Shown: in pieces, positions 1-58,599 of the stretch
Layout: every line of letters begins with the position of its first letter
How positions within the stretch are numbered: the first letter of the stretch is position 1
Sequence record: SRR2962707_945
Strand: one strand, 5' to 3'
Length of the DNA stretch: 58,599 nt
Made by a program: the position numbers and the translations under genes
Notes under the pieces: generated by a model
Told to the model about the DNA's origin: nothing
The model's database searches: none
Seen by the model: only the letters and a program-made list of their open reading frames with translations

Positions 1-1026
1 ACCCAAGACGTCGCGCGGCTCGAGGCGGAACTGGCCGCGCAAGATGCTGAAATTCTGGCCTTCCGGCAGCAAAATTCAAACAGCTTGCCCGATAGCCTCG
101 CCTTTCGACACAGCCAACAAACCACCAGCCAAGAACGTCTGTTGCAGGTCGAAAAGCAAATCGGAAACCTGCAAGACCGCCGGGCCAAGGCGCAACGTCA
201 CCAGAAAATCCTTGCCGCAGCGGCCAGCAAGGGTTCCCAGTCGAACGAGGCAATGCAACTGGCCCAGCTTGAGGAAGATCTAGCGACGCAATCCACCTTG
301 TTTTCCCCCGACAATCCACGGGTTAAGATATTGCGTTCTCAGGTGAAGGGGCTTCATCAGCGATTGGAAACTGCGGATGACACCGCAGCCATCCCCGATC
401 CGTTAACCGGTTACGAAATTGAACGCGCCGAGGTCGACGCCGATTTGGCCGAGCTGGCGGCCCGCAAAACCCGCATACTGGCCTCAATGGCGGGGCTTGC
501 GACGTCGATCCAAGCAACGCCCTCCAACGCAATCACCCTTGGCAATCTGGAACGCGCGCAGGCCAACACGCGCCTACAACATGATCAGGCGATCGCCAAC
601 AAGGTCCGGGCGCAAACCGGCAAGACGATCGAGACCCTGCGCCAAGGGCAGCATATTTCATTGTTCGAGGCCGCCGTGCCGCCCCTGAACCCCAAAGGCC
701 CAAGCCGGACGATGGCCCATGCCGCGGGCCTTGCGTTTGGGCTGTTTGCCGGGCTTGTTTTTGTGTTTCTCGGGGATCATCTCAGCAAACGCATTCGCCA
801 CCCGGCAGATATCAGCGGGGCATTGGGTATCACGCCGTTTGCGACGCTCCCCTATCAACATACCCGCGCCGAAAAACAGCGCCGGCGCAAGCTGGCTGTT
901 GCAGCGACGGTGATGCTTTTGGCCGGGGTGCCCGCCGGGCTTTGGGCGATCAAAACCTACTATGGCAGTGCCTCAACCGGCAGCAACGCACATGTCGTCG
1001 CAGCCCTGCCCAAGCCACAAGGATAA
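1..1026 (+). CDS. Polysaccharide co-polymerase / chain-length determinant (GumC/Wzc N-terminal part), 5'-truncated by the window
   Basis: Frame is open from base 1 (TQDVARLEAELAAQ...). Coiled-coil periplasmic region, 'PDNPRV' and 'AAVPPLNPKGPSR' followed by a TM helix and 'GITPFATLPY'; adjacent to a CpsD-type kinase. Confidence 0.85.
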   Translation, partial: TQDVARLEAELAAQDAEILAFRQQNSNSLPDSLAFRHSQQTTSQERLLQVEKQIGNLQDRRAKAQRHQKILAAAASKGSQSNEAMQLAQLEEDLATQSTLFSPDNPRVKILRSQVKGLHQRLETADDTAAIPDPLTGYEIERAEVDADLAELAARKTRILASMAGLATSIQATPSNAITLGNLERAQANTRLQHDQAIANKVRAQTGKTIETLRQGQHISLFEAAVPPLNPKGPSRTMAHAAGLAFGLFAGLVFVFLGDHLSKRIRHPADISGALGITPFATLPYQHTRAEKQRRRKLAVAATVMLLAGVPAGLWAIKTYYGSASTGSNAHVVAALPKPQG

Positions 1027-1034
1027 CCCGCAAG

Positions 1035-1838
1035 GTGACTGTTTCGCGCCCCGTACCTGACCCGCCAAGGGCCCCCACAAATCCGCGGCTCAAGCCCATT
1101 CCGTCGGTACAGGAGACCCGCGCCTTTCATGCCGCTTGGGATGCGCTTCGTCCTTGCACGCTCGACCCCGATCATCTGTCATCAAACCGCGTTTTCGCCC
1201 ATGGTTCGGGCATTGATGCGATGCCCTACGACATGCTGCGCACCCGCCTGATCCGACACATGCGCGCAAACGGGTGGCGGCGGGTCGCGATCACCTCTCC
1301 CACGGCGGAATGCGGCAAAAGCACCGTCGCGCTGAACCTCGCGCTTAGCCTGCAGCGCCTGCGCGATTGCCATAGTATTGTGTTGGAAATGGACATGCGC
1401 CGCCCGTCCCTCGCCGATATGCTGGGCACCGCCCCGCCCGTTGATCTGGCACATTTTCTGCGCGGGGACCGGCCGTTTGGTTCGGCCGCGCTGCGTGTCG
1501 GGGACAATCTGGCCATCGCAACCAACAACGTCCCCGCCCCCGACGCAGCGCCGATCTTAGCCAGCCGCTACCTGCCCCTTGCCCTTGGTGATATCCAGAA
1601 AACCTATGCCCCCGATATCATGATCCTTGATACCCCGCCCATGCTGCAAAGCCATGATATGATGGCAATCGCCAGCCACGTTGATTGCGTTCTGATCGTC
1701 GCCGCGGCGGAGGTGACAACAACCAAAGAGATTGACCAATGCGAACGTGAATTATCGGGTCAGGCCGAAGTGCTGGGGGTAATCTTGAACAAATGCCGCC
1801 ATCAGGGGGCCGGCATCGGCTATGGCGGGTATGATTAA
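1035..1838 (+). CDS. CpsD/CapB-family (BY-kinase) tyrosine-protein kinase
   Basis: Walker A 'ITSPTAECGKS', A' 'LEMDMRRP', B 'ILDTPP', C-terminal 'GYGGYD'. GTG at 1035 chosen because it follows the upstream stop; ORF track starts at 942. Confidence 0.88.
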   Translation: MTVSRPVPDPPRAPTNPRLKPIPSVQETRAFHAAWDALRPCTLDPDHLSSNRVFAHGSGIDAMPYDMLRTRLIRHMRANGWRRVAITSPTAECGKSTVALNLALSLQRLRDCHSIVLEMDMRRPSLADMLGTAPPVDLAHFLRGDRPFGSAALRVGDNLAIATNNVPAPDAAPILASRYLPLALGDIQKTYAPDIMILDTPPMLQSHDMMAIASHVDCVLIVAAAEVTTTKEIDQCERELSGQAEVLGVILNKCRHQGAGIGYGGYD

Positions 1839-1985
1839 CCAAACCCCGATGGCCAAACTGCCCAATCGTTAGGCCATCCGCCCCAAACAAGCACGCAGAA
1901 CCCCGCGCGATCCCTTTGAAAGCCTTTGCTTTTTGTAGTGGCTGGTTCAAAATCATCGGGCAGTCCAATAATTAGGCAGCCTTTC

Positions 1986-3737
1986 ATGGTCGAGAAAACA
2001 CCGCCCCTTAGCGTGAAAATCGCGCGGATCGTTCAGGACATCTATCCCGATCAAGACGCCAATGTTCTTGCCAGTTTGATCGTCGATGCCTTTTGGCCCG
2101 CACAGGCCCCCCGCCGCAAACGGGGCCGTTTCCCCGGCAACAATCTGTGGTCCGAGAAAGACGCGCTGATCATCACCTACGGCAATTCAATTGTCGACGG
2201 CGCGTACAAGCCATTGGATTTGCTCCATGATTTCCTCCTGCGCTATCTCAAGGGGGCGGTAAACAGCGTCCATATCCTGCCGTTTTTCCCCTATACGTCT
2301 GATGACGGTTTTGCTGTGTCCGATTTCAGATCGGTGCACCCGCAATTGGGCGATTGGCCTGACATTAACCGTATCGCCAAAGACTTCTCGCTGATGTCGG
2401 ATTTGGTGCTGAACCATGTGTCGAGCCAAAGCAATTGGTTCAACGCCTACCGTCAGGGCCAAGCGCCTTATGACCGGTTCTTTTTCGAGGCCGACCCAAC
2501 CGACGATCTCAGCATGGTGGTGCGCCCCCGCACGACCCCGCTGCTGCAAGAGATCGAAACCACCAACGGCCCGCGCCATGTCTGGTGTACCTTCAGCCAT
2601 GATCAGGTCGATCTTGATTTCCGCAACCCCGAGGTTTTGCTTGAATTTCTGCGGATCATCCGGCTGCATGTCGACAACGGCGTGCAGATCATTCGCCTTG
2701 ATGCTGTCGCCTTTGTCTGGAAGGTCGTCGGCAGCCCCTCGGTGCATCTGCCCCAGACCCACGCGATCATCAAATTGATGCGCCTGCTGTGTGATTATAC
2801 GCCCGAAAAGATCATTCTGCTGACCGAAACCAACGTCCCCAAGGGCGAAAACCTAAGCTATTTTGGCCAGCGGGACGAAGCGCATGCGATTTACAACTTC
2901 CCGCTCCCGCCATTGATTTTGCACGCGATGATGTCGGGATCTGCCCAGTACTTGCGCAAATGGCAGCGCGCCATGCCCCCTGCCCCGCTGGGCTGTGCGT
3001 ATCTAAATTTCACCGCCAGCCATGACGGCATCGGGATGCGCCCCGCCGAAGGGCTGTTGCCCGAGGACGAGAAAGAAAAGGTCATTCAAACAGTGCGTGA
3101 ACTGGGCGGGCTGGTGTCCATGCGCGCCCTGCCCGATGGCGGGCAATCCCCCTACGAGCTGAACACCACATTCTACGACGCAATGAGCCGCACCTTCAAA
3201 GGCACCGACGCCCATCATTTCGACCGGTTTATCTGTTCGCAAACCATCGTCATGTCCCTCGAAGGGATCCCCGCGTACTACATCCATTCGCTGCTCGCCA
3301 CCTCCAACGACCACACAGGCGTTGAACATCGGGGCATGAACCGCGCCATCAACCGCCACCGCTGGGATTACCCCAGCCTTCAGACATTGCTTGCCGATCC
3401 GACCAGCCCGCAGGCCGCCGTGATGGCTGCCCTGACCGAACGGCTGCAGCTGCGCGCGCGCCAAACTGCCTTTCACCCCAATGCGACGCAATTCACCGTT
3501 AACCTTGAAGACGCGCGGATTTTTGCGCTGTGGCGGCAAAGTCTGGACCGGCGGCAATCGATCTTTGCCCTGCATAATGTCAGCGATGAAACCGTCACCA
3601 TCGCCGCAACGGCCCTCAACATGATCGAAGACGAAACATGGGTTGATCTGCTGTCAGATGACACCATCCACCCCGAGGTCGAACCGATATCGCTGGCCCC
3701 CTACCAGTGCCGCTGGATCACCAACCACCCTAGCTAA
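1986..3737 (+). CDS. GH13_18 sugar phosphorylase, probably glucosylglycerate phosphorylase
   Basis: 'HILPFFPYTSDDGF', 'DLVLNH', nucleophile 'RLDAV', acid/base 'TETN', 'SHDGIG', 'YELN'; clustered with GpgS-like and HAD-IIB genes. ATG at 1986. Confidence 0.85.
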   Translation: MVEKTPPLSVKIARIVQDIYPDQDANVLASLIVDAFWPAQAPRRKRGRFPGNNLWSEKDALIITYGNSIVDGAYKPLDLLHDFLLRYLKGAVNSVHILPFFPYTSDDGFAVSDFRSVHPQLGDWPDINRIAKDFSLMSDLVLNHVSSQSNWFNAYRQGQAPYDRFFFEADPTDDLSMVVRPRTTPLLQEIETTNGPRHVWCTFSHDQVDLDFRNPEVLLEFLRIIRLHVDNGVQIIRLDAVAFVWKVVGSPSVHLPQTHAIIKLMRLLCDYTPEKIILLTETNVPKGENLSYFGQRDEAHAIYNFPLPPLILHAMMSGSAQYLRKWQRAMPPAPLGCAYLNFTASHDGIGMRPAEGLLPEDEKEKVIQTVRELGGLVSMRALPDGGQSPYELNTTFYDAMSRTFKGTDAHHFDRFICSQTIVMSLEGIPAYYIHSLLATSNDHTGVEHRGMNRAINRHRWDYPSLQTLLADPTSPQAAVMAALTERLQLRARQTAFHPNATQFTVNLEDARIFALWRQSLDRRQSIFALHNVSDETVTIAATALNMIEDETWVDLLSDDTIHPEVEPISLAPYQCRWITNHPS

Positions 3738-4950
3738 ATTCAGCCTCATCCGCCGCCGCGGCTGCGTGCAAATCGGCCAGAAACCCCGGATCGGCCGAAT
3801 GCACCCGGTTCCACGTCGGGATAAACGGCGTCTCGTGGGGGTTCTCCAGGAAAAAGCTGCCCGCGCGCATGATGTTATCCGCGAACAATTCGATGGCTTG
3901 TTCTTCTTTGTGGCGGTCGATCGTCAACCCGTTCATCACCGCATCCGCGTGATATGCCTCCAGCAGGTCCAGTGCGGTGCGGTAATATGTGGCCTTAAGG
4001 GTGCGGAAAACATTGTTGGTAAAGATGGTCCCATCCGCGGCAAGCTTGCGGAACATCGCCTTGCAAATATCGGTCGACATCCGGCTTAGACCTGCGGATG
4101 CATCCTCGGCAGACAGGTCTTGGTGTTTGTGATCATAGTTGTCGCAAATCTCGACCTGGCAGACCGCCTGAGGGGCAAGATTGCGCCACGCCTCGGACAA
4201 GACCCCGATCTCGAGCCCCCAATCGGACGGGATGCGAAGATCGGGTAAAATCCCCGTGCGCATCGCAAATTCCCCCGACAGCGGATATCGGAACGACCGT
4301 AGATAATCGATAAAGTCGCGATCCCCGACCACCTTTTTCAGCGCAATCAGCAACGGGCTGATCAGTAGCCGCGTCACCCGCCCGTTCAGATGGCCATTGC
4401 CCACCCGCGCATAATAACCCTTGGCCACCTGATAGGGAAAATGCGGATTCGCGACGGGGTAAATCAGCCGCGCGAGCAATTCGTTCGTGTAGGTCACGAT
4501 GTCACAATCATGCAGCGCCATCACCGAACTGTCCTGACACGACATCAGATACCCCAACGCGGTCCAGACGTTTTTGCCCTTTCCCGGTTCGGTCGGTGCC
4601 AGCCCCAACGCATCAAGCCGCGCGCCCAGTTCCAGCATCCGCGGGCTGTCATTCCAGATCACGATATGGTTCTGGTTCAATCCCTCAAAGAACTTCTTGG
4701 CATGACGAAACTGCGCCTCGTCCGCGCGATCAAGGCCAATGATAATCCGGTGCAGATAGGTGACCTTGGACAGTTCGGCCAAGATGTTTGGCATCGCATC
4801 GGTTTCAAGCTCGGAATACAGACATGGCAAAATCAACGTCATCTTGCGTGTCTGCGCGAATGTCTCAAGCTCGTAGGTCAGTTCCTGCAACGAACGGGTG
4901 CGCAGATTATGCAGCGTCGCGATGTTACCGTTTTGATGAAAATCTGACAT
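3730..4950 (-). CDS. gpgS: Glucosyl-3-phosphoglycerate synthase-like glycosyltransferase
   Basis: 'MSDFHQNG', 'GKGKNVW', DxD 'HDCD', 'NGRVTRL', 'YPLSGEF', 'DWGLEIG', 'YDHKHQ' motifs; synteny with phosphatase and phosphorylase. Confidence 0.82.
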   Translation of the reverse strand: MSDFHQNGNIATLHNLRTRSLQELTYELETFAQTRKMTLILPCLYSELETDAMPNILAELSKVTYLHRIIIGLDRADEAQFRHAKKFFEGLNQNHIVIWNDSPRMLELGARLDALGLAPTEPGKGKNVWTALGYLMSCQDSSVMALHDCDIVTYTNELLARLIYPVANPHFPYQVAKGYYARVGNGHLNGRVTRLLISPLLIALKKVVGDRDFIDYLRSFRYPLSGEFAMRTGILPDLRIPSDWGLEIGVLSEAWRNLAPQAVCQVEICDNYDHKHQDLSAEDASAGLSRMSTDICKAMFRKLAADGTIFTNNVFRTLKATYYRTALDLLEAYHADAVMNGLTIDRHKEEQAIELFADNIMRAGSFFLENPHETPFIPTWNRVHSADPGFLADLHAAAAADEAEFS

Positions 4951-4962
4951 GTGTGATCGTTC

Positions 4963-5754
4963 CTATCTAAGCTTTAACTCTAAGAGTAGTTCGAGGATTG
5001 CTGCGTTCCAGCCCTGCGGTCCGGGCAATGTGGTGCGGATGATGCGGCTGGTTTCTTCGCCCGGCAGGCGGGGTAACGCGGAGCGGTGCAGGTTTGCCAC
5101 GATCACGCCGGTGTCTGCGGCTTGCAACATTTCAACGTCGTTCGGCGCATCACCCAAGGCGACGGTGTGCGATGGGTTGAATTCCGAGATCAAATCCGAC
5201 ATCCGGTCCGCCTTGGTTTGGCCGAAAGACAGGGTAAGAAACCTGCCGCCTTCGCGCGCCGTCACCCCCTGCCCCGACAGATAGTTTAAGAACTGATCAA
5301 GCTGGCGATCGCCCCCCCGCCACAGGCCCGGCTCGGAAAACGCGCGCTGTTTTGCCAGCGCCGCGTCATCCTCGCTCAGCCCAGTTGCGGCAGAAACCTC
5401 GGCAGCGGTCATATCTCCAAATCCGTCAAATCCGTTCCGCAGCGCTTCCGGTGCCTTGTTCAAAATCTCGCGCAGCGCATCATATTGTGCGGTGTCGCCC
5501 TGCCCTGCCCCGCTGACTGGCAACAGACCCGCGCCGTTCTCAACAATCGCGGGAAAATCCGACCAACCCAGGGCGTCGCGGATGCGTGCGATTTCGGGGC
5601 CGGTTTTACTGCTGGCCATAACCAACCCACCGCCACAAGCGCGCAAAGCACCCAATGCCGGCCGCGCTGCGGAAGCATCATATGTGGCGTGATCAATCAA
5701 CGTCCCGTCGAGGTCGGTAAATACTAAAATCGGGATCGCGGGTATTACTGACAT
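4963..5754 (-). CDS. HAD-IIB mannosyl/glucosyl-3-phosphoglycerate phosphatase (MpgP/GpgP/YedP-like)
   Basis: 'FTDLDGTL', 'SSKT', 'ENGA', 'ALGDAPND', 'GPQGW'; 12 bp upstream of gpgS. ATG at 5754 chosen. Confidence 0.87.
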   Translation of the reverse strand: MSVIPAIPILVFTDLDGTLIDHATYDASAARPALGALRACGGGLVMASSKTGPEIARIRDALGWSDFPAIVENGAGLLPVSGAGQGDTAQYDALREILNKAPEALRNGFDGFGDMTAAEVSAATGLSEDDAALAKQRAFSEPGLWRGGDRQLDQFLNYLSGQGVTAREGGRFLTLSFGQTKADRMSDLISEFNPSHTVALGDAPNDVEMLQAADTGVIVANLHRSALPRLPGEETSRIIRTTLPGPQGWNAAILELLLELKLR

Positions 5755-6044
5755 AGGTAATTGTTGCCGCGCGGGATGCAGAGGTACAACAGTCAAAGCA
5801 AGATTTTGAGGCCATCTAACAAGTGTTGCCTAGTTTTTGGGCGCTCGGATGGCGGCAAGTCTCAACACTCGAAGAACTCCACCAAATACAGCATTTAATA
5901 TTATAATTCAATTAGTTAGAGGAAATTCACGGCGATCTGCCCGCGGGTACGTCACCGCAATAGCGCTAACGGCGATATGGGCTCTAATTGGCAGGTTAGA
6001 GCCTATATCTGAGCTGGGCTGAAGTCGGCGCGGCACCCCTCCCC

Positions 6045-6089
6045 GGTTACCCATGGGTAACCATCAAGGCGGGTTACCCGCGGGTAACC
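6045..6089. repeat. Two 18-bp perfect palindromes, putative parS centromere sites
   Basis: GGTTACCCATGGGTAACC (6045-6062) and GGTTACCCGCGGGTAACC (6072-6089) directly downstream of parB; extra half-site GGTTACC at 6094-6100. Confidence 0.8.
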
Positions 6090-6095
6090 GTCTGG

Positions 6096-7160
6096 TTACC
6101 GAATACGCGGCCCGCCCTTTAATGCTTCCTCAAAGGCGCGGACCGCTTCTTCAAGCTGCTTCTTGGGCATCGTCGCAAAGTCGACTCCGCTGACCAGCCG
6201 GACTTCTCCTTGGCGCGCGGTCACCTTGGTTTCGCCAACAAAAAACTCGAACTTCTGCTTTGGCTCTGACCGGGGTTGTGCCTTGCCGCCCGCCTTGTGC
6301 GACCCGTCAATGAATTCCTTCAGCGCTACGTTTTGTGCGTCCGCAGACATACATCCAGACAGACGTTCACGCAGGCTTTCCGCTTGATCTGGCGACTGCA
6401 AGGCACGCGCAGCATCGACGCCCAAATTGCGTGAAACGGCCTTGGGCCACTTCAGGCTGTCGCCAAGCGCGCTAAGCAAAAACACAAAGCTTTTGATGTA
6501 GGATCGTTTGGTTTTATGCAGCGCGCTATACAGCTGACTGACCAGTTCCGCCGGATCCACCTCGGCCACGTTTTCATCTTTCGATGCGGTGATCGCGACC
6601 TGTGCCATCTCTGCAAAGGACAGATCTTCGCGCACAACGTTTTCTTCAACCATGTCCACATAACGCGAGATGCGATCATCGTTCCCGGATTCGATCCGAG
6701 CCGTGACTGTGCTGAAACGGTCATCTCTAGTTTCGGCAAAAAGTTGTGAAAGCGCAGTGAAGCGGCGCCAACCTTTTTTCAACTGATAGCGCCCGTTCGG
6801 CCCGACATAGACCTCGACCGGTTCGCGCTGGCCACGTTCGCGGATCGAGGATTTCAGCTCCTCCATCTCGTCGGACTGGGCGACCTCCTCGAGGGCAAGC
6901 CTGTCGCGCGGCAGATCATCGGTGAATATTTCGGCAAGGGGAATCTGGTACAGAACCCGCCCTTCCTCTTGGGCCTGACGGAATGTTTTGGCGTCATCGG
7001 CATTGCGGCGCCGCTGTTCGATCTTGGCCTCTGTCGCCTCTTGCAGGTTTTCGGCGACGTCGCGCACGGCAGCACCCATCGGGCCCGGTTCGCGGGTCCG
7101 GCGCTTGACCGGGGCGGTTGGCTCAACAGGTGCAAATCCGAATTTGTTTTTACCACTCAT
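6096..7160 (-). CDS. parB: Plasmid partitioning protein ParB
   Basis: ParB N-terminal domain 'LKSSIRERGQREPVEV...GWRRFTAL...EENVVREDLSFAE'; 4-bp overlap with parA. Confidence 0.92.
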   Translation of the reverse strand: MSGKNKFGFAPVEPTAPVKRRTREPGPMGAAVRDVAENLQEATEAKIEQRRRNADDAKTFRQAQEEGRVLYQIPLAEIFTDDLPRDRLALEEVAQSDEMEELKSSIRERGQREPVEVYVGPNGRYQLKKGWRRFTALSQLFAETRDDRFSTVTARIESGNDDRISRYVDMVEENVVREDLSFAEMAQVAITASKDENVAEVDPAELVSQLYSALHKTKRSYIKSFVFLLSALGDSLKWPKAVSRNLGVDAARALQSPDQAESLRERLSGCMSADAQNVALKEFIDGSHKAGGKAQPRSEPKQKFEFFVGETKVTARQGEVRLVSGVDFATMPKKQLEEAVRAFEEALKGGPRIR

Positions 7161-8467
7161 TCTGCGGCCTCCTTACGTTTACCGTTCGCGGTCCAAGCCT
7201 CAAGAACCGTGCCTAGAAATTCGTCATAGGCCCGATCGAAACTTTGCCGCGCGCGCTTCCACGTTTCGCGGGTCATCTGGCGATAGTCCTGTTCATAGAC
7301 CGACATCTGGAACCGCCCCGATTGTTCGACCGCGCGGGTCATTTCAATCGGGTGCGCACAGACATCCGCGCCAAAGACGTTTTTGAACGCATCCATCATC
7401 GCGCTGTGCAGGGGGTTGTTGGTTTCAAATCGGGTCATCAACAAACGGATGTCCGAGAATTGTTTAGGAAGTGTGATACCAGCGTCCGCGGCAATGGCGG
7501 AAAACCCGTCAGAGATATCGGCCAACGCATCGCCCAACTGACCCAGATAGCTGGTCGTGCTATCATATTCCCAATAGCCGGGGCCGGAGGGAATATAGAG
7601 AATGTCCGCCGCAAATGCCGCGTTCAACGATTGATAGCCGATGGCGGGCGGGCAGTCGAAAATGATGATGTCATATTGATCGTCCGGAAGTTCATCCAAG
7701 TAGCGCGCGACGCAGCCAAAAAAGCTCCAGGCTTTGTGGAGGGACCGGTACTGCGCGCTGGCAAATTCAACAAAGGCCGCGTTGGAGCAGGACGGGATAA
7801 TGTCGATCGTTGGCCAGCAGGTTTTCTGGATGAAGTCCTGAAACCGTTGGGCACCGATAGATTGCACATCTTCGGGCAATTCGTCGGCAGAAGGGTAGGG
7901 GCAGTCGTCGGGGTCGTCATAGCCTTCCATGATGCGGTTGGCCTCGCGGCACAGATCGCGGCACATGATGCCCCAAACGGTGTTGCCTTCATTCACTTCG
8001 GTGAGGCCCATGGAGTGTGTCAGGGTCGCCTGCGGGTCAAAGTCGACGCACAAGACGCGGTAGCCGTCTAGTGCTGCGGCATGGGCCAGATGTTGCGCCA
8101 CAACGGTTTTGCCGACGCCCCCCTTGAAGTTGGATACCGCCACGCGCATCGCACGGCCACGGGGGCGATCGGGCAACAGCTTGCGGCCTCTGAATTTGGC
8201 ACGGCGGCGCAGCTCGTTGATTTCCTCAAGGCTGAACCAACGTTGGCGGCCGTCTTCTTCGGTCAGGCCTTGGGGCAGGGTAGGGTCCTCGGCCAGTTTC
8301 TTGCGCAGGGTGTCGGCGGGAACGTCGAACATGAACTGGCTGATTTCCCAAATCGAGAAGGGGCGCAATGTCTTGATCTCTCCGGGGGAGAAGGTCGCGC
8401 GGCGCACGGCAGCCTGTTGTTCCAAGCTGCGCTCGTTCATGTTAAGAAGATCGTTGTGGTCTCTCAT
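7157..8467 (-). CDS. parA: Plasmid partitioning ATPase ParA (type Ia, N-terminal HTH extension)
   Basis: Deviant Walker A 'NFKGGVGKT', 'VDFDPQA', 'IFDCPP'. Confidence 0.93.
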   Translation of the reverse strand: MRDHNDLLNMNERSLEQQAAVRRATFSPGEIKTLRPFSIWEISQFMFDVPADTLRKKLAEDPTLPQGLTEEDGRQRWFSLEEINELRRRAKFRGRKLLPDRPRGRAMRVAVSNFKGGVGKTVVAQHLAHAAALDGYRVLCVDFDPQATLTHSMGLTEVNEGNTVWGIMCRDLCREANRIMEGYDDPDDCPYPSADELPEDVQSIGAQRFQDFIQKTCWPTIDIIPSCSNAAFVEFASAQYRSLHKAWSFFGCVARYLDELPDDQYDIIIFDCPPAIGYQSLNAAFAADILYIPSGPGYWEYDSTTSYLGQLGDALADISDGFSAIAADAGITLPKQFSDIRLLMTRFETNNPLHSAMMDAFKNVFGADVCAHPIEMTRAVEQSGRFQMSVYEQDYRQMTRETWKRARQSFDRAYDEFLGTVLEAWTANGKRKEAAE

Positions 8468-8610
8468 TTTTTCTACTCGCGTTTTTAAGCCTCGTATTCC
8501 AGATAACGCGATTTCGGCAATTTGGCAAAACCTAATTTTGGAAATCCCCGGGACTGCAAATAGGGGGATGTCGCATCAGCGGCTTATATTACAAAGGTCT
8601 GGGGGAATAT

Positions 8611-8740
8611 GGTGACAGATATGGGCTGTCCACGTTGCTTTTGGTGACAGCGGAGCGCCGATAAGGTGACAACTAGATGTCCCCCTTAACCTATTAACCT
8701 TAATCTATTTAGATTAATTGGTAAGAGAACCTTAAATCCT
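8611..8740. promoter_or_regulatory. Putative replication origin: GGTGACA repeats plus AT-rich tract
   Basis: GGTGACA at 8611, 8643 and 8665 (the last forming GGTGACA-N6-TGTCCCC), followed by an AT-rich run with TTAACCT repeats (8686-8740), between divergent parA and the initiator gene. Confidence 0.55.
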
Positions 8741-8859
8741 GTATTTTCCAGTGGGTTGACAGAAGACGGGATTTAGCGCTTTCTAAATACAGAAATGGAA
8801 TCGCCCGACAGAGGCGGCTATTGAGGCAAATATAGGTTTGGAAACGGGCGGGCAAAAGC

Positions 8860-9558
8860 GTGATAAACCCACAACGGCTTACGGGCCCTGAAGCGAGTGT
8901 TATCAAATACGATCTGTTGACGGCGCTAAGCGTCGCGGGATTGAACGGGACACCGACCTTGCAGATGTCATTGATGCGTTTGATCGCAGCAGTCACGGCA
9001 AGGTATAATTGGCGGATGGACGAACTGACGGTGGGCCAGCGCGATCTGGCACGCATGTGGTCGGTCAATGAACGCACCGTCAAGCGCGAGATCAAGCGGC
9101 TAACCGATACAGAAATTCTGATTTGCAAACGACGTGGGGTGCGGGGCAGGGTGGCCGCCTATCGGTTGAACTATTCCCAGATTGCCAAGCTGTCAGAGCA
9201 ATGCTGGCGGCTGGTTGGCCCCGACTTCGACGAACGCATGCGGGGGCGCTATCGCGAGGAGGCCCCGGTGAAGGTGGTGCAGTTGAGCGATTATTCCAAG
9301 CCGGCGGAGGATGACCTGCCCCAAAGTGGCCCCGGCACATGGCAGCGCGCGATGTCGCGGCTCGCCCAGGATAACGGCGATCAGTTTAAGGCGTGGTTTT
9401 CACAACTGCAGTTTATTGACTTTACGGCGGGGGTTCTGACCCTGCAGACCCCAAGCAAGTTTGCACAGCGCTATATTGAAACTCATCTGACGCGGCCCTT
9501 GCTTGCTGCTGTCGAGGCAGAGTTGGGCCCGGTGACCCGGCTGGCGTTCGAAAGCTAG
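8860..9558 (+). CDS. DnaA-like plasmid replication initiator (Rhodobacterales type)
   Basis: N-terminal winged helix ('QRDLARMWSVNERTVKREI') and C-terminal DnaA_N-like domain ('FKAWFSQL...LTLQTPSKFAQRYIETHL'); divergent from parAB. Confidence 0.85.
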   Translation: MINPQRLTGPEASVIKYDLLTALSVAGLNGTPTLQMSLMRLIAAVTARYNWRMDELTVGQRDLARMWSVNERTVKREIKRLTDTEILICKRRGVRGRVAAYRLNYSQIAKLSEQCWRLVGPDFDERMRGRYREEAPVKVVQLSDYSKPAEDDLPQSGPGTWQRAMSRLAQDNGDQFKAWFSQLQFIDFTAGVLTLQTPSKFAQRYIETHLTRPLLAAVEAELGPVTRLAFES

Positions 9559-9565
9559 AGACGGG

Positions 9566-9997
9566 TTAGCGCAACTCTCTGAAGTCGGAAAGGACGTTGT
9601 GGATGGCACAGGCAATATAAGGGTCACCGCCGATCTCTTGGCCCGGGTTCTTTTTCAGTTTCCGGATACTTATGCTAGATCGGCGCGTGTCCTCGCACAT
9701 ATCGCTGTCGCTTTCATAGGCCATTTTCCAATCTTTAAAGGCGCGCTTTTCAACATCGCCTTCTGACATCAGGAATAACTTACGATGACGTTGGTCCTTT
9801 TTGATCCGGTTATAGCATGCCTCGACCTTGTCGCGGTCACCCTCCAGAATCTGGAAACACAGGCGGTCATGATACACCAAAAGGCCGGTGATACCGTCGC
9901 GGGCATTATTCGCCTTTGACGCTGTCAAAAGATCTTTGATTTGCAGCGCATCCAGAGGGGTTGCTGTCGTGCTGAAGTAGATCATTTGATAAACCAC
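9566..9997 (-). CDS. Stand-alone BLUF blue-light photoreceptor
   Basis: 'MIYFS...SKANNARDGITGLL...FQILEG...YNRIKKDQRH...FKDWKM' retains the Tyr, Asn, Gln, Trp and Met of BLUF domains. Confidence 0.92.
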   Translation of the reverse strand: MVYQMIYFSTTATPLDALQIKDLLTASKANNARDGITGLLVYHDRLCFQILEGDRDKVEACYNRIKKDQRHRKLFLMSEGDVEKRAFKDWKMAYESDSDMCEDTRRSSISIRKLKKNPGQEIGGDPYIACAIHNVLSDFRELR

Positions 9998-10312
9998 TGT
10001 GTCAGTTATCCTTTTGGGTGGGGCGAAAGGGACGGGTTAATGTGCGTTAAAATAATAACAACTGAACAGTCAACGCGGGAAGGTTGGGATCGGTTCCAAA
10101 AATAGTTTTGTTTAGACGCTTCTTGAGGGGGCGGCGCATGATGAGACCCACGAGCGCAAGTGGGGGGCAATTTTTTGATGTGCTGAAGAAATGGTGGCTA
10201 CGCTAATGATCAAATGGTGGTGCTTCTAATAGACAAATGGTGGATGCTCTAGTACACAAATAAAAACAGGCTTGGCAGCTGGTGTTGCCAGTGATCGGAA
10301 TGTGGAGAGGGC

Positions 10313-11605
10313 ATGGCAATGACGCAGACAGAGGCATATTTGCCGCGGCACCTTGTGAGCGAGCTGGAAGAGGCGGTCGCGTCCGCGCGTGTTGTGAACC
10401 TGATTGGCCCCAGGCAGGTTGGCAAGACGACCCTCGTTAGGGATTTGTTCGGGCATGGCCGTTTTATCACGTTGGATGATGCCGCGGTTTTGGCGGCTAT
10501 TGAGGCGGACCCGGAAGGGCAGCTTGCCAGCTTGATGCAAGATTTGGGCCCCGCACCGCTGATTATCGACGAGGCGCAGCGGTCCAAGAAGCTGGCGCTG
10601 GCGATCAAGAGGGTCGTTGATGCGGATCGCCGTAAGGGGCAATTTGTTCTGACCGGATCGTCCAACGTTTTCACAACCACGGATGTGGCGGATTCGCTGG
10701 CGGGCAGGATGCGCACGCTGAAACTTTGGCCCTTGTCTGTGGCCGAGATTAAAAGCGCACCGGTCAGTCGTTTGGTGGATTGGGCGATGCAGAAACAACC
10801 CCAGCTTGGCCAGATATCTGACCCCGAACCCCTAGCGCGGGGGGATTACATCGACCTTATTCTGGCGGGTGGGTTCCCGGAAACCAGAACGCTGCCGCTG
10901 CGGTCGCGCCAGCGTGGGTATCGCGATTACATCGATGCTGTGGTTGAACGGGATGTGGCTGACATTACGCCAGTCCGGAAACCGGATGCTTTACGTATTC
11001 TGATTGATCAAATGGCCGCGCGATCGGCGCAAGAGATCAACACCTCTGAGCTGGCAAAGCTGACCAAGCTGCAGCGGGTGACCGTTGATCAGTACCTTGA
11101 TATTCTGATGCGTCTTTCGATGCTGACAAAGCTGGGGGCCTGGACATCGGGCGAAGGTAAGCGCGAGATCAAACAGCCCAAATATCATTTTGTGGATTCA
11201 GGGATCGCCTGCGCCTTGCGCCGTTTTACGGACGCGACTTTTGATATTGATAATACGCCGCAGGCTTTGGGCGGGCTGTTGGAAAGCTTTGTCGTGGGAG
11301 AGTTACAACGCGCCTTGCCGATGCAAGACGCGGATTACCGGATGTATCATTGGCGCAGCGCCGATCAGCGCGAGATTGATATCTTGATTGATGGGGGTAA
11401 TCATCTGGTTAACGTCGAGGTGAAATCATCCGCCACTGTCAGCGCGGATGATTTCAAGCATCTGAAATGGTTTGCAAGTGACGGGCCCGGCCGGACCAAA
11501 ACCTGCACCGGGGTGGTGTTCTATCTGGGTCGCGAAAAGCTGTCTTTCGGGAATGGGAATTATGCCCTGCCCGTCAGCGCCCTTTGGAGCGGGATCACGC
11601 TTTGA
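10313..11605 (+). CDS. AAA_14 ATPase with DUF4143 and C-terminal PD-(D/E)xK-like domain
   Basis: Walker A 'GPRQVGKTT', B 'IIDEAQ', 'LTGS', 'LAGR', 'GGFPE', 'KYHFVDSG', 'EIDIL...EVK'. Confidence 0.88.
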   Translation: MAMTQTEAYLPRHLVSELEEAVASARVVNLIGPRQVGKTTLVRDLFGHGRFITLDDAAVLAAIEADPEGQLASLMQDLGPAPLIIDEAQRSKKLALAIKRVVDADRRKGQFVLTGSSNVFTTTDVADSLAGRMRTLKLWPLSVAEIKSAPVSRLVDWAMQKQPQLGQISDPEPLARGDYIDLILAGGFPETRTLPLRSRQRGYRDYIDAVVERDVADITPVRKPDALRILIDQMAARSAQEINTSELAKLTKLQRVTVDQYLDILMRLSMLTKLGAWTSGEGKREIKQPKYHFVDSGIACALRRFTDATFDIDNTPQALGGLLESFVVGELQRALPMQDADYRMYHWRSADQREIDILIDGGNHLVNVEVKSSATVSADDFKHLKWFASDGPGRTKTCTGVVFYLGREKLSFGNGNYALPVSALWSGITL

Positions 11606-11726
11606 CGGTTTAACGCAGGCCGGTTTTTGAAGGCGGCGGCGTCACTATTGTCTCTATTTTTAGGTTTCACAGCTTGTTAGGGGCCGCCGCCTATATCCTT
11701 GGGCCGACCGCCTGAAGGAACCTAGC

Positions 11727-12851
11727 ATGCCGTTAACCTGGGACGCGCTTTACCTTGGCAAAACTGCCTTGGATATTGATGAGACTGAAAATGATGGGGG
11801 ACAAGCCGACAATGCCGCCGTGTTGGTTGGCAACACCTACGGCACTGCTGGTGATCCGCTTTGGGATCACGTTGTTTCTGTCACGGCCATCGACAACAAC
11901 GGTCAAGCGGACATACTCGATAGTGATAACAATTTTCGCTATGATCAACTGAGGTTTGATGCCGATGATGGCAATGGTTTGCAAACCAATCTCTTTGACT
12001 CCGCACCGATTTATAACGCGACGCTGACCTATACCGACGGTACCACCGCAACGATTACGGCGGTGATCATGCAGGATACGCAGGGAAATCTATTTCTTGC
12101 GCCGGAATATTCAGCCGGCCCCGATATAGATGCGATGGAGGCCAAGGCGATTGAAAGCTTGACGCTGGATTCACTGAATTCAACGACCGGCGATGCCGCG
12201 CCATCGCGGATTCAGACCGAATTTGTTTGCTTTGCCTCTGGCACCTTGATTGCCACCCTTGACGGGGACCGCGCGGTCGAGGATTTGGTGCCCGGTGATC
12301 TGATTATGACCCACGACAACGGACCACAGCCGCTGTTGTGGCGGGGCGCGCGGACCCTCAAGTTTTCTGTCGCCGCTCAGCATCCGCAGCAGCCGATTGA
12401 ATTCAAACCCGGCGCGCTTGGGGTCGGGCAACCGAAACACAGGTTGGTTGTTTCACCGCAACATCGCATGTTGTTGCACACCGGAGATCGCGAGGTGCTT
12501 GCCCCTGCTCTTGGGTTTGTTGGTGCTGCGGGCGTGCGTAAAATGCGCGGGTCGCGATCTGTCACCTACCATACATTGCTTTTGGCCAGTCACGAGATCA
12601 TCATTGCCAATGGTGCATTGGTCGAGAGTTTTTATCCCGGCCGTGTGGCGATGGACGTATTGACCGCAATGCAAAAACTGATGGTGGTTGTGCTGCGGCC
12701 CGCCATCTTGCGGGATCCAGATTGCGGTTTTGGCCCCTATGCGCGCAAGACCATCAGCCGCCGCGACGCCGAGGCGCTTGTGCGTGGCGCTGGCATCCGC
12801 AGCAGGTGCAAGGCGGGCGACGTGCAGGGGCAAAGACCCCTCGTGCATTAG
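11727..12851 (+). CDS. Hint-domain (Hint_2 / BIL-like) protein
   Basis: Acidic N-terminal domain followed by 'VCFASGTLIAT...VEDL..GD', 'VSPQHR', 'YHTLLLASHEIIIANGALVES'; AAGGA RBS. Confidence 0.88.
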   Translation: MPLTWDALYLGKTALDIDETENDGGQADNAAVLVGNTYGTAGDPLWDHVVSVTAIDNNGQADILDSDNNFRYDQLRFDADDGNGLQTNLFDSAPIYNATLTYTDGTTATITAVIMQDTQGNLFLAPEYSAGPDIDAMEAKAIESLTLDSLNSTTGDAAPSRIQTEFVCFASGTLIATLDGDRAVEDLVPGDLIMTHDNGPQPLLWRGARTLKFSVAAQHPQQPIEFKPGALGVGQPKHRLVVSPQHRMLLHTGDREVLAPALGFVGAAGVRKMRGSRSVTYHTLLLASHEIIIANGALVESFYPGRVAMDVLTAMQKLMVVVLRPAILRDPDCGFGPYARKTISRRDAEALVRGAGIRSRCKAGDVQGQRPLVH

Positions 12852-12939
12852 GGTTTGGGGTGTAGTCGGTCAGCCATCAGTCACGCCCATTGTCCGTATA
12901 CGCGCTGTGCGTCCGGGCAATGGGCGCAGCGGGGGCCGT

Positions 12940-13809
12940 TTAGCGGCTTTCGAAATAGTTAAGCGGTACTTTCAGATAGGACCGTCCGTTATCTTCGGGG
13001 GCGGGCAGGCGGCCGCCACGGATGTTGACCTGAAGGGCGGCCAACATCAGTTTAGGCAAGGCCAGTGTCGCATCGCGGGCATCGCGCACGGCACGATATT
13101 CAGCTTCGGTGGGCTTGTCCTTCCAGTGAATATTGCTGGCAAGATGCTGTGCGACCGTTGCCTCGCATTCTGCGGGGCGTTTGGGAGCATAGTCATGACC
13201 GACAAAGACGCGCGTGTATTCAGGCAGGGCGAGAATTGCAGAGATGCTGTTGTACAACTCGCCCGAATTGCCGCCCGGAAAATCGGCGCGCGAACTGCCG
13301 CTGTCGGGCATCATCAACGTGTCATGTACAAAGGCAGCATCGCCCGCGACATAGGTGATCGAGGCCAGCGTGTGGCCGGGTGAAAACATTACGGTCACTG
13401 GCACGTTGCCCACCATGAATATGTCGCCATCGGCGAACAGGTGATCCCATTGGCTGCCATCGGTGGGGAAATCATCGGGCAGATTATAGATATCCTGCCA
13501 CAAGTTCTGAACGCTGGTTACCTTTTCGCCGATCCCCGTTTTGGCACCTGTTTCGGCTTTCAGCCATGGCCCGGCTGAAAAATGGTCGGCATGGGGGTGC
13601 GTGTCGAGTATCCATTCCAGTTCGATCCCGGTTTGGCGGACATAGAGCAAAATCTGCTCGGCGTTTTTGGTTGATGTGGCACCGGCCAGTGGATCGAAAT
13701 CCAGCACAGGATCGACGATCGCCCCTTTCATGGTGATGGGGTCGTGAAAGACATATTGCCAGCTTCCGGTTGGTTCATCCCAGAAACTTTTGACGACTGG
13801 ATTGCTCAT
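12940..13809 (-). CDS. MBL-fold hydrolase, persulfide dioxygenase (Blh/Sdo/ETHE1-like)
   Basis: 'ILDTHPHADHFS', 'SPGHT', 'DTLMMPDSGSSRADFPGG', 'VGHDY', 'LQVNIRGG'. Confidence 0.85.
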   Translation of the reverse strand: MSNPVVKSFWDEPTGSWQYVFHDPITMKGAIVDPVLDFDPLAGATSTKNAEQILLYVRQTGIELEWILDTHPHADHFSAGPWLKAETGAKTGIGEKVTSVQNLWQDIYNLPDDFPTDGSQWDHLFADGDIFMVGNVPVTVMFSPGHTLASITYVAGDAAFVHDTLMMPDSGSSRADFPGGNSGELYNSISAILALPEYTRVFVGHDYAPKRPAECEATVAQHLASNIHWKDKPTEAEYRAVRDARDATLALPKLMLAALQVNIRGGRLPAPEDNGRSYLKVPLNYFESR

Positions 13810-14145
13810 ATTTACTGTCCTTATGCTCGGCTTTTGATCGATTACAGATTGCGTTTGGAAACATATTTAATATCGTGAATGTATATTTCCAGTGATAGGC
13901 TGCATTGACCGTAATCCTTGTGGCAGCGTGGGAATCTGATCTGGGTCAATTTCTGCCGAAATCCGCAAGATGTCTTGACCCGTCACTTAAGATAGTATCT
14001 GAGTATTTAAGTAAGAATAGTGCGGCGCGGCCAAAAGCCGTCGCATGGTAACGAGTGGTGCTGTCGAAATGGGCTGCACTCTCTTTTCCCCGCGTGCTGC
14101 GCCTCACTTGGCCCAGCACGCACGCCAATAACTCCGGAGGCACAG

Positions 14146-14337
14146 ATGGTTGATATCGCCCCGACACATACGCCGCGCACCCGTTTCGGGGATGAACCGA
14201 CGTTGAAAGCCGCGGGTCTGGAGGCACGGCAAACATGTCGCCGGCGCGAAGTCATGTATGATGCGCTGTGCGAGGGCGCGTCGGATACGGCCTGCTTGGA
14301 GGCTTTGTGCGACTGGCTAGAGGAGCGCAAGCGATGA
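14146..14337 (+). CDS. Small hypothetical protein (63 aa, three Cys)
   Basis: GGAGG RBS at 14136-14140 before ATG 14146; same strand as and upstream of DUF1289. Confidence 0.55.
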   Translation: MVDIAPTHTPRTRFGDEPTLKAAGLEARQTCRRREVMYDALCEGASDTACLEALCDWLEERKR

Positions 14338-14467
14338 CCGCAAGATGTGCCACGTGCAATTTCCAGTGAGGTGCCTTGGCAAGCGGTGCCTGTCCCCCTA
14401 GAAGTCCGCCGGAATCCTCCGCTTGTACATTTCCCCCCAGCTTGATTACGGATCAGCAAGGTGTTTC

Positions 14468-14713
14468 ATGGCTAAAACCCCAAGTCCCTGCATTGACGTT
14501 TGCAAATTCAAACGCGAAGGGCACTGTATCGGATGTTCGATGACCAAGGCGCAAAAGTCGCTTTTCAAGTCGCTGAAAAAGGACGGGCACCGTGAGGGTT
14601 TCGTTCAGATGTTAACGGCGCAGCAGGAGCGGCTGGGGAAGTATACGCATTGGGGCGTGGCGTATCGCAAAAAGCTGGCAAAACGAAAAATCGCGGCCGA
14701 GAAGGTTCTCTAG
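14468..14713 (+). CDS. DUF1289 family small Cys-rich protein
   Basis: 'PSPCIDVCK...HCIGCSMT' four-Cys pattern. Confidence 0.82.
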   Translation: MAKTPSPCIDVCKFKREGHCIGCSMTKAQKSLFKSLKKDGHREGFVQMLTAQQERLGKYTHWGVAYRKKLAKRKIAAEKVL

Positions 14714-14743
14714 CCGCGACTTTTACAGTGTGGTCGGTGTTGA

Positions 14744-15217
14744 TCAGCCCGCGAGATGCGCGCGCAGGAACCAAGCGAATTTTTCATGGGTTGTGCCGCG
14801 CGAGATGCACAGATCTTCGGTCAATGTGTCGCCATGTTCGGCGGCCAATTCGCCCGCGCCCGCAAGTGTAGAGGCCAGCGTTTGCTGTGCTTCCATCATG
14901 ATGCGGATCATTTCTTTGTCGGTGGCGTGGCCGTCGTGTTCGTTCACTTTTGACCGCTTCAACATACCGGCAAGCGTGCCTTCTGCATGCACGTCCAATG
15001 CGCGTACACGTTCGGCCAGATCATCCTGACCGATAAAATGGTCTTCGTAAATTTTTTGGAAAAGATCATGCAACGGGCCGAAACCCATGCCTTTGACGTT
15101 CCAGTGAAAATTTTGTGCAAGCATTGTCGTCACGGCGGTTTCGGCCACGGACTGGTTCAATGCGTCAGCAATTGCTGTTTTAGCGTCGGTGGTCAACGCG
15201 GCTGCGGTCTGAGTCAT
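14744..15217 (-). CDS. dps: Dps family DNA-protecting ferritin-like protein
   Basis: 'NFHWNVKG..F..LHDLF', 'DDLAERVRAL', 'HEKFAWFL'. ATG at 15217. Confidence 0.93.
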   Translation of the reverse strand: MTQTAAALTTDAKTAIADALNQSVAETAVTTMLAQNFHWNVKGMGFGPLHDLFQKIYEDHFIGQDDLAERVRALDVHAEGTLAGMLKRSKVNEHDGHATDKEMIRIMMEAQQTLASTLAGAGELAAEHGDTLTEDLCISRGTTHEKFAWFLRAHLAG

Positions 15218-15317
15218 CTGCTCACCCCAATTCTGATGTTTAATTTTGTGGCTGGCTGGCGGGCAGCTGGCTTGCCTGACCCTTAACATAGAGGTCAAAA
15301 TCGGTTTGCCAAGTCTT

Positions 15318-15334
15318 TTTAGAATTATTCTAAA
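15318..15334. promoter_or_regulatory. Irr-binding iron control element (ICE) upstream of dps
   Basis: TTTAGAATTATTCTAAA matches the TTTAGAA-N3-TTCTAAA consensus exactly, 100 bp upstream of the dps start. Confidence 0.82.
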
Positions 15335-15812
15335 TCTTAGAAAATTGCTCGGAAATGCGTCCAAGCAAAAACCCGATATATCTGCGGTCTGCGGCAGTAA
15401 TCCGCGACTTCAAAAGAAAGCTCAGGTTGCTAGTATCGCCACCCCAAATGCAGAACAGGCAGCGCATCACCCAAGCTTCGTCAAATGACAGCTCGGTCGC
15501 GCCGGGCGCAAACCAGGTGATCTGTTTCTGCGTGGCGGTCGGAAGGCATTTGATAAATGTCTGAACAAAGGTGCGTTTCGCGTCTTCGCCGTCGAGGGTC
15601 AAAAGGGCGCATGCTTCAAACAGGTCTGTGCGTGCAGCCACGCGACACCCCATTGCGGCCAGCCGCAAATTATTAAGAACCGCGCGTTGCCCCGTTGTCA
15701 TCTGGAAGGTTGGTGCAGGACGTTCAAACCCGCCTTGGTCCATCACGGGCAAAGTAGAAAGTTGCGCCATATTTTGCGGTATCCGTTGGTTCCGGGCAGG
15801 GGAGTGAATCAC
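15330..15812 (-). CDS. Hypothetical protein upstream of dps
   Basis: 160-aa ORF with protein-like composition ('CR..ARTDLFEACALL', 'ELSFDEAW'); start uncertain (GTG 15812 or internal ATG). Confidence 0.65.
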   Translation of the reverse strand: MIHSPARNQRIPQNMAQLSTLPVMDQGGFERPAPTFQMTTGQRAVLNNLRLAAMGCRVAARTDLFEACALLTLDGEDAKRTFVQTFIKCLPTATQKQITWFAPGATELSFDEAWVMRCLFCIWGGDTSNLSFLLKSRITAADRRYIGFLLGRISEQFSKI

Positions 15813-15915
15813 ACGATACTATTCCCGACTATACTTATAAGGTATTGGCGGAAATTCAAGCGGGGAAATTTTTACCCCAACACCTGATGCTGCACGGGAA
15901 CCGGAAAATCGGTTT

Positions 15916-16449
15916 CTAACAGGCCGGTGTGTTGGCTTCCGACATCCGGGCAATCGAGTAAAAGTCAAACTCCTCGGATACGGTTCCTTTTCCCCATATC
16001 AGCCTTGGGTCCGACGTACCGATCGAAACAGCGCGAAACGGCAAATCGGCCACCGGTTGACCGATCTCTAACGCGTGTTCCCAGTCGACCGGAGTGATCG
16101 TTGAACCGTTCACAATCAGATTGGCGGGTTTGAGATCGCCATGGATCAGCCCCTTGGCGTGAACAGCTGTGAAGGTGCCCGCGAGCTGCTTGAGCAAACC
16201 CGGCCAAAGATCGAGCGACACCTGCGACAGGGGTGACCCGATTATCAGCTCACGGCGCACGATCAGAACGTCCTCAAGCAATTCAACATTTACAATACGG
16301 GGGACGTTCAATCCAGACAGTCGCTGCATGGATTGAAGCTCGTTCTCTAAAAGCTGGCGAGCCAGACCAGATTTTGCACGCTTTTCAACAACGTTCTGCC
16401 CGTTCCAATACGTTATCTCGTGCTTGGGCTTGGCTGATAGTGGGGTCAC
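15916..16449 (-). CDS. Miniature Ser/Thr protein kinase-like protein
   Basis: 'VVEK' Lys, alphaC Glu ('LENE'), catalytic loop 'HGDLKPAN', 'DWE' in place of DFG; no glycine-rich loop and a truncated C-lobe. Confidence 0.75.
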   Translation of the reverse strand: MTPLSAKPKHEITYWNGQNVVEKRAKSGLARQLLENELQSMQRLSGLNVPRIVNVELLEDVLIVRRELIIGSPLSQVSLDLWPGLLKQLAGTFTAVHAKGLIHGDLKPANLIVNGSTITPVDWEHALEIGQPVADLPFRAVSIGTSDPRLIWGKGTVSEEFDFYSIARMSEANTPAC

Positions 16450-16480
16450 GACGGAACACCGGCATGGAGAGGGCAGCAGA

Positions 16481-17272
16481 TCACATCAGCAAAAGTTTGT
16501 CGCGCAAGGCGTACCAACCACCAGTCTCTGAAATGATTGCCGGAACGTTGTACTGACCGAATATCCGCGTAGCACCGCGCCTGCGAAAAATGTCAAACAT
16601 AACCGCGCTTGCCGGCCCGTTCGCTTTTTTCGTGGCACTCCCGCCGCCTATTGTTGACAGCCGCATTTCAACATTAGCGCGCCAGTGCAGTTCCATTGCT
16701 GTGCGATTGATGAGGGTTTCATATTTCAATTTCACGCCTGCACGCGCCAATGCTACGGCGACGCCCGTTGCAAAGCCAACTGCGCCGATGGGGATCGCTG
16801 CCCCGGCGAGTTCGGTACTGCGAATTCCTGCTTTAAAAACCTTGGCTGTCATGCATGCTTTAACCCATTGCTGGACCGTCATACTGCGTGGATATTTCTT
16901 GGCTATTCCATCGAGCATCTTCAAATGTGCAAGCGTTGATCCAGTGGCGTTTGTGTGCATCATAATGCCTGATACGTCGACTTGCGTGGCTTGTGAGGCA
17001 AGCGTTCCTGCAGTTGCGAGCGTCGCTGCACCCATTTTTTTATAGGAGCGGTTTAACATGTACTTGCTCGTTCGCGGGGAGGCAGTTTGAGTGAACCCAT
17101 GTGTCATGAAAAAAGGGTTTGGCGGGGCAAGTTCGTCGATACCATCAACTTCCGCATTAAGATCTTTGTAAAAATGCAAAAGAACGATCGGAACGCCAAT
17201 GCCGATTTCTCCGCCAACAGTCTCTGCAATCTTCCAGGCTATCGACTCTGCGGCTTCTTCAGTTGCACCCAT
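16481..17272 (-). CDS. Hypothetical protein, candidate T6SS effector
   Basis: 263-aa ORF with GGAG RBS, divergent from vgrG; Gly/Ala-rich hydrophobic stretch 'LAGAAIPIGAVGFATGVAVALARAGV'; no signal peptide evident. Confidence 0.7.
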   Translation of the reverse strand: MGATEEAAESIAWKIAETVGGEIGIGVPIVLLHFYKDLNAEVDGIDELAPPNPFFMTHGFTQTASPRTSKYMLNRSYKKMGAATLATAGTLASQATQVDVSGIMMHTNATGSTLAHLKMLDGIAKKYPRSMTVQQWVKACMTAKVFKAGIRSTELAGAAIPIGAVGFATGVAVALARAGVKLKYETLINRTAMELHWRANVEMRLSTIGGGSATKKANGPASAVMFDIFRRRGATRIFGQYNVPAIISETGGWYALRDKLLLM

Positions 17273-17577
17273 TTAAAAACTCCGAATTATTAAGCGCCAA
17301 CGCGCGTTATGATGAAATGACTTGTACTCGAACAAAAATATATTTTACGGATTATGGTATCGTCCTAACATTTTTGGGGCAAATACAATAACAAATTTTA
17401 AGGTGCATTTCTAAGTGCGCCAAGGATAACTCCGGCGTCAGTTGCTTTGCCTAGGAAGCTTTGGAATTTGGCCCAGCTTCACGGGCAGCATACCAAGTTT
17501 GCAGCTTACGCTCACATAGGGGTTGGTTTTTGAGACCTATGCTCCATACTCGGAGCGCATTGAGAATAGGACATAGC

Positions 17578-19485
17578 ATGCCTGAAGAATCGATAGTTGC
17601 GATCCTGTCGGTCGACAAAAAGCTCGACCTAAACATTACCGATTTTTCGATACACGAAACTTTGTCCGAGGTTCCGACGTACAGCGTGACTGTATTGGAC
17701 CAGAGTACACAATTGGACAGTCTTGTCGGTGTTACCTGTGAAATCAACTTTGCGGCTGATGCCTATACGGATTCAGAAACGCGCAGTTTTAGCGGTCTTG
17801 TCATGTCCGTTGAGCGTGTGTTGGATCGCTCTGGCTCGCCATACCTGAAGCTGGAAATACGTCCGAAACTGGCTGTTCTCGGCCTTAGTGTGCACAGCGC
17901 AATTTATCAAAAATCCACGTCTTTGGATATCTTGGAGAAGGTTCTACAACGCAATGGGCTGGCGAACGTCAAGGTTACCGGGACCATACCTCAAGCCAAG
18001 CGCGATACGGTTATTCAGTATAATGAAAACGACTTGGGTTTTTGCCGTCGCATCCTCGCCGAAGAAGGGCTCGCTTTCTATTTTCATGACGGCACGTCGC
18101 CCGAAACACTGGTGTTGCATGACGTGCGTAAACCTTTCCCCTCTGATCACAAAGAGATCGAGCTGACGGATGCTCAGATGTCAGACGTTGGGCGCATTGA
18201 AGCTTCAAGCCTTTCCTTGAGGCGGTCCTTGGGTCCAGACAAGGTCGAACTGACCCACTATGACGCAAGCGACGCGGATCAGGTGACGGCGGGGCCAGCT
18301 GTTTCAAGCGAAGCCAAATCACCCGTCACGCCTACGGTGCTTGAGTACCGGCCAGTCATTGTTGGCGATATCAAAAAAGACGAACTGAAGGTTCTTACCA
18401 ACGCAGCCCAGCGTCCAGAATTGGCGATAGCTGGTCATTGTGAACATCCAGCCATGCACTTGGGGCAGGCGCTTGATATTGCGAGCAGCGAATTTCCAGA
18501 CATGGCTGGCCGCTATATTATTTCGAGCATCACGTATACGCCAACGCGCGGCAACGCATTGATGTGCCGGTTTGAAGCTGTCCCAAAGGGCCATGTGCCT
18601 GCGCCTGAACGTTTGCCAAAACCGCTAATTGCGGGGGTACACAATGCGATTGTTGTCAGCTCACAAGCTTCGGCAAAAGCCGGCGACCCTGCCTGTGATG
18701 AGAAGGGGCGTGTGCTTGTCCAGTTTTTTTGGGACGTAGCCGACAGCAATAGCGGTTATATCCGCGTGTCGGAGCCGTTTGCTGGCAAGGGGTATGGTGC
18801 ACAATTCACGCCACGCGTCGGGCATGAGGTTCTGGTTTCTTTTTTGCATGGCGACCCGGATGCGCCCGTCGTTACCGGACAACTATACACTGAAAAACAC
18901 AAGCCGCCGTTTAACGAAAAGAACACTCACAAATCTGGATTTCGCACCCAGTTAAAGGACGGCAAGCAAAACGAGTTGGAGTTTAACGACGAAAATGACA
19001 AGGAACTTATTGGACTGCGTGCTGGCCGGGACTTTGAGTTGATTGTGAATGAAAACGTGACGCGCGAGGTCAAGAAGAACGACACAACTAAGATCGAGGA
19101 AAAAAGTAAGCTTGATATTGGTGACTCTTGGGACATCACAGTCAAGAATGATCAGACGACCAAAGCTGATAAAATCACGCTTACGGGTGACAGTGAAATC
19201 ACCTTGAAGGTTGGATCTTCTAAAATTGTTCTGAGTTCGAGTGGCATTGTCATTGATGCGCCAAAGGTCGAGATTAAGGGCCAATCCAAAGTTGATGTAG
19301 AGAGCAAGGGCCAGCTGGCTTTAGCTGGCATGTCGAGCAAGCTTGAAGCGAAAACAGCGCTTGACGTCAAAGGTATGAATGTCTCGGTGAAGGGCAGTTT
19401 AAAAACTTCACTTGAGGGAACTATGAGCGAAGTCAAAGGGTCAGGAATGGTGACGATCAAAGGCGGCGTCACCATGATTAACTAG
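17578..19485 (+). CDS. vgrG: T6SS spike protein VgrG
   Basis: 'IQYNENDLGFCRRILAEEGLAFYF', 'DEKGRVLVQFFWD', 'PRVGHEVLVSFLHGDPDAPVVTG', gp5-like C-terminal repeats; no effector extension. ATG 17578 with AGGA RBS. Confidence 0.95.
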   Translation: MPEESIVAILSVDKKLDLNITDFSIHETLSEVPTYSVTVLDQSTQLDSLVGVTCEINFAADAYTDSETRSFSGLVMSVERVLDRSGSPYLKLEIRPKLAVLGLSVHSAIYQKSTSLDILEKVLQRNGLANVKVTGTIPQAKRDTVIQYNENDLGFCRRILAEEGLAFYFHDGTSPETLVLHDVRKPFPSDHKEIELTDAQMSDVGRIEASSLSLRRSLGPDKVELTHYDASDADQVTAGPAVSSEAKSPVTPTVLEYRPVIVGDIKKDELKVLTNAAQRPELAIAGHCEHPAMHLGQALDIASSEFPDMAGRYIISSITYTPTRGNALMCRFEAVPKGHVPAPERLPKPLIAGVHNAIVVSSQASAKAGDPACDEKGRVLVQFFWDVADSNSGYIRVSEPFAGKGYGAQFTPRVGHEVLVSFLHGDPDAPVVTGQLYTEKHKPPFNEKNTHKSGFRTQLKDGKQNELEFNDENDKELIGLRAGRDFELIVNENVTREVKKNDTTKIEEKSKLDIGDSWDITVKNDQTTKADKITLTGDSEITLKVGSSKIVLSSSGIVIDAPKVEIKGQSKVDVESKGQLALAGMSSKLEAKTALDVKGMNVSVKGSLKTSLEGTMSEVKGSGMVTIKGGVTMIN

Positions 19486-19494
19486 GATCAGAAA

Positions 19495-20064
19495 ATGCTA
19501 CGTAAAATTCCATTTGATACCAGCGGCCCGATCCTTGAGCGGTTTGCCCTTAGCGAAGAGGCGGCGGGAGCCGCATCCGCTGAGCTGGAGCCCGAAGCGG
19601 CGCTTGGGGCATTGTATAAGGGTGAGCATATGGTCGATATGGCCAATTTTTTCGCTCATGGTATGCCGCCGCGAGAGGGTGTGTGTTGGGCCGTTGCTGT
19701 GCTGCGAGAAATGCGGCCAGAGATGAGCGCGGCAGACAAAGAGATATTGGCGCTGGCTGAAAAGTGGATCAAGGACCCGCAAGAAGCTGTGCGTATCCGT
19801 CTTATGGAAGAGGCCGAGAGCCGAGACAGTGAAGACCCGATTTTTTGGTTGTGCAACGCCGTTGCGTGGAACGGGTCGGGCAGCATGGCCCCCAAAGACG
19901 GGCCCGTGGTTTTGCCTCCGATCGGGTTATATGCGTCGGCTCTTTTGGGCGCTGTCGGGCTACTTGGCGGTACCACAGAAGAGAGCCTGAAAGCCCTTCA
20001 TGAGAGCGCCTATCGCTGGGGTATGAATGTGGCGCAAGGAGGCTGGCCAAATCTGGCTGACTGA
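19495..20064 (+). CDS. DUF6931-like T6SS-associated protein
   Basis: 'FFAHGMPPREGVCWA', 'AEKWIKDP', 'GSGSMAP..GPVV'; lies between vgrG and PAAR. Confidence 0.7.
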   Translation: MLRKIPFDTSGPILERFALSEEAAGAASAELEPEAALGALYKGEHMVDMANFFAHGMPPREGVCWAVAVLREMRPEMSAADKEILALAEKWIKDPQEAVRIRLMEEAESRDSEDPIFWLCNAVAWNGSGSMAPKDGPVVLPPIGLYASALLGAVGLLGGTTEESLKALHESAYRWGMNVAQGGWPNLAD

Positions 20065-20085
20065 TTTCTAGACGGGAGCTAATAG

Positions 20086-20382
20086 ATGCCTGGACCACCT
20101 GCCGCGCGCATTACAGATATGCATGTTTGCCCGATGACAACGGGCCCTGTTCCGCATGTTGGCGGCCCTATTATTGTACCCGCCGCCCCGACGGTTCTGA
20201 TTGGTATGATGCCTGCCGCAGGGATGGGGAGTATGGTCACATGTGTTGGGCCCCCTGATACAATCATTAAGGGCAGTGCGACGGTTTTGGTTTCAAAAAA
20301 ACCGCTTGCACGCATGGGTGACAGCTGTGCCCATGGGGGCGCGATTGTTCTTGGGTGTCCGACTGTTCTGGTTGGAGGCTGA
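20086..20382 (+). CDS. PAAR domain spike-tip protein
   Basis: 'PAARITDMHVCP', 'PAAGMG', 'PLARMGDSCAHGG'; 98 aa, no toxin extension. Confidence 0.93.
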   Translation: MPGPPAARITDMHVCPMTTGPVPHVGGPIIVPAAPTVLIGMMPAAGMGSMVTCVGPPDTIIKGSATVLVSKKPLARMGDSCAHGGAIVLGCPTVLVGG

Positions 20383-20698
20383 CATCTGACCGCATTTTCA
20401 AAGCCTTCCTGAGATAAGCCGCTTTGAGGCAAAACTCTGGCACCGATCATTATTGGTGCCTTGGAAAAAGTTTATTTATTACAAACCTTTAAGAGAATGC
20501 TGTAAAACTGGGGAATTTTCTTTTGGCATTTTTCGGCCATTAGTACTATTAAGTATTTGGTCCGTAAGGTTTTTGATGTCCAGCTTGAAGTCGTATTTTC
20601 GTACTTCAACTAGAGGCATTTAACGCGAGTGGTGCCAGCCTATGTTTCGGAACGTTATTTTTTAAAATCAAAGCTTACCCAAAAGGCAAGTCTTTACC

Positions 20699-21550
20699 AT
20701 GGCACGTATTAATTGGCTCGCTTTTCGAGAAATATACTTTAAAATTCTGGTTTCAATACTCGTTGTTATTGCCGCAATGCTTTTGTTGCAGGACGCGCTT
20801 AACCATCTGAAATTACGCGCGTTAGTAGCTGAGGCTACTTCTTCGAGATTGCAAATTTCGGCGTCGACGATCGAGTCTGCGATCGTCCGCTCGGAAGGTC
20901 TTGGCCTTTCCATGGATGAAATGGCTGGCCTGCAAGATTTGCTGGATCGCGAGCGTGAGCGGGATCCGAGCGTTGTGCAAATCGAAATAGTTTCTCCTAT
21001 CGGAGCACCTGTTGTTTCTTCGGGTTCCGGGCCGCTTGTTCCGACGGGCACCGATCTGGCTGAGGACATCGAGAAAGAGCGGGAGCAAGCGTTGAGGCGG
21101 GTTCTGGGCGCGCGCGATAAGGTGACGTTGTTCGACGCGGGTTCGCATTTGTACACAGGTCGTGTCATCTACGATTCAAGCGACGCCATCATGGGGGCAA
21201 TTATCCTCACGACGCCGACGGTTGCATATATGCAGCGCGCAAATCTGGCCTCCGAGAAGATGAGGAAATCTTATCTGATCGTCTTTGCAATTGTCGCGGC
21301 ATTGCTCATTCCCTTTATAGTGGTTCAGTTTTCCGGGGTGCGCTACGCGTTCCGCGCATTCGATCCAGATCTGGTTGGCAAGGGGGTGAGTAATGGTGAC
21401 GATTTCCCGCCGGAAACCCGGGAATTGCTTGCTTCAATCGAGATGGGGAATAGCCAGTATTCCAAAAGTTCAGAAGAGCTGGATGACATTCTAAAGCATG
21501 ATGCGGCAGGCATGAGTGATGAACAGGCCGCGCTTGGGAAGAAAGTATGA
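20699..21550 (+). CDS. Membrane protein with TM-periplasmic-TM sensor-like topology
   Basis: Two hydrophobic helices flanking ~160 aa; no kinase or other output domain; overlaps the MFS start by 4 bp. Confidence 0.72.
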   Translation: MARINWLAFREIYFKILVSILVVIAAMLLLQDALNHLKLRALVAEATSSRLQISASTIESAIVRSEGLGLSMDEMAGLQDLLDRERERDPSVVQIEIVSPIGAPVVSSGSGPLVPTGTDLAEDIEKEREQALRRVLGARDKVTLFDAGSHLYTGRVIYDSSDAIMGAIILTTPTVAYMQRANLASEKMRKSYLIVFAIVAALLIPFIVVQFSGVRYAFRAFDPDLVGKGVSNGDDFPPETRELLASIEMGNSQYSKSSEELDDILKHDAAGMSDEQAALGKKV

Positions 21551-23616
21551 GCGATATTTCACAAGCTGTTCGCGTCTCGCTGATTTCCGGCTTTTCACGA
21601 CGTCTTTTCCTAAGCACCTCGCTGGCAATGGTGCTTGCCGCGACGTTGAGCCTGATAATCACCGTCGTACATTTCAACGCAGGTTTGCGCCCTTACCTTG
21701 TAGATAAGGCGCGCGCCGTTGCTGTGTCGGTCCAGCAGGACATCGAATATGCAATGAGCATTGGTATTCCGTTTGAAGAAATTCGCGGTCTGGACCAGCA
21801 TATGGACGCTCTGGTTCGGGAGCATCCCGAAGTGAGTGCAATGCGTGTTGATGCCGTTTCGACTGGTGTTGATGGGTCTGGTGCGTTTGACAGTGAAGCG
21901 GACACAAAAACGGGCATCGCCTCCCTCATTATTTATGCTGTGTCCGAACTTTCCTCTGCCCTGTCTCTAGGCGACGAGTACGTTGATACCGTGTCTGTCG
22001 AGGTCGTTCAAAACGGTGTCGTGCTGGCAAACGTCGTCTCACATATGGATGAGAGTTATCTAAATGGTAAGATGACGTCGGTGTTTTTCGATACGCTCGT
22101 GATTTTGATTGCGGTGTCGCTGGTCGCGCTAGAGGTCATCGTCGTTCTTTCAACATCGCAACTTTCTGAGCCTTTCCTGGTTGCTGAAAGGGCCCTGAAC
22201 TATCGCGCAGCGGGGGACCTGAGGCAGTATCAAGGTGGGCTTGGCCGCGGTCGCCTTTCACGGTTCATTAGGACGCTGAACGTTTACAATGCCGCGCTTC
22301 GGGATCGGCTGAAATCGGCGATGGAGAGCGTCAAAGATACGCGCATCCGTGAAGAGCTGGCTGGGTTTTCAGAACGCACCAAGCTTTTTGTGACAGATGC
22401 GCGGCAGAAAGCATCGATCATGGATGCACGGATTCCGTTGTTTGTTTTCTGCTTTGCGGAGGAGCTGCAAAAATCCTTCCTGCCACTGTTTGTTGCAGAA
22501 TTCTATTCCGAGGGTGATCTGTTTTCGCGCGATATTATGATGGGTCTGCCGATTTCGGCGTTCATGTTTGTGATCGCCGCGTTTACACCATTTGCCGGCA
22601 AGCTGGTCGATAAATTTGGCAACAAGCCGTTGTTTCTAGCTGGATTGGTCCCTGCCATCGGTGGCTACTTGATGTGTTATCTGGCGCAAAACAGTAATGA
22701 TATTCTGATCGGTCGGTCCATGACCGCTATTGGCTATGCCGTTATTACCATCAGCTGCCAAAGCTATATTGCAAATGTTGTTGTCGCCGAAAACAGGGCG
22801 CGCGGAATGGCCGTCTTTGTCGGCGTCTTGATGAGTGCAACCATGTGTGGAACGGCGATTGGTGCCATCTTGGCTGATTGGCTCGGTTTCAAAGCCGTAT
22901 TCTTGTTTGCGATTTGCTTTGCCGCGATGGCCGGATTTCTGGGTTGGAACATGTTGAGCACAGATTTGCCCGCTGTGGAAAAGAAGAAACCAGCGGCAAA
23001 CTTGAGCAGAAGTCCGATTGCGACGTTGCTTCGAAATTCTCAATTCGTCTTGATCGTGCTTTTCTGTGCGATACCGGCCAAAGTGATACTGACAGGTTTC
23101 CTTTATCTTTATGTGCCGATTTATCTGGCCAGTCTTGATGCGACCCAGTCCGAGATCGGGCGCGTCATGATGCTGTATTCCTTGATTATTATTCCGATCA
23201 GCCCGCTTGCCTCGGGATTTGCGGATCGTCTGGGCAAGAATTTGTGGATGGTTATCTTTGCGACGATTGCGTCCGGAATCGTTCTGCTAGGGCTTTATCA
23301 AAACGCCAGTGTTGCAATGGTTCTCGTTGTCGTCGCGGCGCTTGGGGTTGTGCATGCATTCCTGAAGGCTCCGCTCATTGTTGCGGCGATGGAGGCAGCA
23401 GAGAAAAGCCCGGATATCACCCGGACTGGCGCGTTAAGTCTCTTGCGGACAAGCGAACGGATAGGTTCGGTTATCGGGCCGGTCGTTGTTGCTGCGATGC
23501 TGGTCGTCCTCGATTTTGGCGAAGTTGCCGCGATCTTGGGCATTACGGTGGCTATACTTGGTGGGGTGATGGCTATCCTTTCGCTTAACCAGAAAGGTCG
23601 CGCGTCTCATGTATAA
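21547..23616 (+). CDS. MFS transporter fused to an N-terminal sensor-like domain
   Basis: C-terminal ~400 aa with MFS motif A 'GKLVDKFGNK' and 'GFADRLGK'; N-terminal ~290 aa with TM-periplasmic-TM-helical linker. Confidence 0.85.
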   Translation: MSDISQAVRVSLISGFSRRLFLSTSLAMVLAATLSLIITVVHFNAGLRPYLVDKARAVAVSVQQDIEYAMSIGIPFEEIRGLDQHMDALVREHPEVSAMRVDAVSTGVDGSGAFDSEADTKTGIASLIIYAVSELSSALSLGDEYVDTVSVEVVQNGVVLANVVSHMDESYLNGKMTSVFFDTLVILIAVSLVALEVIVVLSTSQLSEPFLVAERALNYRAAGDLRQYQGGLGRGRLSRFIRTLNVYNAALRDRLKSAMESVKDTRIREELAGFSERTKLFVTDARQKASIMDARIPLFVFCFAEELQKSFLPLFVAEFYSEGDLFSRDIMMGLPISAFMFVIAAFTPFAGKLVDKFGNKPLFLAGLVPAIGGYLMCYLAQNSNDILIGRSMTAIGYAVITISCQSYIANVVVAENRARGMAVFVGVLMSATMCGTAIGAILADWLGFKAVFLFAICFAAMAGFLGWNMLSTDLPAVEKKKPAANLSRSPIATLLRNSQFVLIVLFCAIPAKVILTGFLYLYVPIYLASLDATQSEIGRVMMLYSLIIIPISPLASGFADRLGKNLWMVIFATIASGIVLLGLYQNASVAMVLVVVAALGVVHAFLKAPLIVAAMEAAEKSPDITRTGALSLLRTSERIGSVIGPVVVAAMLVVLDFGEVAAILGITVAILGGVMAILSLNQKGRASHV

Positions 23617-24634
23617 ACGTATAATGATCTTGTTGTGCATGTTGACAGGCTTGGCGCTGCTGATGTCTGTAAACCCCGTATCCGCGCAGTCCAATAGCGG
23701 CGATGACCGGGTGCAACAGGTGCACATGGTCGTTTGGCGTGGTTGCGAGGCGGCCTGTCTTGGCTTCATCCGTTATTTTGAAGATCGGGATCTGCCCGTT
23801 AATGTTACCGTTACGGACGTGAGCCGCGATAAAACCCAGCTTCCCATTATTCAAAAACAGTTGATTAAGGAGAGGCCAGATCTAGTGGTCACTTGGGGGA
23901 CGAGCGTATCGCGCGGTATCTTGGGGACCATAACCGAGTTTGGTTCGGCCTCGGCGCTCGGGGATATACCCGCTGTTTTCATGATTGTCGCCGATCCGGT
24001 AGGCTCGCAGCTTGTAGAAAGCTATGATGCAAGCGGACGCCCAATGATTTCCGGCGTACGCAACCGTGTGCCTGAAAAGGTTCAGCTTAATCTGCTGTTT
24101 GAGTACTATCGACCTAATAAAATGGGCGTGCTGAACAGCCCAAGCGAGCTGAACTCGGCGTTAAACACCGAAAGCTTGCGCGCGATTGCTGATGAATTTT
24201 CGTTTGAATTGGTCGAGCATCTTTATACCCCTGACGAAAATGGTGAAATAGACCCAAGCCAAATTCCCACAGCCCTCGCAGAGCTAAAGCGGTTGGGCGC
24301 GGATGCGGTTTATGTCGGCTCTAGCAGCTTCAATTTGGAAAATCAGTCAGCTTTCGTCGATGCCGCAACGGCGCTAAATTTGCCGGTCTTCAGCGCATAT
24401 GCACAGATGGTGAAAGATGCTGGTGCTTTGATGGCCGTTGGAACAAGCTATTCGAACGTTGGGCGTTTGGCGGCAGTGCAAGCAGAGCACGTTGTATTGG
24501 GCGGCATCGAGCCTGGCGATTTAGAGGTTAAGTCGCTGAATAGATATTCGGTTATTCTAAACATGAGATCTGCAAGAAAACTATCGCTATATCCACCTTT
24601 ATCCTTGTTAACAGTAGCTGAAATTGTACAGTGA
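23609..24634 (+). CDS. ABC-type substrate-binding protein (ABC_sub_bind family)
   Basis: Signal peptide; 'PDLVVTWGT', 'IPAVF.IVADPVGSQLVES', 'LNMRSARKL'. Confidence 0.83.
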   Translation: MYKRIMILLCMLTGLALLMSVNPVSAQSNSGDDRVQQVHMVVWRGCEAACLGFIRYFEDRDLPVNVTVTDVSRDKTQLPIIQKQLIKERPDLVVTWGTSVSRGILGTITEFGSASALGDIPAVFMIVADPVGSQLVESYDASGRPMISGVRNRVPEKVQLNLLFEYYRPNKMGVLNSPSELNSALNTESLRAIADEFSFELVEHLYTPDENGEIDPSQIPTALAELKRLGADAVYVGSSSFNLENQSAFVDAATALNLPVFSAYAQMVKDAGALMAVGTSYSNVGRLAAVQAEHVVLGGIEPGDLEVKSLNRYSVILNMRSARKLSLYPPLSLLTVAEIVQ

Positions 24635-24665
24635 CGCATGGTTAACTTGAGAAATGAATTATTGA

Positions 24666-26072
24666 ATGAATAATCTCAGTGACGCCATATCCGGAGAGAA
24701 TGCATTTGGCGTTTTCCTTAAGGATGAGAAAACAACGTATAGAGCTTTGCGGTCCGCATTTAATGCGGCTCAAGCAAGTTGGCGCAGTCTTTCTGAGACA
24801 CCTGAATCCTTAAGTGATCGTGAAAAGGCAGCAGCCAATTCTGCGGCTTGGGCAACGCTAGCCGAGCTGTGCGAAGCGTGCCTGACGTCCACGTCAAAAG
24901 ATCTCGAGGTGCTGTCATGGTTTGTCGCGGCGCAACTGCATTCGGCGAAACCCTTTGAGAATTGTCGTGATGCGCTGGCCCTATTGAGCGGTCTTGTCGA
25001 GACGAGCTTGGATCAGCTGCACCCGATGCCGCCAGTTGAAAAGCTGAAGGGCGATACCGATGAAGCGCGTGCGAGCGAAATTGCCGCGCTGCGAATGCGC
25101 CCGTTTGTGCAACTGTTCGGAGAGGTTGAAGGCTCGGGTCTTTTGATCGGGCCGATGACAAACCTGAATTTGATCGGCGAGGTGACGTTTGGAAAAATCA
25201 CTCTTGCCGAAAAAGATGGCGCACTTGATGGCATTCGCGCGGATGTAGGTGCCCATATTTCTGCTGAATCTGACGCATTGACGCGTAAGATCGAAGCGCT
25301 TCAGCAGATGGTTGTTTTTATTCAGACAATTGAAACTTCGGTAAAGAGCTACGCTGCCCAGCATTCTCAGACCCCGCCACTGATCGGTTACGGCGTTCGA
25401 CTGATGAAGGATGTTTTGACCGCCTGCGAGAAGATGGTGGATGGAACGGGTTTTGCTTGGCCAGGACAGGACGAGGGTGATGCTGAACCGGCTACCGCAG
25501 AAGGTGGCAATGTTGACACTGACGTCGAGACTGGCGCGCCGGTGCAAGGCCAAAAAGTAGCGGCAGGCGGCGGTTTTAACGCGAATTTAAATGTGTCTAA
25601 TCGTCATGATGCGCTTGTGGCGATTGCTCAGCTTGCTGGGTATTTCCGCAAGGCTGAACCGCATTCGCCGATCTGCCTTTTGCTTGATCGCGCTGTACGC
25701 TGGGGAAACCTGAATGCGGCCGATCTGTATCGAGAGATATTGACCGAAGGTTCTGTCGGTATGTCGCAAATGGCGTTGATGACCGGTCTGGAAAGCCAAG
25801 GCTTTTCCGACAACTTTGCGCGTCGTGGTGCCGGGGCCGCAGGTACAGTTGAGCACCCCGTGCTGGATAATTACGCCGCCGCAATTCCTGTGCCAAAGGA
25901 TACATCCGAATTATCGGCATCCGCGCCGCAAGATTTTGCGTCAATGCAAGCTGTGCCACCCGCTGTTCAAGCGGTCAAGCCGTCGGTTGATCCCGTAGCG
26001 GAAGAGCCGACGACTGATGCTGAACCAGTCGAGGCTGAACAAAATTTACCGGTAAAAAGTTTTCAGTGGTAA
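24666..26072 (+). CDS. tssA: T6SS TssA (ImpA N-terminal domain)
   Basis: 'SKDLEVLSW', 'LHP', C-terminal 'YFRKAEPHSPICLLLDRAVRWG'. Confidence 0.88.
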   Translation: MNNLSDAISGENAFGVFLKDEKTTYRALRSAFNAAQASWRSLSETPESLSDREKAAANSAAWATLAELCEACLTSTSKDLEVLSWFVAAQLHSAKPFENCRDALALLSGLVETSLDQLHPMPPVEKLKGDTDEARASEIAALRMRPFVQLFGEVEGSGLLIGPMTNLNLIGEVTFGKITLAEKDGALDGIRADVGAHISAESDALTRKIEALQQMVVFIQTIETSVKSYAAQHSQTPPLIGYGVRLMKDVLTACEKMVDGTGFAWPGQDEGDAEPATAEGGNVDTDVETGAPVQGQKVAAGGGFNANLNVSNRHDALVAIAQLAGYFRKAEPHSPICLLLDRAVRWGNLNAADLYREILTEGSVGMSQMALMTGLESQGFSDNFARRGAGAAGTVEHPVLDNYAAAIPVPKDTSELSASAPQDFASMQAVPPAVQAVKPSVDPVAEEPTTDAEPVEAEQNLPVKSFQW

Positions 26073-26110
26073 TGTCTGATTATTAAACAACCCAACAGAA
26101 AGGATGACAC

Positions 26111-26632
26111 ATGTCTGGTATATTTATGCGGATCGATGGAATTGATAGTTTTAAGGGGATGGCGAGCGTCGAAGAGATCGCGGGAAAGAAAGGTTTCTTT
26201 CCTATCTCCAGCTTCTCCATGGGCTATTCACGCTCAATCTATGTCGCAGTTGGTTCGGCTGGTGATGCTGAAAGCGGTATTCCTGCGATTGGCGATGTAA
26301 GTATTATGCGTGAGCCTGACGCCGCTTCTGCTATTTTGGAGACGCTGTTCTTTGCTCCGGGTGACAAGGGCAAAACGATTGAAATCGTCGAGACCAAAAC
26401 AAACCCCGGCGGCGACGGCATGATTCCACGCAGGGTTGTTACGCTCGAAGAAGCGCGCCTTTCAAGCTATGGGACAGACCCAAGCGCGTGCTCAATGACC
26501 CTCGCGTTCACGACAATTTCGGTGACGCACTACTTCCAAACTGACGCTGGTGGCGTGGAAAAAGGCGATGTTGTTAAGTTTGACCTTAAAACTGGCAAGC
26601 TGGTTTCCGGCAACCAAGCCGCTAAAAAGTAA
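26111..26632 (+). CDS. hcp: T6SS tube protein Hcp (divergent)
   Basis: 'IFMRIDGI', 'FPISSFSMG', 'PDAASAIL', 'VTLEEARLSSY', 'FDLKTG'; located between tssA and tssB. Confidence 0.85.
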   Translation: MSGIFMRIDGIDSFKGMASVEEIAGKKGFFPISSFSMGYSRSIYVAVGSAGDAESGIPAIGDVSIMREPDAASAILETLFFAPGDKGKTIEIVETKTNPGGDGMIPRRVVTLEEARLSSYGTDPSACSMTLAFTTISVTHYFQTDAGGVEKGDVVKFDLKTGKLVSGNQAAKK

Positions 26633-26653
26633 CCCTTTTTCGGAGGATTTAAG

Positions 26654-27151
26654 ATGGCACTTAACGCACAGCACAAGCGTGTTAGTAAAAACCGTGTCAG
26701 CATCACTTATGATGTTGAAGACGGCGGTTCTGTTCAGCAAAAAGAGCTGGCTTTTGTAACCGGTATGATCGGCGGTTACTCAGGGGATCGCCAGGATAAA
26801 GAAGCGATCGAGGATCGTACATTCTACCAAGTGGATAAGGACAATTTTAACGATGTCCTCACACGGGTAGCGCCAAGATTGACCTACACGGTTGAAAACA
26901 AGGTGCAGGATGATGGGTCAGAGTTTGAAGTCGATCTTGATTTCAAATCGATGAAAGATTTCGAACCGGATGCGATTGTCGACAAGGTAGAGCCTTTGCG
27001 CAAATTGGCCGAGACGCGCGAGAAGTTGATGACGCTCGTCGCTAAAGCGGACCGTTCACGTGACCTGGAGAAAGTTCTCAAGGAAATTCTGCAGGATAGT
27101 GATATGGTCAAAGCACTGGGCGACGAGCTCGGTTCCGGCAAAGAAGAATAA
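26654..27151 (+). CDS. tssB: T6SS sheath small subunit TssB
   Basis: 'RVSITYDVE', 'KELAFVTG', 'VDKDNFNDV', 'FKSMKDFEPD..V..VEPLRKL'. Confidence 0.95.
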   Translation: MALNAQHKRVSKNRVSITYDVEDGGSVQQKELAFVTGMIGGYSGDRQDKEAIEDRTFYQVDKDNFNDVLTRVAPRLTYTVENKVQDDGSEFEVDLDFKSMKDFEPDAIVDKVEPLRKLAETREKLMTLVAKADRSRDLEKVLKEILQDSDMVKALGDELGSGKEE

Positions 27152-27163
27152 GGGAGGCATCTA

Positions 27164-28645
27164 ATGTCAGAGACAGAAAAAGAAGCAGGCGGAGGTGCCG
27201 CCGCTGAGCAGGTCGAAGTCAGCTTGCTGGACCGCGCTCTTCAAGCAACGGTGCAAACTCCGGAAGATACGACTAAAGAGCTTTTATCAGTCCTTACATC
27301 GCAAGCGATGGAAGGATCTTTGGTTTGGGATCAAAACGTCGGGGTCACAATTCGCAAAGCGGTAGCTGAGATTGACAAACTGATGTCCAAGCAGATGTCA
27401 GCAATCATGCAAAACGACAAATTCCGCGCTTTGGAAGGCTCTTGGCGTGGTGTTCAGAAGGTCGTCAAAGAATCCGATATTGGCGCAGGGCAAAAAATCA
27501 AACTGGTAGATTACAGCAAAGAAGAATTGCTGGAGCAATTTGAAGATGCGCCTGCTGTTGATCGCAGCCCGCTTTTTGAAGCGCTGTATCAGGATGAATT
27601 TGGCACTGCCGGCGGCGAGCCTTATGGCGCTTTGATCGGCGATTACTACTTTGGCAGCGGTGACGAAGACGTCGCATTGCTGACGTATATGGCTGAAACG
27701 GCGGCTGCGTGTCACGCACCGTTCATCGCGGCGGCTGGCGCGGATATGTTTGAGTATAACAGCTTTGAATCATTCGCCGAAGGGCGTCCGGTTGCTGCTG
27801 GTTTTGCGTCGCCTTCCTATGCAGCTTGGAACGGTTTCCGTGACAGCGATGAAAGCCGTTATGTGACGCTAACGCTGCCTTCGACGTTGGCGCGTTTGCC
27901 TTATGGCGCAAATGGCGGCAAGGCTAAATCCTTTGACTATCATGAGCTGAATACAGACATGGCAGGCGATCAGCGGCCAAAGGATAACAGCGAATTGGTT
28001 TGGTCCAACGCTGCTTATGAAATGGCGTTGAAAATGAACCAGGCGTTTACCGCGTTTGGGTGGTGTACAGCAATCCGTGGCTTGGACAATGGTGGTAAAG
28101 TCGACCAGCTTCCAAACTTGGTGTTCAAGTCGGATGCAGGTGATGTGCAGCAGGCGTGCCCTGTTGAAGTGAACCTGACTGATGAGCGCGAGAAAGAGCT
28201 GTCTGACTTGGGCTTCTTGCCGTTGGTGCACTATAAAAATACCAGTCATGCGGTGTTCATCGGCAGTCAGACTGCTCAGCGTCCCAAGACGTTTGTCGAT
28301 CCTGATGCAACGTCCAACGCTGCTATTTCGGCACGTTTACCCTACATCATGGCGGCAAGCCGGATTTCTCATTACCTCAAGGTAATGGGCCGTGACATGC
28401 TTGGGTCAAACCTTGAAGCTGCTGATATCAAGAGCTCTCTGCAGTCATGGATTGACCAATACACCAACCCCGGTGCGATGGGGAATGCAGAACGGTCGAA
28501 AACACCACTGGCTGAAAGCCAAATTGATGTGATCGAACAGCCGGGCAAGCCAGGTGCTTATTCGGCGGTTGCCTATTTGCGTCCATGGTTGCAGCTGGAA
28601 GAGTTGACAACTTCTGTACGCATGGTCGCCAAGATTCCAGGCTAA
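27164..28645 (+). CDS. tssC: T6SS sheath large subunit TssC
   Basis: 'FRALEGSWRG', 'EFGTAGGEPYG', 'HAPFIAAA', 'GWCTAIRG', 'ARLPYI', 'LRPWLQLEEL'. Confidence 0.96.
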   Translation: MSETEKEAGGGAAAEQVEVSLLDRALQATVQTPEDTTKELLSVLTSQAMEGSLVWDQNVGVTIRKAVAEIDKLMSKQMSAIMQNDKFRALEGSWRGVQKVVKESDIGAGQKIKLVDYSKEELLEQFEDAPAVDRSPLFEALYQDEFGTAGGEPYGALIGDYYFGSGDEDVALLTYMAETAAACHAPFIAAAGADMFEYNSFESFAEGRPVAAGFASPSYAAWNGFRDSDESRYVTLTLPSTLARLPYGANGGKAKSFDYHELNTDMAGDQRPKDNSELVWSNAAYEMALKMNQAFTAFGWCTAIRGLDNGGKVDQLPNLVFKSDAGDVQQACPVEVNLTDEREKELSDLGFLPLVHYKNTSHAVFIGSQTAQRPKTFVDPDATSNAAISARLPYIMAASRISHYLKVMGRDMLGSNLEAADIKSSLQSWIDQYTNPGAMGNAERSKTPLAESQIDVIEQPGKPGAYSAVAYLRPWLQLEELTTSVRMVAKIPG

Positions 28646-28655
28646 TGGCAAGCGG

Positions 28656-30059
28656 GTGATTAGCAGTTCATCAACGGAAAACACGGGCTCTCCGGTGCCA
28701 ATGGCATCGGGGGGTTTGTCAGACGAAGATCAAGCGCTTAGCCGCTTGCAGGATCGGTTCCAGACAATTGAGCAACTCACGTCGTTTCTACGGCGTGCGG
28801 TTCTCGATATTGAAAGGGTGCTCAGCAAACAGCTTACCGAGATTATCGAAGCACCTTCCTTTCAAAGGTTGGAGGGGCGCTGGATGGGCTTGGCGAGCGT
28901 TGTTTGGGCCGCAGATGTTTCAAGCAACATTAAAATAAAAATCCTGGACCTGAGCTGGGAGGAATTGTCGCGCGATTTACACTACAAAAACGAAATTCGC
29001 CGATCGGTTCTGTACACGCTTCTGGGCCAAAGAGAGTTAGATACTCTGGGCGGCGAACCCGTAGGCATTGCAATGATCGACCATGGTTTGTCCATGAGTT
29101 TGGATACAGAGTTCGACGATCTCTATACTGCGCAATTGATCTGCAGCATGGCCGAAGCATGTATGTGTCCGATAATTATGGGCGTTTCAGATGATTTTTT
29201 CGGCGAGACCGATGCGGCTTGGTTCACTGACATACGGCGGGTCGATAGTGTTTTACACGGAGACGAGTATCGCGGATGGCAAACCCTTCGGGGCGTCCCT
29301 AACGCGCGGTTTCTAGGGGTCGTTTTGTCGAAAACCCAATTGCGCGGCCGCTACGAAGACAGGGATGTGGGCTTTTTCTACCACCAACAGCCAAGCGAAA
29401 GCCAAGGGCTGTGGGCATCGGGTTGTTACGACTTTTTGCGCACCGTCATTGCAGAATTTCATCGCTGCGCCTGGTTCGGGTTTTTGAAGCTCGTCAGCAA
29501 CAAACCGGGCGTTGGGGCTGTCGTTGGTCCATCGACCCACCCTGTACCTGTTGGCTGCATGCGCAATGCGCGCGCCAATATTCGCATGACGCGCAATCAG
29601 GCACATGCTTATGGGGACAATGGCTTTATGGCTCTGGCCGAAAGTACAAAAAATAACATGCTCTATTTCGTCGGCAATCGCACGGTTACGGATTGCAGTG
29701 GGTCATCGGAAAAAGAGATCGTGACGCAAATGCAATCTGTGATGATTGCTTGCCGGATTGTTCATTATATCAAAGTCCAGATCAGGGCGTTGATAGGTCA
29801 GGTGAAAACTGCCGCTGAATGCGAAGTAATCCTAAACAACTGGTTTGACGCATACGTCTCCCCGTCAAGTTCGTCCCTTGAGTTGCAAGCCAAGTATCCG
29901 CTTCGCGGCGCGCGGGTCAGCGTATCAGATGGCGCATCAGATAGTGCGCGCTTTCAATGCAGTATTGTTGTGCGTCCGCAGTATCAAATTGACAACGTGC
30001 TTGGTGAAATCCAGCTTAGAACGGATTTTGGCACCGGCAGTTCAGGGGAGCCCGCGTAA
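28656..30059 (+). CDS. tssC2: Second, divergent TssC-like subunit
   Basis: 'FQRLEGRWMGL', 'ELDTLGGEPVG', 'CRIVHYIKV', 'KYPLR', 'RPQYQID'; start could be ATG 28701. Confidence 0.85.
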   Translation: MISSSSTENTGSPVPMASGGLSDEDQALSRLQDRFQTIEQLTSFLRRAVLDIERVLSKQLTEIIEAPSFQRLEGRWMGLASVVWAADVSSNIKIKILDLSWEELSRDLHYKNEIRRSVLYTLLGQRELDTLGGEPVGIAMIDHGLSMSLDTEFDDLYTAQLICSMAEACMCPIIMGVSDDFFGETDAAWFTDIRRVDSVLHGDEYRGWQTLRGVPNARFLGVVLSKTQLRGRYEDRDVGFFYHQQPSESQGLWASGCYDFLRTVIAEFHRCAWFGFLKLVSNKPGVGAVVGPSTHPVPVGCMRNARANIRMTRNQAHAYGDNGFMALAESTKNNMLYFVGNRTVTDCSGSSEKEIVTQMQSVMIACRIVHYIKVQIRALIGQVKTAAECEVILNNWFDAYVSPSSSSLELQAKYPLRGARVSVSDGASDSARFQCSIVVRPQYQIDNVLGEIQLRTDFGTGSSGEPA

Positions 30060-30464
30060 ATGAGTTTCGCGACTGCATTTTTGGGTGTCCGCGAGGGTGG
30101 CACCGTAGAGTCTCAAATAGGCTTGAATGTGCAAACATTGCTGCAAGCGATTGCGCCCGAATGGGAAGTCAGCCGCGGACTTGAGAACGTGCGCGCATCT
30201 AATTTATGTTACGGTGTGCCAATGACCTGGGCGATTGGTGACGGCCAAACCAGCACGCAAATGCGGGGTGTATTGCGCGAGCGTTTGAAACGTTTTGAAC
30301 CGCGCTTGTCGGTTCTGTCAGAAATTGAAGTAGAAGAAGATTCCGATCAAAATACCGTCTCGTTTTATATCGTAGGCGGCGTTCATGGAAAGACCGGCAC
30401 CGAAGCTTTCGAGATCGAGACAAAGCTATCGCGCATGGATCAAAACGTTGAAGAGGGTTCCTAG
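30060..30464 (+). CDS. tssE: T6SS baseplate TssE (gp25-like)
   Basis: 'YGVP', 'LKRFEPRL'; position upstream of tssF. Confidence 0.82.
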   Translation: MSFATAFLGVREGGTVESQIGLNVQTLLQAIAPEWEVSRGLENVRASNLCYGVPMTWAIGDGQTSTQMRGVLRERLKRFEPRLSVLSEIEVEEDSDQNTVSFYIVGGVHGKTGTEAFEIETKLSRMDQNVEEGS

Positions 30465-30467
30465 AGT

Positions 30468-32267
30468 ATGGAGCAAATTCTTCAACACTATGAAACCGAG
30501 CTCGACTATATGCGTCGGGCTTTTCAGGAGTTTGAAAAGAGCTATCCGCAAAAGGCAAAGTCTTTGGGGATTTCCGCCGGACGTAGTTCTGATCCGGACG
30601 TCCAGCGACTAGCAGACTCGCTTGCGCTTCATGCGGCGCGCCTCTCCAAGAGGTTGGATGACACGCTTCCCGAGACTGCGCTGGATTTGATCCGGATTCT
30701 AGCGCCTACATTCCTGCTCGGTGCGCCAAGCTATACGGCTGTCAAGCTTGACCCCGGTACCGATGCGTTGGCTGAGAAAACTGTTCTTGCTGCCGGTACA
30801 GAAATGCCAGTGACGATAAAGGGTGATCGGCCCAGTTGCCGGTTTTCGACCGCGCGCGACGTCACATTGCACCCCATCACGGTAAAATCGGTGCGACTAG
30901 AGCGCGCGCCGTTTCGCTTTAGCGCCCCGGAATCTTTGGTTGGATGTGAAACCGCAATATGCGTGACTTTGGCGTCTTTGGATGCCGGGCAGCCCCTCGC
31001 CGAGGTAGGCATTAACGCGCTCGAGCTTTATGTCAGTGCGGAAGGCGCGCGCAAACAGCGGTTGATTGATGTGCTGAGCGGCGAAGTATTTGGCGTGGGC
31101 TATGGGGAAACCGGAGCAGAACGTAGCACGAAAAGTGTGACAAATTTTCTGAGCTCCGACAGTTTTGCCCTGAGCATGACAGAAGAAACACGTACATTCC
31201 TGCCGCGTGAAAAGACCGAAATGGAAGCGCTGGCGCGGCTACGTGATTTTCTGGCCTATCCTGACAAAGCTGCATTTTTCACCTTGTCGGATACGGATAA
31301 CAGCTTTGCCAAGCATGCAGGATCGGAAGTCGAACTTCGGTTCTTTTTGTCCAACCAAGGCGCACAACAAATCAAAGAGTTATCCGATGGGGATTTGTCG
31401 GTGAATGTTGTGCCGACTTTAAACCTGTATCTGGATCAGTCTAGGCCAGCGCGGTACGATTTTACCCGGCTGCAAGTACCGGTAAAGCCGGAAACCAGCG
31501 CCGATATGGACGTGGATTGCTTGCAGATCAGAAGCGTTCGTAAGTTGACCTCGGAAGGGGAACAGCTTTTGCCATGCATCACCTCCGGACAACGGCGGGA
31601 CACCGGCGGTGTTCCGGTCTGGCAGGAACGTTATCAAACAGGTGAGTTTGACGCCGCACGCCGCGAGATCAGTTTTTCGACGTTTGAGGGCCAAGGCAGC
31701 GACCCGGAACCTCTCGATTTTGTTGCAAGCATGTATTGCTCAAATGGCCGCGCGGCCTTTGCGCCAAGACCGGGAACGCAGGTCTTTTTCAACAGCGATG
31801 CGCTGGCAGAATGCCCGTTTTATCTGATCGACGAACCAAGCGCGCCCATTGCGCCAGATGTCAAAATTGATCGTCTTTGGGACGTGCTGTCCATGATCGA
31901 TGGAAACTTTGCGACTATTTTTGACTCGTCCTCTCCTAGTGAGCGGTTGCGCGAGACACTGCATTTGTCGGCCCCTTCGGGGTATGCAGATGCAGCCAAC
32001 GCGATTTGGGATGTGAAGGTGACCCAGTCAATTGCGCCCATTCGCGTGGGGCGTAATATGTTGTTGTCAGCAGGCAGCCAGATCGAAGTGGTTTTGGACG
32101 TTGATGCACTGCCATTCGCGCGTCATGTTTTTGCCAACGCACTGCACTTCTTCTTTGCGGCGATGATCAGCTATGATCGTTTCTTCCAGCTCAAACTACG
32201 CGAGCGGGGTAAGGAAAAGCCATTCAAAGTCTTCCCACGGCAGCACGGTGGGCAAATATGCGGTTAA
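30468..32267 (+). CDS. tssF: T6SS baseplate TssF
   Basis: 'HYETELDYMR', 'DPDVQRL', 'LRDFLAYPDK', 'VPTLNLY', 'CSNG'. Confidence 0.92.
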   Translation: MEQILQHYETELDYMRRAFQEFEKSYPQKAKSLGISAGRSSDPDVQRLADSLALHAARLSKRLDDTLPETALDLIRILAPTFLLGAPSYTAVKLDPGTDALAEKTVLAAGTEMPVTIKGDRPSCRFSTARDVTLHPITVKSVRLERAPFRFSAPESLVGCETAICVTLASLDAGQPLAEVGINALELYVSAEGARKQRLIDVLSGEVFGVGYGETGAERSTKSVTNFLSSDSFALSMTEETRTFLPREKTEMEALARLRDFLAYPDKAAFFTLSDTDNSFAKHAGSEVELRFFLSNQGAQQIKELSDGDLSVNVVPTLNLYLDQSRPARYDFTRLQVPVKPETSADMDVDCLQIRSVRKLTSEGEQLLPCITSGQRRDTGGVPVWQERYQTGEFDAARREISFSTFEGQGSDPEPLDFVASMYCSNGRAAFAPRPGTQVFFNSDALAECPFYLIDEPSAPIAPDVKIDRLWDVLSMIDGNFATIFDSSSPSERLRETLHLSAPSGYADAANAIWDVKVTQSIAPIRVGRNMLLSAGSQIEVVLDVDALPFARHVFANALHFFFAAMISYDRFFQLKLRERGKEKPFKVFPRQHGGQICG

Positions 32268-33214
32268 CAGAGAAACGCTCCCAACGTCTGATCGATATTC
32301 AGCCGGTTCAAGCGGACCGCCTCAAAGATCCGTATTTCGCGCAGGCGCTTGAACGGGGCGCTTTTGATCCGTTTCCCGACGGAACCCAAGCTTTGGGGCC
32401 TGTGCAAAATCGTGGGGCGCTCGCGCGTAACAGTGGCATCACAGAAACCGAAATTCCCGGCGGCGCGTTAAGCGGGTTTGACGGCGCATTGCCAGAACAT
32501 ATCCAAGAGGCTTTGCAGTTCAACCTGCACAATGATGATGATAGCCTAAAGGCATTTCTCGCTATTTTTGATCGCCGTCTGATGCAGTTGGATCTTCGCG
32601 TGCGGCGGGCTGGCGCGCTTGTTGCGACCCAAGATGCGGATGGCCAAGACGCCCCAAGCATTCTTGATCGCATGTTGCGGATGGTGAATAAAAACACCGA
32701 CGATACACGTTATTTTCAGCTGCTTCTTCCGTTTCTTTCGCGGGTGCGCAGCTTGAACGGGCTGCGCGATGCGGTCAGTTGGCTTACGCAGCGTGATGTA
32801 CGGGTTTCGGTGAATTTCGACGCGACCCATCCAATCGACGTTGATAGCCGGACGTATTTGTCAGCGCGCAAATCCGGCAACGCCGGGCTAGGGCAGGGCA
32901 CCCTTTTGGGGCGTTTGGGCCGAACACCAATGGGACGAATTTCAGTTTTTATCGCTTGCACTGATCGCCAAGATTTAGATCGGATTGCAGCAGACTCGGC
33001 GTGGTTGGCCGAGTTGAAAAAGGTGATCACGCTTTTCTTGCGTGATCCAGTACCAGTTACAATTTACGCCGATGTTATGCGGCACATGCTGAGCGCTCCG
33101 ATCTTGTCCTCTAATAAGGGACGTGCTGATCGGCTTGGCGCTTATAATATATTTCAACCGGAGCGTGCGCCTAACCAGCGTGCAACTATTAAATTATCAG
33201 AAGTTTCAATGTGA
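32258..33214 (+). CDS. tssG: T6SS baseplate TssG (divergent)
   Basis: 'LSGFDGALPEH', 'AFLAIFDRRL', 'RSLNGL', 'LGQGTLLG'; overlaps the tssF end. Confidence 0.8.
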   Translation: MRLTEKRSQRLIDIQPVQADRLKDPYFAQALERGAFDPFPDGTQALGPVQNRGALARNSGITETEIPGGALSGFDGALPEHIQEALQFNLHNDDDSLKAFLAIFDRRLMQLDLRVRRAGALVATQDADGQDAPSILDRMLRMVNKNTDDTRYFQLLLPFLSRVRSLNGLRDAVSWLTQRDVRVSVNFDATHPIDVDSRTYLSARKSGNAGLGQGTLLGRLGRTPMGRISVFIACTDRQDLDRIAADSAWLAELKKVITLFLRDPVPVTIYADVMRHMLSAPILSSNKGRADRLGAYNIFQPERAPNQRATIKLSEVSM

Positions 33215-33224
33215 GGATCACGCA

Positions 33225-35786
33225 ATGGCTAGCTTAACAAAACTTGTAACACGACTTTCCCCTCAGCTTCGCGTCTCTTTGGAAAACGGCGTCGGCGAAG
33301 CTATTAAACGCAAAGCAGCGGCGGTCGAAACCAGCCATTGGCTGTTCCATATTCTTTTTGGTAACGATCCTGAATTTCAAGCATTTCTGGAAGACCAAGG
33401 CGTGAACATGAGCGCGCTGCAAGCCGAGATTGAACGGGCCATGCCTGTGGGTTCGGGTGATGGGGGTCAGCAGCCGACTATTTCTGGGTCCGTGACAAAA
33501 CTAATCGAACAAGCGTGGTTGCACGCGTCTATCGAAATGAATTTGGGCCAGATCACGCCAGAAGTGTTTTTGCTGACGACACAGCTACCCAATTCGCTTG
33601 GCGCACGTGCAGAGCCGTTAGAGGCGCTCAAGCCGATGTCCACGGATGCGCTGAAAGCATTCTGCGCTGAACGTGGCAAATCCGTTGCTGCGTCGACGTC
33701 CGGTGGTGGTGCCCAAACCGGGATCACAGGCGACGGTACTGCCCTTGAGAAATATACCATTAATTTGACAGAACGCGCCCGAAATGGCGAATTGGATACG
33801 GTTTTGGGCCGAACGCATGAGGTCGCCAAGGCGATCGACGTGCTGCTTCGCAAGCGTCAGAATAACCCCATTTTATTGGGCGCGCCCGGCGTCGGTAAAA
33901 CTGCTGTGGTCGAAGGTTTGGCCCAGAAGATCGCGTCGGGCGAGGTGCCGGATCAATTGAAGGGCGCAGATCTTGTCAGTCTGGACATGGGGCTTTTGCA
34001 AGCGGGCGCGAGCGTCAAAGGCGAATTCGAAGAACGCCTCAAGAATGTGATTAACGAAGTCCAAGCCTCTGAAACGCCGATTATCGTCTTTATTGACGAA
34101 GCCCACACAATGATCGGGGCAGGGGGCACCGAAGGTCAGAACGATGCGGCCAACCTGTTGAAACCAGCGCTGGCCCGCGGTGAATTCCGTACAGTAGCGG
34201 CCACAACGTTTGCTGAGTATAAGAAATACTTTGAAAAAGATCCTGCCCTATCGCGGCGTTTCCAGCCGATCACCATCGAAGAGCCCGGTCGCGACGCTGC
34301 CATCAACATTTTGCGCGCAGTGGCCGAAGGGCTAAGCAAACACCACAATGTCTTTGTCCGCGAAGAAGCGATCAAGTCAGCCGTCGATCTGTCGGTCCGC
34401 TTTATGCCGTCCCGCCGTTTGCCCGACAAAGCGATCAGCTTGATGGATACGGCCTGCGCGCGGGTTGCATTATCACAACATGCGCGTCCGGCGCAGATCG
34501 AGCAACTGGAAGAAGAGCTGCGTTTTGTCGAAGCGGAATTAGCCAAGTCATTATCCGACGCACGTGTGTTCGGTGAACCCGAGTTCGATCCTACAGAGCT
34601 GAATACCAGCATCGAGGAATTGCAAACGACAGTTGCTGACCGGATTTCGCTGTGGGAAGAGCAAAAAGAGAAAGTCGCAAAACGACTTGAGCTGGCCCGT
34701 GCATCGATGGAAGACGAGTCTGTGACCGCGCCGCTGCCAGACGATGGCGACAAAGATGAAACGGTAATTGTGCATCCTTGGGTGACACAGGAAACCGTCG
34801 CGGAAATTGTTTCCGATTGGACCGGCGTTCCGGTTTCCAACCTTGGGGCCAGTGAAGCGGAACGTTTGCTCACGCTCGAAGATACGCTGAAAGAGCGGGT
34901 CATTGGTCAGGATGCGGCAATTGCTGCGATCTCGCGATCCCTCAAGATTTCGCGCGCGGGGCTTACGGATACGCGCAAGCCGATCGGTGTGTTTATGATG
35001 TGCGGACCGTCAGGTGTTGGTAAAACCGAAACGGCGCTGGCTATCGCGGATCAATTCTTTGGTGGCGAGGATGCGGTCACAACCATCAACATGACCGAGT
35101 TTAAAGAGGCCCATAAAGTATCCATGCTGCTTGGTGCCGCGGCGGGGTATGTTGGCTATGGCAAGGGCGGCGTGCTTACGGAAGCTGTGCGGCGCAGACC
35201 TTATTGCGTCTTGCTGTTGGACGAGATGGAAAAGGCACATCGTGAAATTCACGACATCTTTTTCCAGATCTTCGACAAAGGGCACATCAGCGATAGCGAA
35301 GGCAATGAGGTCGATTTTCGCAATACAATTATCATCATGACGTCCAATGCCGGGGGCGAGGAAATTCGAGATTACATCGATAGTGTCGAACATGACCCTA
35401 AATCAGATGAGCTGAACGCCCACCTGCGGCCGCTGCTTCTTGATTTCTTCAGCCCTGCCTTTATTGGCCGGACCGAGCTGATCGCCTACCGTCCGCTTAC
35501 TGCGGAAGTGGGCAGCAAGCTCACAGAAATCCACCTAAACCGGATCAAAAAGCGTATTCATGCGCAGTACGGCGCAGAATTCAGCTGGGAGCAGAGCTTT
35601 GTCGATTATGTGGTTCATGCCAACAACGATCCGTTGTCGGGTGGCCGGGCGCTCGAAGCGATCATCAACAAAAACTTTCTCCCCAAGCTGGCAGAATACT
35701 GTATCAGCAAAGTCATCGATGGGGCATTGTTAGAAACAATCTCAGTGTCGCATGATGGCAATGAAGTTGTGCTAACTACGGAGTGA
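33225..35786 (+). CDS. tssH: T6SS ATPase ClpV/TssH
   Basis: Two AAA+ modules ('GAPGVGKT', 'GPSGVGKT'), 'RKRQNNPIL', '[12 protein letters not shown]', '[20 protein letters not shown]'. ATG 33225 with GAGGA RBS. Confidence 0.95.
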
Positions 35787-35790
35787 ACCA

Positions 35791-36522
35791 ATGAAATCCC
35801 GCAGATGTGCGCCTTTGGTTACTGCCGCAGTCGTTGCGGTCTTGAACCTGTTCGGCGCGGCGCATCTTAGCGCCCAAGGCGCGCAGCCTCTGCGTTTGGC
35901 GACGCAGGAGTTGCCGCCCTATCAGATGATCGAGGGCGATAGGATGACCGGGATTGCGGTCAGGCGTATTAGATGTGCGCTTGACCGGTTGGATATTTCC
36001 TATGAGCTGTACATGACCACTTGGTCTGAGGCTCAATTGGGCACACAAACCGGTCGCTTCGATGGGTTCTTTGTCGGGTCCTCCAATGCGGCCCGGGCAG
36101 AGTTTTCTGTCTCGTCTATCCCCGTCGTTTCCGAAAGCCTTGCTTGGTATCTCCCTCTCAATTCGGAGATTGATCCAAATGACGCAAAGGATGCATTGCG
36201 GGCGCGGTATGGGGCCAAATTTGCTACGTCGAAATGGCGCTACCTGCATCGCAATGGCTATAATGTCGTGATGCGTCCACGGGATGCGGATTCCCTTTTG
36301 AACATGTTGCTGGTAGGGGATGTGGATGTTGCATTGGAATATGAACTTATTTTCGCACATTTTTTGGGAGAACGGGGTTTGAGCGAAAGTCAGTTTCAGA
36401 AGGTTCCTTTTCGCCGTCAGCACATGGGCGCGCATTTCTCAAAGCGATTTGTCGAGGCAAACCCCCTATTTCTAAAACGGTTCAATGAGAGTCTTCAACA
36501 ATGTCTGGTGGCACTGCAATGA
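35791..36522 (+). CDS. Periplasmic substrate-binding protein (family 3-like) embedded in the T6SS operon
   Basis: Signal peptide; 'LRLATQELPPYQ', 'W..AQ', 'LL.GDVDVAL', 'FSKRF...FN'; 4 bp after clpV and overlapping fha. Confidence 0.82.
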   Translation: MKSRRCAPLVTAAVVAVLNLFGAAHLSAQGAQPLRLATQELPPYQMIEGDRMTGIAVRRIRCALDRLDISYELYMTTWSEAQLGTQTGRFDGFFVGSSNAARAEFSVSSIPVVSESLAWYLPLNSEIDPNDAKDALRARYGAKFATSKWRYLHRNGYNVVMRPRDADSLLNMLLVGDVDVALEYELIFAHFLGERGLSESQFQKVPFRRQHMGAHFSKRFVEANPLFLKRFNESLQQCLVALQ

Positions 36523-37412
36523 CATTAAGTGTTCAACTCATTCAGATCCCGCCGGCCGAAACTGTGCCCAAGCGCGAGTTCTATTTAAATAGCCCGACGA
36601 TCAAGATCGGTCGGGAATTTTCGACCGATATCTGCCTGCCTGATGTTTCAGAGGTCATGTCTCGCGTACATGTAACGATCGAACGGTCGGATGATGGTCG
36701 ATACACTGTCACCGATACCAGTACCAACGGCACCAAGTTGAATAATGATCCGCTAAAACCGCAGGAGCCGCAGCCCGTAAACGACGGGGATATCCTGAGC
36801 TTTGCGGGATATCGGTTGCTGATGGGAATTGTGCAAACAACCGCCACAGATGACGTTATCGAGTTTGTTCCAGAGCGGACTTTTGATCAGGAGACAGACA
36901 TTTCCAGCGATGCGCCAATCTTGCCGGATCATGATATTGAAGAGATGCCAGTAGACCCCGATACAGGTTTTTCGCAGACCGAATTGGATTTAGATGCTGA
37001 TCTTTTGTTTGATCCTTTCGCTGAGGGCCCCGAAATAAGAGCGTCGGCCGAAGCTGAGGTAGCCGAGGGCCTCAGAAAAGAAGTGGCCATGGAAATCGAC
37101 GTTTCTGAAAAATCTCAGGTATCCAAGATGCCGGCACATCCTAGTGCGACCGACCTTCAGGATATCTATGCCCGCGCGGGTATGCGTCGTGAAAACGTTG
37201 CCCAGGCTATGGAACGCGCGCTAGAGAAGTTTTTAAACGAATTAGACCCTAATCTGCTGCAAGAGGACTATGACGATTACATGCCCTTATTCGGCAATCG
37301 GAAAAAGCGATACTGGGCGATCCACCTACGCCAATTCAACAAAAAGCGCAGCAACGGTGAGTTTCGTCGTACGTTCATGTCTCTCTTCGCAGAAGAAATG
37401 CGCAAACTATGA
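36519..37412 (+). CDS. fha: T6SS FHA-domain protein (Fha/TagH-like)
   Basis: FHA motifs 'IGR', 'SRVH', 'DTSTNGT', 'DGDIL'; acidic linker; C-terminal 'LNELDP...YW' domain. Confidence 0.88.
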   Translation: MTLSVQLIQIPPAETVPKREFYLNSPTIKIGREFSTDICLPDVSEVMSRVHVTIERSDDGRYTVTDTSTNGTKLNNDPLKPQEPQPVNDGDILSFAGYRLLMGIVQTTATDDVIEFVPERTFDQETDISSDAPILPDHDIEEMPVDPDTGFSQTELDLDADLLFDPFAEGPEIRASAEAEVAEGLRKEVAMEIDVSEKSQVSKMPAHPSATDLQDIYARAGMRRENVAQAMERALEKFLNELDPNLLQEDYDDYMPLFGNRKKRYWAIHLRQFNKKRSNGEFRRTFMSLFAEEMRKL

Positions 37413-37969
37413 AAATGCGTACTATCCAGCTTGGCGTTTGTTTATGCGCGCTGCTTTTTGCTCTTGGTGCCTGTGGCGACGCGAACAAAAAGAAGGGGCC
37501 AATCAACAAAACCATTTGGGTCGAAGCTGGCCCGAATGTGAACCAATATAATGATTCAGCGAACCCTATCGTTGTGCGCATCTACCAACTCAGCTCTCGG
37601 ACCGAATTTGAGGCGGCATCGTTTTGGGGAATTTTCAACAATGATGCCCCTGATCTAGCAGGTGCCATCCTTGATAAAAGATCGTTGTCGCCACTCTATC
37701 CGGGCGAAAAGCGTTTGGTCGCATTCGACCTTCAGCCCGATGTTTTCTATCTGGCAGCTTTTGCAGAGTTTTCGAATTACGAAACTCAGCAGTTCAAGAC
37801 CGTCGTGCCGATGAGTCTGGACCGGTTGGATAACGGCGTCACTATTTCCGTTGCCTCGTCTGGTGTATCAATCCAATTCCGCAAATCCGAAGATTCAAAA
37901 GAAGACTCGGAGAGGAAGCCCGGGTTCTTCTCCAAACTGATGGCGAAACTTTTCAAAGGAGGCGAATAA
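37409..37969 (+). CDS. tssJ: T6SS lipoprotein TssJ
   Basis: Lipobox 'LGAC', 'NPIVVRIYQL', 'F..ASF', 'LYPGE'. Confidence 0.92.
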   Translation: MKMRTIQLGVCLCALLFALGACGDANKKKGPINKTIWVEAGPNVNQYNDSANPIVVRIYQLSSRTEFEAASFWGIFNNDAPDLAGAILDKRSLSPLYPGEKRLVAFDLQPDVFYLAAFAEFSNYETQQFKTVVPMSLDRLDNGVTISVASSGVSIQFRKSEDSKEDSERKPGFFSKLMAKLFKGGE

Positions 37970-39288
37970 TGCAGGGATCCGTCGTCTGGAGCGAAGGCAT
38001 GTTCATCGCACCTCAACACTTCCAGCACTTAGATGCCACGGTTCAGCACTACGTCAATGAAGTTGCCCAAATTGATCTTAGCTATGGCGATTACGGTGTC
38101 AGCGAACTGCAAATCAACATGGAGCGTCTCAAGGTCGGGAAGATCGCAATCCGCGAGGCTGCCGGCGTATTTCCGGACCGGCTGTTTTTTCGCCTCACGA
38201 AAGAGCTGATCATCGACATTCCTGATGGTGTGGTTGAGGAAACGGTATATCTGGCCGTGCCGCTCGTGATTTCCGGTGCCGCGCAATTTGGCAACGATGA
38301 CGATATGGTGCGCATGGTGAAAACCCGCGCAGAGTTGCGCGATCTGAATGATCCTACAAACGAGCCAATCGAAGCAGAGCTCGCTAACGTGGGTGTTTGT
38401 ATTCGTTTAGGAAGCGAAGATTTCTCGGGCTACGCGGCAATTCCTATAGCGCGTATTCTTGAAAAAACTGCGGAAGGGCGGGTTTCTTTGGACCGCTCCT
38501 TTATCCCGCATGCCTTACGCATCCAAGCCTCTAGCGTGCTGACCGAAAGGTTGGAGGAAATCGTGTCGCTAGCGCGTGCCCGTGCCGCGAATGCAGCAGG
38601 ACGTGTCGCCGCCGATACTGGAAAACGTAGTGAATCCAGCTTGATGACAGAGCGGCAAGAGCTTCAAATTCTTAATCGTTGGCTCTTGGTCTTGCAAAAC
38701 GAGGTGGCAGCCAAATCGATTGGGCCACGCGGTCTCTATACGTATTTGGCCAGCATGTCCGTGGAATTAGATGCCGTTTTAGGGCAGGCGACAGACCCTT
38801 CGTTGCTGTATAATCCCGAACAAATGGCCGCCGCATTCGAGGGCATTTTTGCGGGTTTGCGTCGCAAGCTGACTTTGGAAAAACCTGCAAGCGTGCTTGC
38901 TTTGGCTTGGAATACCGAACTCTTCGAGACCCGTCGTGTTTTACGTTTGATTATTCCGACACGGGTTCTGAGCGCGGATCGGCGGCCAATCCTGGCGCTG
39001 AGTGGACCGGATAACGCGAAAGCTCTCTTGGAACTTGGGCCGCTCGCTTGCAAATTGGCGGGTCTGTCGGCGATGCCTGATCTGGTGGCACGTGGGCTTG
39101 CCGGGATTGAACTGACGCCTTTGCCCGTTCCGCCGCCAGAACTAAGAAGCCGTGCAGACGCGGCCTTTTTTGCGGTGAACACGAGCAGTGAGCATTGGCT
39201 TCGCTATCTTGAGAAAAGGGAAGCTTTGGCGCTACATATTGATGATCGCATCCGCACGGCGGACGCGACGCTCTACATGCTTGACTAG
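37969..39288 (+). CDS. tssK: T6SS baseplate TssK
   Basis: 'VWSEGMFIAPQHFQ', 'GVFPD', 'IPIARI', 'LDRSFIP'. Confidence 0.93.
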   Translation: MQGSVVWSEGMFIAPQHFQHLDATVQHYVNEVAQIDLSYGDYGVSELQINMERLKVGKIAIREAAGVFPDRLFFRLTKELIIDIPDGVVEETVYLAVPLVISGAAQFGNDDDMVRMVKTRAELRDLNDPTNEPIEAELANVGVCIRLGSEDFSGYAAIPIARILEKTAEGRVSLDRSFIPHALRIQASSVLTERLEEIVSLARARAANAAGRVAADTGKRSESSLMTERQELQILNRWLLVLQNEVAAKSIGPRGLYTYLASMSVELDAVLGQATDPSLLYNPEQMAAAFEGIFAGLRRKLTLEKPASVLALAWNTELFETRRVLRLIIPTRVLSADRRPILALSGPDNAKALLELGPLACKLAGLSAMPDLVARGLAGIELTPLPVPPPELRSRADAAFFAVNTSSEHWLRYLEKREALALHIDDRIRTADATLYMLD

Positions 39289-39290
39289 AG

Positions 39291-40163
39291 ATGAATACCA
39301 AAACCCCAGATACGCCTACTCTTACCCTGACCAAAGACGGGGTGTCCGACGCAACTCTTGCGCCTATGGCAGCGGTGGCTGAAAATGATCTGCAAACATT
39401 TGAACGCACGCTGAACCATTACGCCGGTTCAAAGAACGCGCTTTTGAATGCGTCAGCAGATTTATTGGCTGTCTGCGGAACATTGACACGGATGACACCG
39501 AGTGAAGAGCTGAACACAACCCGCCTTGAGATGTCGCGCGCGATTATCGACCTCAAGTATAAAGTTGCGAGAATGGACTACCCCCCGTCGGTGGCGGAAA
39601 ATCTATGCCTTCTATTTGCCATCGCCCTTGACGAATTTATTCTTGTCAGCCCCTGGGGGCGCGACAGCGGATGGGAAAATCGCACTTTGGTTGCTGACTT
39701 GTTCGGGTTTCGTGACGGCGGGGATCGATTTTACAGCATCGCAGATCGTGCGATGATGCAGCCGCGCGCCTTGCGTGAGTTCATCGAAATTATCTACATC
39801 TTACTCAAGCTTGGGTTTCGCGGCAAATTCAACCGAACGAATGAACACGAGCGTGATCGCCTGATCGGTCGGTTGGAAACCGCGCTTAATCTATTCGACG
39901 ATAAGCCGGCAGCGGAGCCGATTGGCCGCGCAATCAAAGATACGGTTGCGCCGCCCAGCATCCTGCCAACCCGCTATAAACTGGCTGGTGCGAGTGCTGC
40001 AATTTTATTGATTACATTTGTGGTTTGGGGACTGCATAGCCAAACCCAAAGCGCACTTGTTTCGGAATTCGCGCAGAAACGCGCCGATGCAGAAGGGGGA
40101 AATGCCGTCGATTTCGTCTTCTCCAGCGAAACAGGCAAAGTCGAAGCGGTACCGCGTAAATGA
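39291..40163 (+). CDS. tssL: T6SS TssL/DotU (no OmpA domain)
   Basis: 'ALDE', 'W...TL', 'GGDRFY', 'LKLGFRGKF', single C-terminal TM. Confidence 0.92.
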   Translation: MNTKTPDTPTLTLTKDGVSDATLAPMAAVAENDLQTFERTLNHYAGSKNALLNASADLLAVCGTLTRMTPSEELNTTRLEMSRAIIDLKYKVARMDYPPSVAENLCLLFAIALDEFILVSPWGRDSGWENRTLVADLFGFRDGGDRFYSIADRAMMQPRALREFIEIIYILLKLGFRGKFNRTNEHERDRLIGRLETALNLFDDKPAAEPIGRAIKDTVAPPSILPTRYKLAGASAAILLITFVVWGLHSQTQSALVSEFAQKRADAEGGNAVDFVFSSETGKVEAVPRK

Positions 40164-43100
40164 ATTGGCCAAAGATCATAAAAATCGCCCTCGTTGCGTT
40201 CCTGCTGGTTATGCTCGCGCAGCTAGGTGGGCTTTTGTTCACGTGGTACTCGGGAACGCCCTTTAGTTTGGGGCGCTATATCTGGCTTGGCTTGATCCTC
40301 GGTTCATCGCTGATTGTCGCCATTCTCGCGCTCGTGTTCCGGTCAAGAATTTGGGTCTCTGATCCGGTTCTGGCCAAGCTACGGGCGTTAAGGCAGCTCG
40401 CTAAGAAACAGTTTCGCCAAGCGCGCTCACGGGCCAACACGATAAACAAAAGCCCCGATAGCGTCCCTTGGTACCTGTTCCTTGCGATGCAAAAAGACAC
40501 CCGCTCTACGTTGATGGCGGAATTGGGGTATGTCATTTTTGGCGACCCGGTGACCCATAAGGGGCTGGTTTTCACCACTTGGGTGTCGCCGACAGCAGTG
40601 GCCTACCGTGTCGAAATTGATGCGACCAAAGAGCTATCTTTTGATTTGCTGGACATCGTCCAGGGCTTGTTGTTCAAAAACCGCCCTAACATGGCTATTA
40701 ACGCGGCTTTTGTTGAATATGAGCTGGCTGATTTGATGCAATCCGCGGCCACTGAAACGGGCAACATAACAACCATCAACCGTATCTTGAACGTCGTTGC
40801 AGACAGCTTTGGTATGGATATCCCCGTTCATGTATCGCTCACGGGGTTGGAACATATGCCCGATCTTGCCCGAGCCGCGATGCTGACCGGGCAAATGGGC
40901 AGCGACGCTATTTTCGGTGGTTTTCTGACGACCGAAAAGACCGATTTGAACGAGCGTATTGATAGCCTCTTTGAGGATATGATCAGGGCTTTGAACACCG
41001 AACAACTATCGTCACTACAAAAACAAATTACCCCCGAATACTGTGCCGCGCTTTTGAACGCACCATTTCAGTTGTCGTTACTGCAAGCGCAAGTCAAATC
41101 TCGCATGGCAATTTTGACGCAAGCACGCCCACCACGCACGCATCTGCTTAACCTGCAAAGCATTGTCTTTGTTGGTGGCCGGACCGGAATGGGCCCTGTT
41201 GACCCGCTTAGCCAAGTGGCCTGTTCACGGTTTTTCAATGGCGCGCCTTTGCTCATCCCGCGCAATGATATGGCTGACAGTGTCACGATCGAGAACGCTG
41301 GTCTTCTGGCATCTGCGTACCACCGCGAACGCTTTGGCGTTGAACAGAACCGCCGCTACAGCGTGCAGCGTTCGTTTAATGCAACGCTATGGTCCCTGAC
41401 GTTGTGTGGCCTTGTGGCCCTGTTCAGCTTTCTGGTTTGGGACAACTATCGATCCTATGCAGCAGTTAACGACCGCCTAGAGGCAGCATTCGATCAGTAC
41501 TTCAACGAAGCTGCCGATTTGACAACAGATTCAGACTTTTTGGTTAAACGTGTTCTGAGTTTACAGCCTTTGCGTGACGGCCTTGATGGATATGACGCAC
41601 TGAACGAATATCATCATCGTCGTCTGTTACCCAATTGGTCGATGGAGGAAATGTACCAAGGTCTTTACGAGACCGAATTGGCAGGCGGCCTCCAAGCGTC
41701 ACTTATCAACTTCTTGGAAAAAGAGATATTCGCTTACAATAGCCTGCAAGACGGGGTCGAACTGATACGCCTCGCCTCTGTAGAGGTGCAGATATACGAG
41801 GACCAAGAGACCCATAAGTCTGAATTAACAGAGTATTTCTCGAAGGGTTTGAATGATGAGGGCGAAGTGTCCGGCGTTTTCCAATCCCAGTTGCGCGCGA
41901 CGCTCGGTGAACTCTTCACGCTGAACCAGCCACCGCAAACACGTAACGAAGAGCTTAGAAAAGTCGTTATCAAAACGCTGTCGGCGCTGGATTCTGACGA
42001 ACTGATCTACAAATCTTTGATGCGCCGCAGCACCTATGCCGAACGCGTCGATTTACGTCAAATGATCGGTCCCAGGTTCTTTGAAGTGTTCGTTCCGATG
42101 GACGATGCCCAAGCATATCTTGTTCCCCGCGGGTATACGCGTTCAGGATTTAATCTGCTGTTTGACGAAGGTTCGATTTCAGGTCTGTCGACCATGATCA
42201 ACAATTATGCGGATGTTGTGGGCATGATTGATAGCGCTCGGGAGAACGCGATCATTCGCGGGGTAAGCCAGCGCTATACGGCGGATTACATCTCGAGATG
42301 GAGCACGTTCTTATCGTCGTTGAGCTTGCGTGAGGCGGAAAGCTGGAGTGATGCTCAAATCCTGATGGATGCGCTAACCAATCCGTCGGAAAACCCGATT
42401 GATCGGCTGGCGGCCGCGTTGACGAATAATGCGGACATCAAGGTCTTTTTACCACCACCACCGGCTGCTGATGCAGCCGTGCCAGCGGCAGGCGCGGCAC
42501 CAGCACCCCCCGATGCGGCACCTCAATTGGCACCTGCTTCTGCAAGTCTCGAAGCGGCTGCCGCGTATAATATTCGAACGGCGTTCCAGCCTTATTTGGA
42601 TGCCTTGCGCGCGGAGGGGGATCAAAAAAGCCAATTCGATCTGTTTCTGTCTTACGCCCGCGACGTGAACCGCTGGCTTGAAGAGGCGGCAAGCGCTTCG
42701 AATGGCCCGGGCGCATTCTTGTTCGAGCAATTCCAAAAGGCCGAAAGCACAAACCCACTGGCGGTCCTGAACTCGCTCGTGGTCCGTTCGGAACTGGACA
42801 TTATTCGTGATTTTGGGCGCAGTATTGCGAGTACTCTGGACGAAAGCGCGATGGGGTTCGTATACGAGTATATTGACGGGCAGTGGCACGATCAGATTTT
42901 GTCGCTACATGGGGCAAGCCTGACCCGGAATTTCCCTTTCGATGCCTCCTCTGCCAACGACATGCCACTTGACGAGTTTGCCGATCTCTTTGCCCCGGAA
43001 GGCAAACTCCTAACATTTGAAAAGACCTATCTATCCCGTTTCAAAACCCAAAGCGGCGTGTTCCTGTCGCGGGGCACGTTTCTTTTGACCGGTAGGGCCG

Positions 43101-43819
43101 AGGTTTCTGCGGAAACCAATTCGGCCTTTCGTAACTTTGGCCAGATTGCAGAGGTCATGTTTGTTGATGGTAAGCCATATTTAGACTTCGAACTCCGCCC
43201 GGGTTTGATGGCACCCGATCTTAGCAATCTCTCAATTACGTCTGGTGTCACGCTGTTACAGTTCGCGCACGGTCCGGTTCTGTGGACAAAGCAGCAATGG
43301 CCCGTCGCGGGTATCAAAGACAGCGATTTGACCTTGCGTATTTTTAGGCGGTCTCGCGCGCTGATCAATGAAACTTTCACTGGGCCGTGGTCTTGGTTCC
43401 GTCTTGTCCATAGTGGCACTACGTCGCTCAATCCGTCGTTGGGTGTTGCGGAAACGGTATTCTCTAGCGAGGCGGGCAACGTTACGCTTCAACTTGAAGC
43501 TACCGTGCGCTTTAATCCTTTCGGTCCCGGCTTTTTCTCGAACATCGAATTGCCCGCGACGCTTTTCAATAGCAAAGGCGCGTATAGCGCTGGCCAGGTC
43601 GACGGCGAGCTGATTGAAATCTTACGTTTATGGCTTGCTCGTGATCCAGTGGCAGAGAAAACCCTGATAGAGCAACGTGGGCGTAGTCTTGATATTGCGA
43701 CGCGTTCTGCGATCCAAAGACGGCTGCAGATTGCGGGCCACTACGGCGGCCAGATCGACGGTATTTTCGGACGGCAGACGCGCACCGGCCTCGTTTCTTG
43801 GCGCAATGCACTACAATAG
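40160..43819 (+). CDS. tssM: T6SS TssM/IcmF with C-terminal peptidoglycan-binding domain
   Basis: Three TMs, 'PWYL', 'IPVHV', 'YTADYISRW', 'FPF', 'GPWSWFRL', 'NPF'; tail 'IQRRLQIAGHYGGQIDGIFGRQTR'. Confidence 0.92.
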   Translation: MNWPKIIKIALVAFLLVMLAQLGGLLFTWYSGTPFSLGRYIWLGLILGSSLIVAILALVFRSRIWVSDPVLAKLRALRQLAKKQFRQARSRANTINKSPDSVPWYLFLAMQKDTRSTLMAELGYVIFGDPVTHKGLVFTTWVSPTAVAYRVEIDATKELSFDLLDIVQGLLFKNRPNMAINAAFVEYELADLMQSAATETGNITTINRILNVVADSFGMDIPVHVSLTGLEHMPDLARAAMLTGQMGSDAIFGGFLTTEKTDLNERIDSLFEDMIRALNTEQLSSLQKQITPEYCAALLNAPFQLSLLQAQVKSRMAILTQARPPRTHLLNLQSIVFVGGRTGMGPVDPLSQVACSRFFNGAPLLIPRNDMADSVTIENAGLLASAYHRERFGVEQNRRYSVQRSFNATLWSLTLCGLVALFSFLVWDNYRSYAAVNDRLEAAFDQYFNEAADLTTDSDFLVKRVLSLQPLRDGLDGYDALNEYHHRRLLPNWSMEEMYQGLYETELAGGLQASLINFLEKEIFAYNSLQDGVELIRLASVEVQIYEDQETHKSELTEYFSKGLNDEGEVSGVFQSQLRATLGELFTLNQPPQTRNEELRKVVIKTLSALDSDELIYKSLMRRSTYAERVDLRQMIGPRFFEVFVPMDDAQAYLVPRGYTRSGFNLLFDEGSISGLSTMINNYADVVGMIDSARENAIIRGVSQRYTADYISRWSTFLSSLSLREAESWSDAQILMDALTNPSENPIDRLAAALTNNADIKVFLPPPPAADAAVPAAGAAPAPPDAAPQLAPASASLEAAAAYNIRTAFQPYLDALRAEGDQKSQFDLFLSYARDVNRWLEEAASASNGPGAFLFEQFQKAESTNPLAVLNSLVVRSELDIIRDFGRSIASTLDESAMGFVYEYIDGQWHDQILSLHGASLTRNFPFDASSANDMPLDEFADLFAPEGKLLTFEKTYLSRFKTQSGVFLSRGTFLLTGRAEVSAETNSAFRNFGQIAEVMFVDGKPYLDFELRPGLMAPDLSNLSITSGVTLLQFAHGPVLWTKQQWPVAGIKDSDLTLRIFRRSRALINETFTGPWSWFRLVHSGTTSLNPSLGVAETVFSSEAGNVTLQLEATVRFNPFGPGFFSNIELPATLFNSKGAYSAGQVDGELIEILRLWLARDPVAEKTLIEQRGRSLDIATRSAIQRRLQIAGHYGGQIDGIFGRQTRTGLVSWRNALQ

Positions 43820-44037
43820 TGCCAATGTGATTTGGTTTGCGACTGGCGGCCTGTGAAATGCTGGGCCAGATAAATCGTAAGCGCGGCTGAGATTCCACCG
43901 TTCCATAACAGGGTAGGCACACGGCTGACGTCGTCGCCGCTCCTCTTCCCTCGTTGAACGAGTTTTCATTAACGTGCCCGATCCCTCGCAGTGGACTGTA
44001 CAGGATTGAAAAGATTTACGCCGAACGTGCGAACGCG

Positions 44038-44051
44038 TTGATATGTGTCAA
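44038..44051 (+). promoter_or_regulatory. FNR/FnrL-type box
   Basis: TTGATATGTGTCAA fits TTGAY-N4-RTCAA; GATAAT at 44072-44077 lies at class II promoter spacing, upstream of the hlyD gene. Confidence 0.7.
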
Positions 44052-44144
44052 ATTACTGTCTTCCAGTTCGGGATAATTCTTTGTTGGGGCGTTCGAGAGT
44101 CTTCGTACTTGCTGTTTCGTCAAGCTAACTAAGGATATCTGAAA

Positions 44145-45137
44145 ATGAACACGCGTCTTTGGATTGCCGCGCTGGTTGTCGTCGTCCTGGGGGCTGGCGC
44201 GTATTATTTGAATCTGGATACGGGGCCGGAATTACCCGAAGATTTCGCCCTTGGTAATGGCCGGGTTGAGGGCGTGCAGATCGACATCGTGTCGCGCATC
44301 GCGGGCAGGGTCGAAAGCGTCGATGTGCTTGAGGGCGAATTGGTCGAGGTCGGCCAGCAGGTCGCCAGCATCGACACAAGGCTTCTTCGGACTCAGTTGG
44401 CCAGCGCCAAGGCCCAAGTGGCCAGTGCCGAAGCGCAGACGGCCTCGGCCGCGGCCAATGTTGTGCAGGCCGAGGCGACGCTTGCGCTTGCCGCGATCAG
44501 TCTGGATCGCACCCGGGAATTGAATGAACGCGGCACGTCGACGGACGCCCAGCTTGATGCAAGCGAAAGTGAACATGCGGTGGCAGAGGCAAACCTGCAG
44601 GCCGCAAAGGCGTCATTTCACGCGCAGGAGGCGTTGGCCGAAGTGTCACGCGCCGCTGTGGAAGAGGCGCAGACGAATATCGAGGATGCCACGCTCGTGG
44701 CACCGCGTCCGGGTCGGGTGCTCTATCGTTTGGTCGAACCGGGAGAGATGGTCGCTTCGGGCGGTCAGGTGGTGTCGATGGTCGACCTTGGCAATATCTA
44801 CCTCGAATTCTATCTCTCCGAACTTGACGCGCACCGCATCGCTATCGGCAATGAGGCACGCATCAAGCTTGATATCGCCCCCGATTTTGTTGTGCCGGCT
44901 CAGGTGTCGTTTGTCTCGCCGGTTTCCCAATTCACGCCCAGTCAGGTCGAGACCGAGGACACCCGTGCCGAGTTGGTTTTTCGCGTCCGTGTCCGGATCG
45001 CAGAGGAACTGGTGAAAGAGCGTATTCAGATGATCAAGACCGGTATGCGCGCGGTGGTCTATGTCCGCTTGACCAGCCCCGAGCCGTCGGAGTGGCCGGA
45101 TTATCTGACTGTCAATATTCCGCCGGTCGCGGAGTAG
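44145..45137 (+). CDS. HlyD-family membrane fusion protein (YhiI-like)
   Basis: N-terminal TM, 'GNGRVEG', lipoyl-like halves, 'QFTP..VET...LVFRV'. Confidence 0.9.
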   Translation: MNTRLWIAALVVVVLGAGAYYLNLDTGPELPEDFALGNGRVEGVQIDIVSRIAGRVESVDVLEGELVEVGQQVASIDTRLLRTQLASAKAQVASAEAQTASAAANVVQAEATLALAAISLDRTRELNERGTSTDAQLDASESEHAVAEANLQAAKASFHAQEALAEVSRAAVEEAQTNIEDATLVAPRPGRVLYRLVEPGEMVASGGQVVSMVDLGNIYLEFYLSELDAHRIAIGNEARIKLDIAPDFVVPAQVSFVSPVSQFTPSQVETEDTRAELVFRVRVRIAEELVKERIQMIKTGMRAVVYVRLTSPEPSEWPDYLTVNIPPVAE

Positions 45138-45144
45138 GCCTGCC

Positions 45145-47904
45145 ATGAACACGGGCGTCTCATCCGGCGGGCAAGATGCAGTTGTTCGCATCTCAGGGCT
45201 GAGCCAACGCTACAAATCAGTTGTCGCGCTCGACGCGGTTACGCTTGACTTGCCACCCGGCCAGATCGTCGGGTTGCTCGGGCCGGATGGGGTTGGCAAA
45301 TCGACGCTGCTCGACCTGATCGCCGGGGCAAGGGTCATGCAAGACGGTACCCTTAACGTGTTGGGCGGCTCGATGAGCGATGCCGCGCACCGGCGCCGGA
45401 TTGGTCCGCGCATCGCCTATATGCCGCAGGGTCTGGGCAAGAACTTGTATCAAACCCTGTCGGTGCACGAGAACCTGACGTTTTTCGGTCAACTGTTCGG
45501 GCAGGGCAAGGCCGAACGCGAAGCCCGGATCAAGCGGCTGACTCGCGCGACGGGGCTTGACCCCTTTGTTGATCGCCCGGCGGGAAAACTCTCGGGTGGT
45601 ATGAAACAAAAGCTTGGCTTGTGTTGTTCGCTTTTGCACGATCCGGATCTTTTGATCCTTGATGAACCGACCACCGGCGTTGACCCCCTTTCACGGCGCC
45701 AGTTCTGGGAACTGATCGACGCGATCCGCGCCGAGAGGACGGGCATGTCGGTTTTGGTTTCGACCGCATATATGGACGAGGCAGACGGTTTCGACTGGTT
45801 GGTGGCGATGGATGCGGGCCGCGTCATCGGCACCGGCACAGCAGCCGAGCTGCAGGCCCAGACCGGTGCCGCGACATTGGAAGAGGCGTTTGTTCGCCTG
45901 TTGCCTGACAGCAGTGGTGACGTTTCAGGGCCGCTCGAAATTCCACCGCTGACCGACGATGGCGGCGCACCGGCGATCACAGCGCGCGGCCTGACCAAAC
46001 GGTTCGGGGATTTCACCGCCGTCAGCGATGTCAGTTTTGACATCCGACCGGGCGAGATTTTCGGTTTCCTCGGGTCCAACGGCTGCGGAAAAACCACGAC
46101 CATGAAGATGTTGACGGGGCTACTGCCCGCCTCGGAGGGCGAGGCACTGCTGTTCGGCAAGCCGGTCGATGCGCATGATATGGCGACACGCCACCGGGTC
46201 GGTTTCATGAGCCAGGCGTTTTCGCTTTATGGCGAGCTGACGGTGAGCGAGAACCTCAGCCTGCATGCCCGCCTGTTCAAACTGGAAAAGCGCAAAGCCC
46301 GCAGCCGGATTGACCTTATGCGGGATCGGTTCGGGCTTGGTCCTTATATGGACAAGCGGGCAGGTGCCCTGCCGCTTGGGATGCGTCAGCGCCTGTCGTT
46401 GGCAGTGGCAGTGTTGCACGAACCCGAAGTGCTGATCTTGGACGAACCTACGTCGGGGGTTGATCCTGTGGCGCGGGACCAGTTTTGGGAATTGCTGATC
46501 GAATTGTCGCGAGGGGATAAGGTCACGATCTTTATTTCCACCCATTTCATGAACGAAGCCATACGTTGTGACCGGATATCGTTGATGCACGCGGGTCGGG
46601 TGTTGATTAGCGATGCCCCCGAACAGATCATACAGCAGTCGGGTCATGATAATTTGGAAGCGGCGTTCATCCACTATATCGAAGCGGCTTCGGGCAACGG
46701 CGCGGCGGGCGAGCCCGAAGCCCTTGCGCTCGGGGCGGTTGCATCCGACGCGGGGTCCAGCGACAGGCTTGGTCGCTTCAGCCTGAAACGGCTGCTCGCG
46801 CTCAGCCACCGCGAGACGCTCGAGGTGCTCCGCGATCCGATCCGGCTTGCCTTTGCCGTCTTTGGCAGTGCCATCCTGTTGGTGGTGCTCTCGTTCGGCA
46901 TGGGCAGTGAAGATGCCGCCGCAGAATTCACCGTGCTCGACTCAGATCAGACACCTGCCAGCCGCGCCTATGTCGCCGCGCTCGATGCCTCGCCCGATCT
47001 GACCGAAGTCGCATCGGTGCTGACGTTGGACGCATTGCGGGATCAGCTGGTGGCCGGAAAGGTGGATGCCGGCGTGGAAATCCCTGCCGGGTTCGGCTTG
47101 GACATGGCGCTAGGGCGCGACACGGATATCTTTACCCTCATCGATGGCAGCAACGTCAACCGCGGTGAAACCGTGCTGGCCAGCCTTGAAGAGGCCCATA
47201 CCGCCTGGCTGGCTGATCAACAGCGCCAGACCTATCACGTGCGCGAACATACCGTGGTGGGCGTCGATGTGTCTGCGCGGTTTCTCTACAATCCGAATGT
47301 CGAGATCATGATGGCAATGGGTCCTTCAGTTCCGGCGATCCTGTTGATGTTGTTCCCGGCGATCCTTATGGCCGTGTCGGTTGCGCGCGAAAAGGAGGTG
47401 GGGACCATCACCAACTTCTACGTTACGCCGACCAACAAGGTGGAATTCCTGCTGGGCAAGCAAATCCCCTATGTTGCGCTTGCCGTGTTCAACTTCCTCT
47501 TGCTGACGTTGATCGTGACGATCGGGTTGGATGTCCCGCTAAAGGGGAGCTTTCTGACGCTGATGGCCGGGTCGGCATTGTTCGGCTTTGCCTCCACCGG
47601 ATTCGGGCTTATCGTTTCGTCGATGGTCAAAAATCAGGTGGCGGCGGTGACCGTTGCCTCGCTTTTGTCGGTGCTCCCTACGGTGACCTATTCGGGGTTG
47701 ACGCAGCCCCTGTCCACGATGTCGCCGACGGGCCAAACGATCGGCGCGCTTTGGCCAGCCTCATACTACCTGAGCCTCAGCGTTGGCAGTTATACCAAGG
47801 GTCTGGGCTTGGAATACTTGTGGACGGATCTGGTGGGGCTGGCCGTGTTCGGCCCGGTGTTCTTGGCGATCGCCACGCTGTTTCTAAAAAAGCAGGAGCG
47901 CTGA
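45145..47904 (+). CDS. rbbA: RbbA-like double ABC ATPase fused to an ABC-2 permease
   Basis: 'GPDGVGKS', 'AYMPQGLGKNLY', 'LSGGMKQKL', second NBD 'GSNGCGKT', 'LPLGMRQRL', C-terminal ABC-2 membrane domain. Confidence 0.92.
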   Translation: MNTGVSSGGQDAVVRISGLSQRYKSVVALDAVTLDLPPGQIVGLLGPDGVGKSTLLDLIAGARVMQDGTLNVLGGSMSDAAHRRRIGPRIAYMPQGLGKNLYQTLSVHENLTFFGQLFGQGKAEREARIKRLTRATGLDPFVDRPAGKLSGGMKQKLGLCCSLLHDPDLLILDEPTTGVDPLSRRQFWELIDAIRAERTGMSVLVSTAYMDEADGFDWLVAMDAGRVIGTGTAAELQAQTGAATLEEAFVRLLPDSSGDVSGPLEIPPLTDDGGAPAITARGLTKRFGDFTAVSDVSFDIRPGEIFGFLGSNGCGKTTTMKMLTGLLPASEGEALLFGKPVDAHDMATRHRVGFMSQAFSLYGELTVSENLSLHARLFKLEKRKARSRIDLMRDRFGLGPYMDKRAGALPLGMRQRLSLAVAVLHEPEVLILDEPTSGVDPVARDQFWELLIELSRGDKVTIFISTHFMNEAIRCDRISLMHAGRVLISDAPEQIIQQSGHDNLEAAFIHYIEAASGNGAAGEPEALALGAVASDAGSSDRLGRFSLKRLLALSHRETLEVLRDPIRLAFAVFGSAILLVVLSFGMGSEDAAAEFTVLDSDQTPASRAYVAALDASPDLTEVASVLTLDALRDQLVAGKVDAGVEIPAGFGLDMALGRDTDIFTLIDGSNVNRGETVLASLEEAHTAWLADQQRQTYHVREHTVVGVDVSARFLYNPNVEIMMAMGPSVPAILLMLFPAILMAVSVAREKEVGTITNFYVTPTNKVEFLLGKQIPYVALAVFNFLLLTLIVTIGLDVPLKGSFLTLMAGSALFGFASTGFGLIVSSMVKNQVAAVTVASLLSVLPTVTYSGLTQPLSTMSPTGQTIGALWPASYYLSLSVGSYTKGLGLEYLWTDLVGLAVFGPVFLAIATLFLKKQER

Positions 47905-47906
47905 GC

Positions 47907-49043
47907 ATGGACAGGCTGCAACGCATCTTCTGGTTGGGCACGAAAGAGCTGCGGGCCGTGACATCGGATGTCGCCATGGTGGTGATGATCATCATTGCCT
48001 TCACGCTGATGGTCGTGATCGGCGGCGGAGAGCATAACGGCCCGGGCGGCGGCAGTGCCACCAATATGACCATCGCAATCGTAGACGAAGACAACTCGGC
48101 GCTAAGCCGCGGCATTGCCGACGGATTTCTGGAGCCGGATTTTTTGCCTCCGACTTACATCAGGGCCAACGAGATCGGGCCGGGCCTTGATGATGGGGCC
48201 TTTATGTTTGCGCTATCGCTGCCAGCAGGGTTTGAGGCTGATCTGCGCCACGGCCGGTTGGCCGAGCTTTTGCTGACCATCGACGCCACCCGCACCACTA
48301 TCGTCGCCGACGGGGCAACGATGATTTCGCTGGTGCTGCAAACCGAAGTGGCGCGGTTCCTCACCCGCACTGATTCAAGCGATGACCGCGGTGCCACCCT
48401 CGTCACCCGGGTCGCATTCAACCCGACCGGCGACGCGTCCTGGACCGGGCCGATCTCGTCGCTGCTGGACAACCTCTCGATGTTGACGATCCTGTTGACA
48501 GGGGCCGCGCTGATCCGCGAGCGCGAACGCGGCACGATTGAACATCTTATGGTTATGCCGGTCTCGTCGTTTGACATCGCGATGGCCAAGATCTGGGCCA
48601 ACGGGCTGATCCTCATCATTGCCTTCGTCATCTCGCTTACCTTTGTCGTTCAGGGTGCCATGGCAGTGCCACTTGCCGGATCAGTGCCACTGTTGCTGGT
48701 CGGCACTGCGCTGTTCATCTTCGCCACTGCCGCCATCGGTATCATGCTGGCCACGTTGGCCCGATCAATGGCGCAATTCGCGATGCTGTTCATGCTGACC
48801 TATCTGCCGATCATGCAGCTTTCCGGCGGCGTCAGCCCGGTCGAAAACCAGCCGGAAATCCTGCAATACATCACGTGGTTTCTGCCCTCACGTCATTACC
48901 TCGATTTCGCCAACTCTGTGCTGTTCCGGGCCGCTGGATTTGATGTGGTCTGGCCTCAGATCGTGACAATCGCGGGGCTCGGCACGATTTTCTTCTCGAT
49001 CAGCCTCAGCCTTTTCCGCCGTTCCATCGAAGCCAGCGGGTAA
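47907..49043 (+). CDS. ABC-2 type permease (YhhJ-like)
   Basis: 'LGTKELR', 'LTGAALIRERERGTIEHLMVMP', six TMs. ATG 47907. Confidence 0.9.
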   Translation: MDRLQRIFWLGTKELRAVTSDVAMVVMIIIAFTLMVVIGGGEHNGPGGGSATNMTIAIVDEDNSALSRGIADGFLEPDFLPPTYIRANEIGPGLDDGAFMFALSLPAGFEADLRHGRLAELLLTIDATRTTIVADGATMISLVLQTEVARFLTRTDSSDDRGATLVTRVAFNPTGDASWTGPISSLLDNLSMLTILLTGAALIRERERGTIEHLMVMPVSSFDIAMAKIWANGLILIIAFVISLTFVVQGAMAVPLAGSVPLLLVGTALFIFATAAIGIMLATLARSMAQFAMLFMLTYLPIMQLSGGVSPVENQPEILQYITWFLPSRHYLDFANSVLFRAAGFDVVWPQIVTIAGLGTIFFSISLSLFRRSIEASG

Positions 49044-49149
49044 GCGGTGGTTACTGCGTTTAACTATACGGGGGTGGTTCAGCGCGATTGAAGATATAGC
49101 GGAAAAACGATCAGATCCATCATGCTCTACGAAGCATTGATCGGCATAA

Positions 49150-49177
49150 ATATTACATAACATAGATTATATGCTTC
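49150..49177 (-). other. dif-like XerC/XerD recombination site
   Basis: Minus strand GAAGCATATAA-TCTATG-TTATGTAATAT has the 11-6-11 layout of dif (E. coli GGTGCGCATAA-TGTATA-TTATGTTAAAT); intergenic. Confidence 0.68.
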
Positions 49178-49424
49178 AAACTTTGGTACCCACCCGTACG
49201 ATCTATTCCCTCTACTCCGTATGATTGATTGTACCGATCACGGCTGAAGATGTGCGCTTCTGCTGCATCATTTGACTACCTGCGCCCAGCAGGCGTTCGA
49301 ACTGGGTTAAACTCCCTCGCGCTTAGAAAGCCCTTTTCATGAACAGATAAACCTTAACGAGAAGACCAAATTGTCCTATAAGGAATGGCCTCTTCACTCC
49401 TAATCACATCGAGAGAGACTTACT

Positions 49425-50087
49425 ATGCCGACACAAGAGCTCCGGGATAAAATCGAACGCTCTGCAATCCGCCGTGGCGGTGTGCACCATGCATTTAGCC
49501 AAAGCTGGGCTGATATTAAGGGTCACAGGCAGGTTGGGAAATTTGTCAACGACAAGGCTGTTGAGCTCAATGACTCGCTTTATGTGGGCGGGATGTGCCA
49601 CCCCATGTCAATGTATTGGCTCGCCCTAAGACAAAGAGGACAAAAGAGTTTTTTCGACTGGCTTAGACCCGATGGTGTTTGGGACAGCGGTGCGATCAAT
49701 GTTCTAGTGATAAAGACGGTCATGTATAAGAACGGCCGAAACCACATGGTACCGGATGAGGTTCATACGGATTTTGATGACCAGTTTTTCGCGCATTATA
49801 ATCTTAAGCGCTATGGTGCAAAGCTTCGCGGGCTTGATAACATGTTGACCTATCTCGACCGGCAAACAGTCGGCTATCACATGATGAGCCTGAGTAGGGA
49901 TGGAGGCGGACATGCCGTCGCTGCGCATGTAGCCCCAGGCGGAGAGAGCGGTTTTTTCGATCCGAATTTCGGCGATTATGTTTTCCCTACGCCGCAAAAA
50001 TTGGGCTCATTTGTAAGAAGGTTCATGCAAACCTCCGGCTATGCTGATAAATATGTGCGCGCGCAATCGGTCGATACGTTCCGATAA
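49425..50087 (+). CDS. YopT/AvrPphB-type (peptidase C58) cysteine protease
   Basis: 'GGMC58HPMSMYWL', 'GGH163AVA', 'FFD179PNFG' catalytic triad motifs. Confidence 0.83.
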   Translation: MPTQELRDKIERSAIRRGGVHHAFSQSWADIKGHRQVGKFVNDKAVELNDSLYVGGMCHPMSMYWLALRQRGQKSFFDWLRPDGVWDSGAINVLVIKTVMYKNGRNHMVPDEVHTDFDDQFFAHYNLKRYGAKLRGLDNMLTYLDRQTVGYHMMSLSRDGGGHAVAAHVAPGGESGFFDPNFGDYVFPTPQKLGSFVRRFMQTSGYADKYVRAQSVDTFR

Positions 50088-50129
50088 CGTTTGGCGCGTC
50101 AGCAAAAGGCCTTGGCCCCCGTGAGGTGA

Positions 50130-51041
50130 TTATTCGCCAGGCCCATCTTGATCGGATCGCGCGTCTTTCTTGAGCGCTTCAAAACCGATTATCACATCCA
50201 AAAGTTCTGTCGTAATCTCGCTTTGACGCAGGGCGCGCGTGTCGGATTTCAAGGCATCCAACCTATCGTCAACCGATTGCTCGGCTTGCTGCATGAGTGC
50301 AAGGCGCGCCGCGTTCTCTGTGACCAAGGCCTCTGCCGCGGCTCGGAAGAGGGACGCGAAAAGATGCCCGCGGATAAGGGATATGAACAGATCCTCGGGC
50401 GGCATCGAAAAGTGGGGTAAACTGCGCGAGACCCATCGCTTAGACTGCAGATCGCGCACCAAATCGGGATCAAGCGGCAGCAAGGCATCAATCCTGAGGG
50501 CCTGCATCCCTTGTTCGGACCGCGCGAAATAGGCAAGGGTTACAGATATATCGTGCGGACGACGGGCGCGGCGAATATCATCCAGCTTTTGCGTTAAAAG
50601 ATTGGCAAGCCGCCCAATACCGTCAACCGAGGCCGGTGGGAAAAACGTTTCCTCCACCGCAAGGTCAAGGTCACAAAGCGCCCCTTCCATCTGCGCCCCG
50701 ATGCACAACACCGTGGTTTCTGCGTCTGTGTCAGACTTAATATGGGTTCCAACATGTTCGGCCAGCGCCTCGTTATAGTTGCCACACAGCCCGTGATCAG
50801 ACCCGAAAACCACGATAACGCGGGCCGCAGCCCCCACCCCTGCGCCCTTAATCGGGCCCGATTGCGATAGCAAAGCATGCAACCCCGTCAGGACCGTTTC
50901 ATGATAGGCCTCGATCGCGCGGGCGGCCTGTTCATAAGGGGCCGAGTTGATCACCGATAGGGATTTCATCGTATGCACGACACCGCGAATGCCTTGCATG
51001 CTGGTGATCCGGCGTGACAGGCTTTCAAGCGATTGTGCCAT
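50130..51041 (-). CDS. atpG: N-ATPase gamma subunit
   Basis: 'VVHTMK', '[11 protein letters not shown]', 'ENAARL..M', 'RQSEITTEL'. Confidence 0.93.
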
Positions 51042-52563
51042 CGGCGTCTTTCAAAGTAGCGCGCGCTTGATGTCCAAGCGTAATCATGCGGGCCCGGGCA
51101 GCGTCCTCAAAGGGTTCGTTTTGTGCAATCTGATCGGCAATATCGCCCAGATCACGAGCGGCCGCGATTCTTATGGCCCCCATAACGGCAAAGATATCCG
51201 CCTCGTTCAGGCCATCAAACTGACCATCCATCGCGGCGACCAAAACCGCCAGTTGTTCAACCGCCGGGATGGGGTCGCGTTCCGCTTGACGCAGCGATGC
51301 GCGCACCGCCGCACCACGGGTCAGTCGCGCACGGGTCGCGTCATCCAGCCTTGTGCCAAAGCGGGCAAAATCCTCAAGCTCTTCGAACTGCGACAAGGTC
51401 ACGCGCAGGTTGCCCGCAACAGAACGAAACGCACGGCTTTGCGCTTTGCCCCCTACCCGGCTTACCGACACCCCAAGGTCTACGGCGGGGAACTGGTTCT
51501 TGCGCACAAGGCGTGGCGACAGATAAATCTGCCCGTCTGTAATCGAAATCAGGTTGGTCGGGATATAGGCAGATAGGTTTTCGGCCTGCGTTTCGACCAC
51601 GGGCAAAACCGTAATGGAGCCACCGCCAATGGCATCGGTGAACTGCCCTGCACGTTCCAACAACCGGGCGTGAATATAGAAAATGTCGCCCGGAAATGCC
51701 TCGCGCCCCGGTGGGCGGCGCAGCAACAACGACAGTTCGCGATAGGACCGCGCGTGATGCGTTAAGTCATCCAAAACCACCAAAACATCATGGCCCTGCC
51801 CTGCAAAAAACTCTGCCATCGTCAGCGCCGCATAAGGGGCGATATAGGCCAAACCTGCTGCATCAGCGTCACCAGCGGCAAGGATGATCGTACGGTCCAT
51901 CATTTCACCATCGGTGATGGCACCAATCACCTTGGCCACCGCATCGCCGCGCTGGCCAATCGCGCAATAGATACAAATCACGTCGGTGCTTTTTTGGTTC
52001 AGGATCGCATCAACCGCCAATGACGTCTTGCCGGTTTGCCGGTCTCCGATCACCAATTGGCGCTGCCCAAGCCCGATCGGCACCGCCGCATCCACCGCTT
52101 TGATCCCTGTCGCCAGCGGTCGTGTGATCGCCTTTCGACTAAGGATCTCCGGCGCTTCGGCCTCTACCGGGCGGGAGGTTTCAGTTTTGATCACCCCCTT
52201 TGCGTCAGCGGGATTTCCGAGTGCGTCGACAACCCGACCCAGCAGCGCGTTGCCTACTTTCGTGCTGACAACGGTGTGGGTTCTGAAAACATTTTGCCCG
52301 ACGCCGACATTCTCGGAAGACCCCAAAAGCACGACACCCAACCGCCCGGGTTCCAGATCCAGCACGATGCCCTGCACGCCGCTTTCAAACTGCAGTAGTT
52401 CGTCGGACAACGCCCGCTCTAATCCGGTTACAATGGCGATACCGTCGGTAATTTCGGCAACCTGCCCGATCTCGCTCAGTCGGGGGCGGGGTGCCGGACA
52501 CTCCAACAGGGATTGCACCAACGCATCGGGGTTCGTGTCGATTTTATGGGCATCAAGACGCAT
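51025..52563 (-). CDS. atpA: N-ATPase alpha subunit
   Basis: 'GDRQTGKT', '[15 protein letters not shown]', '[13 protein letters not shown]', 'SVSRVGG'. Confidence 0.95.
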
Positions 52564-53323
52564 CAGTTGCCACCTTCGGCCCGGCGCTCGTGCTCAAGCG
52601 ATCCTCCATCAGGCTTTCAAGCCCCTCGATGTAGGAATCAAGTGTCCAAGCGATCTGTGCCCCACCCAAGCGGAACATAAGACCCGGCGCTTGGGCGCTG
52701 TCCGTTTTGAATGTGACGGTGGCATTGTGGAATAGCGCCAATATTTCAGCTTTCAGGATTTTCTGAACAGGTACTGGCAAGGCATCATGGCTTACCACGG
52801 TTGCTACGGTGGCGTCACCTGCGGCCTTTTTCAAATCCTCCACCATCGGTTTGATCTGCTGGACAAGATGCCGCGCCATGCGTTCCTCAAGGGTTTCGTC
52901 GGCCAGATCGGTCAACGCCTTGCGCGTCAAAGACAGCAGCGTTTCTGCCCCCACACGGTGCAGATGCGTGGTGAATTTGTGCGCCTCGTCACCCAAATGC
53001 GCCTGCCAGTTTTCGCGCTCGGCCTTCATCTGCTGGGCGGCCTCGGCCAGCAATGCGTCACGTTGATCTTCTGCCGATTTGCGGATCGTTTCGGATATTT
53101 CGGATTGTGAAAGGTTCAATGCGCGCAGTTTATCGTGATAGTCGGCCTCGACGGCTGCGGCCTTGTCCTTGGCCTCGACCGCTTCGTTCATCCGGTTCGA
53201 AATCTCGGCCTCGCGCGCGTCAATGCCGTCTAGGATAGGATGATACAAAAACCGTTTCAAAAGCCATACGAGCACCAGAAAATTGGCGATTTGCGCCAAG
53301 ACAGTGATCCAATCGATGGACAT
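52553..53323 (-). CDS. atpF: N-ATPase long b subunit (b/delta-like fusion)
   Basis: '[25 protein letters not shown]'; 256 aa with extended C-terminus; no separate atpH in the operon. Confidence 0.9.
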
Positions 53324-53326
53324 GCC

Positions 53327-53614
53327 TTACCCCCCTGTAGATTGCGCAGCGGCCAGTGCTGCGATCCAGAACGGGTTCGCAAAAATCAAAATCATCGCGA
53401 CGACAAAGCAATAAATCGCCGTGGATTCGATCATCGCAAGGCTGACAAACAACGTGCGTGAAATGGTCGGTGCGGCATCGGGCTGCTGCGCAATCGCATT
53501 CAACGCGGTCGCGGCTGCACGCCCTTCGCCCAGGGCCGGGCCAATTGCCCCGAATGAAACGGTCAGCCCCGCTGTGAAAATCGAAATGGCGGCGATGATG
53601 GCAAGTTCAGTCAT
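53327..53614 (-). CDS. atpE: N-ATPase c subunit
   Basis: 'GPALGE30G', loop 'QQP', 'E63STAIY68'. Confidence 0.95.
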   Translation of the reverse strand: MTELAIIAAISIFTAGLTVSFGAIGPALGEGRAAATALNAIAQQPDAAPTISRTLFVSLAMIESTAIYCFVVAMILIFANPFWIAALAAAQSTGG

Positions 53615-54300
53615 GGTGTATCCTTTTGAGGCTGGGGTGTGGGTGCGGTGGCGCTGGAAATGTAGACGGTCGCCAAAATCGCAAAAATATAGGCCTGGAT
53701 CATGCCGGTCAGCAGCCCCAGAACATCCATCACCACTGGAAAGAAAAACGGGGCCACAGAAAGCAGGATTGCAGCGATTACCGCCCCGCTCATGATGTTG
53801 CCGTACAGACGTATCGCTAGCGATATACCGCGTGAAAATTCGGAAATGATATTGAACGGAAGCATGATGAACGACGGTTGAACATAGGTTTTAAGGTACC
53901 CGCCAATGCCGCGACTGGTGATGCCAAACAGCGGTACCGCAATCAAAACAGAGATGGCCAGCCCAGTGGTGGTCGAGAGTGACGACGTCGGAGGTTCAAA
54001 CCCCGGAACAACGAGCAAGAGGTTTGACGTCGCGACAAACAGGAAAAGCGTCCCAGCATAGTAAAGCAAATACCGCGAGGAGCCCCGCGCGACTTCGTTG
54101 ATCTGGCTTTGGATGCCCTGAACGACCACCTCGAGCGTGGTGCGCCACCGGTTCGGCGGCACGTCGGGGCGCAGATTACGCGTGATCAGCATCGACCCGA
54201 CGGTCAGCAATATCATCACGACCCACGTGTAAAAAATCGTCGCGTTAACCGGTAGGCCCCATGCCTCGAACATGATGGTTTGATCGGGTGACAGGTTCAT
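53611..54300 (-). CDS. atpB: N-ATPase a subunit
   Basis: 'PPTSSLSTT', 'SLAIRLYGN', 'IQAYIFAILA'. ATG 54300. Confidence 0.93.
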   Translation of the reverse strand: MNLSPDQTIMFEAWGLPVNATIFYTWVVMILLTVGSMLITRNLRPDVPPNRWRTTLEVVVQGIQSQINEVARGSSRYLLYYAGTLFLFVATSNLLLVVPGFEPPTSSLSTTTGLAISVLIAVPLFGITSRGIGGYLKTYVQPSFIMLPFNIISEFSRGISLAIRLYGNIMSGAVIAAILLSVAPFFFPVVMDVLGLLTGMIQAYIFAILATVYISSATAPTPQPQKDTP

Positions 54301-54596
54301 GATGCGCCCCTTGCAGGCAGGCCGATACGGGCAAATGTCGTGGCAATGATACGTGTCAAAAGAAACGCCAACGCATACCCAAGAAAGGCCCACGTCCCGC
54401 CCTGCCCCAGCACGACCCATCCAACCCCAAGCAAGGCCGCAATCCGGATCACGGCGCTGACCGTCAGCAATACGACCGGGCTTTCACGCCGCAATGCCTG
54501 CCGCATGCCAAAAGCCAGCCCGACAAAGAATAACGCGCTAAGGACAAACCCTGCGGCAGCACCCATCAGGAGCGCAGTCCAATCGATTGCAATCAT
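54297..54596 (-). CDS. atpR: N-ATPase accessory membrane subunit AtpR
   Basis: Three hydrophobic segments with intramembrane Arg residues; position between atpQ and atpB. Confidence 0.78.
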   Translation of the reverse strand: MIAIDWTALLMGAAAGFVLSALFFVGLAFGMRQALRRESPVVLLTVSAVIRIAALLGVGWVVLGQGGTWAFLGYALAFLLTRIIATTFARIGLPARGAS

Positions 54597-54876
54597 TTGT
54601 CATCCCTTTCTTTGTTGATCCATGACGCGGCAATAATTGCGCCCACCACCACGCCGCCCAAAATCAGCGCGAGGGTCCATGAGAACCCTTGTGGTGCGAC
54701 ACGGTCCAGCCAGAGACCCAGAAAAGCGCCGCCAACGGTGGGCACGACGATGGACCAACCGATCATGCCAAAGGTGCCAATGCCGCGCAGCGGGCTGGGG
54801 CCGGGGTTATCGCGTCTGGATTTCATCCGCTTGGCCTGACGGATTATGTCGCCGCTGGATTTATCTGGCTTTGGCG

Positions 54877-54880
<4 letters not shown>
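54593..54880 (-). CDS. atpQ: N-ATPase AtpQ (AtpZ/AtpI family)
   Basis: 'GMIGWSIVVPT..GAFLGLWLD'. Confidence 0.85.
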
Positions 54881-57598
<2,718 letters not shown>

Positions 57599-57599
57599 T

Positions 57600-58599
57600 T
57601 CAGGCCCCCAATGTGGCGACAAGAACCGCCTTGATCGTGTGCATCCGGTTTTCCGCTTGATCAAAAACGATGGAGGCTGCGCTTTCAAAAACCTCTTCGG
57701 TCACTTCCATGCAGTCCAACCCGAACTCGGCCTTGATCTCAGCACCAACGGTGGTTTCCGTGTTATGAAACGCAGGCAGGCAATGCATGAAACGGGCGCG
57801 CGGATTGCCGGTTTTGGCCATCACCTCAGCGGTCACCTGATAGGGCGATAGCAGCTTGATGCGTTCGGCCCATTTTTCCTTGGGCTCGCCCATGGACACC
57901 CAAACGTCAGTATAAACGAAATCAACGTCTTTGACGGCGGTATCCACATCTTCGGTGATCATCACGCGCGCGCCGGTTTCCTTGGCAATCGCCTCGGCTT
58001 CCTTGATGATTTCAGCGTCGGGCCAGCATGCTTTGGGCGCACACAGCCGGACATCCATGCCCATCTTGGCCCCGCCAATCAGCAGGCTGTCGCCCATATT
58101 ATTGCCCGCATCGCCCAAAAAGGCATAGGCCACGCGGTGCAGGGGTTTCTCCACATGTTCTTGCATGGTCAGAAAGTCAGCAAGGATTTGCGTCGGGTGA
58201 AATTCGGTGGTCAGCCCGTTATAGACAGGCACGCCCGAATACTGCGCCAACTGCTCAACAACGGTTTGGCCAAAGCCGCGATATTCGATCGCATCGTAGA
58301 TCCGGCCCAGAACCCGCGCGGTATCTTTGACAGATTCCTTGTGGCCGATATGCGAACCCGTGGGCCCAAGATACGTCACCCGCGCGCCCTGATCATAGGC
58401 CGCGACCTCAAAGCCGACGCGGGTCCGCGTGCTGTCTTTTTCAAAGATCAGCGCGATGTCCTTGCCTTGCAGCTTTGGTACTTCGGTGCCCGTGTATTTT
58501 GCCACCTTCAGATCGGCGGCAAGCTTTAGCAGGAACGCAATCTCGCGCGGGGAATAATCGCGAAGTGTCAGGAAATGCCGGTTCTTCAGATTGTAAGCC
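57600..58599 (-). CDS. arcB: Ornithine carbamoyltransferase, probably catabolic; start codon cut by the window edge
   Basis: Frame open to the edge ('[14 protein letters not shown]...'); 'FEKDSTRTR', 'HPTQ', 'HCLP', 'QAENRMH'; 1 bp from the arcC start. Confidence 0.93.

Follow-up and report, generated by a model that had tools for sequence, protein, structure and literature searches.

Three overlapping genes (p1, p2 and p3) at positions 20699-24634, all on the + strand of a Sulfitobacter contig, may encode a Cache/HAMP heterodimer that works with a binding protein to gate an MFS transporter, a module which one T6SS subtype has recruited; we assign this reading a probability of about 0.5. The window, by which we mean the whole 58,599-nt stretch of DNA that was analysed, also holds a complete T6SS cluster whose tssA gene lies directly downstream of the trio. 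According to our model, p1 and the N-terminal module of p2 (p2N) would pair as a heterodimer, with a PDC (sCache-like) domain, a pair of membrane helices and a HAMP-like helical hairpin coming from each partner, and together they would build a dimeric sensor and a four-helix HAMP bundle. Kinase and chemoreceptor sensors normally form such a sensor and bundle from two identical chains. Here each bundle would carry only one MFS domain, with the HAMP-like linker running straight into MFS helix 1. The p3 protein would bind a small molecule in the periplasm, loaded p3 would dock on the p1/p2N sensor, and a conformational change transmitted through the HAMP-like bundle would switch the transporter on or off. 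Recruitment by one T6SS subtype, and hence co-expression with the T6SS, would tie physiology linked to the T6SS to a chemical cue from outside the cell, which is the role proposed for the Vibrio anguillarum vts genes. If this model is correct, the output of a ligand-sensing device would be a transporter rather than a kinase.

The open reading frames of p1 (20699-21550, + strand, 283 aa), p2 (21547-23616, + strand, 689 aa) and p3 (23609-24634, + strand, 341 aa) lie exactly where the initial annotation had placed three overlapping genes directly upstream of tssA. The p1/p2 overlap is 4 nt (ATGA), the p2/p3 overlap is 8 nt, and 31 nt separate p3 from tssA (24666-26072), whose product matched PF06812 (E 5e-19) and also TIGR03363 (E 4e-32, but below the model cut-off). 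Because p1 and p2 have many database relatives (65 and 207, respectively, at E<=1e-3) and the gene order of the trio is kept across Alpha- and Gammaproteobacteria, we conclude that p1, p2 and p3 are real genes. By Pfam assignment, the T6SS cluster that holds the module extends from 17461 to 43819 on the + strand. Downstream of TssA come Hcp, TssB, TssC, a second TssC paralogue, TssE/F/G, ClpV, a further secreted protein (p4), Fha and TssJ/K/L/M, which end at 43819. The trio had been described as heading this operon. That description fits two related loci (L008 and L017) in which the VgrG gene is divergent and p1 is the first gene, with DUF6931 and PAAR divergent as well in L008, whereas in the window VgrG, DUF6931 and PAAR (17461-20382) are encoded on the same strand 316 nt upstream of p1. 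Since the upstream genes are divergent in L008 and L017, transcription must start ahead of p1 in those loci, and the promoter of the main operon may lie within the AT-rich 316-nt intergenic region of the window (20383-20698). This region contained no sigma-70-like site and no sigma-54 consensus when up to 2 mismatches were allowed.

The p1 protein contains two hydrophobic segments (about aa 13-35 and 192-214 in Kyte-Doolittle windows), giving an arrangement of TM1, a periplasmic PDC/sCache-like domain, TM2 and cytoplasmic helices without an output domain. Although p1 had no Pfam or NCBIfam match, its AF2 model (mean pLDDT 83.7) predicted two long helices enclosing a helix, two strands, a helix and three strands. 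Foldseek returned 40 PDB matches to this model at E<=1e-3, including the sensor domains of WalK/YycG, DcuS, CitA, Tlp3 and KinD; the best was 9a5d_A (a WalK model, E 8.4e-9), and DcuS (3by8) matched at E 2.2e-4. The closest named cluster in the ESM Atlas was sCache_3_2 (score 0.94), which we regard as a lead only. By its modelled structure, the periplasmic part of p1 is predicted to have a PDC/Cache-type fold.

The N-terminal module of p2 (aa 1-290, 21547-22416, + strand) has a comparable layout, consisting of TM1, a PDC-like domain in the periplasm that carries a variable insert, TM2 and a HAMP-like two-helix linker. Two hydrophobic segments were present in the first 210 aa (about aa 22-44 and 178-200 in Kyte-Doolittle windows). 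The AF2 model of p2N was of moderate confidence (mean pLDDT 74.3, residues 106-122 below 50), and Foldseek recovered the same fold theme weakly, with a best match of 2.8e-3 to a WalK model and none at E<=1e-3. Pfam called HAMP at the linker position in 1 of 21 close p2 family members, at E 0.067, and between the module and the MFS domain in 4 of 35 distant relatives.

The remainder of p2 (aa ~299-689, 22441-23616, + strand) is an MFS domain, with PF07690 MFS_1 matched at aa 299-618 (E 5e-44) and probably about 12 TM helices between aa ~296 and 680, as counted by eye. This domain looks functional, because it is the most conserved part of p2 in the family alignment (A1), because sequences resembling G-x3-D-[RK]-x-G-x-[RK], which we take to be MFS motif A, occur in both halves (GKLVDKFGNK and GFADRLGKN), and because MFS_1 was present in 30 of 35 scanned relatives of the N-terminal module.

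The initial annotation had assigned a TM-periplasmic-TM receptor topology to both p1 and the p2 N-terminus. Hydropathy agrees with that assignment, and the two modules appear to be remote paralogues as well: hhalign of p1 against p2N gave 96.3% and E 1.6e-9 over 251 columns, a score to be read with the caveat that TM segments can inflate hhalign values between membrane proteins. The two also share the motif G-[LI]-x-[FML]-x-E-[MI]-x-G-L, which aligns where the first long helix ends. In addition, the module began at residue 195 or later in ~25 of the 150 phmmer matches listed for p2N, in proteins of 780-1000 aa, and the N-terminal extension was p1-like in all three fusion-type proteins that we tried (P0213, 98.5%, E 1.7e-15; P0232, 97.6%, E 4e-12; an 855-aa protein of locus L076, 96.9%, E 1.3e-10). 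Single-chain p1~p2 fusions are thus common in nature. These fusions lend indirect support to the earlier suggestion of a heterodimeric sensor, and it is from them and the paralogy that we infer the heterodimer itself.

The p3 gene encodes a secreted solute-binding protein of the PF04392 (ABC_sub_bind) family (E 3e-26, 92.8 bits where the cut-off is 25.9) with a signal-peptide-like N-terminus and sequence relatives 3lkv, 6hni and 3lft in the PDB. The sequence R-G-C-E-x-x-C near the mature N-terminus was invariant in 21 of 21 aligned family members. As had been noted earlier, p3 lacks an ABC partner: the window encodes no ABC importer permease or ATPase, and its sole ABC genes are an HlyD-like gene and a fused ABC-2 exporter-type gene (44145-47904). 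Of the 36 loci, 35 have a p3 homologue beside the gene that matches p2, the exception (L018) being only 2.7 kb long, and two p2-p3 fusion proteins (P0086 and P0102) were found among 207 clusters. With only two such clusters and an 8-nt overlap between the genes, these fusions could be frameshift artefacts.

An uptake system, too, would show a binding protein beside a secondary transporter, and the main rival to our model is a binding-protein-dependent MFS importer in which p3 hands a nutrient to the MFS domain and the PDC domains of p1 and p2 serve as a docking scaffold. The near-constant p2-p3 adjacency, the fusion proteins, the missing ABC partner and the strongly conserved MFS domain with motif-A-like sequences in both halves all agree with it. 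So do the ligands L-Trp, L-Tyr and L-Phe, which are nutrients, of the solved PF04392 proteins in Table 1 of PMC10443332, and the neighbours of a distant relative (L070), which lies among genes for transport and metabolism, namely NMT1_3, a 2-hydroxyacid dehydrogenase and a xanthine/uracil permease. T6SS linkage would then reflect uptake of something that the T6SS helps release or capture. We nevertheless consider this alternative less likely than our model. For plain delivery it is hard to see what a HAMP placed between the docking site and the transporter would do, and the nearest curated NCBIfam families of the MFS domain are drug/H+ antiporter or efflux types (2_A_01_02, Bcr/CflA, Tet), although all fall far below cut-offs.

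The kin of p2N also argue for signalling. In a sample of 401 Pseudomonadota genomes, the p2N profile matched hybrid kinases with the architecture sCache_3_2-HAMP-(PAS-GAF)-HisKA-HATPase-REC in three genomes, and a PF04392 gene directly adjoined two of the three (L077 and L079). Alignment of p2N with the sCache_3_2-HAMP N-terminus of a hybrid kinase gave 95.7% and E 9.2e-9 over 236 columns (hhalign). Pfam recognises sCache_3_2 and HAMP in the L077 and L079 kinases, whereas it calls neither HAMP nor Cache in the window's own proteins; the kinases also differ from p2 in having a kinase and receiver output rather than an MFS domain, and we saw no p1-like partner gene beside them. The pairing of these kinase heads with PF04392 proteins suggests that the p2N-type module acts as a signalling module elsewhere, and it counts against nutrient delivery. 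HAMP-SpoIIE (PP2C) membrane proteins adjoin the module in three loci (L021, L073 and L071), and in L021 the gene next after the trio encodes an ECF sigma factor; these neighbours likewise point to signalling.

Docking of p3 on the sensor had also been proposed, and we ran a complex prediction with p1 (1-230), p2N (1-290) and p3 (27-341). With p3 scored, ipSAE was 0.52, against 0.00 for the best of three controls; in this range a pass is false more often than true, unless the complex was already likely on prior grounds. In the calibration 51 of 78 solved complexes passed the mark, as did 2 of 108 mismatched pairs; the passes with scores <=0.60 included only 5 of the 78 solved complexes and all 4 passing mismatches (of 180). 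The job had three chains, unlike the calibration, and was run without the family alignments made here. Runs shared at least 94% of contacts with partner pLDDT of at least 83, and the placement of p3 was lost when p2N was replaced, which speaks faintly against delivery to the MFS, no MFS domain being present in the model. Because that domain was left out, the job does not tell whether p3 meets the sensor or the transporter. The prediction weakly suggests that p3 docks on the p1/p2N sensor.

Several known systems resemble parts of the heterodimer model. LuxP-LuxQ, TorT-TorS, NspS-MbaA and ChvE-VirA are binding-protein-assisted transmembrane receptors in which a transporter-less periplasmic binding protein docks on a PAS/PDC-type domain and the signal crosses the membrane, often via HAMP. 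The trio, as we propose it, shares with them a binding protein without its own transporter and a PAS/PDC-type membrane receptor. Their output is a kinase or a cyclase/phosphodiesterase, however, whereas that of the trio would be an MFS domain, and its sensor appears to be heterodimeric, a full chain paired with a paralogue that lacks an output domain, with docking only faintly indicated. TRAP (DctPQM) and TTT (TctABC) systems pair a periplasmic binding protein with a secondary, non-ABC transporter and have extra membrane parts for docking, which are the counterparts of the PDC scaffold in the importer alternative. The trio resembles them in this pairing, but its membrane part is an MFS domain with a Cache/HAMP module rather than DctM or TctA, and Pfam found no DctQ/M or TctA/B family in the trio. 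In the transporter-sensors UhpC-UhpB, DctA-DcuS and LysP-CadC ('transceptors' and trigger transporters), a separate transporter informs a kinase or regulator. The trio likewise would combine a transporter fold and a sensor in one signalling unit. Because its sensor domains are fused upstream of the MFS domain, control would run in the opposite direction, from sensor to transporter.

Linkage to the T6SS proved to be partial. T6SS genes were present within the available flank of the trio in 29 of 36 close loci, a count that includes the window's own contig, and the module occupied three different positions within one T6SS subtype of Alpha- and Gammaproteobacteria, which is marked by a second TssC paralogue and, at the ClpV/Fha junction, by an SBP_bac_3-like gene. 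However, the trio was intact in two genomes (G003 and G004) in which no TssC was found, and T6SS genes adjoined the module in only 4 of the 12 module-bearing genomes of the 401-genome sample; the more distant relatives are mostly not T6SS-linked. On the tree, linkage changed at least 5 times. The T6SS-linked label gave 6 changes, against a mean of 22.9 after shuffling, with values as low in 0 of 200 shuffles, although such clustering of the label can arise from relatedness alone. Because the trio persists without TssC, linkage changes on the tree and distant relatives are mostly unlinked, a T6SS-specific role of the module is not required. We propose that the module can work by itself and that it predates its T6SS link; survival without a T6SS would also suit a nutrient importer.

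The repeated gain or loss of linkage and the low fraction in the sample would also be expected of passenger genes, that is, an ordinary transporter cassette travelling with a T6SS island without a functional tie, and the authors who described V. fluvialis VflT6SS1 counted the genes for the MFS and the binding protein as part of the flanks (PMC5371669). We hold this to be very improbable. The 4-nt and 8-nt overlaps and the 31-nt spacing to tssA indicate translational coupling, one subtype retains the module in both classes despite three positions, the linkage label is clustered (with the limit on relatedness given above), and vtsA-D are reported to affect hcp expression in the relevant passage of PMC8861277.

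That paper presents vtsABCD as T6SS transporter genes that play a part in the stress response and in hcp expression. Passages in PMC8861277, PMC6079546 and PMC3352281 deal with VtsA-D of the V. anguillarum T6SS (Weber et al. 2009), and the first two ascribe RpoS and hcp effects to the vts genes or their T6SS. In V. fluvialis VflT6SS1 the MFS and binding-protein genes lie at the left edge of the cluster, which stayed silent in the laboratory conditions used there (PMC5371669); this counts against our reading. The RpoS and hcp effects, the position of the module inside a structural T6SS operon at three places in one subtype, the Fha gene in the cluster and the HAMP-SpoIIE phosphatases in three loci would all suit a pure signalling complex. 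In such a complex, analogous to TagQRST-PpkA, a non-transporting MFS would act as a membrane platform towards TssA, Fha, TssL/M or a PP2C/partner-switching route that sets RpoS. This seems improbable to us, as the MFS domain, the most conserved part of p2, still has the features expected of a working transporter, Pfam assignments in the window's T6SS cluster include no protein kinase or PP2C phosphatase, and the trio is intact in genomes lacking TssC.

The link to vtsA-D drawn in the initial annotation agrees with passages of PMC8861277 and PMC6079546 and with gene order. For a related Vibrio, a table in PMC10385127 prints the order ClpV, MFS, 'ABC transporter protein', 'transporter protein' and FHA, and loci L076 and L080 share this order as homologues of fused p1~p2, p3 and p4, with a TssC 72% identical to that of the window. 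Through these two loci we infer orthology of the trio to VtsA-D. The gene set is already known by name; the Vts passages describe no Cache/HAMP architecture, paralogy or fusions, and our literature searches found no description of the trio's architecture.

Like VtsA-D, the window has MFS transporter and periplasmic binding-protein genes inside a T6SS cluster. It differs in that p1 and p2 are separate genes and the trio has moved to the operon head, leaving only p4 at the ClpV/Fha junction. This gene (35791-36522, + strand) encodes a secreted, SBP_bac_3-like protein of 243 aa that matched PF00497 at E 1.9e-5 (24.9 bits, under the cut-off of 26.4). Homologues 39-44% identical to p4 occupy the same junction in L076, L080 and L081, and in the first two of these loci they come straight after the fused MFS gene and the PF04392 gene. 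It is probable that p4 was the fourth member of the ancestral module.

The initial annotation had placed three overlapping reading frames directly upstream of tssA, and we found them at exactly the positions that it gave: p1, a receptor-like membrane protein of 283 aa (20699-21550, plus strand), p2, a 689-aa fusion of a receptor module to an MFS transporter (21547-23616, plus strand), and p3, a 341-aa PF04392 binding protein (23609-24634, plus strand). The overlaps are 4 nt for p1/p2 and 8 nt for p2/p3, and the TssA gene begins 31 nt past the end of p3. The trio lies within a T6SS cluster that is complete by Pfam assignments (17461-43819). The 5′ part of this cluster reads VgrG, DUF6931, PAAR, p1-p3, TssA, Hcp, TssB, TssC and a TssC paralogue, and the 3′ part reads TssE/F/G, ClpV, p4, Fha and TssJ/K/L/M, where p4 is a secreted, SBP_bac_3-like protein of 243 aa encoded between ClpV and Fha (35791-36522). 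The second TssC paralogue, which is divergent and 'ImpD'-like (28656-30059, directly 3′ of TssC), is a mark of the T6SS subtype that bears the module in the Rhodobacteraceae, Vibrio, Marinomonas and Vts-type genomes. The window was 100% identical to contig L001 of Sulfitobacter sp. CW3.

Scans for promoters (2 sigma-70-like sites, 4.3 expected) and terminators (7 terminator-like sites, 6.9 expected) were uninformative, and the sigma-54 consensus gave 40 matches when 38.7 were expected, none of them upstream of p1. A perfect 6-bp inverted repeat (GGCACC, 10 nt, GGTGCC) is present in the PAAR-p1 intergenic region at 20439-20460 and could be an operator or a weak terminator. Short contigs from a near-identical strain cover parts of p1, p2, p3 and tssA, with one spanning the p1/p2 junction. 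The four runs covered were two with a metatranscriptomic label that probably contain DNA, a third that may be RNA and a fourth of DNA; as contigs from libraries that may be DNA are unable to prove a transcript, we drew nothing from them on expression.

p1 gave no Pfam or NCBIfam match and contains two hydrophobic segments about 155 residues apart. Similarly, p2 has two hydrophobic segments within its first 210 residues, followed by a linker of about 90 residues and then MFS_1. In the AF2 model of p1 (mean pLDDT 83.7), the membrane helices enclose a long helix, then two strands, another helix and three more strands. Between two TM helices, a PDC/single-Cache domain (sCache_3_2, PF17203) has by definition a long N-terminal helix followed by a five-stranded sheet that is flanked by helices, and this is the fold predicted for p1. 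Foldseek returned 40 PDB matches for p1 at E ≤ 1e-3, among them the sensor domains of WalK/YycG, DcuS, CitA, Tlp3 and KinD, and the top match was a full TM-PAS-TM-HAMP model of WalK (E 8.4e-9). The nearest named cluster in the ESM Atlas, which we treated as a lead only, was sCache_3_2 (score 0.94). The model of p2N, the N-terminal module of p2 (aa 1-290), had lower confidence (pLDDT 74.3) and contains a disordered insert at 106-122, and its Foldseek matches were of the same types and also weaker (best 2.8e-3, none at E ≤ 1e-3). Pfam Cache families were found neither in p1 or p2 at E ≤ 0.01 nor in 21 members of the p2N family at E ≤ 5, where one marginal HAMP match appeared, and a PDB sequence search with the p2N profile returned insignificant coiled or repeat proteins alone (best E 0.066).

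BLASTP of p1 against p2N found nothing, and the relation between them was visible by profile-profile comparison only. The p1 (A2) and p2N (A3) family alignments, each of 21 sequences from Rhodobacteraceae, Vibrio, Marinomonas, Terasakiella and others, matched over 251 columns with 96.3% probability (E 1.6e-9) and shared a periplasmic motif. By this comparison, p1 and the front of p2 are two copies of one receptor module. The receptor topology that had been read in p1 and in the N-terminus of the MFS protein is borne out by the paired hydrophobic segments and by the alignment of the profiles. We also considered that the two-TM regions might be mere signal anchors; this was rejected on the strength of the confident PDC fold of p1 and of conservation across the family.

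A phmmer search with p2N against 1.8 billion representative proteins identified 217 relatives at E ≤ 1e-3, and MFS_1 was carried by 30 of the 35 that were domain-scanned. About 25 of the 150 matches listed were to proteins 780-1000 aa long whose p2N-like stretch began no earlier than residue 195. The N-terminal extension was p1-like in all three late-start proteins tested: P0213 (98.5%, E 1.7e-15), P0232 (97.6%, E 4e-12) and the 855-aa protein of locus L076 (96.9%, E 1.3e-10). On these sequences p1 and p2 appear often to be one chain, which argues that the two proteins work together physically, and most simply they would constitute two halves of a dimer-like sensor/HAMP bundle feeding one MFS domain. 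Two further proteins, P0086 and P0102, are p2-p3 fusions. Because the p2 and p3 genes themselves overlap by 8 nt and the fusion occurs in 2 of 207 clusters, these proteins lend slight support to a p2-p3 partnership.

The p2N profile matched proteins in 42 of 401 Pseudomonadota genomes. Most of these matches were to other proteins and were confined to the region of TM2 and the linker, many of them to positions ~180-280; they were taken as HAMP-like similarity. The N-terminal sensor part was matched in 12 of the genomes, eight with MFS fusions, three with hybrid kinases and one on a 6-kb contig that was left unassigned. The hybrid kinases have the architecture sCache_3_2-HAMP-(PAS-GAF)-HisKA-HATPase-REC, and two of the three directly adjoin a PF04392 gene. 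When the p2N family was compared with the head of one such kinase by hhalign, the two aligned over 236 columns (95.7%, E 9.2e-9) through the stretch that Pfam calls HAMP in the kinase, which came opposite aa ~209-260 of p2. Homology to Cache families was seen only profile-to-sequence, to a kinase carrying PF17203, and as the ESM Atlas lead. Pfam HAMP (PF00672) had no match in the window's p2 and reached E 0.067 in one of 21 close members; it was found between the module and the MFS domain in 4 of 35 distant relatives (28.6, 30.4, 33.4 and 24.9 bits, cut-off 25). The AF2 model of p2N has two helices and a connector.

Membrane HAMP-SpoIIE (PP2C phosphatase) receptors adjoin the module at three unrelated loci (L021:7217-9223, L073:995-3088 and L071:11442-13499). 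At the first of these, the trio is preceded by a 404-aa protein with the same N-module and followed by an ECF sigma gene. Such neighbours hint at a partner-switching or sigma-factor route. From the kinase homology, the PF04392 adjacency and the PP2C and ECF neighbours, the sensor head and its binding-protein neighbour are common to bona fide signalling proteins, with the output alone differing.

In p2 the output is a PF07690 MFS_1 domain (residues 299-618, E 5e-44, 151.1 bits, cut-off 33.4). MFS transporters carry motif A, G-x3-D-[RK]-x-G-[RK]-[RK], between TM2 and TM3, and it is repeated in the second half. Inspection of p2 by eye revealed GKLVDKFGNK (aa 351-360) and GFADRLGKN (aa 557-565), and in the p2 family alignment (A1) the motif-A positions are, again by eye, mostly invariant and the MFS domain is the best-conserved part of the protein. 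Among the NCBIfam MFS subfamilies (Bcr/CflA, Tet, EmrB and others) the best score was 57.4 bits against a cut-off of 131 (TIGR00880), and all 25 matches listed for p2 were far below their own cut-offs. The nearest curated families, likewise all far below cut-off, are of the antiporter type. Because it is best conserved, is motif A-like in both halves and has antiporter-type families as its nearest, the MFS domain looks functional. A further rival is a purely signalling role with a non-transporting MFS; set beside the features of the domain itself, we consider this less likely.

p3 is a hydrophobic-N-terminus, secreted member of PF04392 (ABC_sub_bind; E 3e-26, 92.8 bits, cut-off 25.9) with 3lkv, 6hni and 3lft as PDB sequence relatives. 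It is not the tryptophan ABC binding protein TrpX by score (87.6 bits against equivalog NF041285, cut-off 390). According to Table 1 of PMC10443332, solved PF04392 proteins bind L-Trp, L-Tyr and L-Phe, and by analogy these aromatic amino acids would be the first candidate ligands for p3. Residues 44-50, near the mature N-terminus, form an R-G-C-E-x-x-C motif that all 21 aligned family members share without change. This motif belongs to the T6SS-linked p3 family itself, falls outside the region aligning to solved PF04392 structures, and could be a disulfide, redox or metal site. In line with the initial annotation, the window contains no ABC importer permease or ATPase gene as a partner for p3, and its only ABC genes are an HlyD-like membrane-fusion gene and a fused ABC-ATPase/ABC-2 permease gene right after TssM (44145-47904). 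The possibility that the trio is the remnant of an ABC importer was rejected on the lack of permease and ATPase genes in the window and on the consistent partnership of the binding protein with the MFS across 35 loci.

We also modelled p3 (27-341) together with p1 (1-230) and p2N (1-290). The ipSAE for p3 was 0.52 (0.51, 0.52 and 0.52 in three runs), and the best of three controls, which included one with p2N replaced, gave 0.00; at least 94% of contacts were common to the runs, with pLDDT of the partner no lower than 83. In the calibration, 51 of 78 solved complexes and 2 of 108 mismatched pairs attained the mark, and values at or below 0.60 comprised only 5 of the 78 solved complexes and all four passing mismatches (of 180); the three chains are unlike the calibration set, and the job did not use the family alignments. 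The prediction weakly supports docking of p3. As the MFS domain was not in the model, docking on the sensor, as originally proposed, cannot be separated from docking on the transporter.

The main rival is an MFS importer that depends on a binding protein, with the PDC domains serving only as a docking scaffold. It draws on the same orphan binding protein and functional-looking MFS domain, and the kinase sensors with the same kind of head speak for more than a scaffold; we regard it as rather unlikely. If correct, it would add a third class to TRAP and TTT, the secondary transporters that depend on a binding protein. The DctQ/DctM and TctA/TctB Pfam families are absent from p1, p2 and the window's cluster.

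To place the trio in other genomes, window proteins were mapped by tblastn in a related-locus search that gave 36 loci, the window's own contig included. T6SS genes were present in the examined flank of 29. The Rhodobacteraceae arrangement seen in the window accounts for 17 of these, and the arrangement of Vibrio, Marinomonas, Oceanospirillaceae and Aliamphritea (p1-p2-p3-VgrG-DUF6931-PAAR-(354 aa)-TssA etc.) for 12, with L023 and L035 having divergent versions of the Vibrio/Marinomonas type. Six loci had no T6SS gene in the flank (L019, L021, L025, L028, L033 and L036, of which L019 and L025 are on short contigs), and L018 was too short to judge. A third arrangement was found at L076 and L080 in the 401-genome sample: TssB-TssC-TssC2-(E)-F-G-ClpV-(855-aa fused p1~p2 MFS)-p3-p4-Fha-TssJKLM, with a TssC 72% identical to that of the window. 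p4 is at the ClpV/Fha junction in all three arrangements; in the Vts-type one it comes immediately after the MFS and PF04392 genes, which makes it the probable fourth gene of the module. Thus the module is a persistent companion of one T6SS subtype despite its changed position.

TssC (PF05943) was not found in the whole genomes G003 (L021) and G004 (L028), whose completeness is not given, and was found elsewhere in genomes G002, G005 and G006. The ORFs of the L028 trio are intact. In a maximum-likelihood tree of MFS domains (45 rows; the window duplicate L001 and the broken or partial L020 and L035 were dropped, and L018 failed the length filter), L028 was placed beside a T6SS-linked Marinomonas trio with 100/96 support. 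The Rhodobacteraceae T6SS group formed one clade (100/99) whose sister is an unlinked four-gene form, p1-MFS'-SBP-MFS. Absence of T6SS genes from the flank required five changes on this tree, several deep branches of which are long and unsure in placement. Of the close loci, 29 of 36 are linked, and in the 401-genome sample the module was near T6SS genes in only 4 of 12 module-bearing genomes. These results indicate that the module does not need a T6SS and that the tie is real at the level of gene order and not obligatory. T6SS-free copies would also suit a passenger cassette, which we consider less likely beside the persistence of the module through three arrangements.

Several neighbours of the trio were observed at individual loci. 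In two Marinomonas genomes (L028 and L024, ~5190-8850), genes for a dCache_1-PAS histidine kinase and a sigma-54-dependent response regulator lie directly upstream of p1, in the T6SS-linked locus and in the genome without detected TssC alike. A glutathione peroxidase gene is just upstream of the unlinked four-gene form (L033:5458-6012), and another trio is closely followed by a gene for an Fe/Mn superoxide dismutase (L023:13318-13902), which may be coincidence or an oxidative-stress tie. Kinship of p4 with the 247-aa gene product upstream of the Terasakiella trio was rejected (BLASTP E 33).

The window has MFS, PF04392 and SBP_bac_3-like genes inside a two-TssC T6SS cluster, the combination by which we recognized the Vts type. 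Its cluster holds all four module genes, whose homologues adjoin one another between the ClpV and Fha genes of L076 and L080. The gene order of L076 and L080 matches a table for a salmon-ulcer Vibrio (PMC10385127) and agrees with the description of vtsABCD as transporter genes of a T6SS3-type cluster in Aliivibrio wodanis, V. anguillarum and Moritella viscosa (PMC8861277). The likeness to vtsA-D to which the initial annotation had pointed stands on gene order and description. Secondary papers attribute altered hcp expression and links to RpoS/VanT and the stress response to vtsA-D mutants. For V. fluvialis, PMC5371669 counts the MFS and binding-protein genes as sequence flanking VflT6SS1 on the left, a system that was silent under the conditions used. 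Presence of MFS and binding-protein genes in Vts-type T6SS is, by these sources, already in print. Searches of the openly available literature found no account of the Cache/HAMP-MFS architecture, the mechanism of VtsA-D, p1/p2 paralogy, the fusions, the kinase and PP2C relatives or the T6SS-free copies, which is not proof of absence.

We favour, at roughly even odds, a model in which a binding-protein-assisted Cache/HAMP heterodimer gates the MFS domain, because the head shares homology with kinase sensors that have retained this kind of binding-protein partner, the HAMP-like linker lies directly before MFS helix 1, p1~p2 fusions occur and the MFS looks functional. One full chain and one output-less paralogue would form the heterodimeric receptor, the orphan binding protein would load it, and the receptor would exert allosteric control on the MFS transporter via the HAMP joined directly to MFS helix 1. 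The interpretation put forward in the initial annotation is upheld in part. More tentatively, this ligand-gated secondary transporter could be the long-sought extracytoplasmic sensor of the Vts-type T6SS and set when the machine is made or fired, a proposal that is possible and that we hold as doubtful.

Known outputs of HAMP-coupled receptors are kinases, cyclases, phosphatases and chemotaxis arrays. The module resembles binding-protein-assisted HAMP receptors, but its output is a transporter; gating would be a new output class for HAMP signalling, would extend receptor logic to membrane transport and would give a tractable model of a rocker-switch transporter controlled from outside the cell. 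A sensor role would be a new kind of T6SS trigger, distinct from TagQRST-PpkA. The module provides concrete parts and testable residues for the 2009 idea that the V. anguillarum-type T6SS senses an outside signal, and its hardware is found alike in vibrios, Marinomonas and marine bacteria of the Roseobacter group. A dimeric sensor that obtains a single output domain by means of an output-less paralogue, or by internal duplication, would be an attractive design rule that may apply to other fused receptors.

Inspection of the remainder of the window revealed, at 49425-50087, a protein of 220 aa that contains a Peptidase_C58 domain (cysteine protease of the YopT type). Divergent from VgrG, the minus strand at 15916-17272 encodes two proteins: one of 177 aa, whose similarity to protein-kinase/RIO/APH families is weak and always below cut-off, and one of 263 aa that matches no family. 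A plasmid collection contained one relative, on a Vibrio replicon of 1.7 Mb that lacks annotation at the match and has the gene order of the other Vibrio loci. The wider context resembles that of a plasmid or chromid from Rhodobacterales: at 7157-12851 and 50130-57688 the window encodes a ParA-like ATPase, proteins with DnaA_N and Hint_2 domains, a BLUF photoreceptor and a second (N-type-like) ATP synthase operon adjoining an amino-acid-kinase gene.
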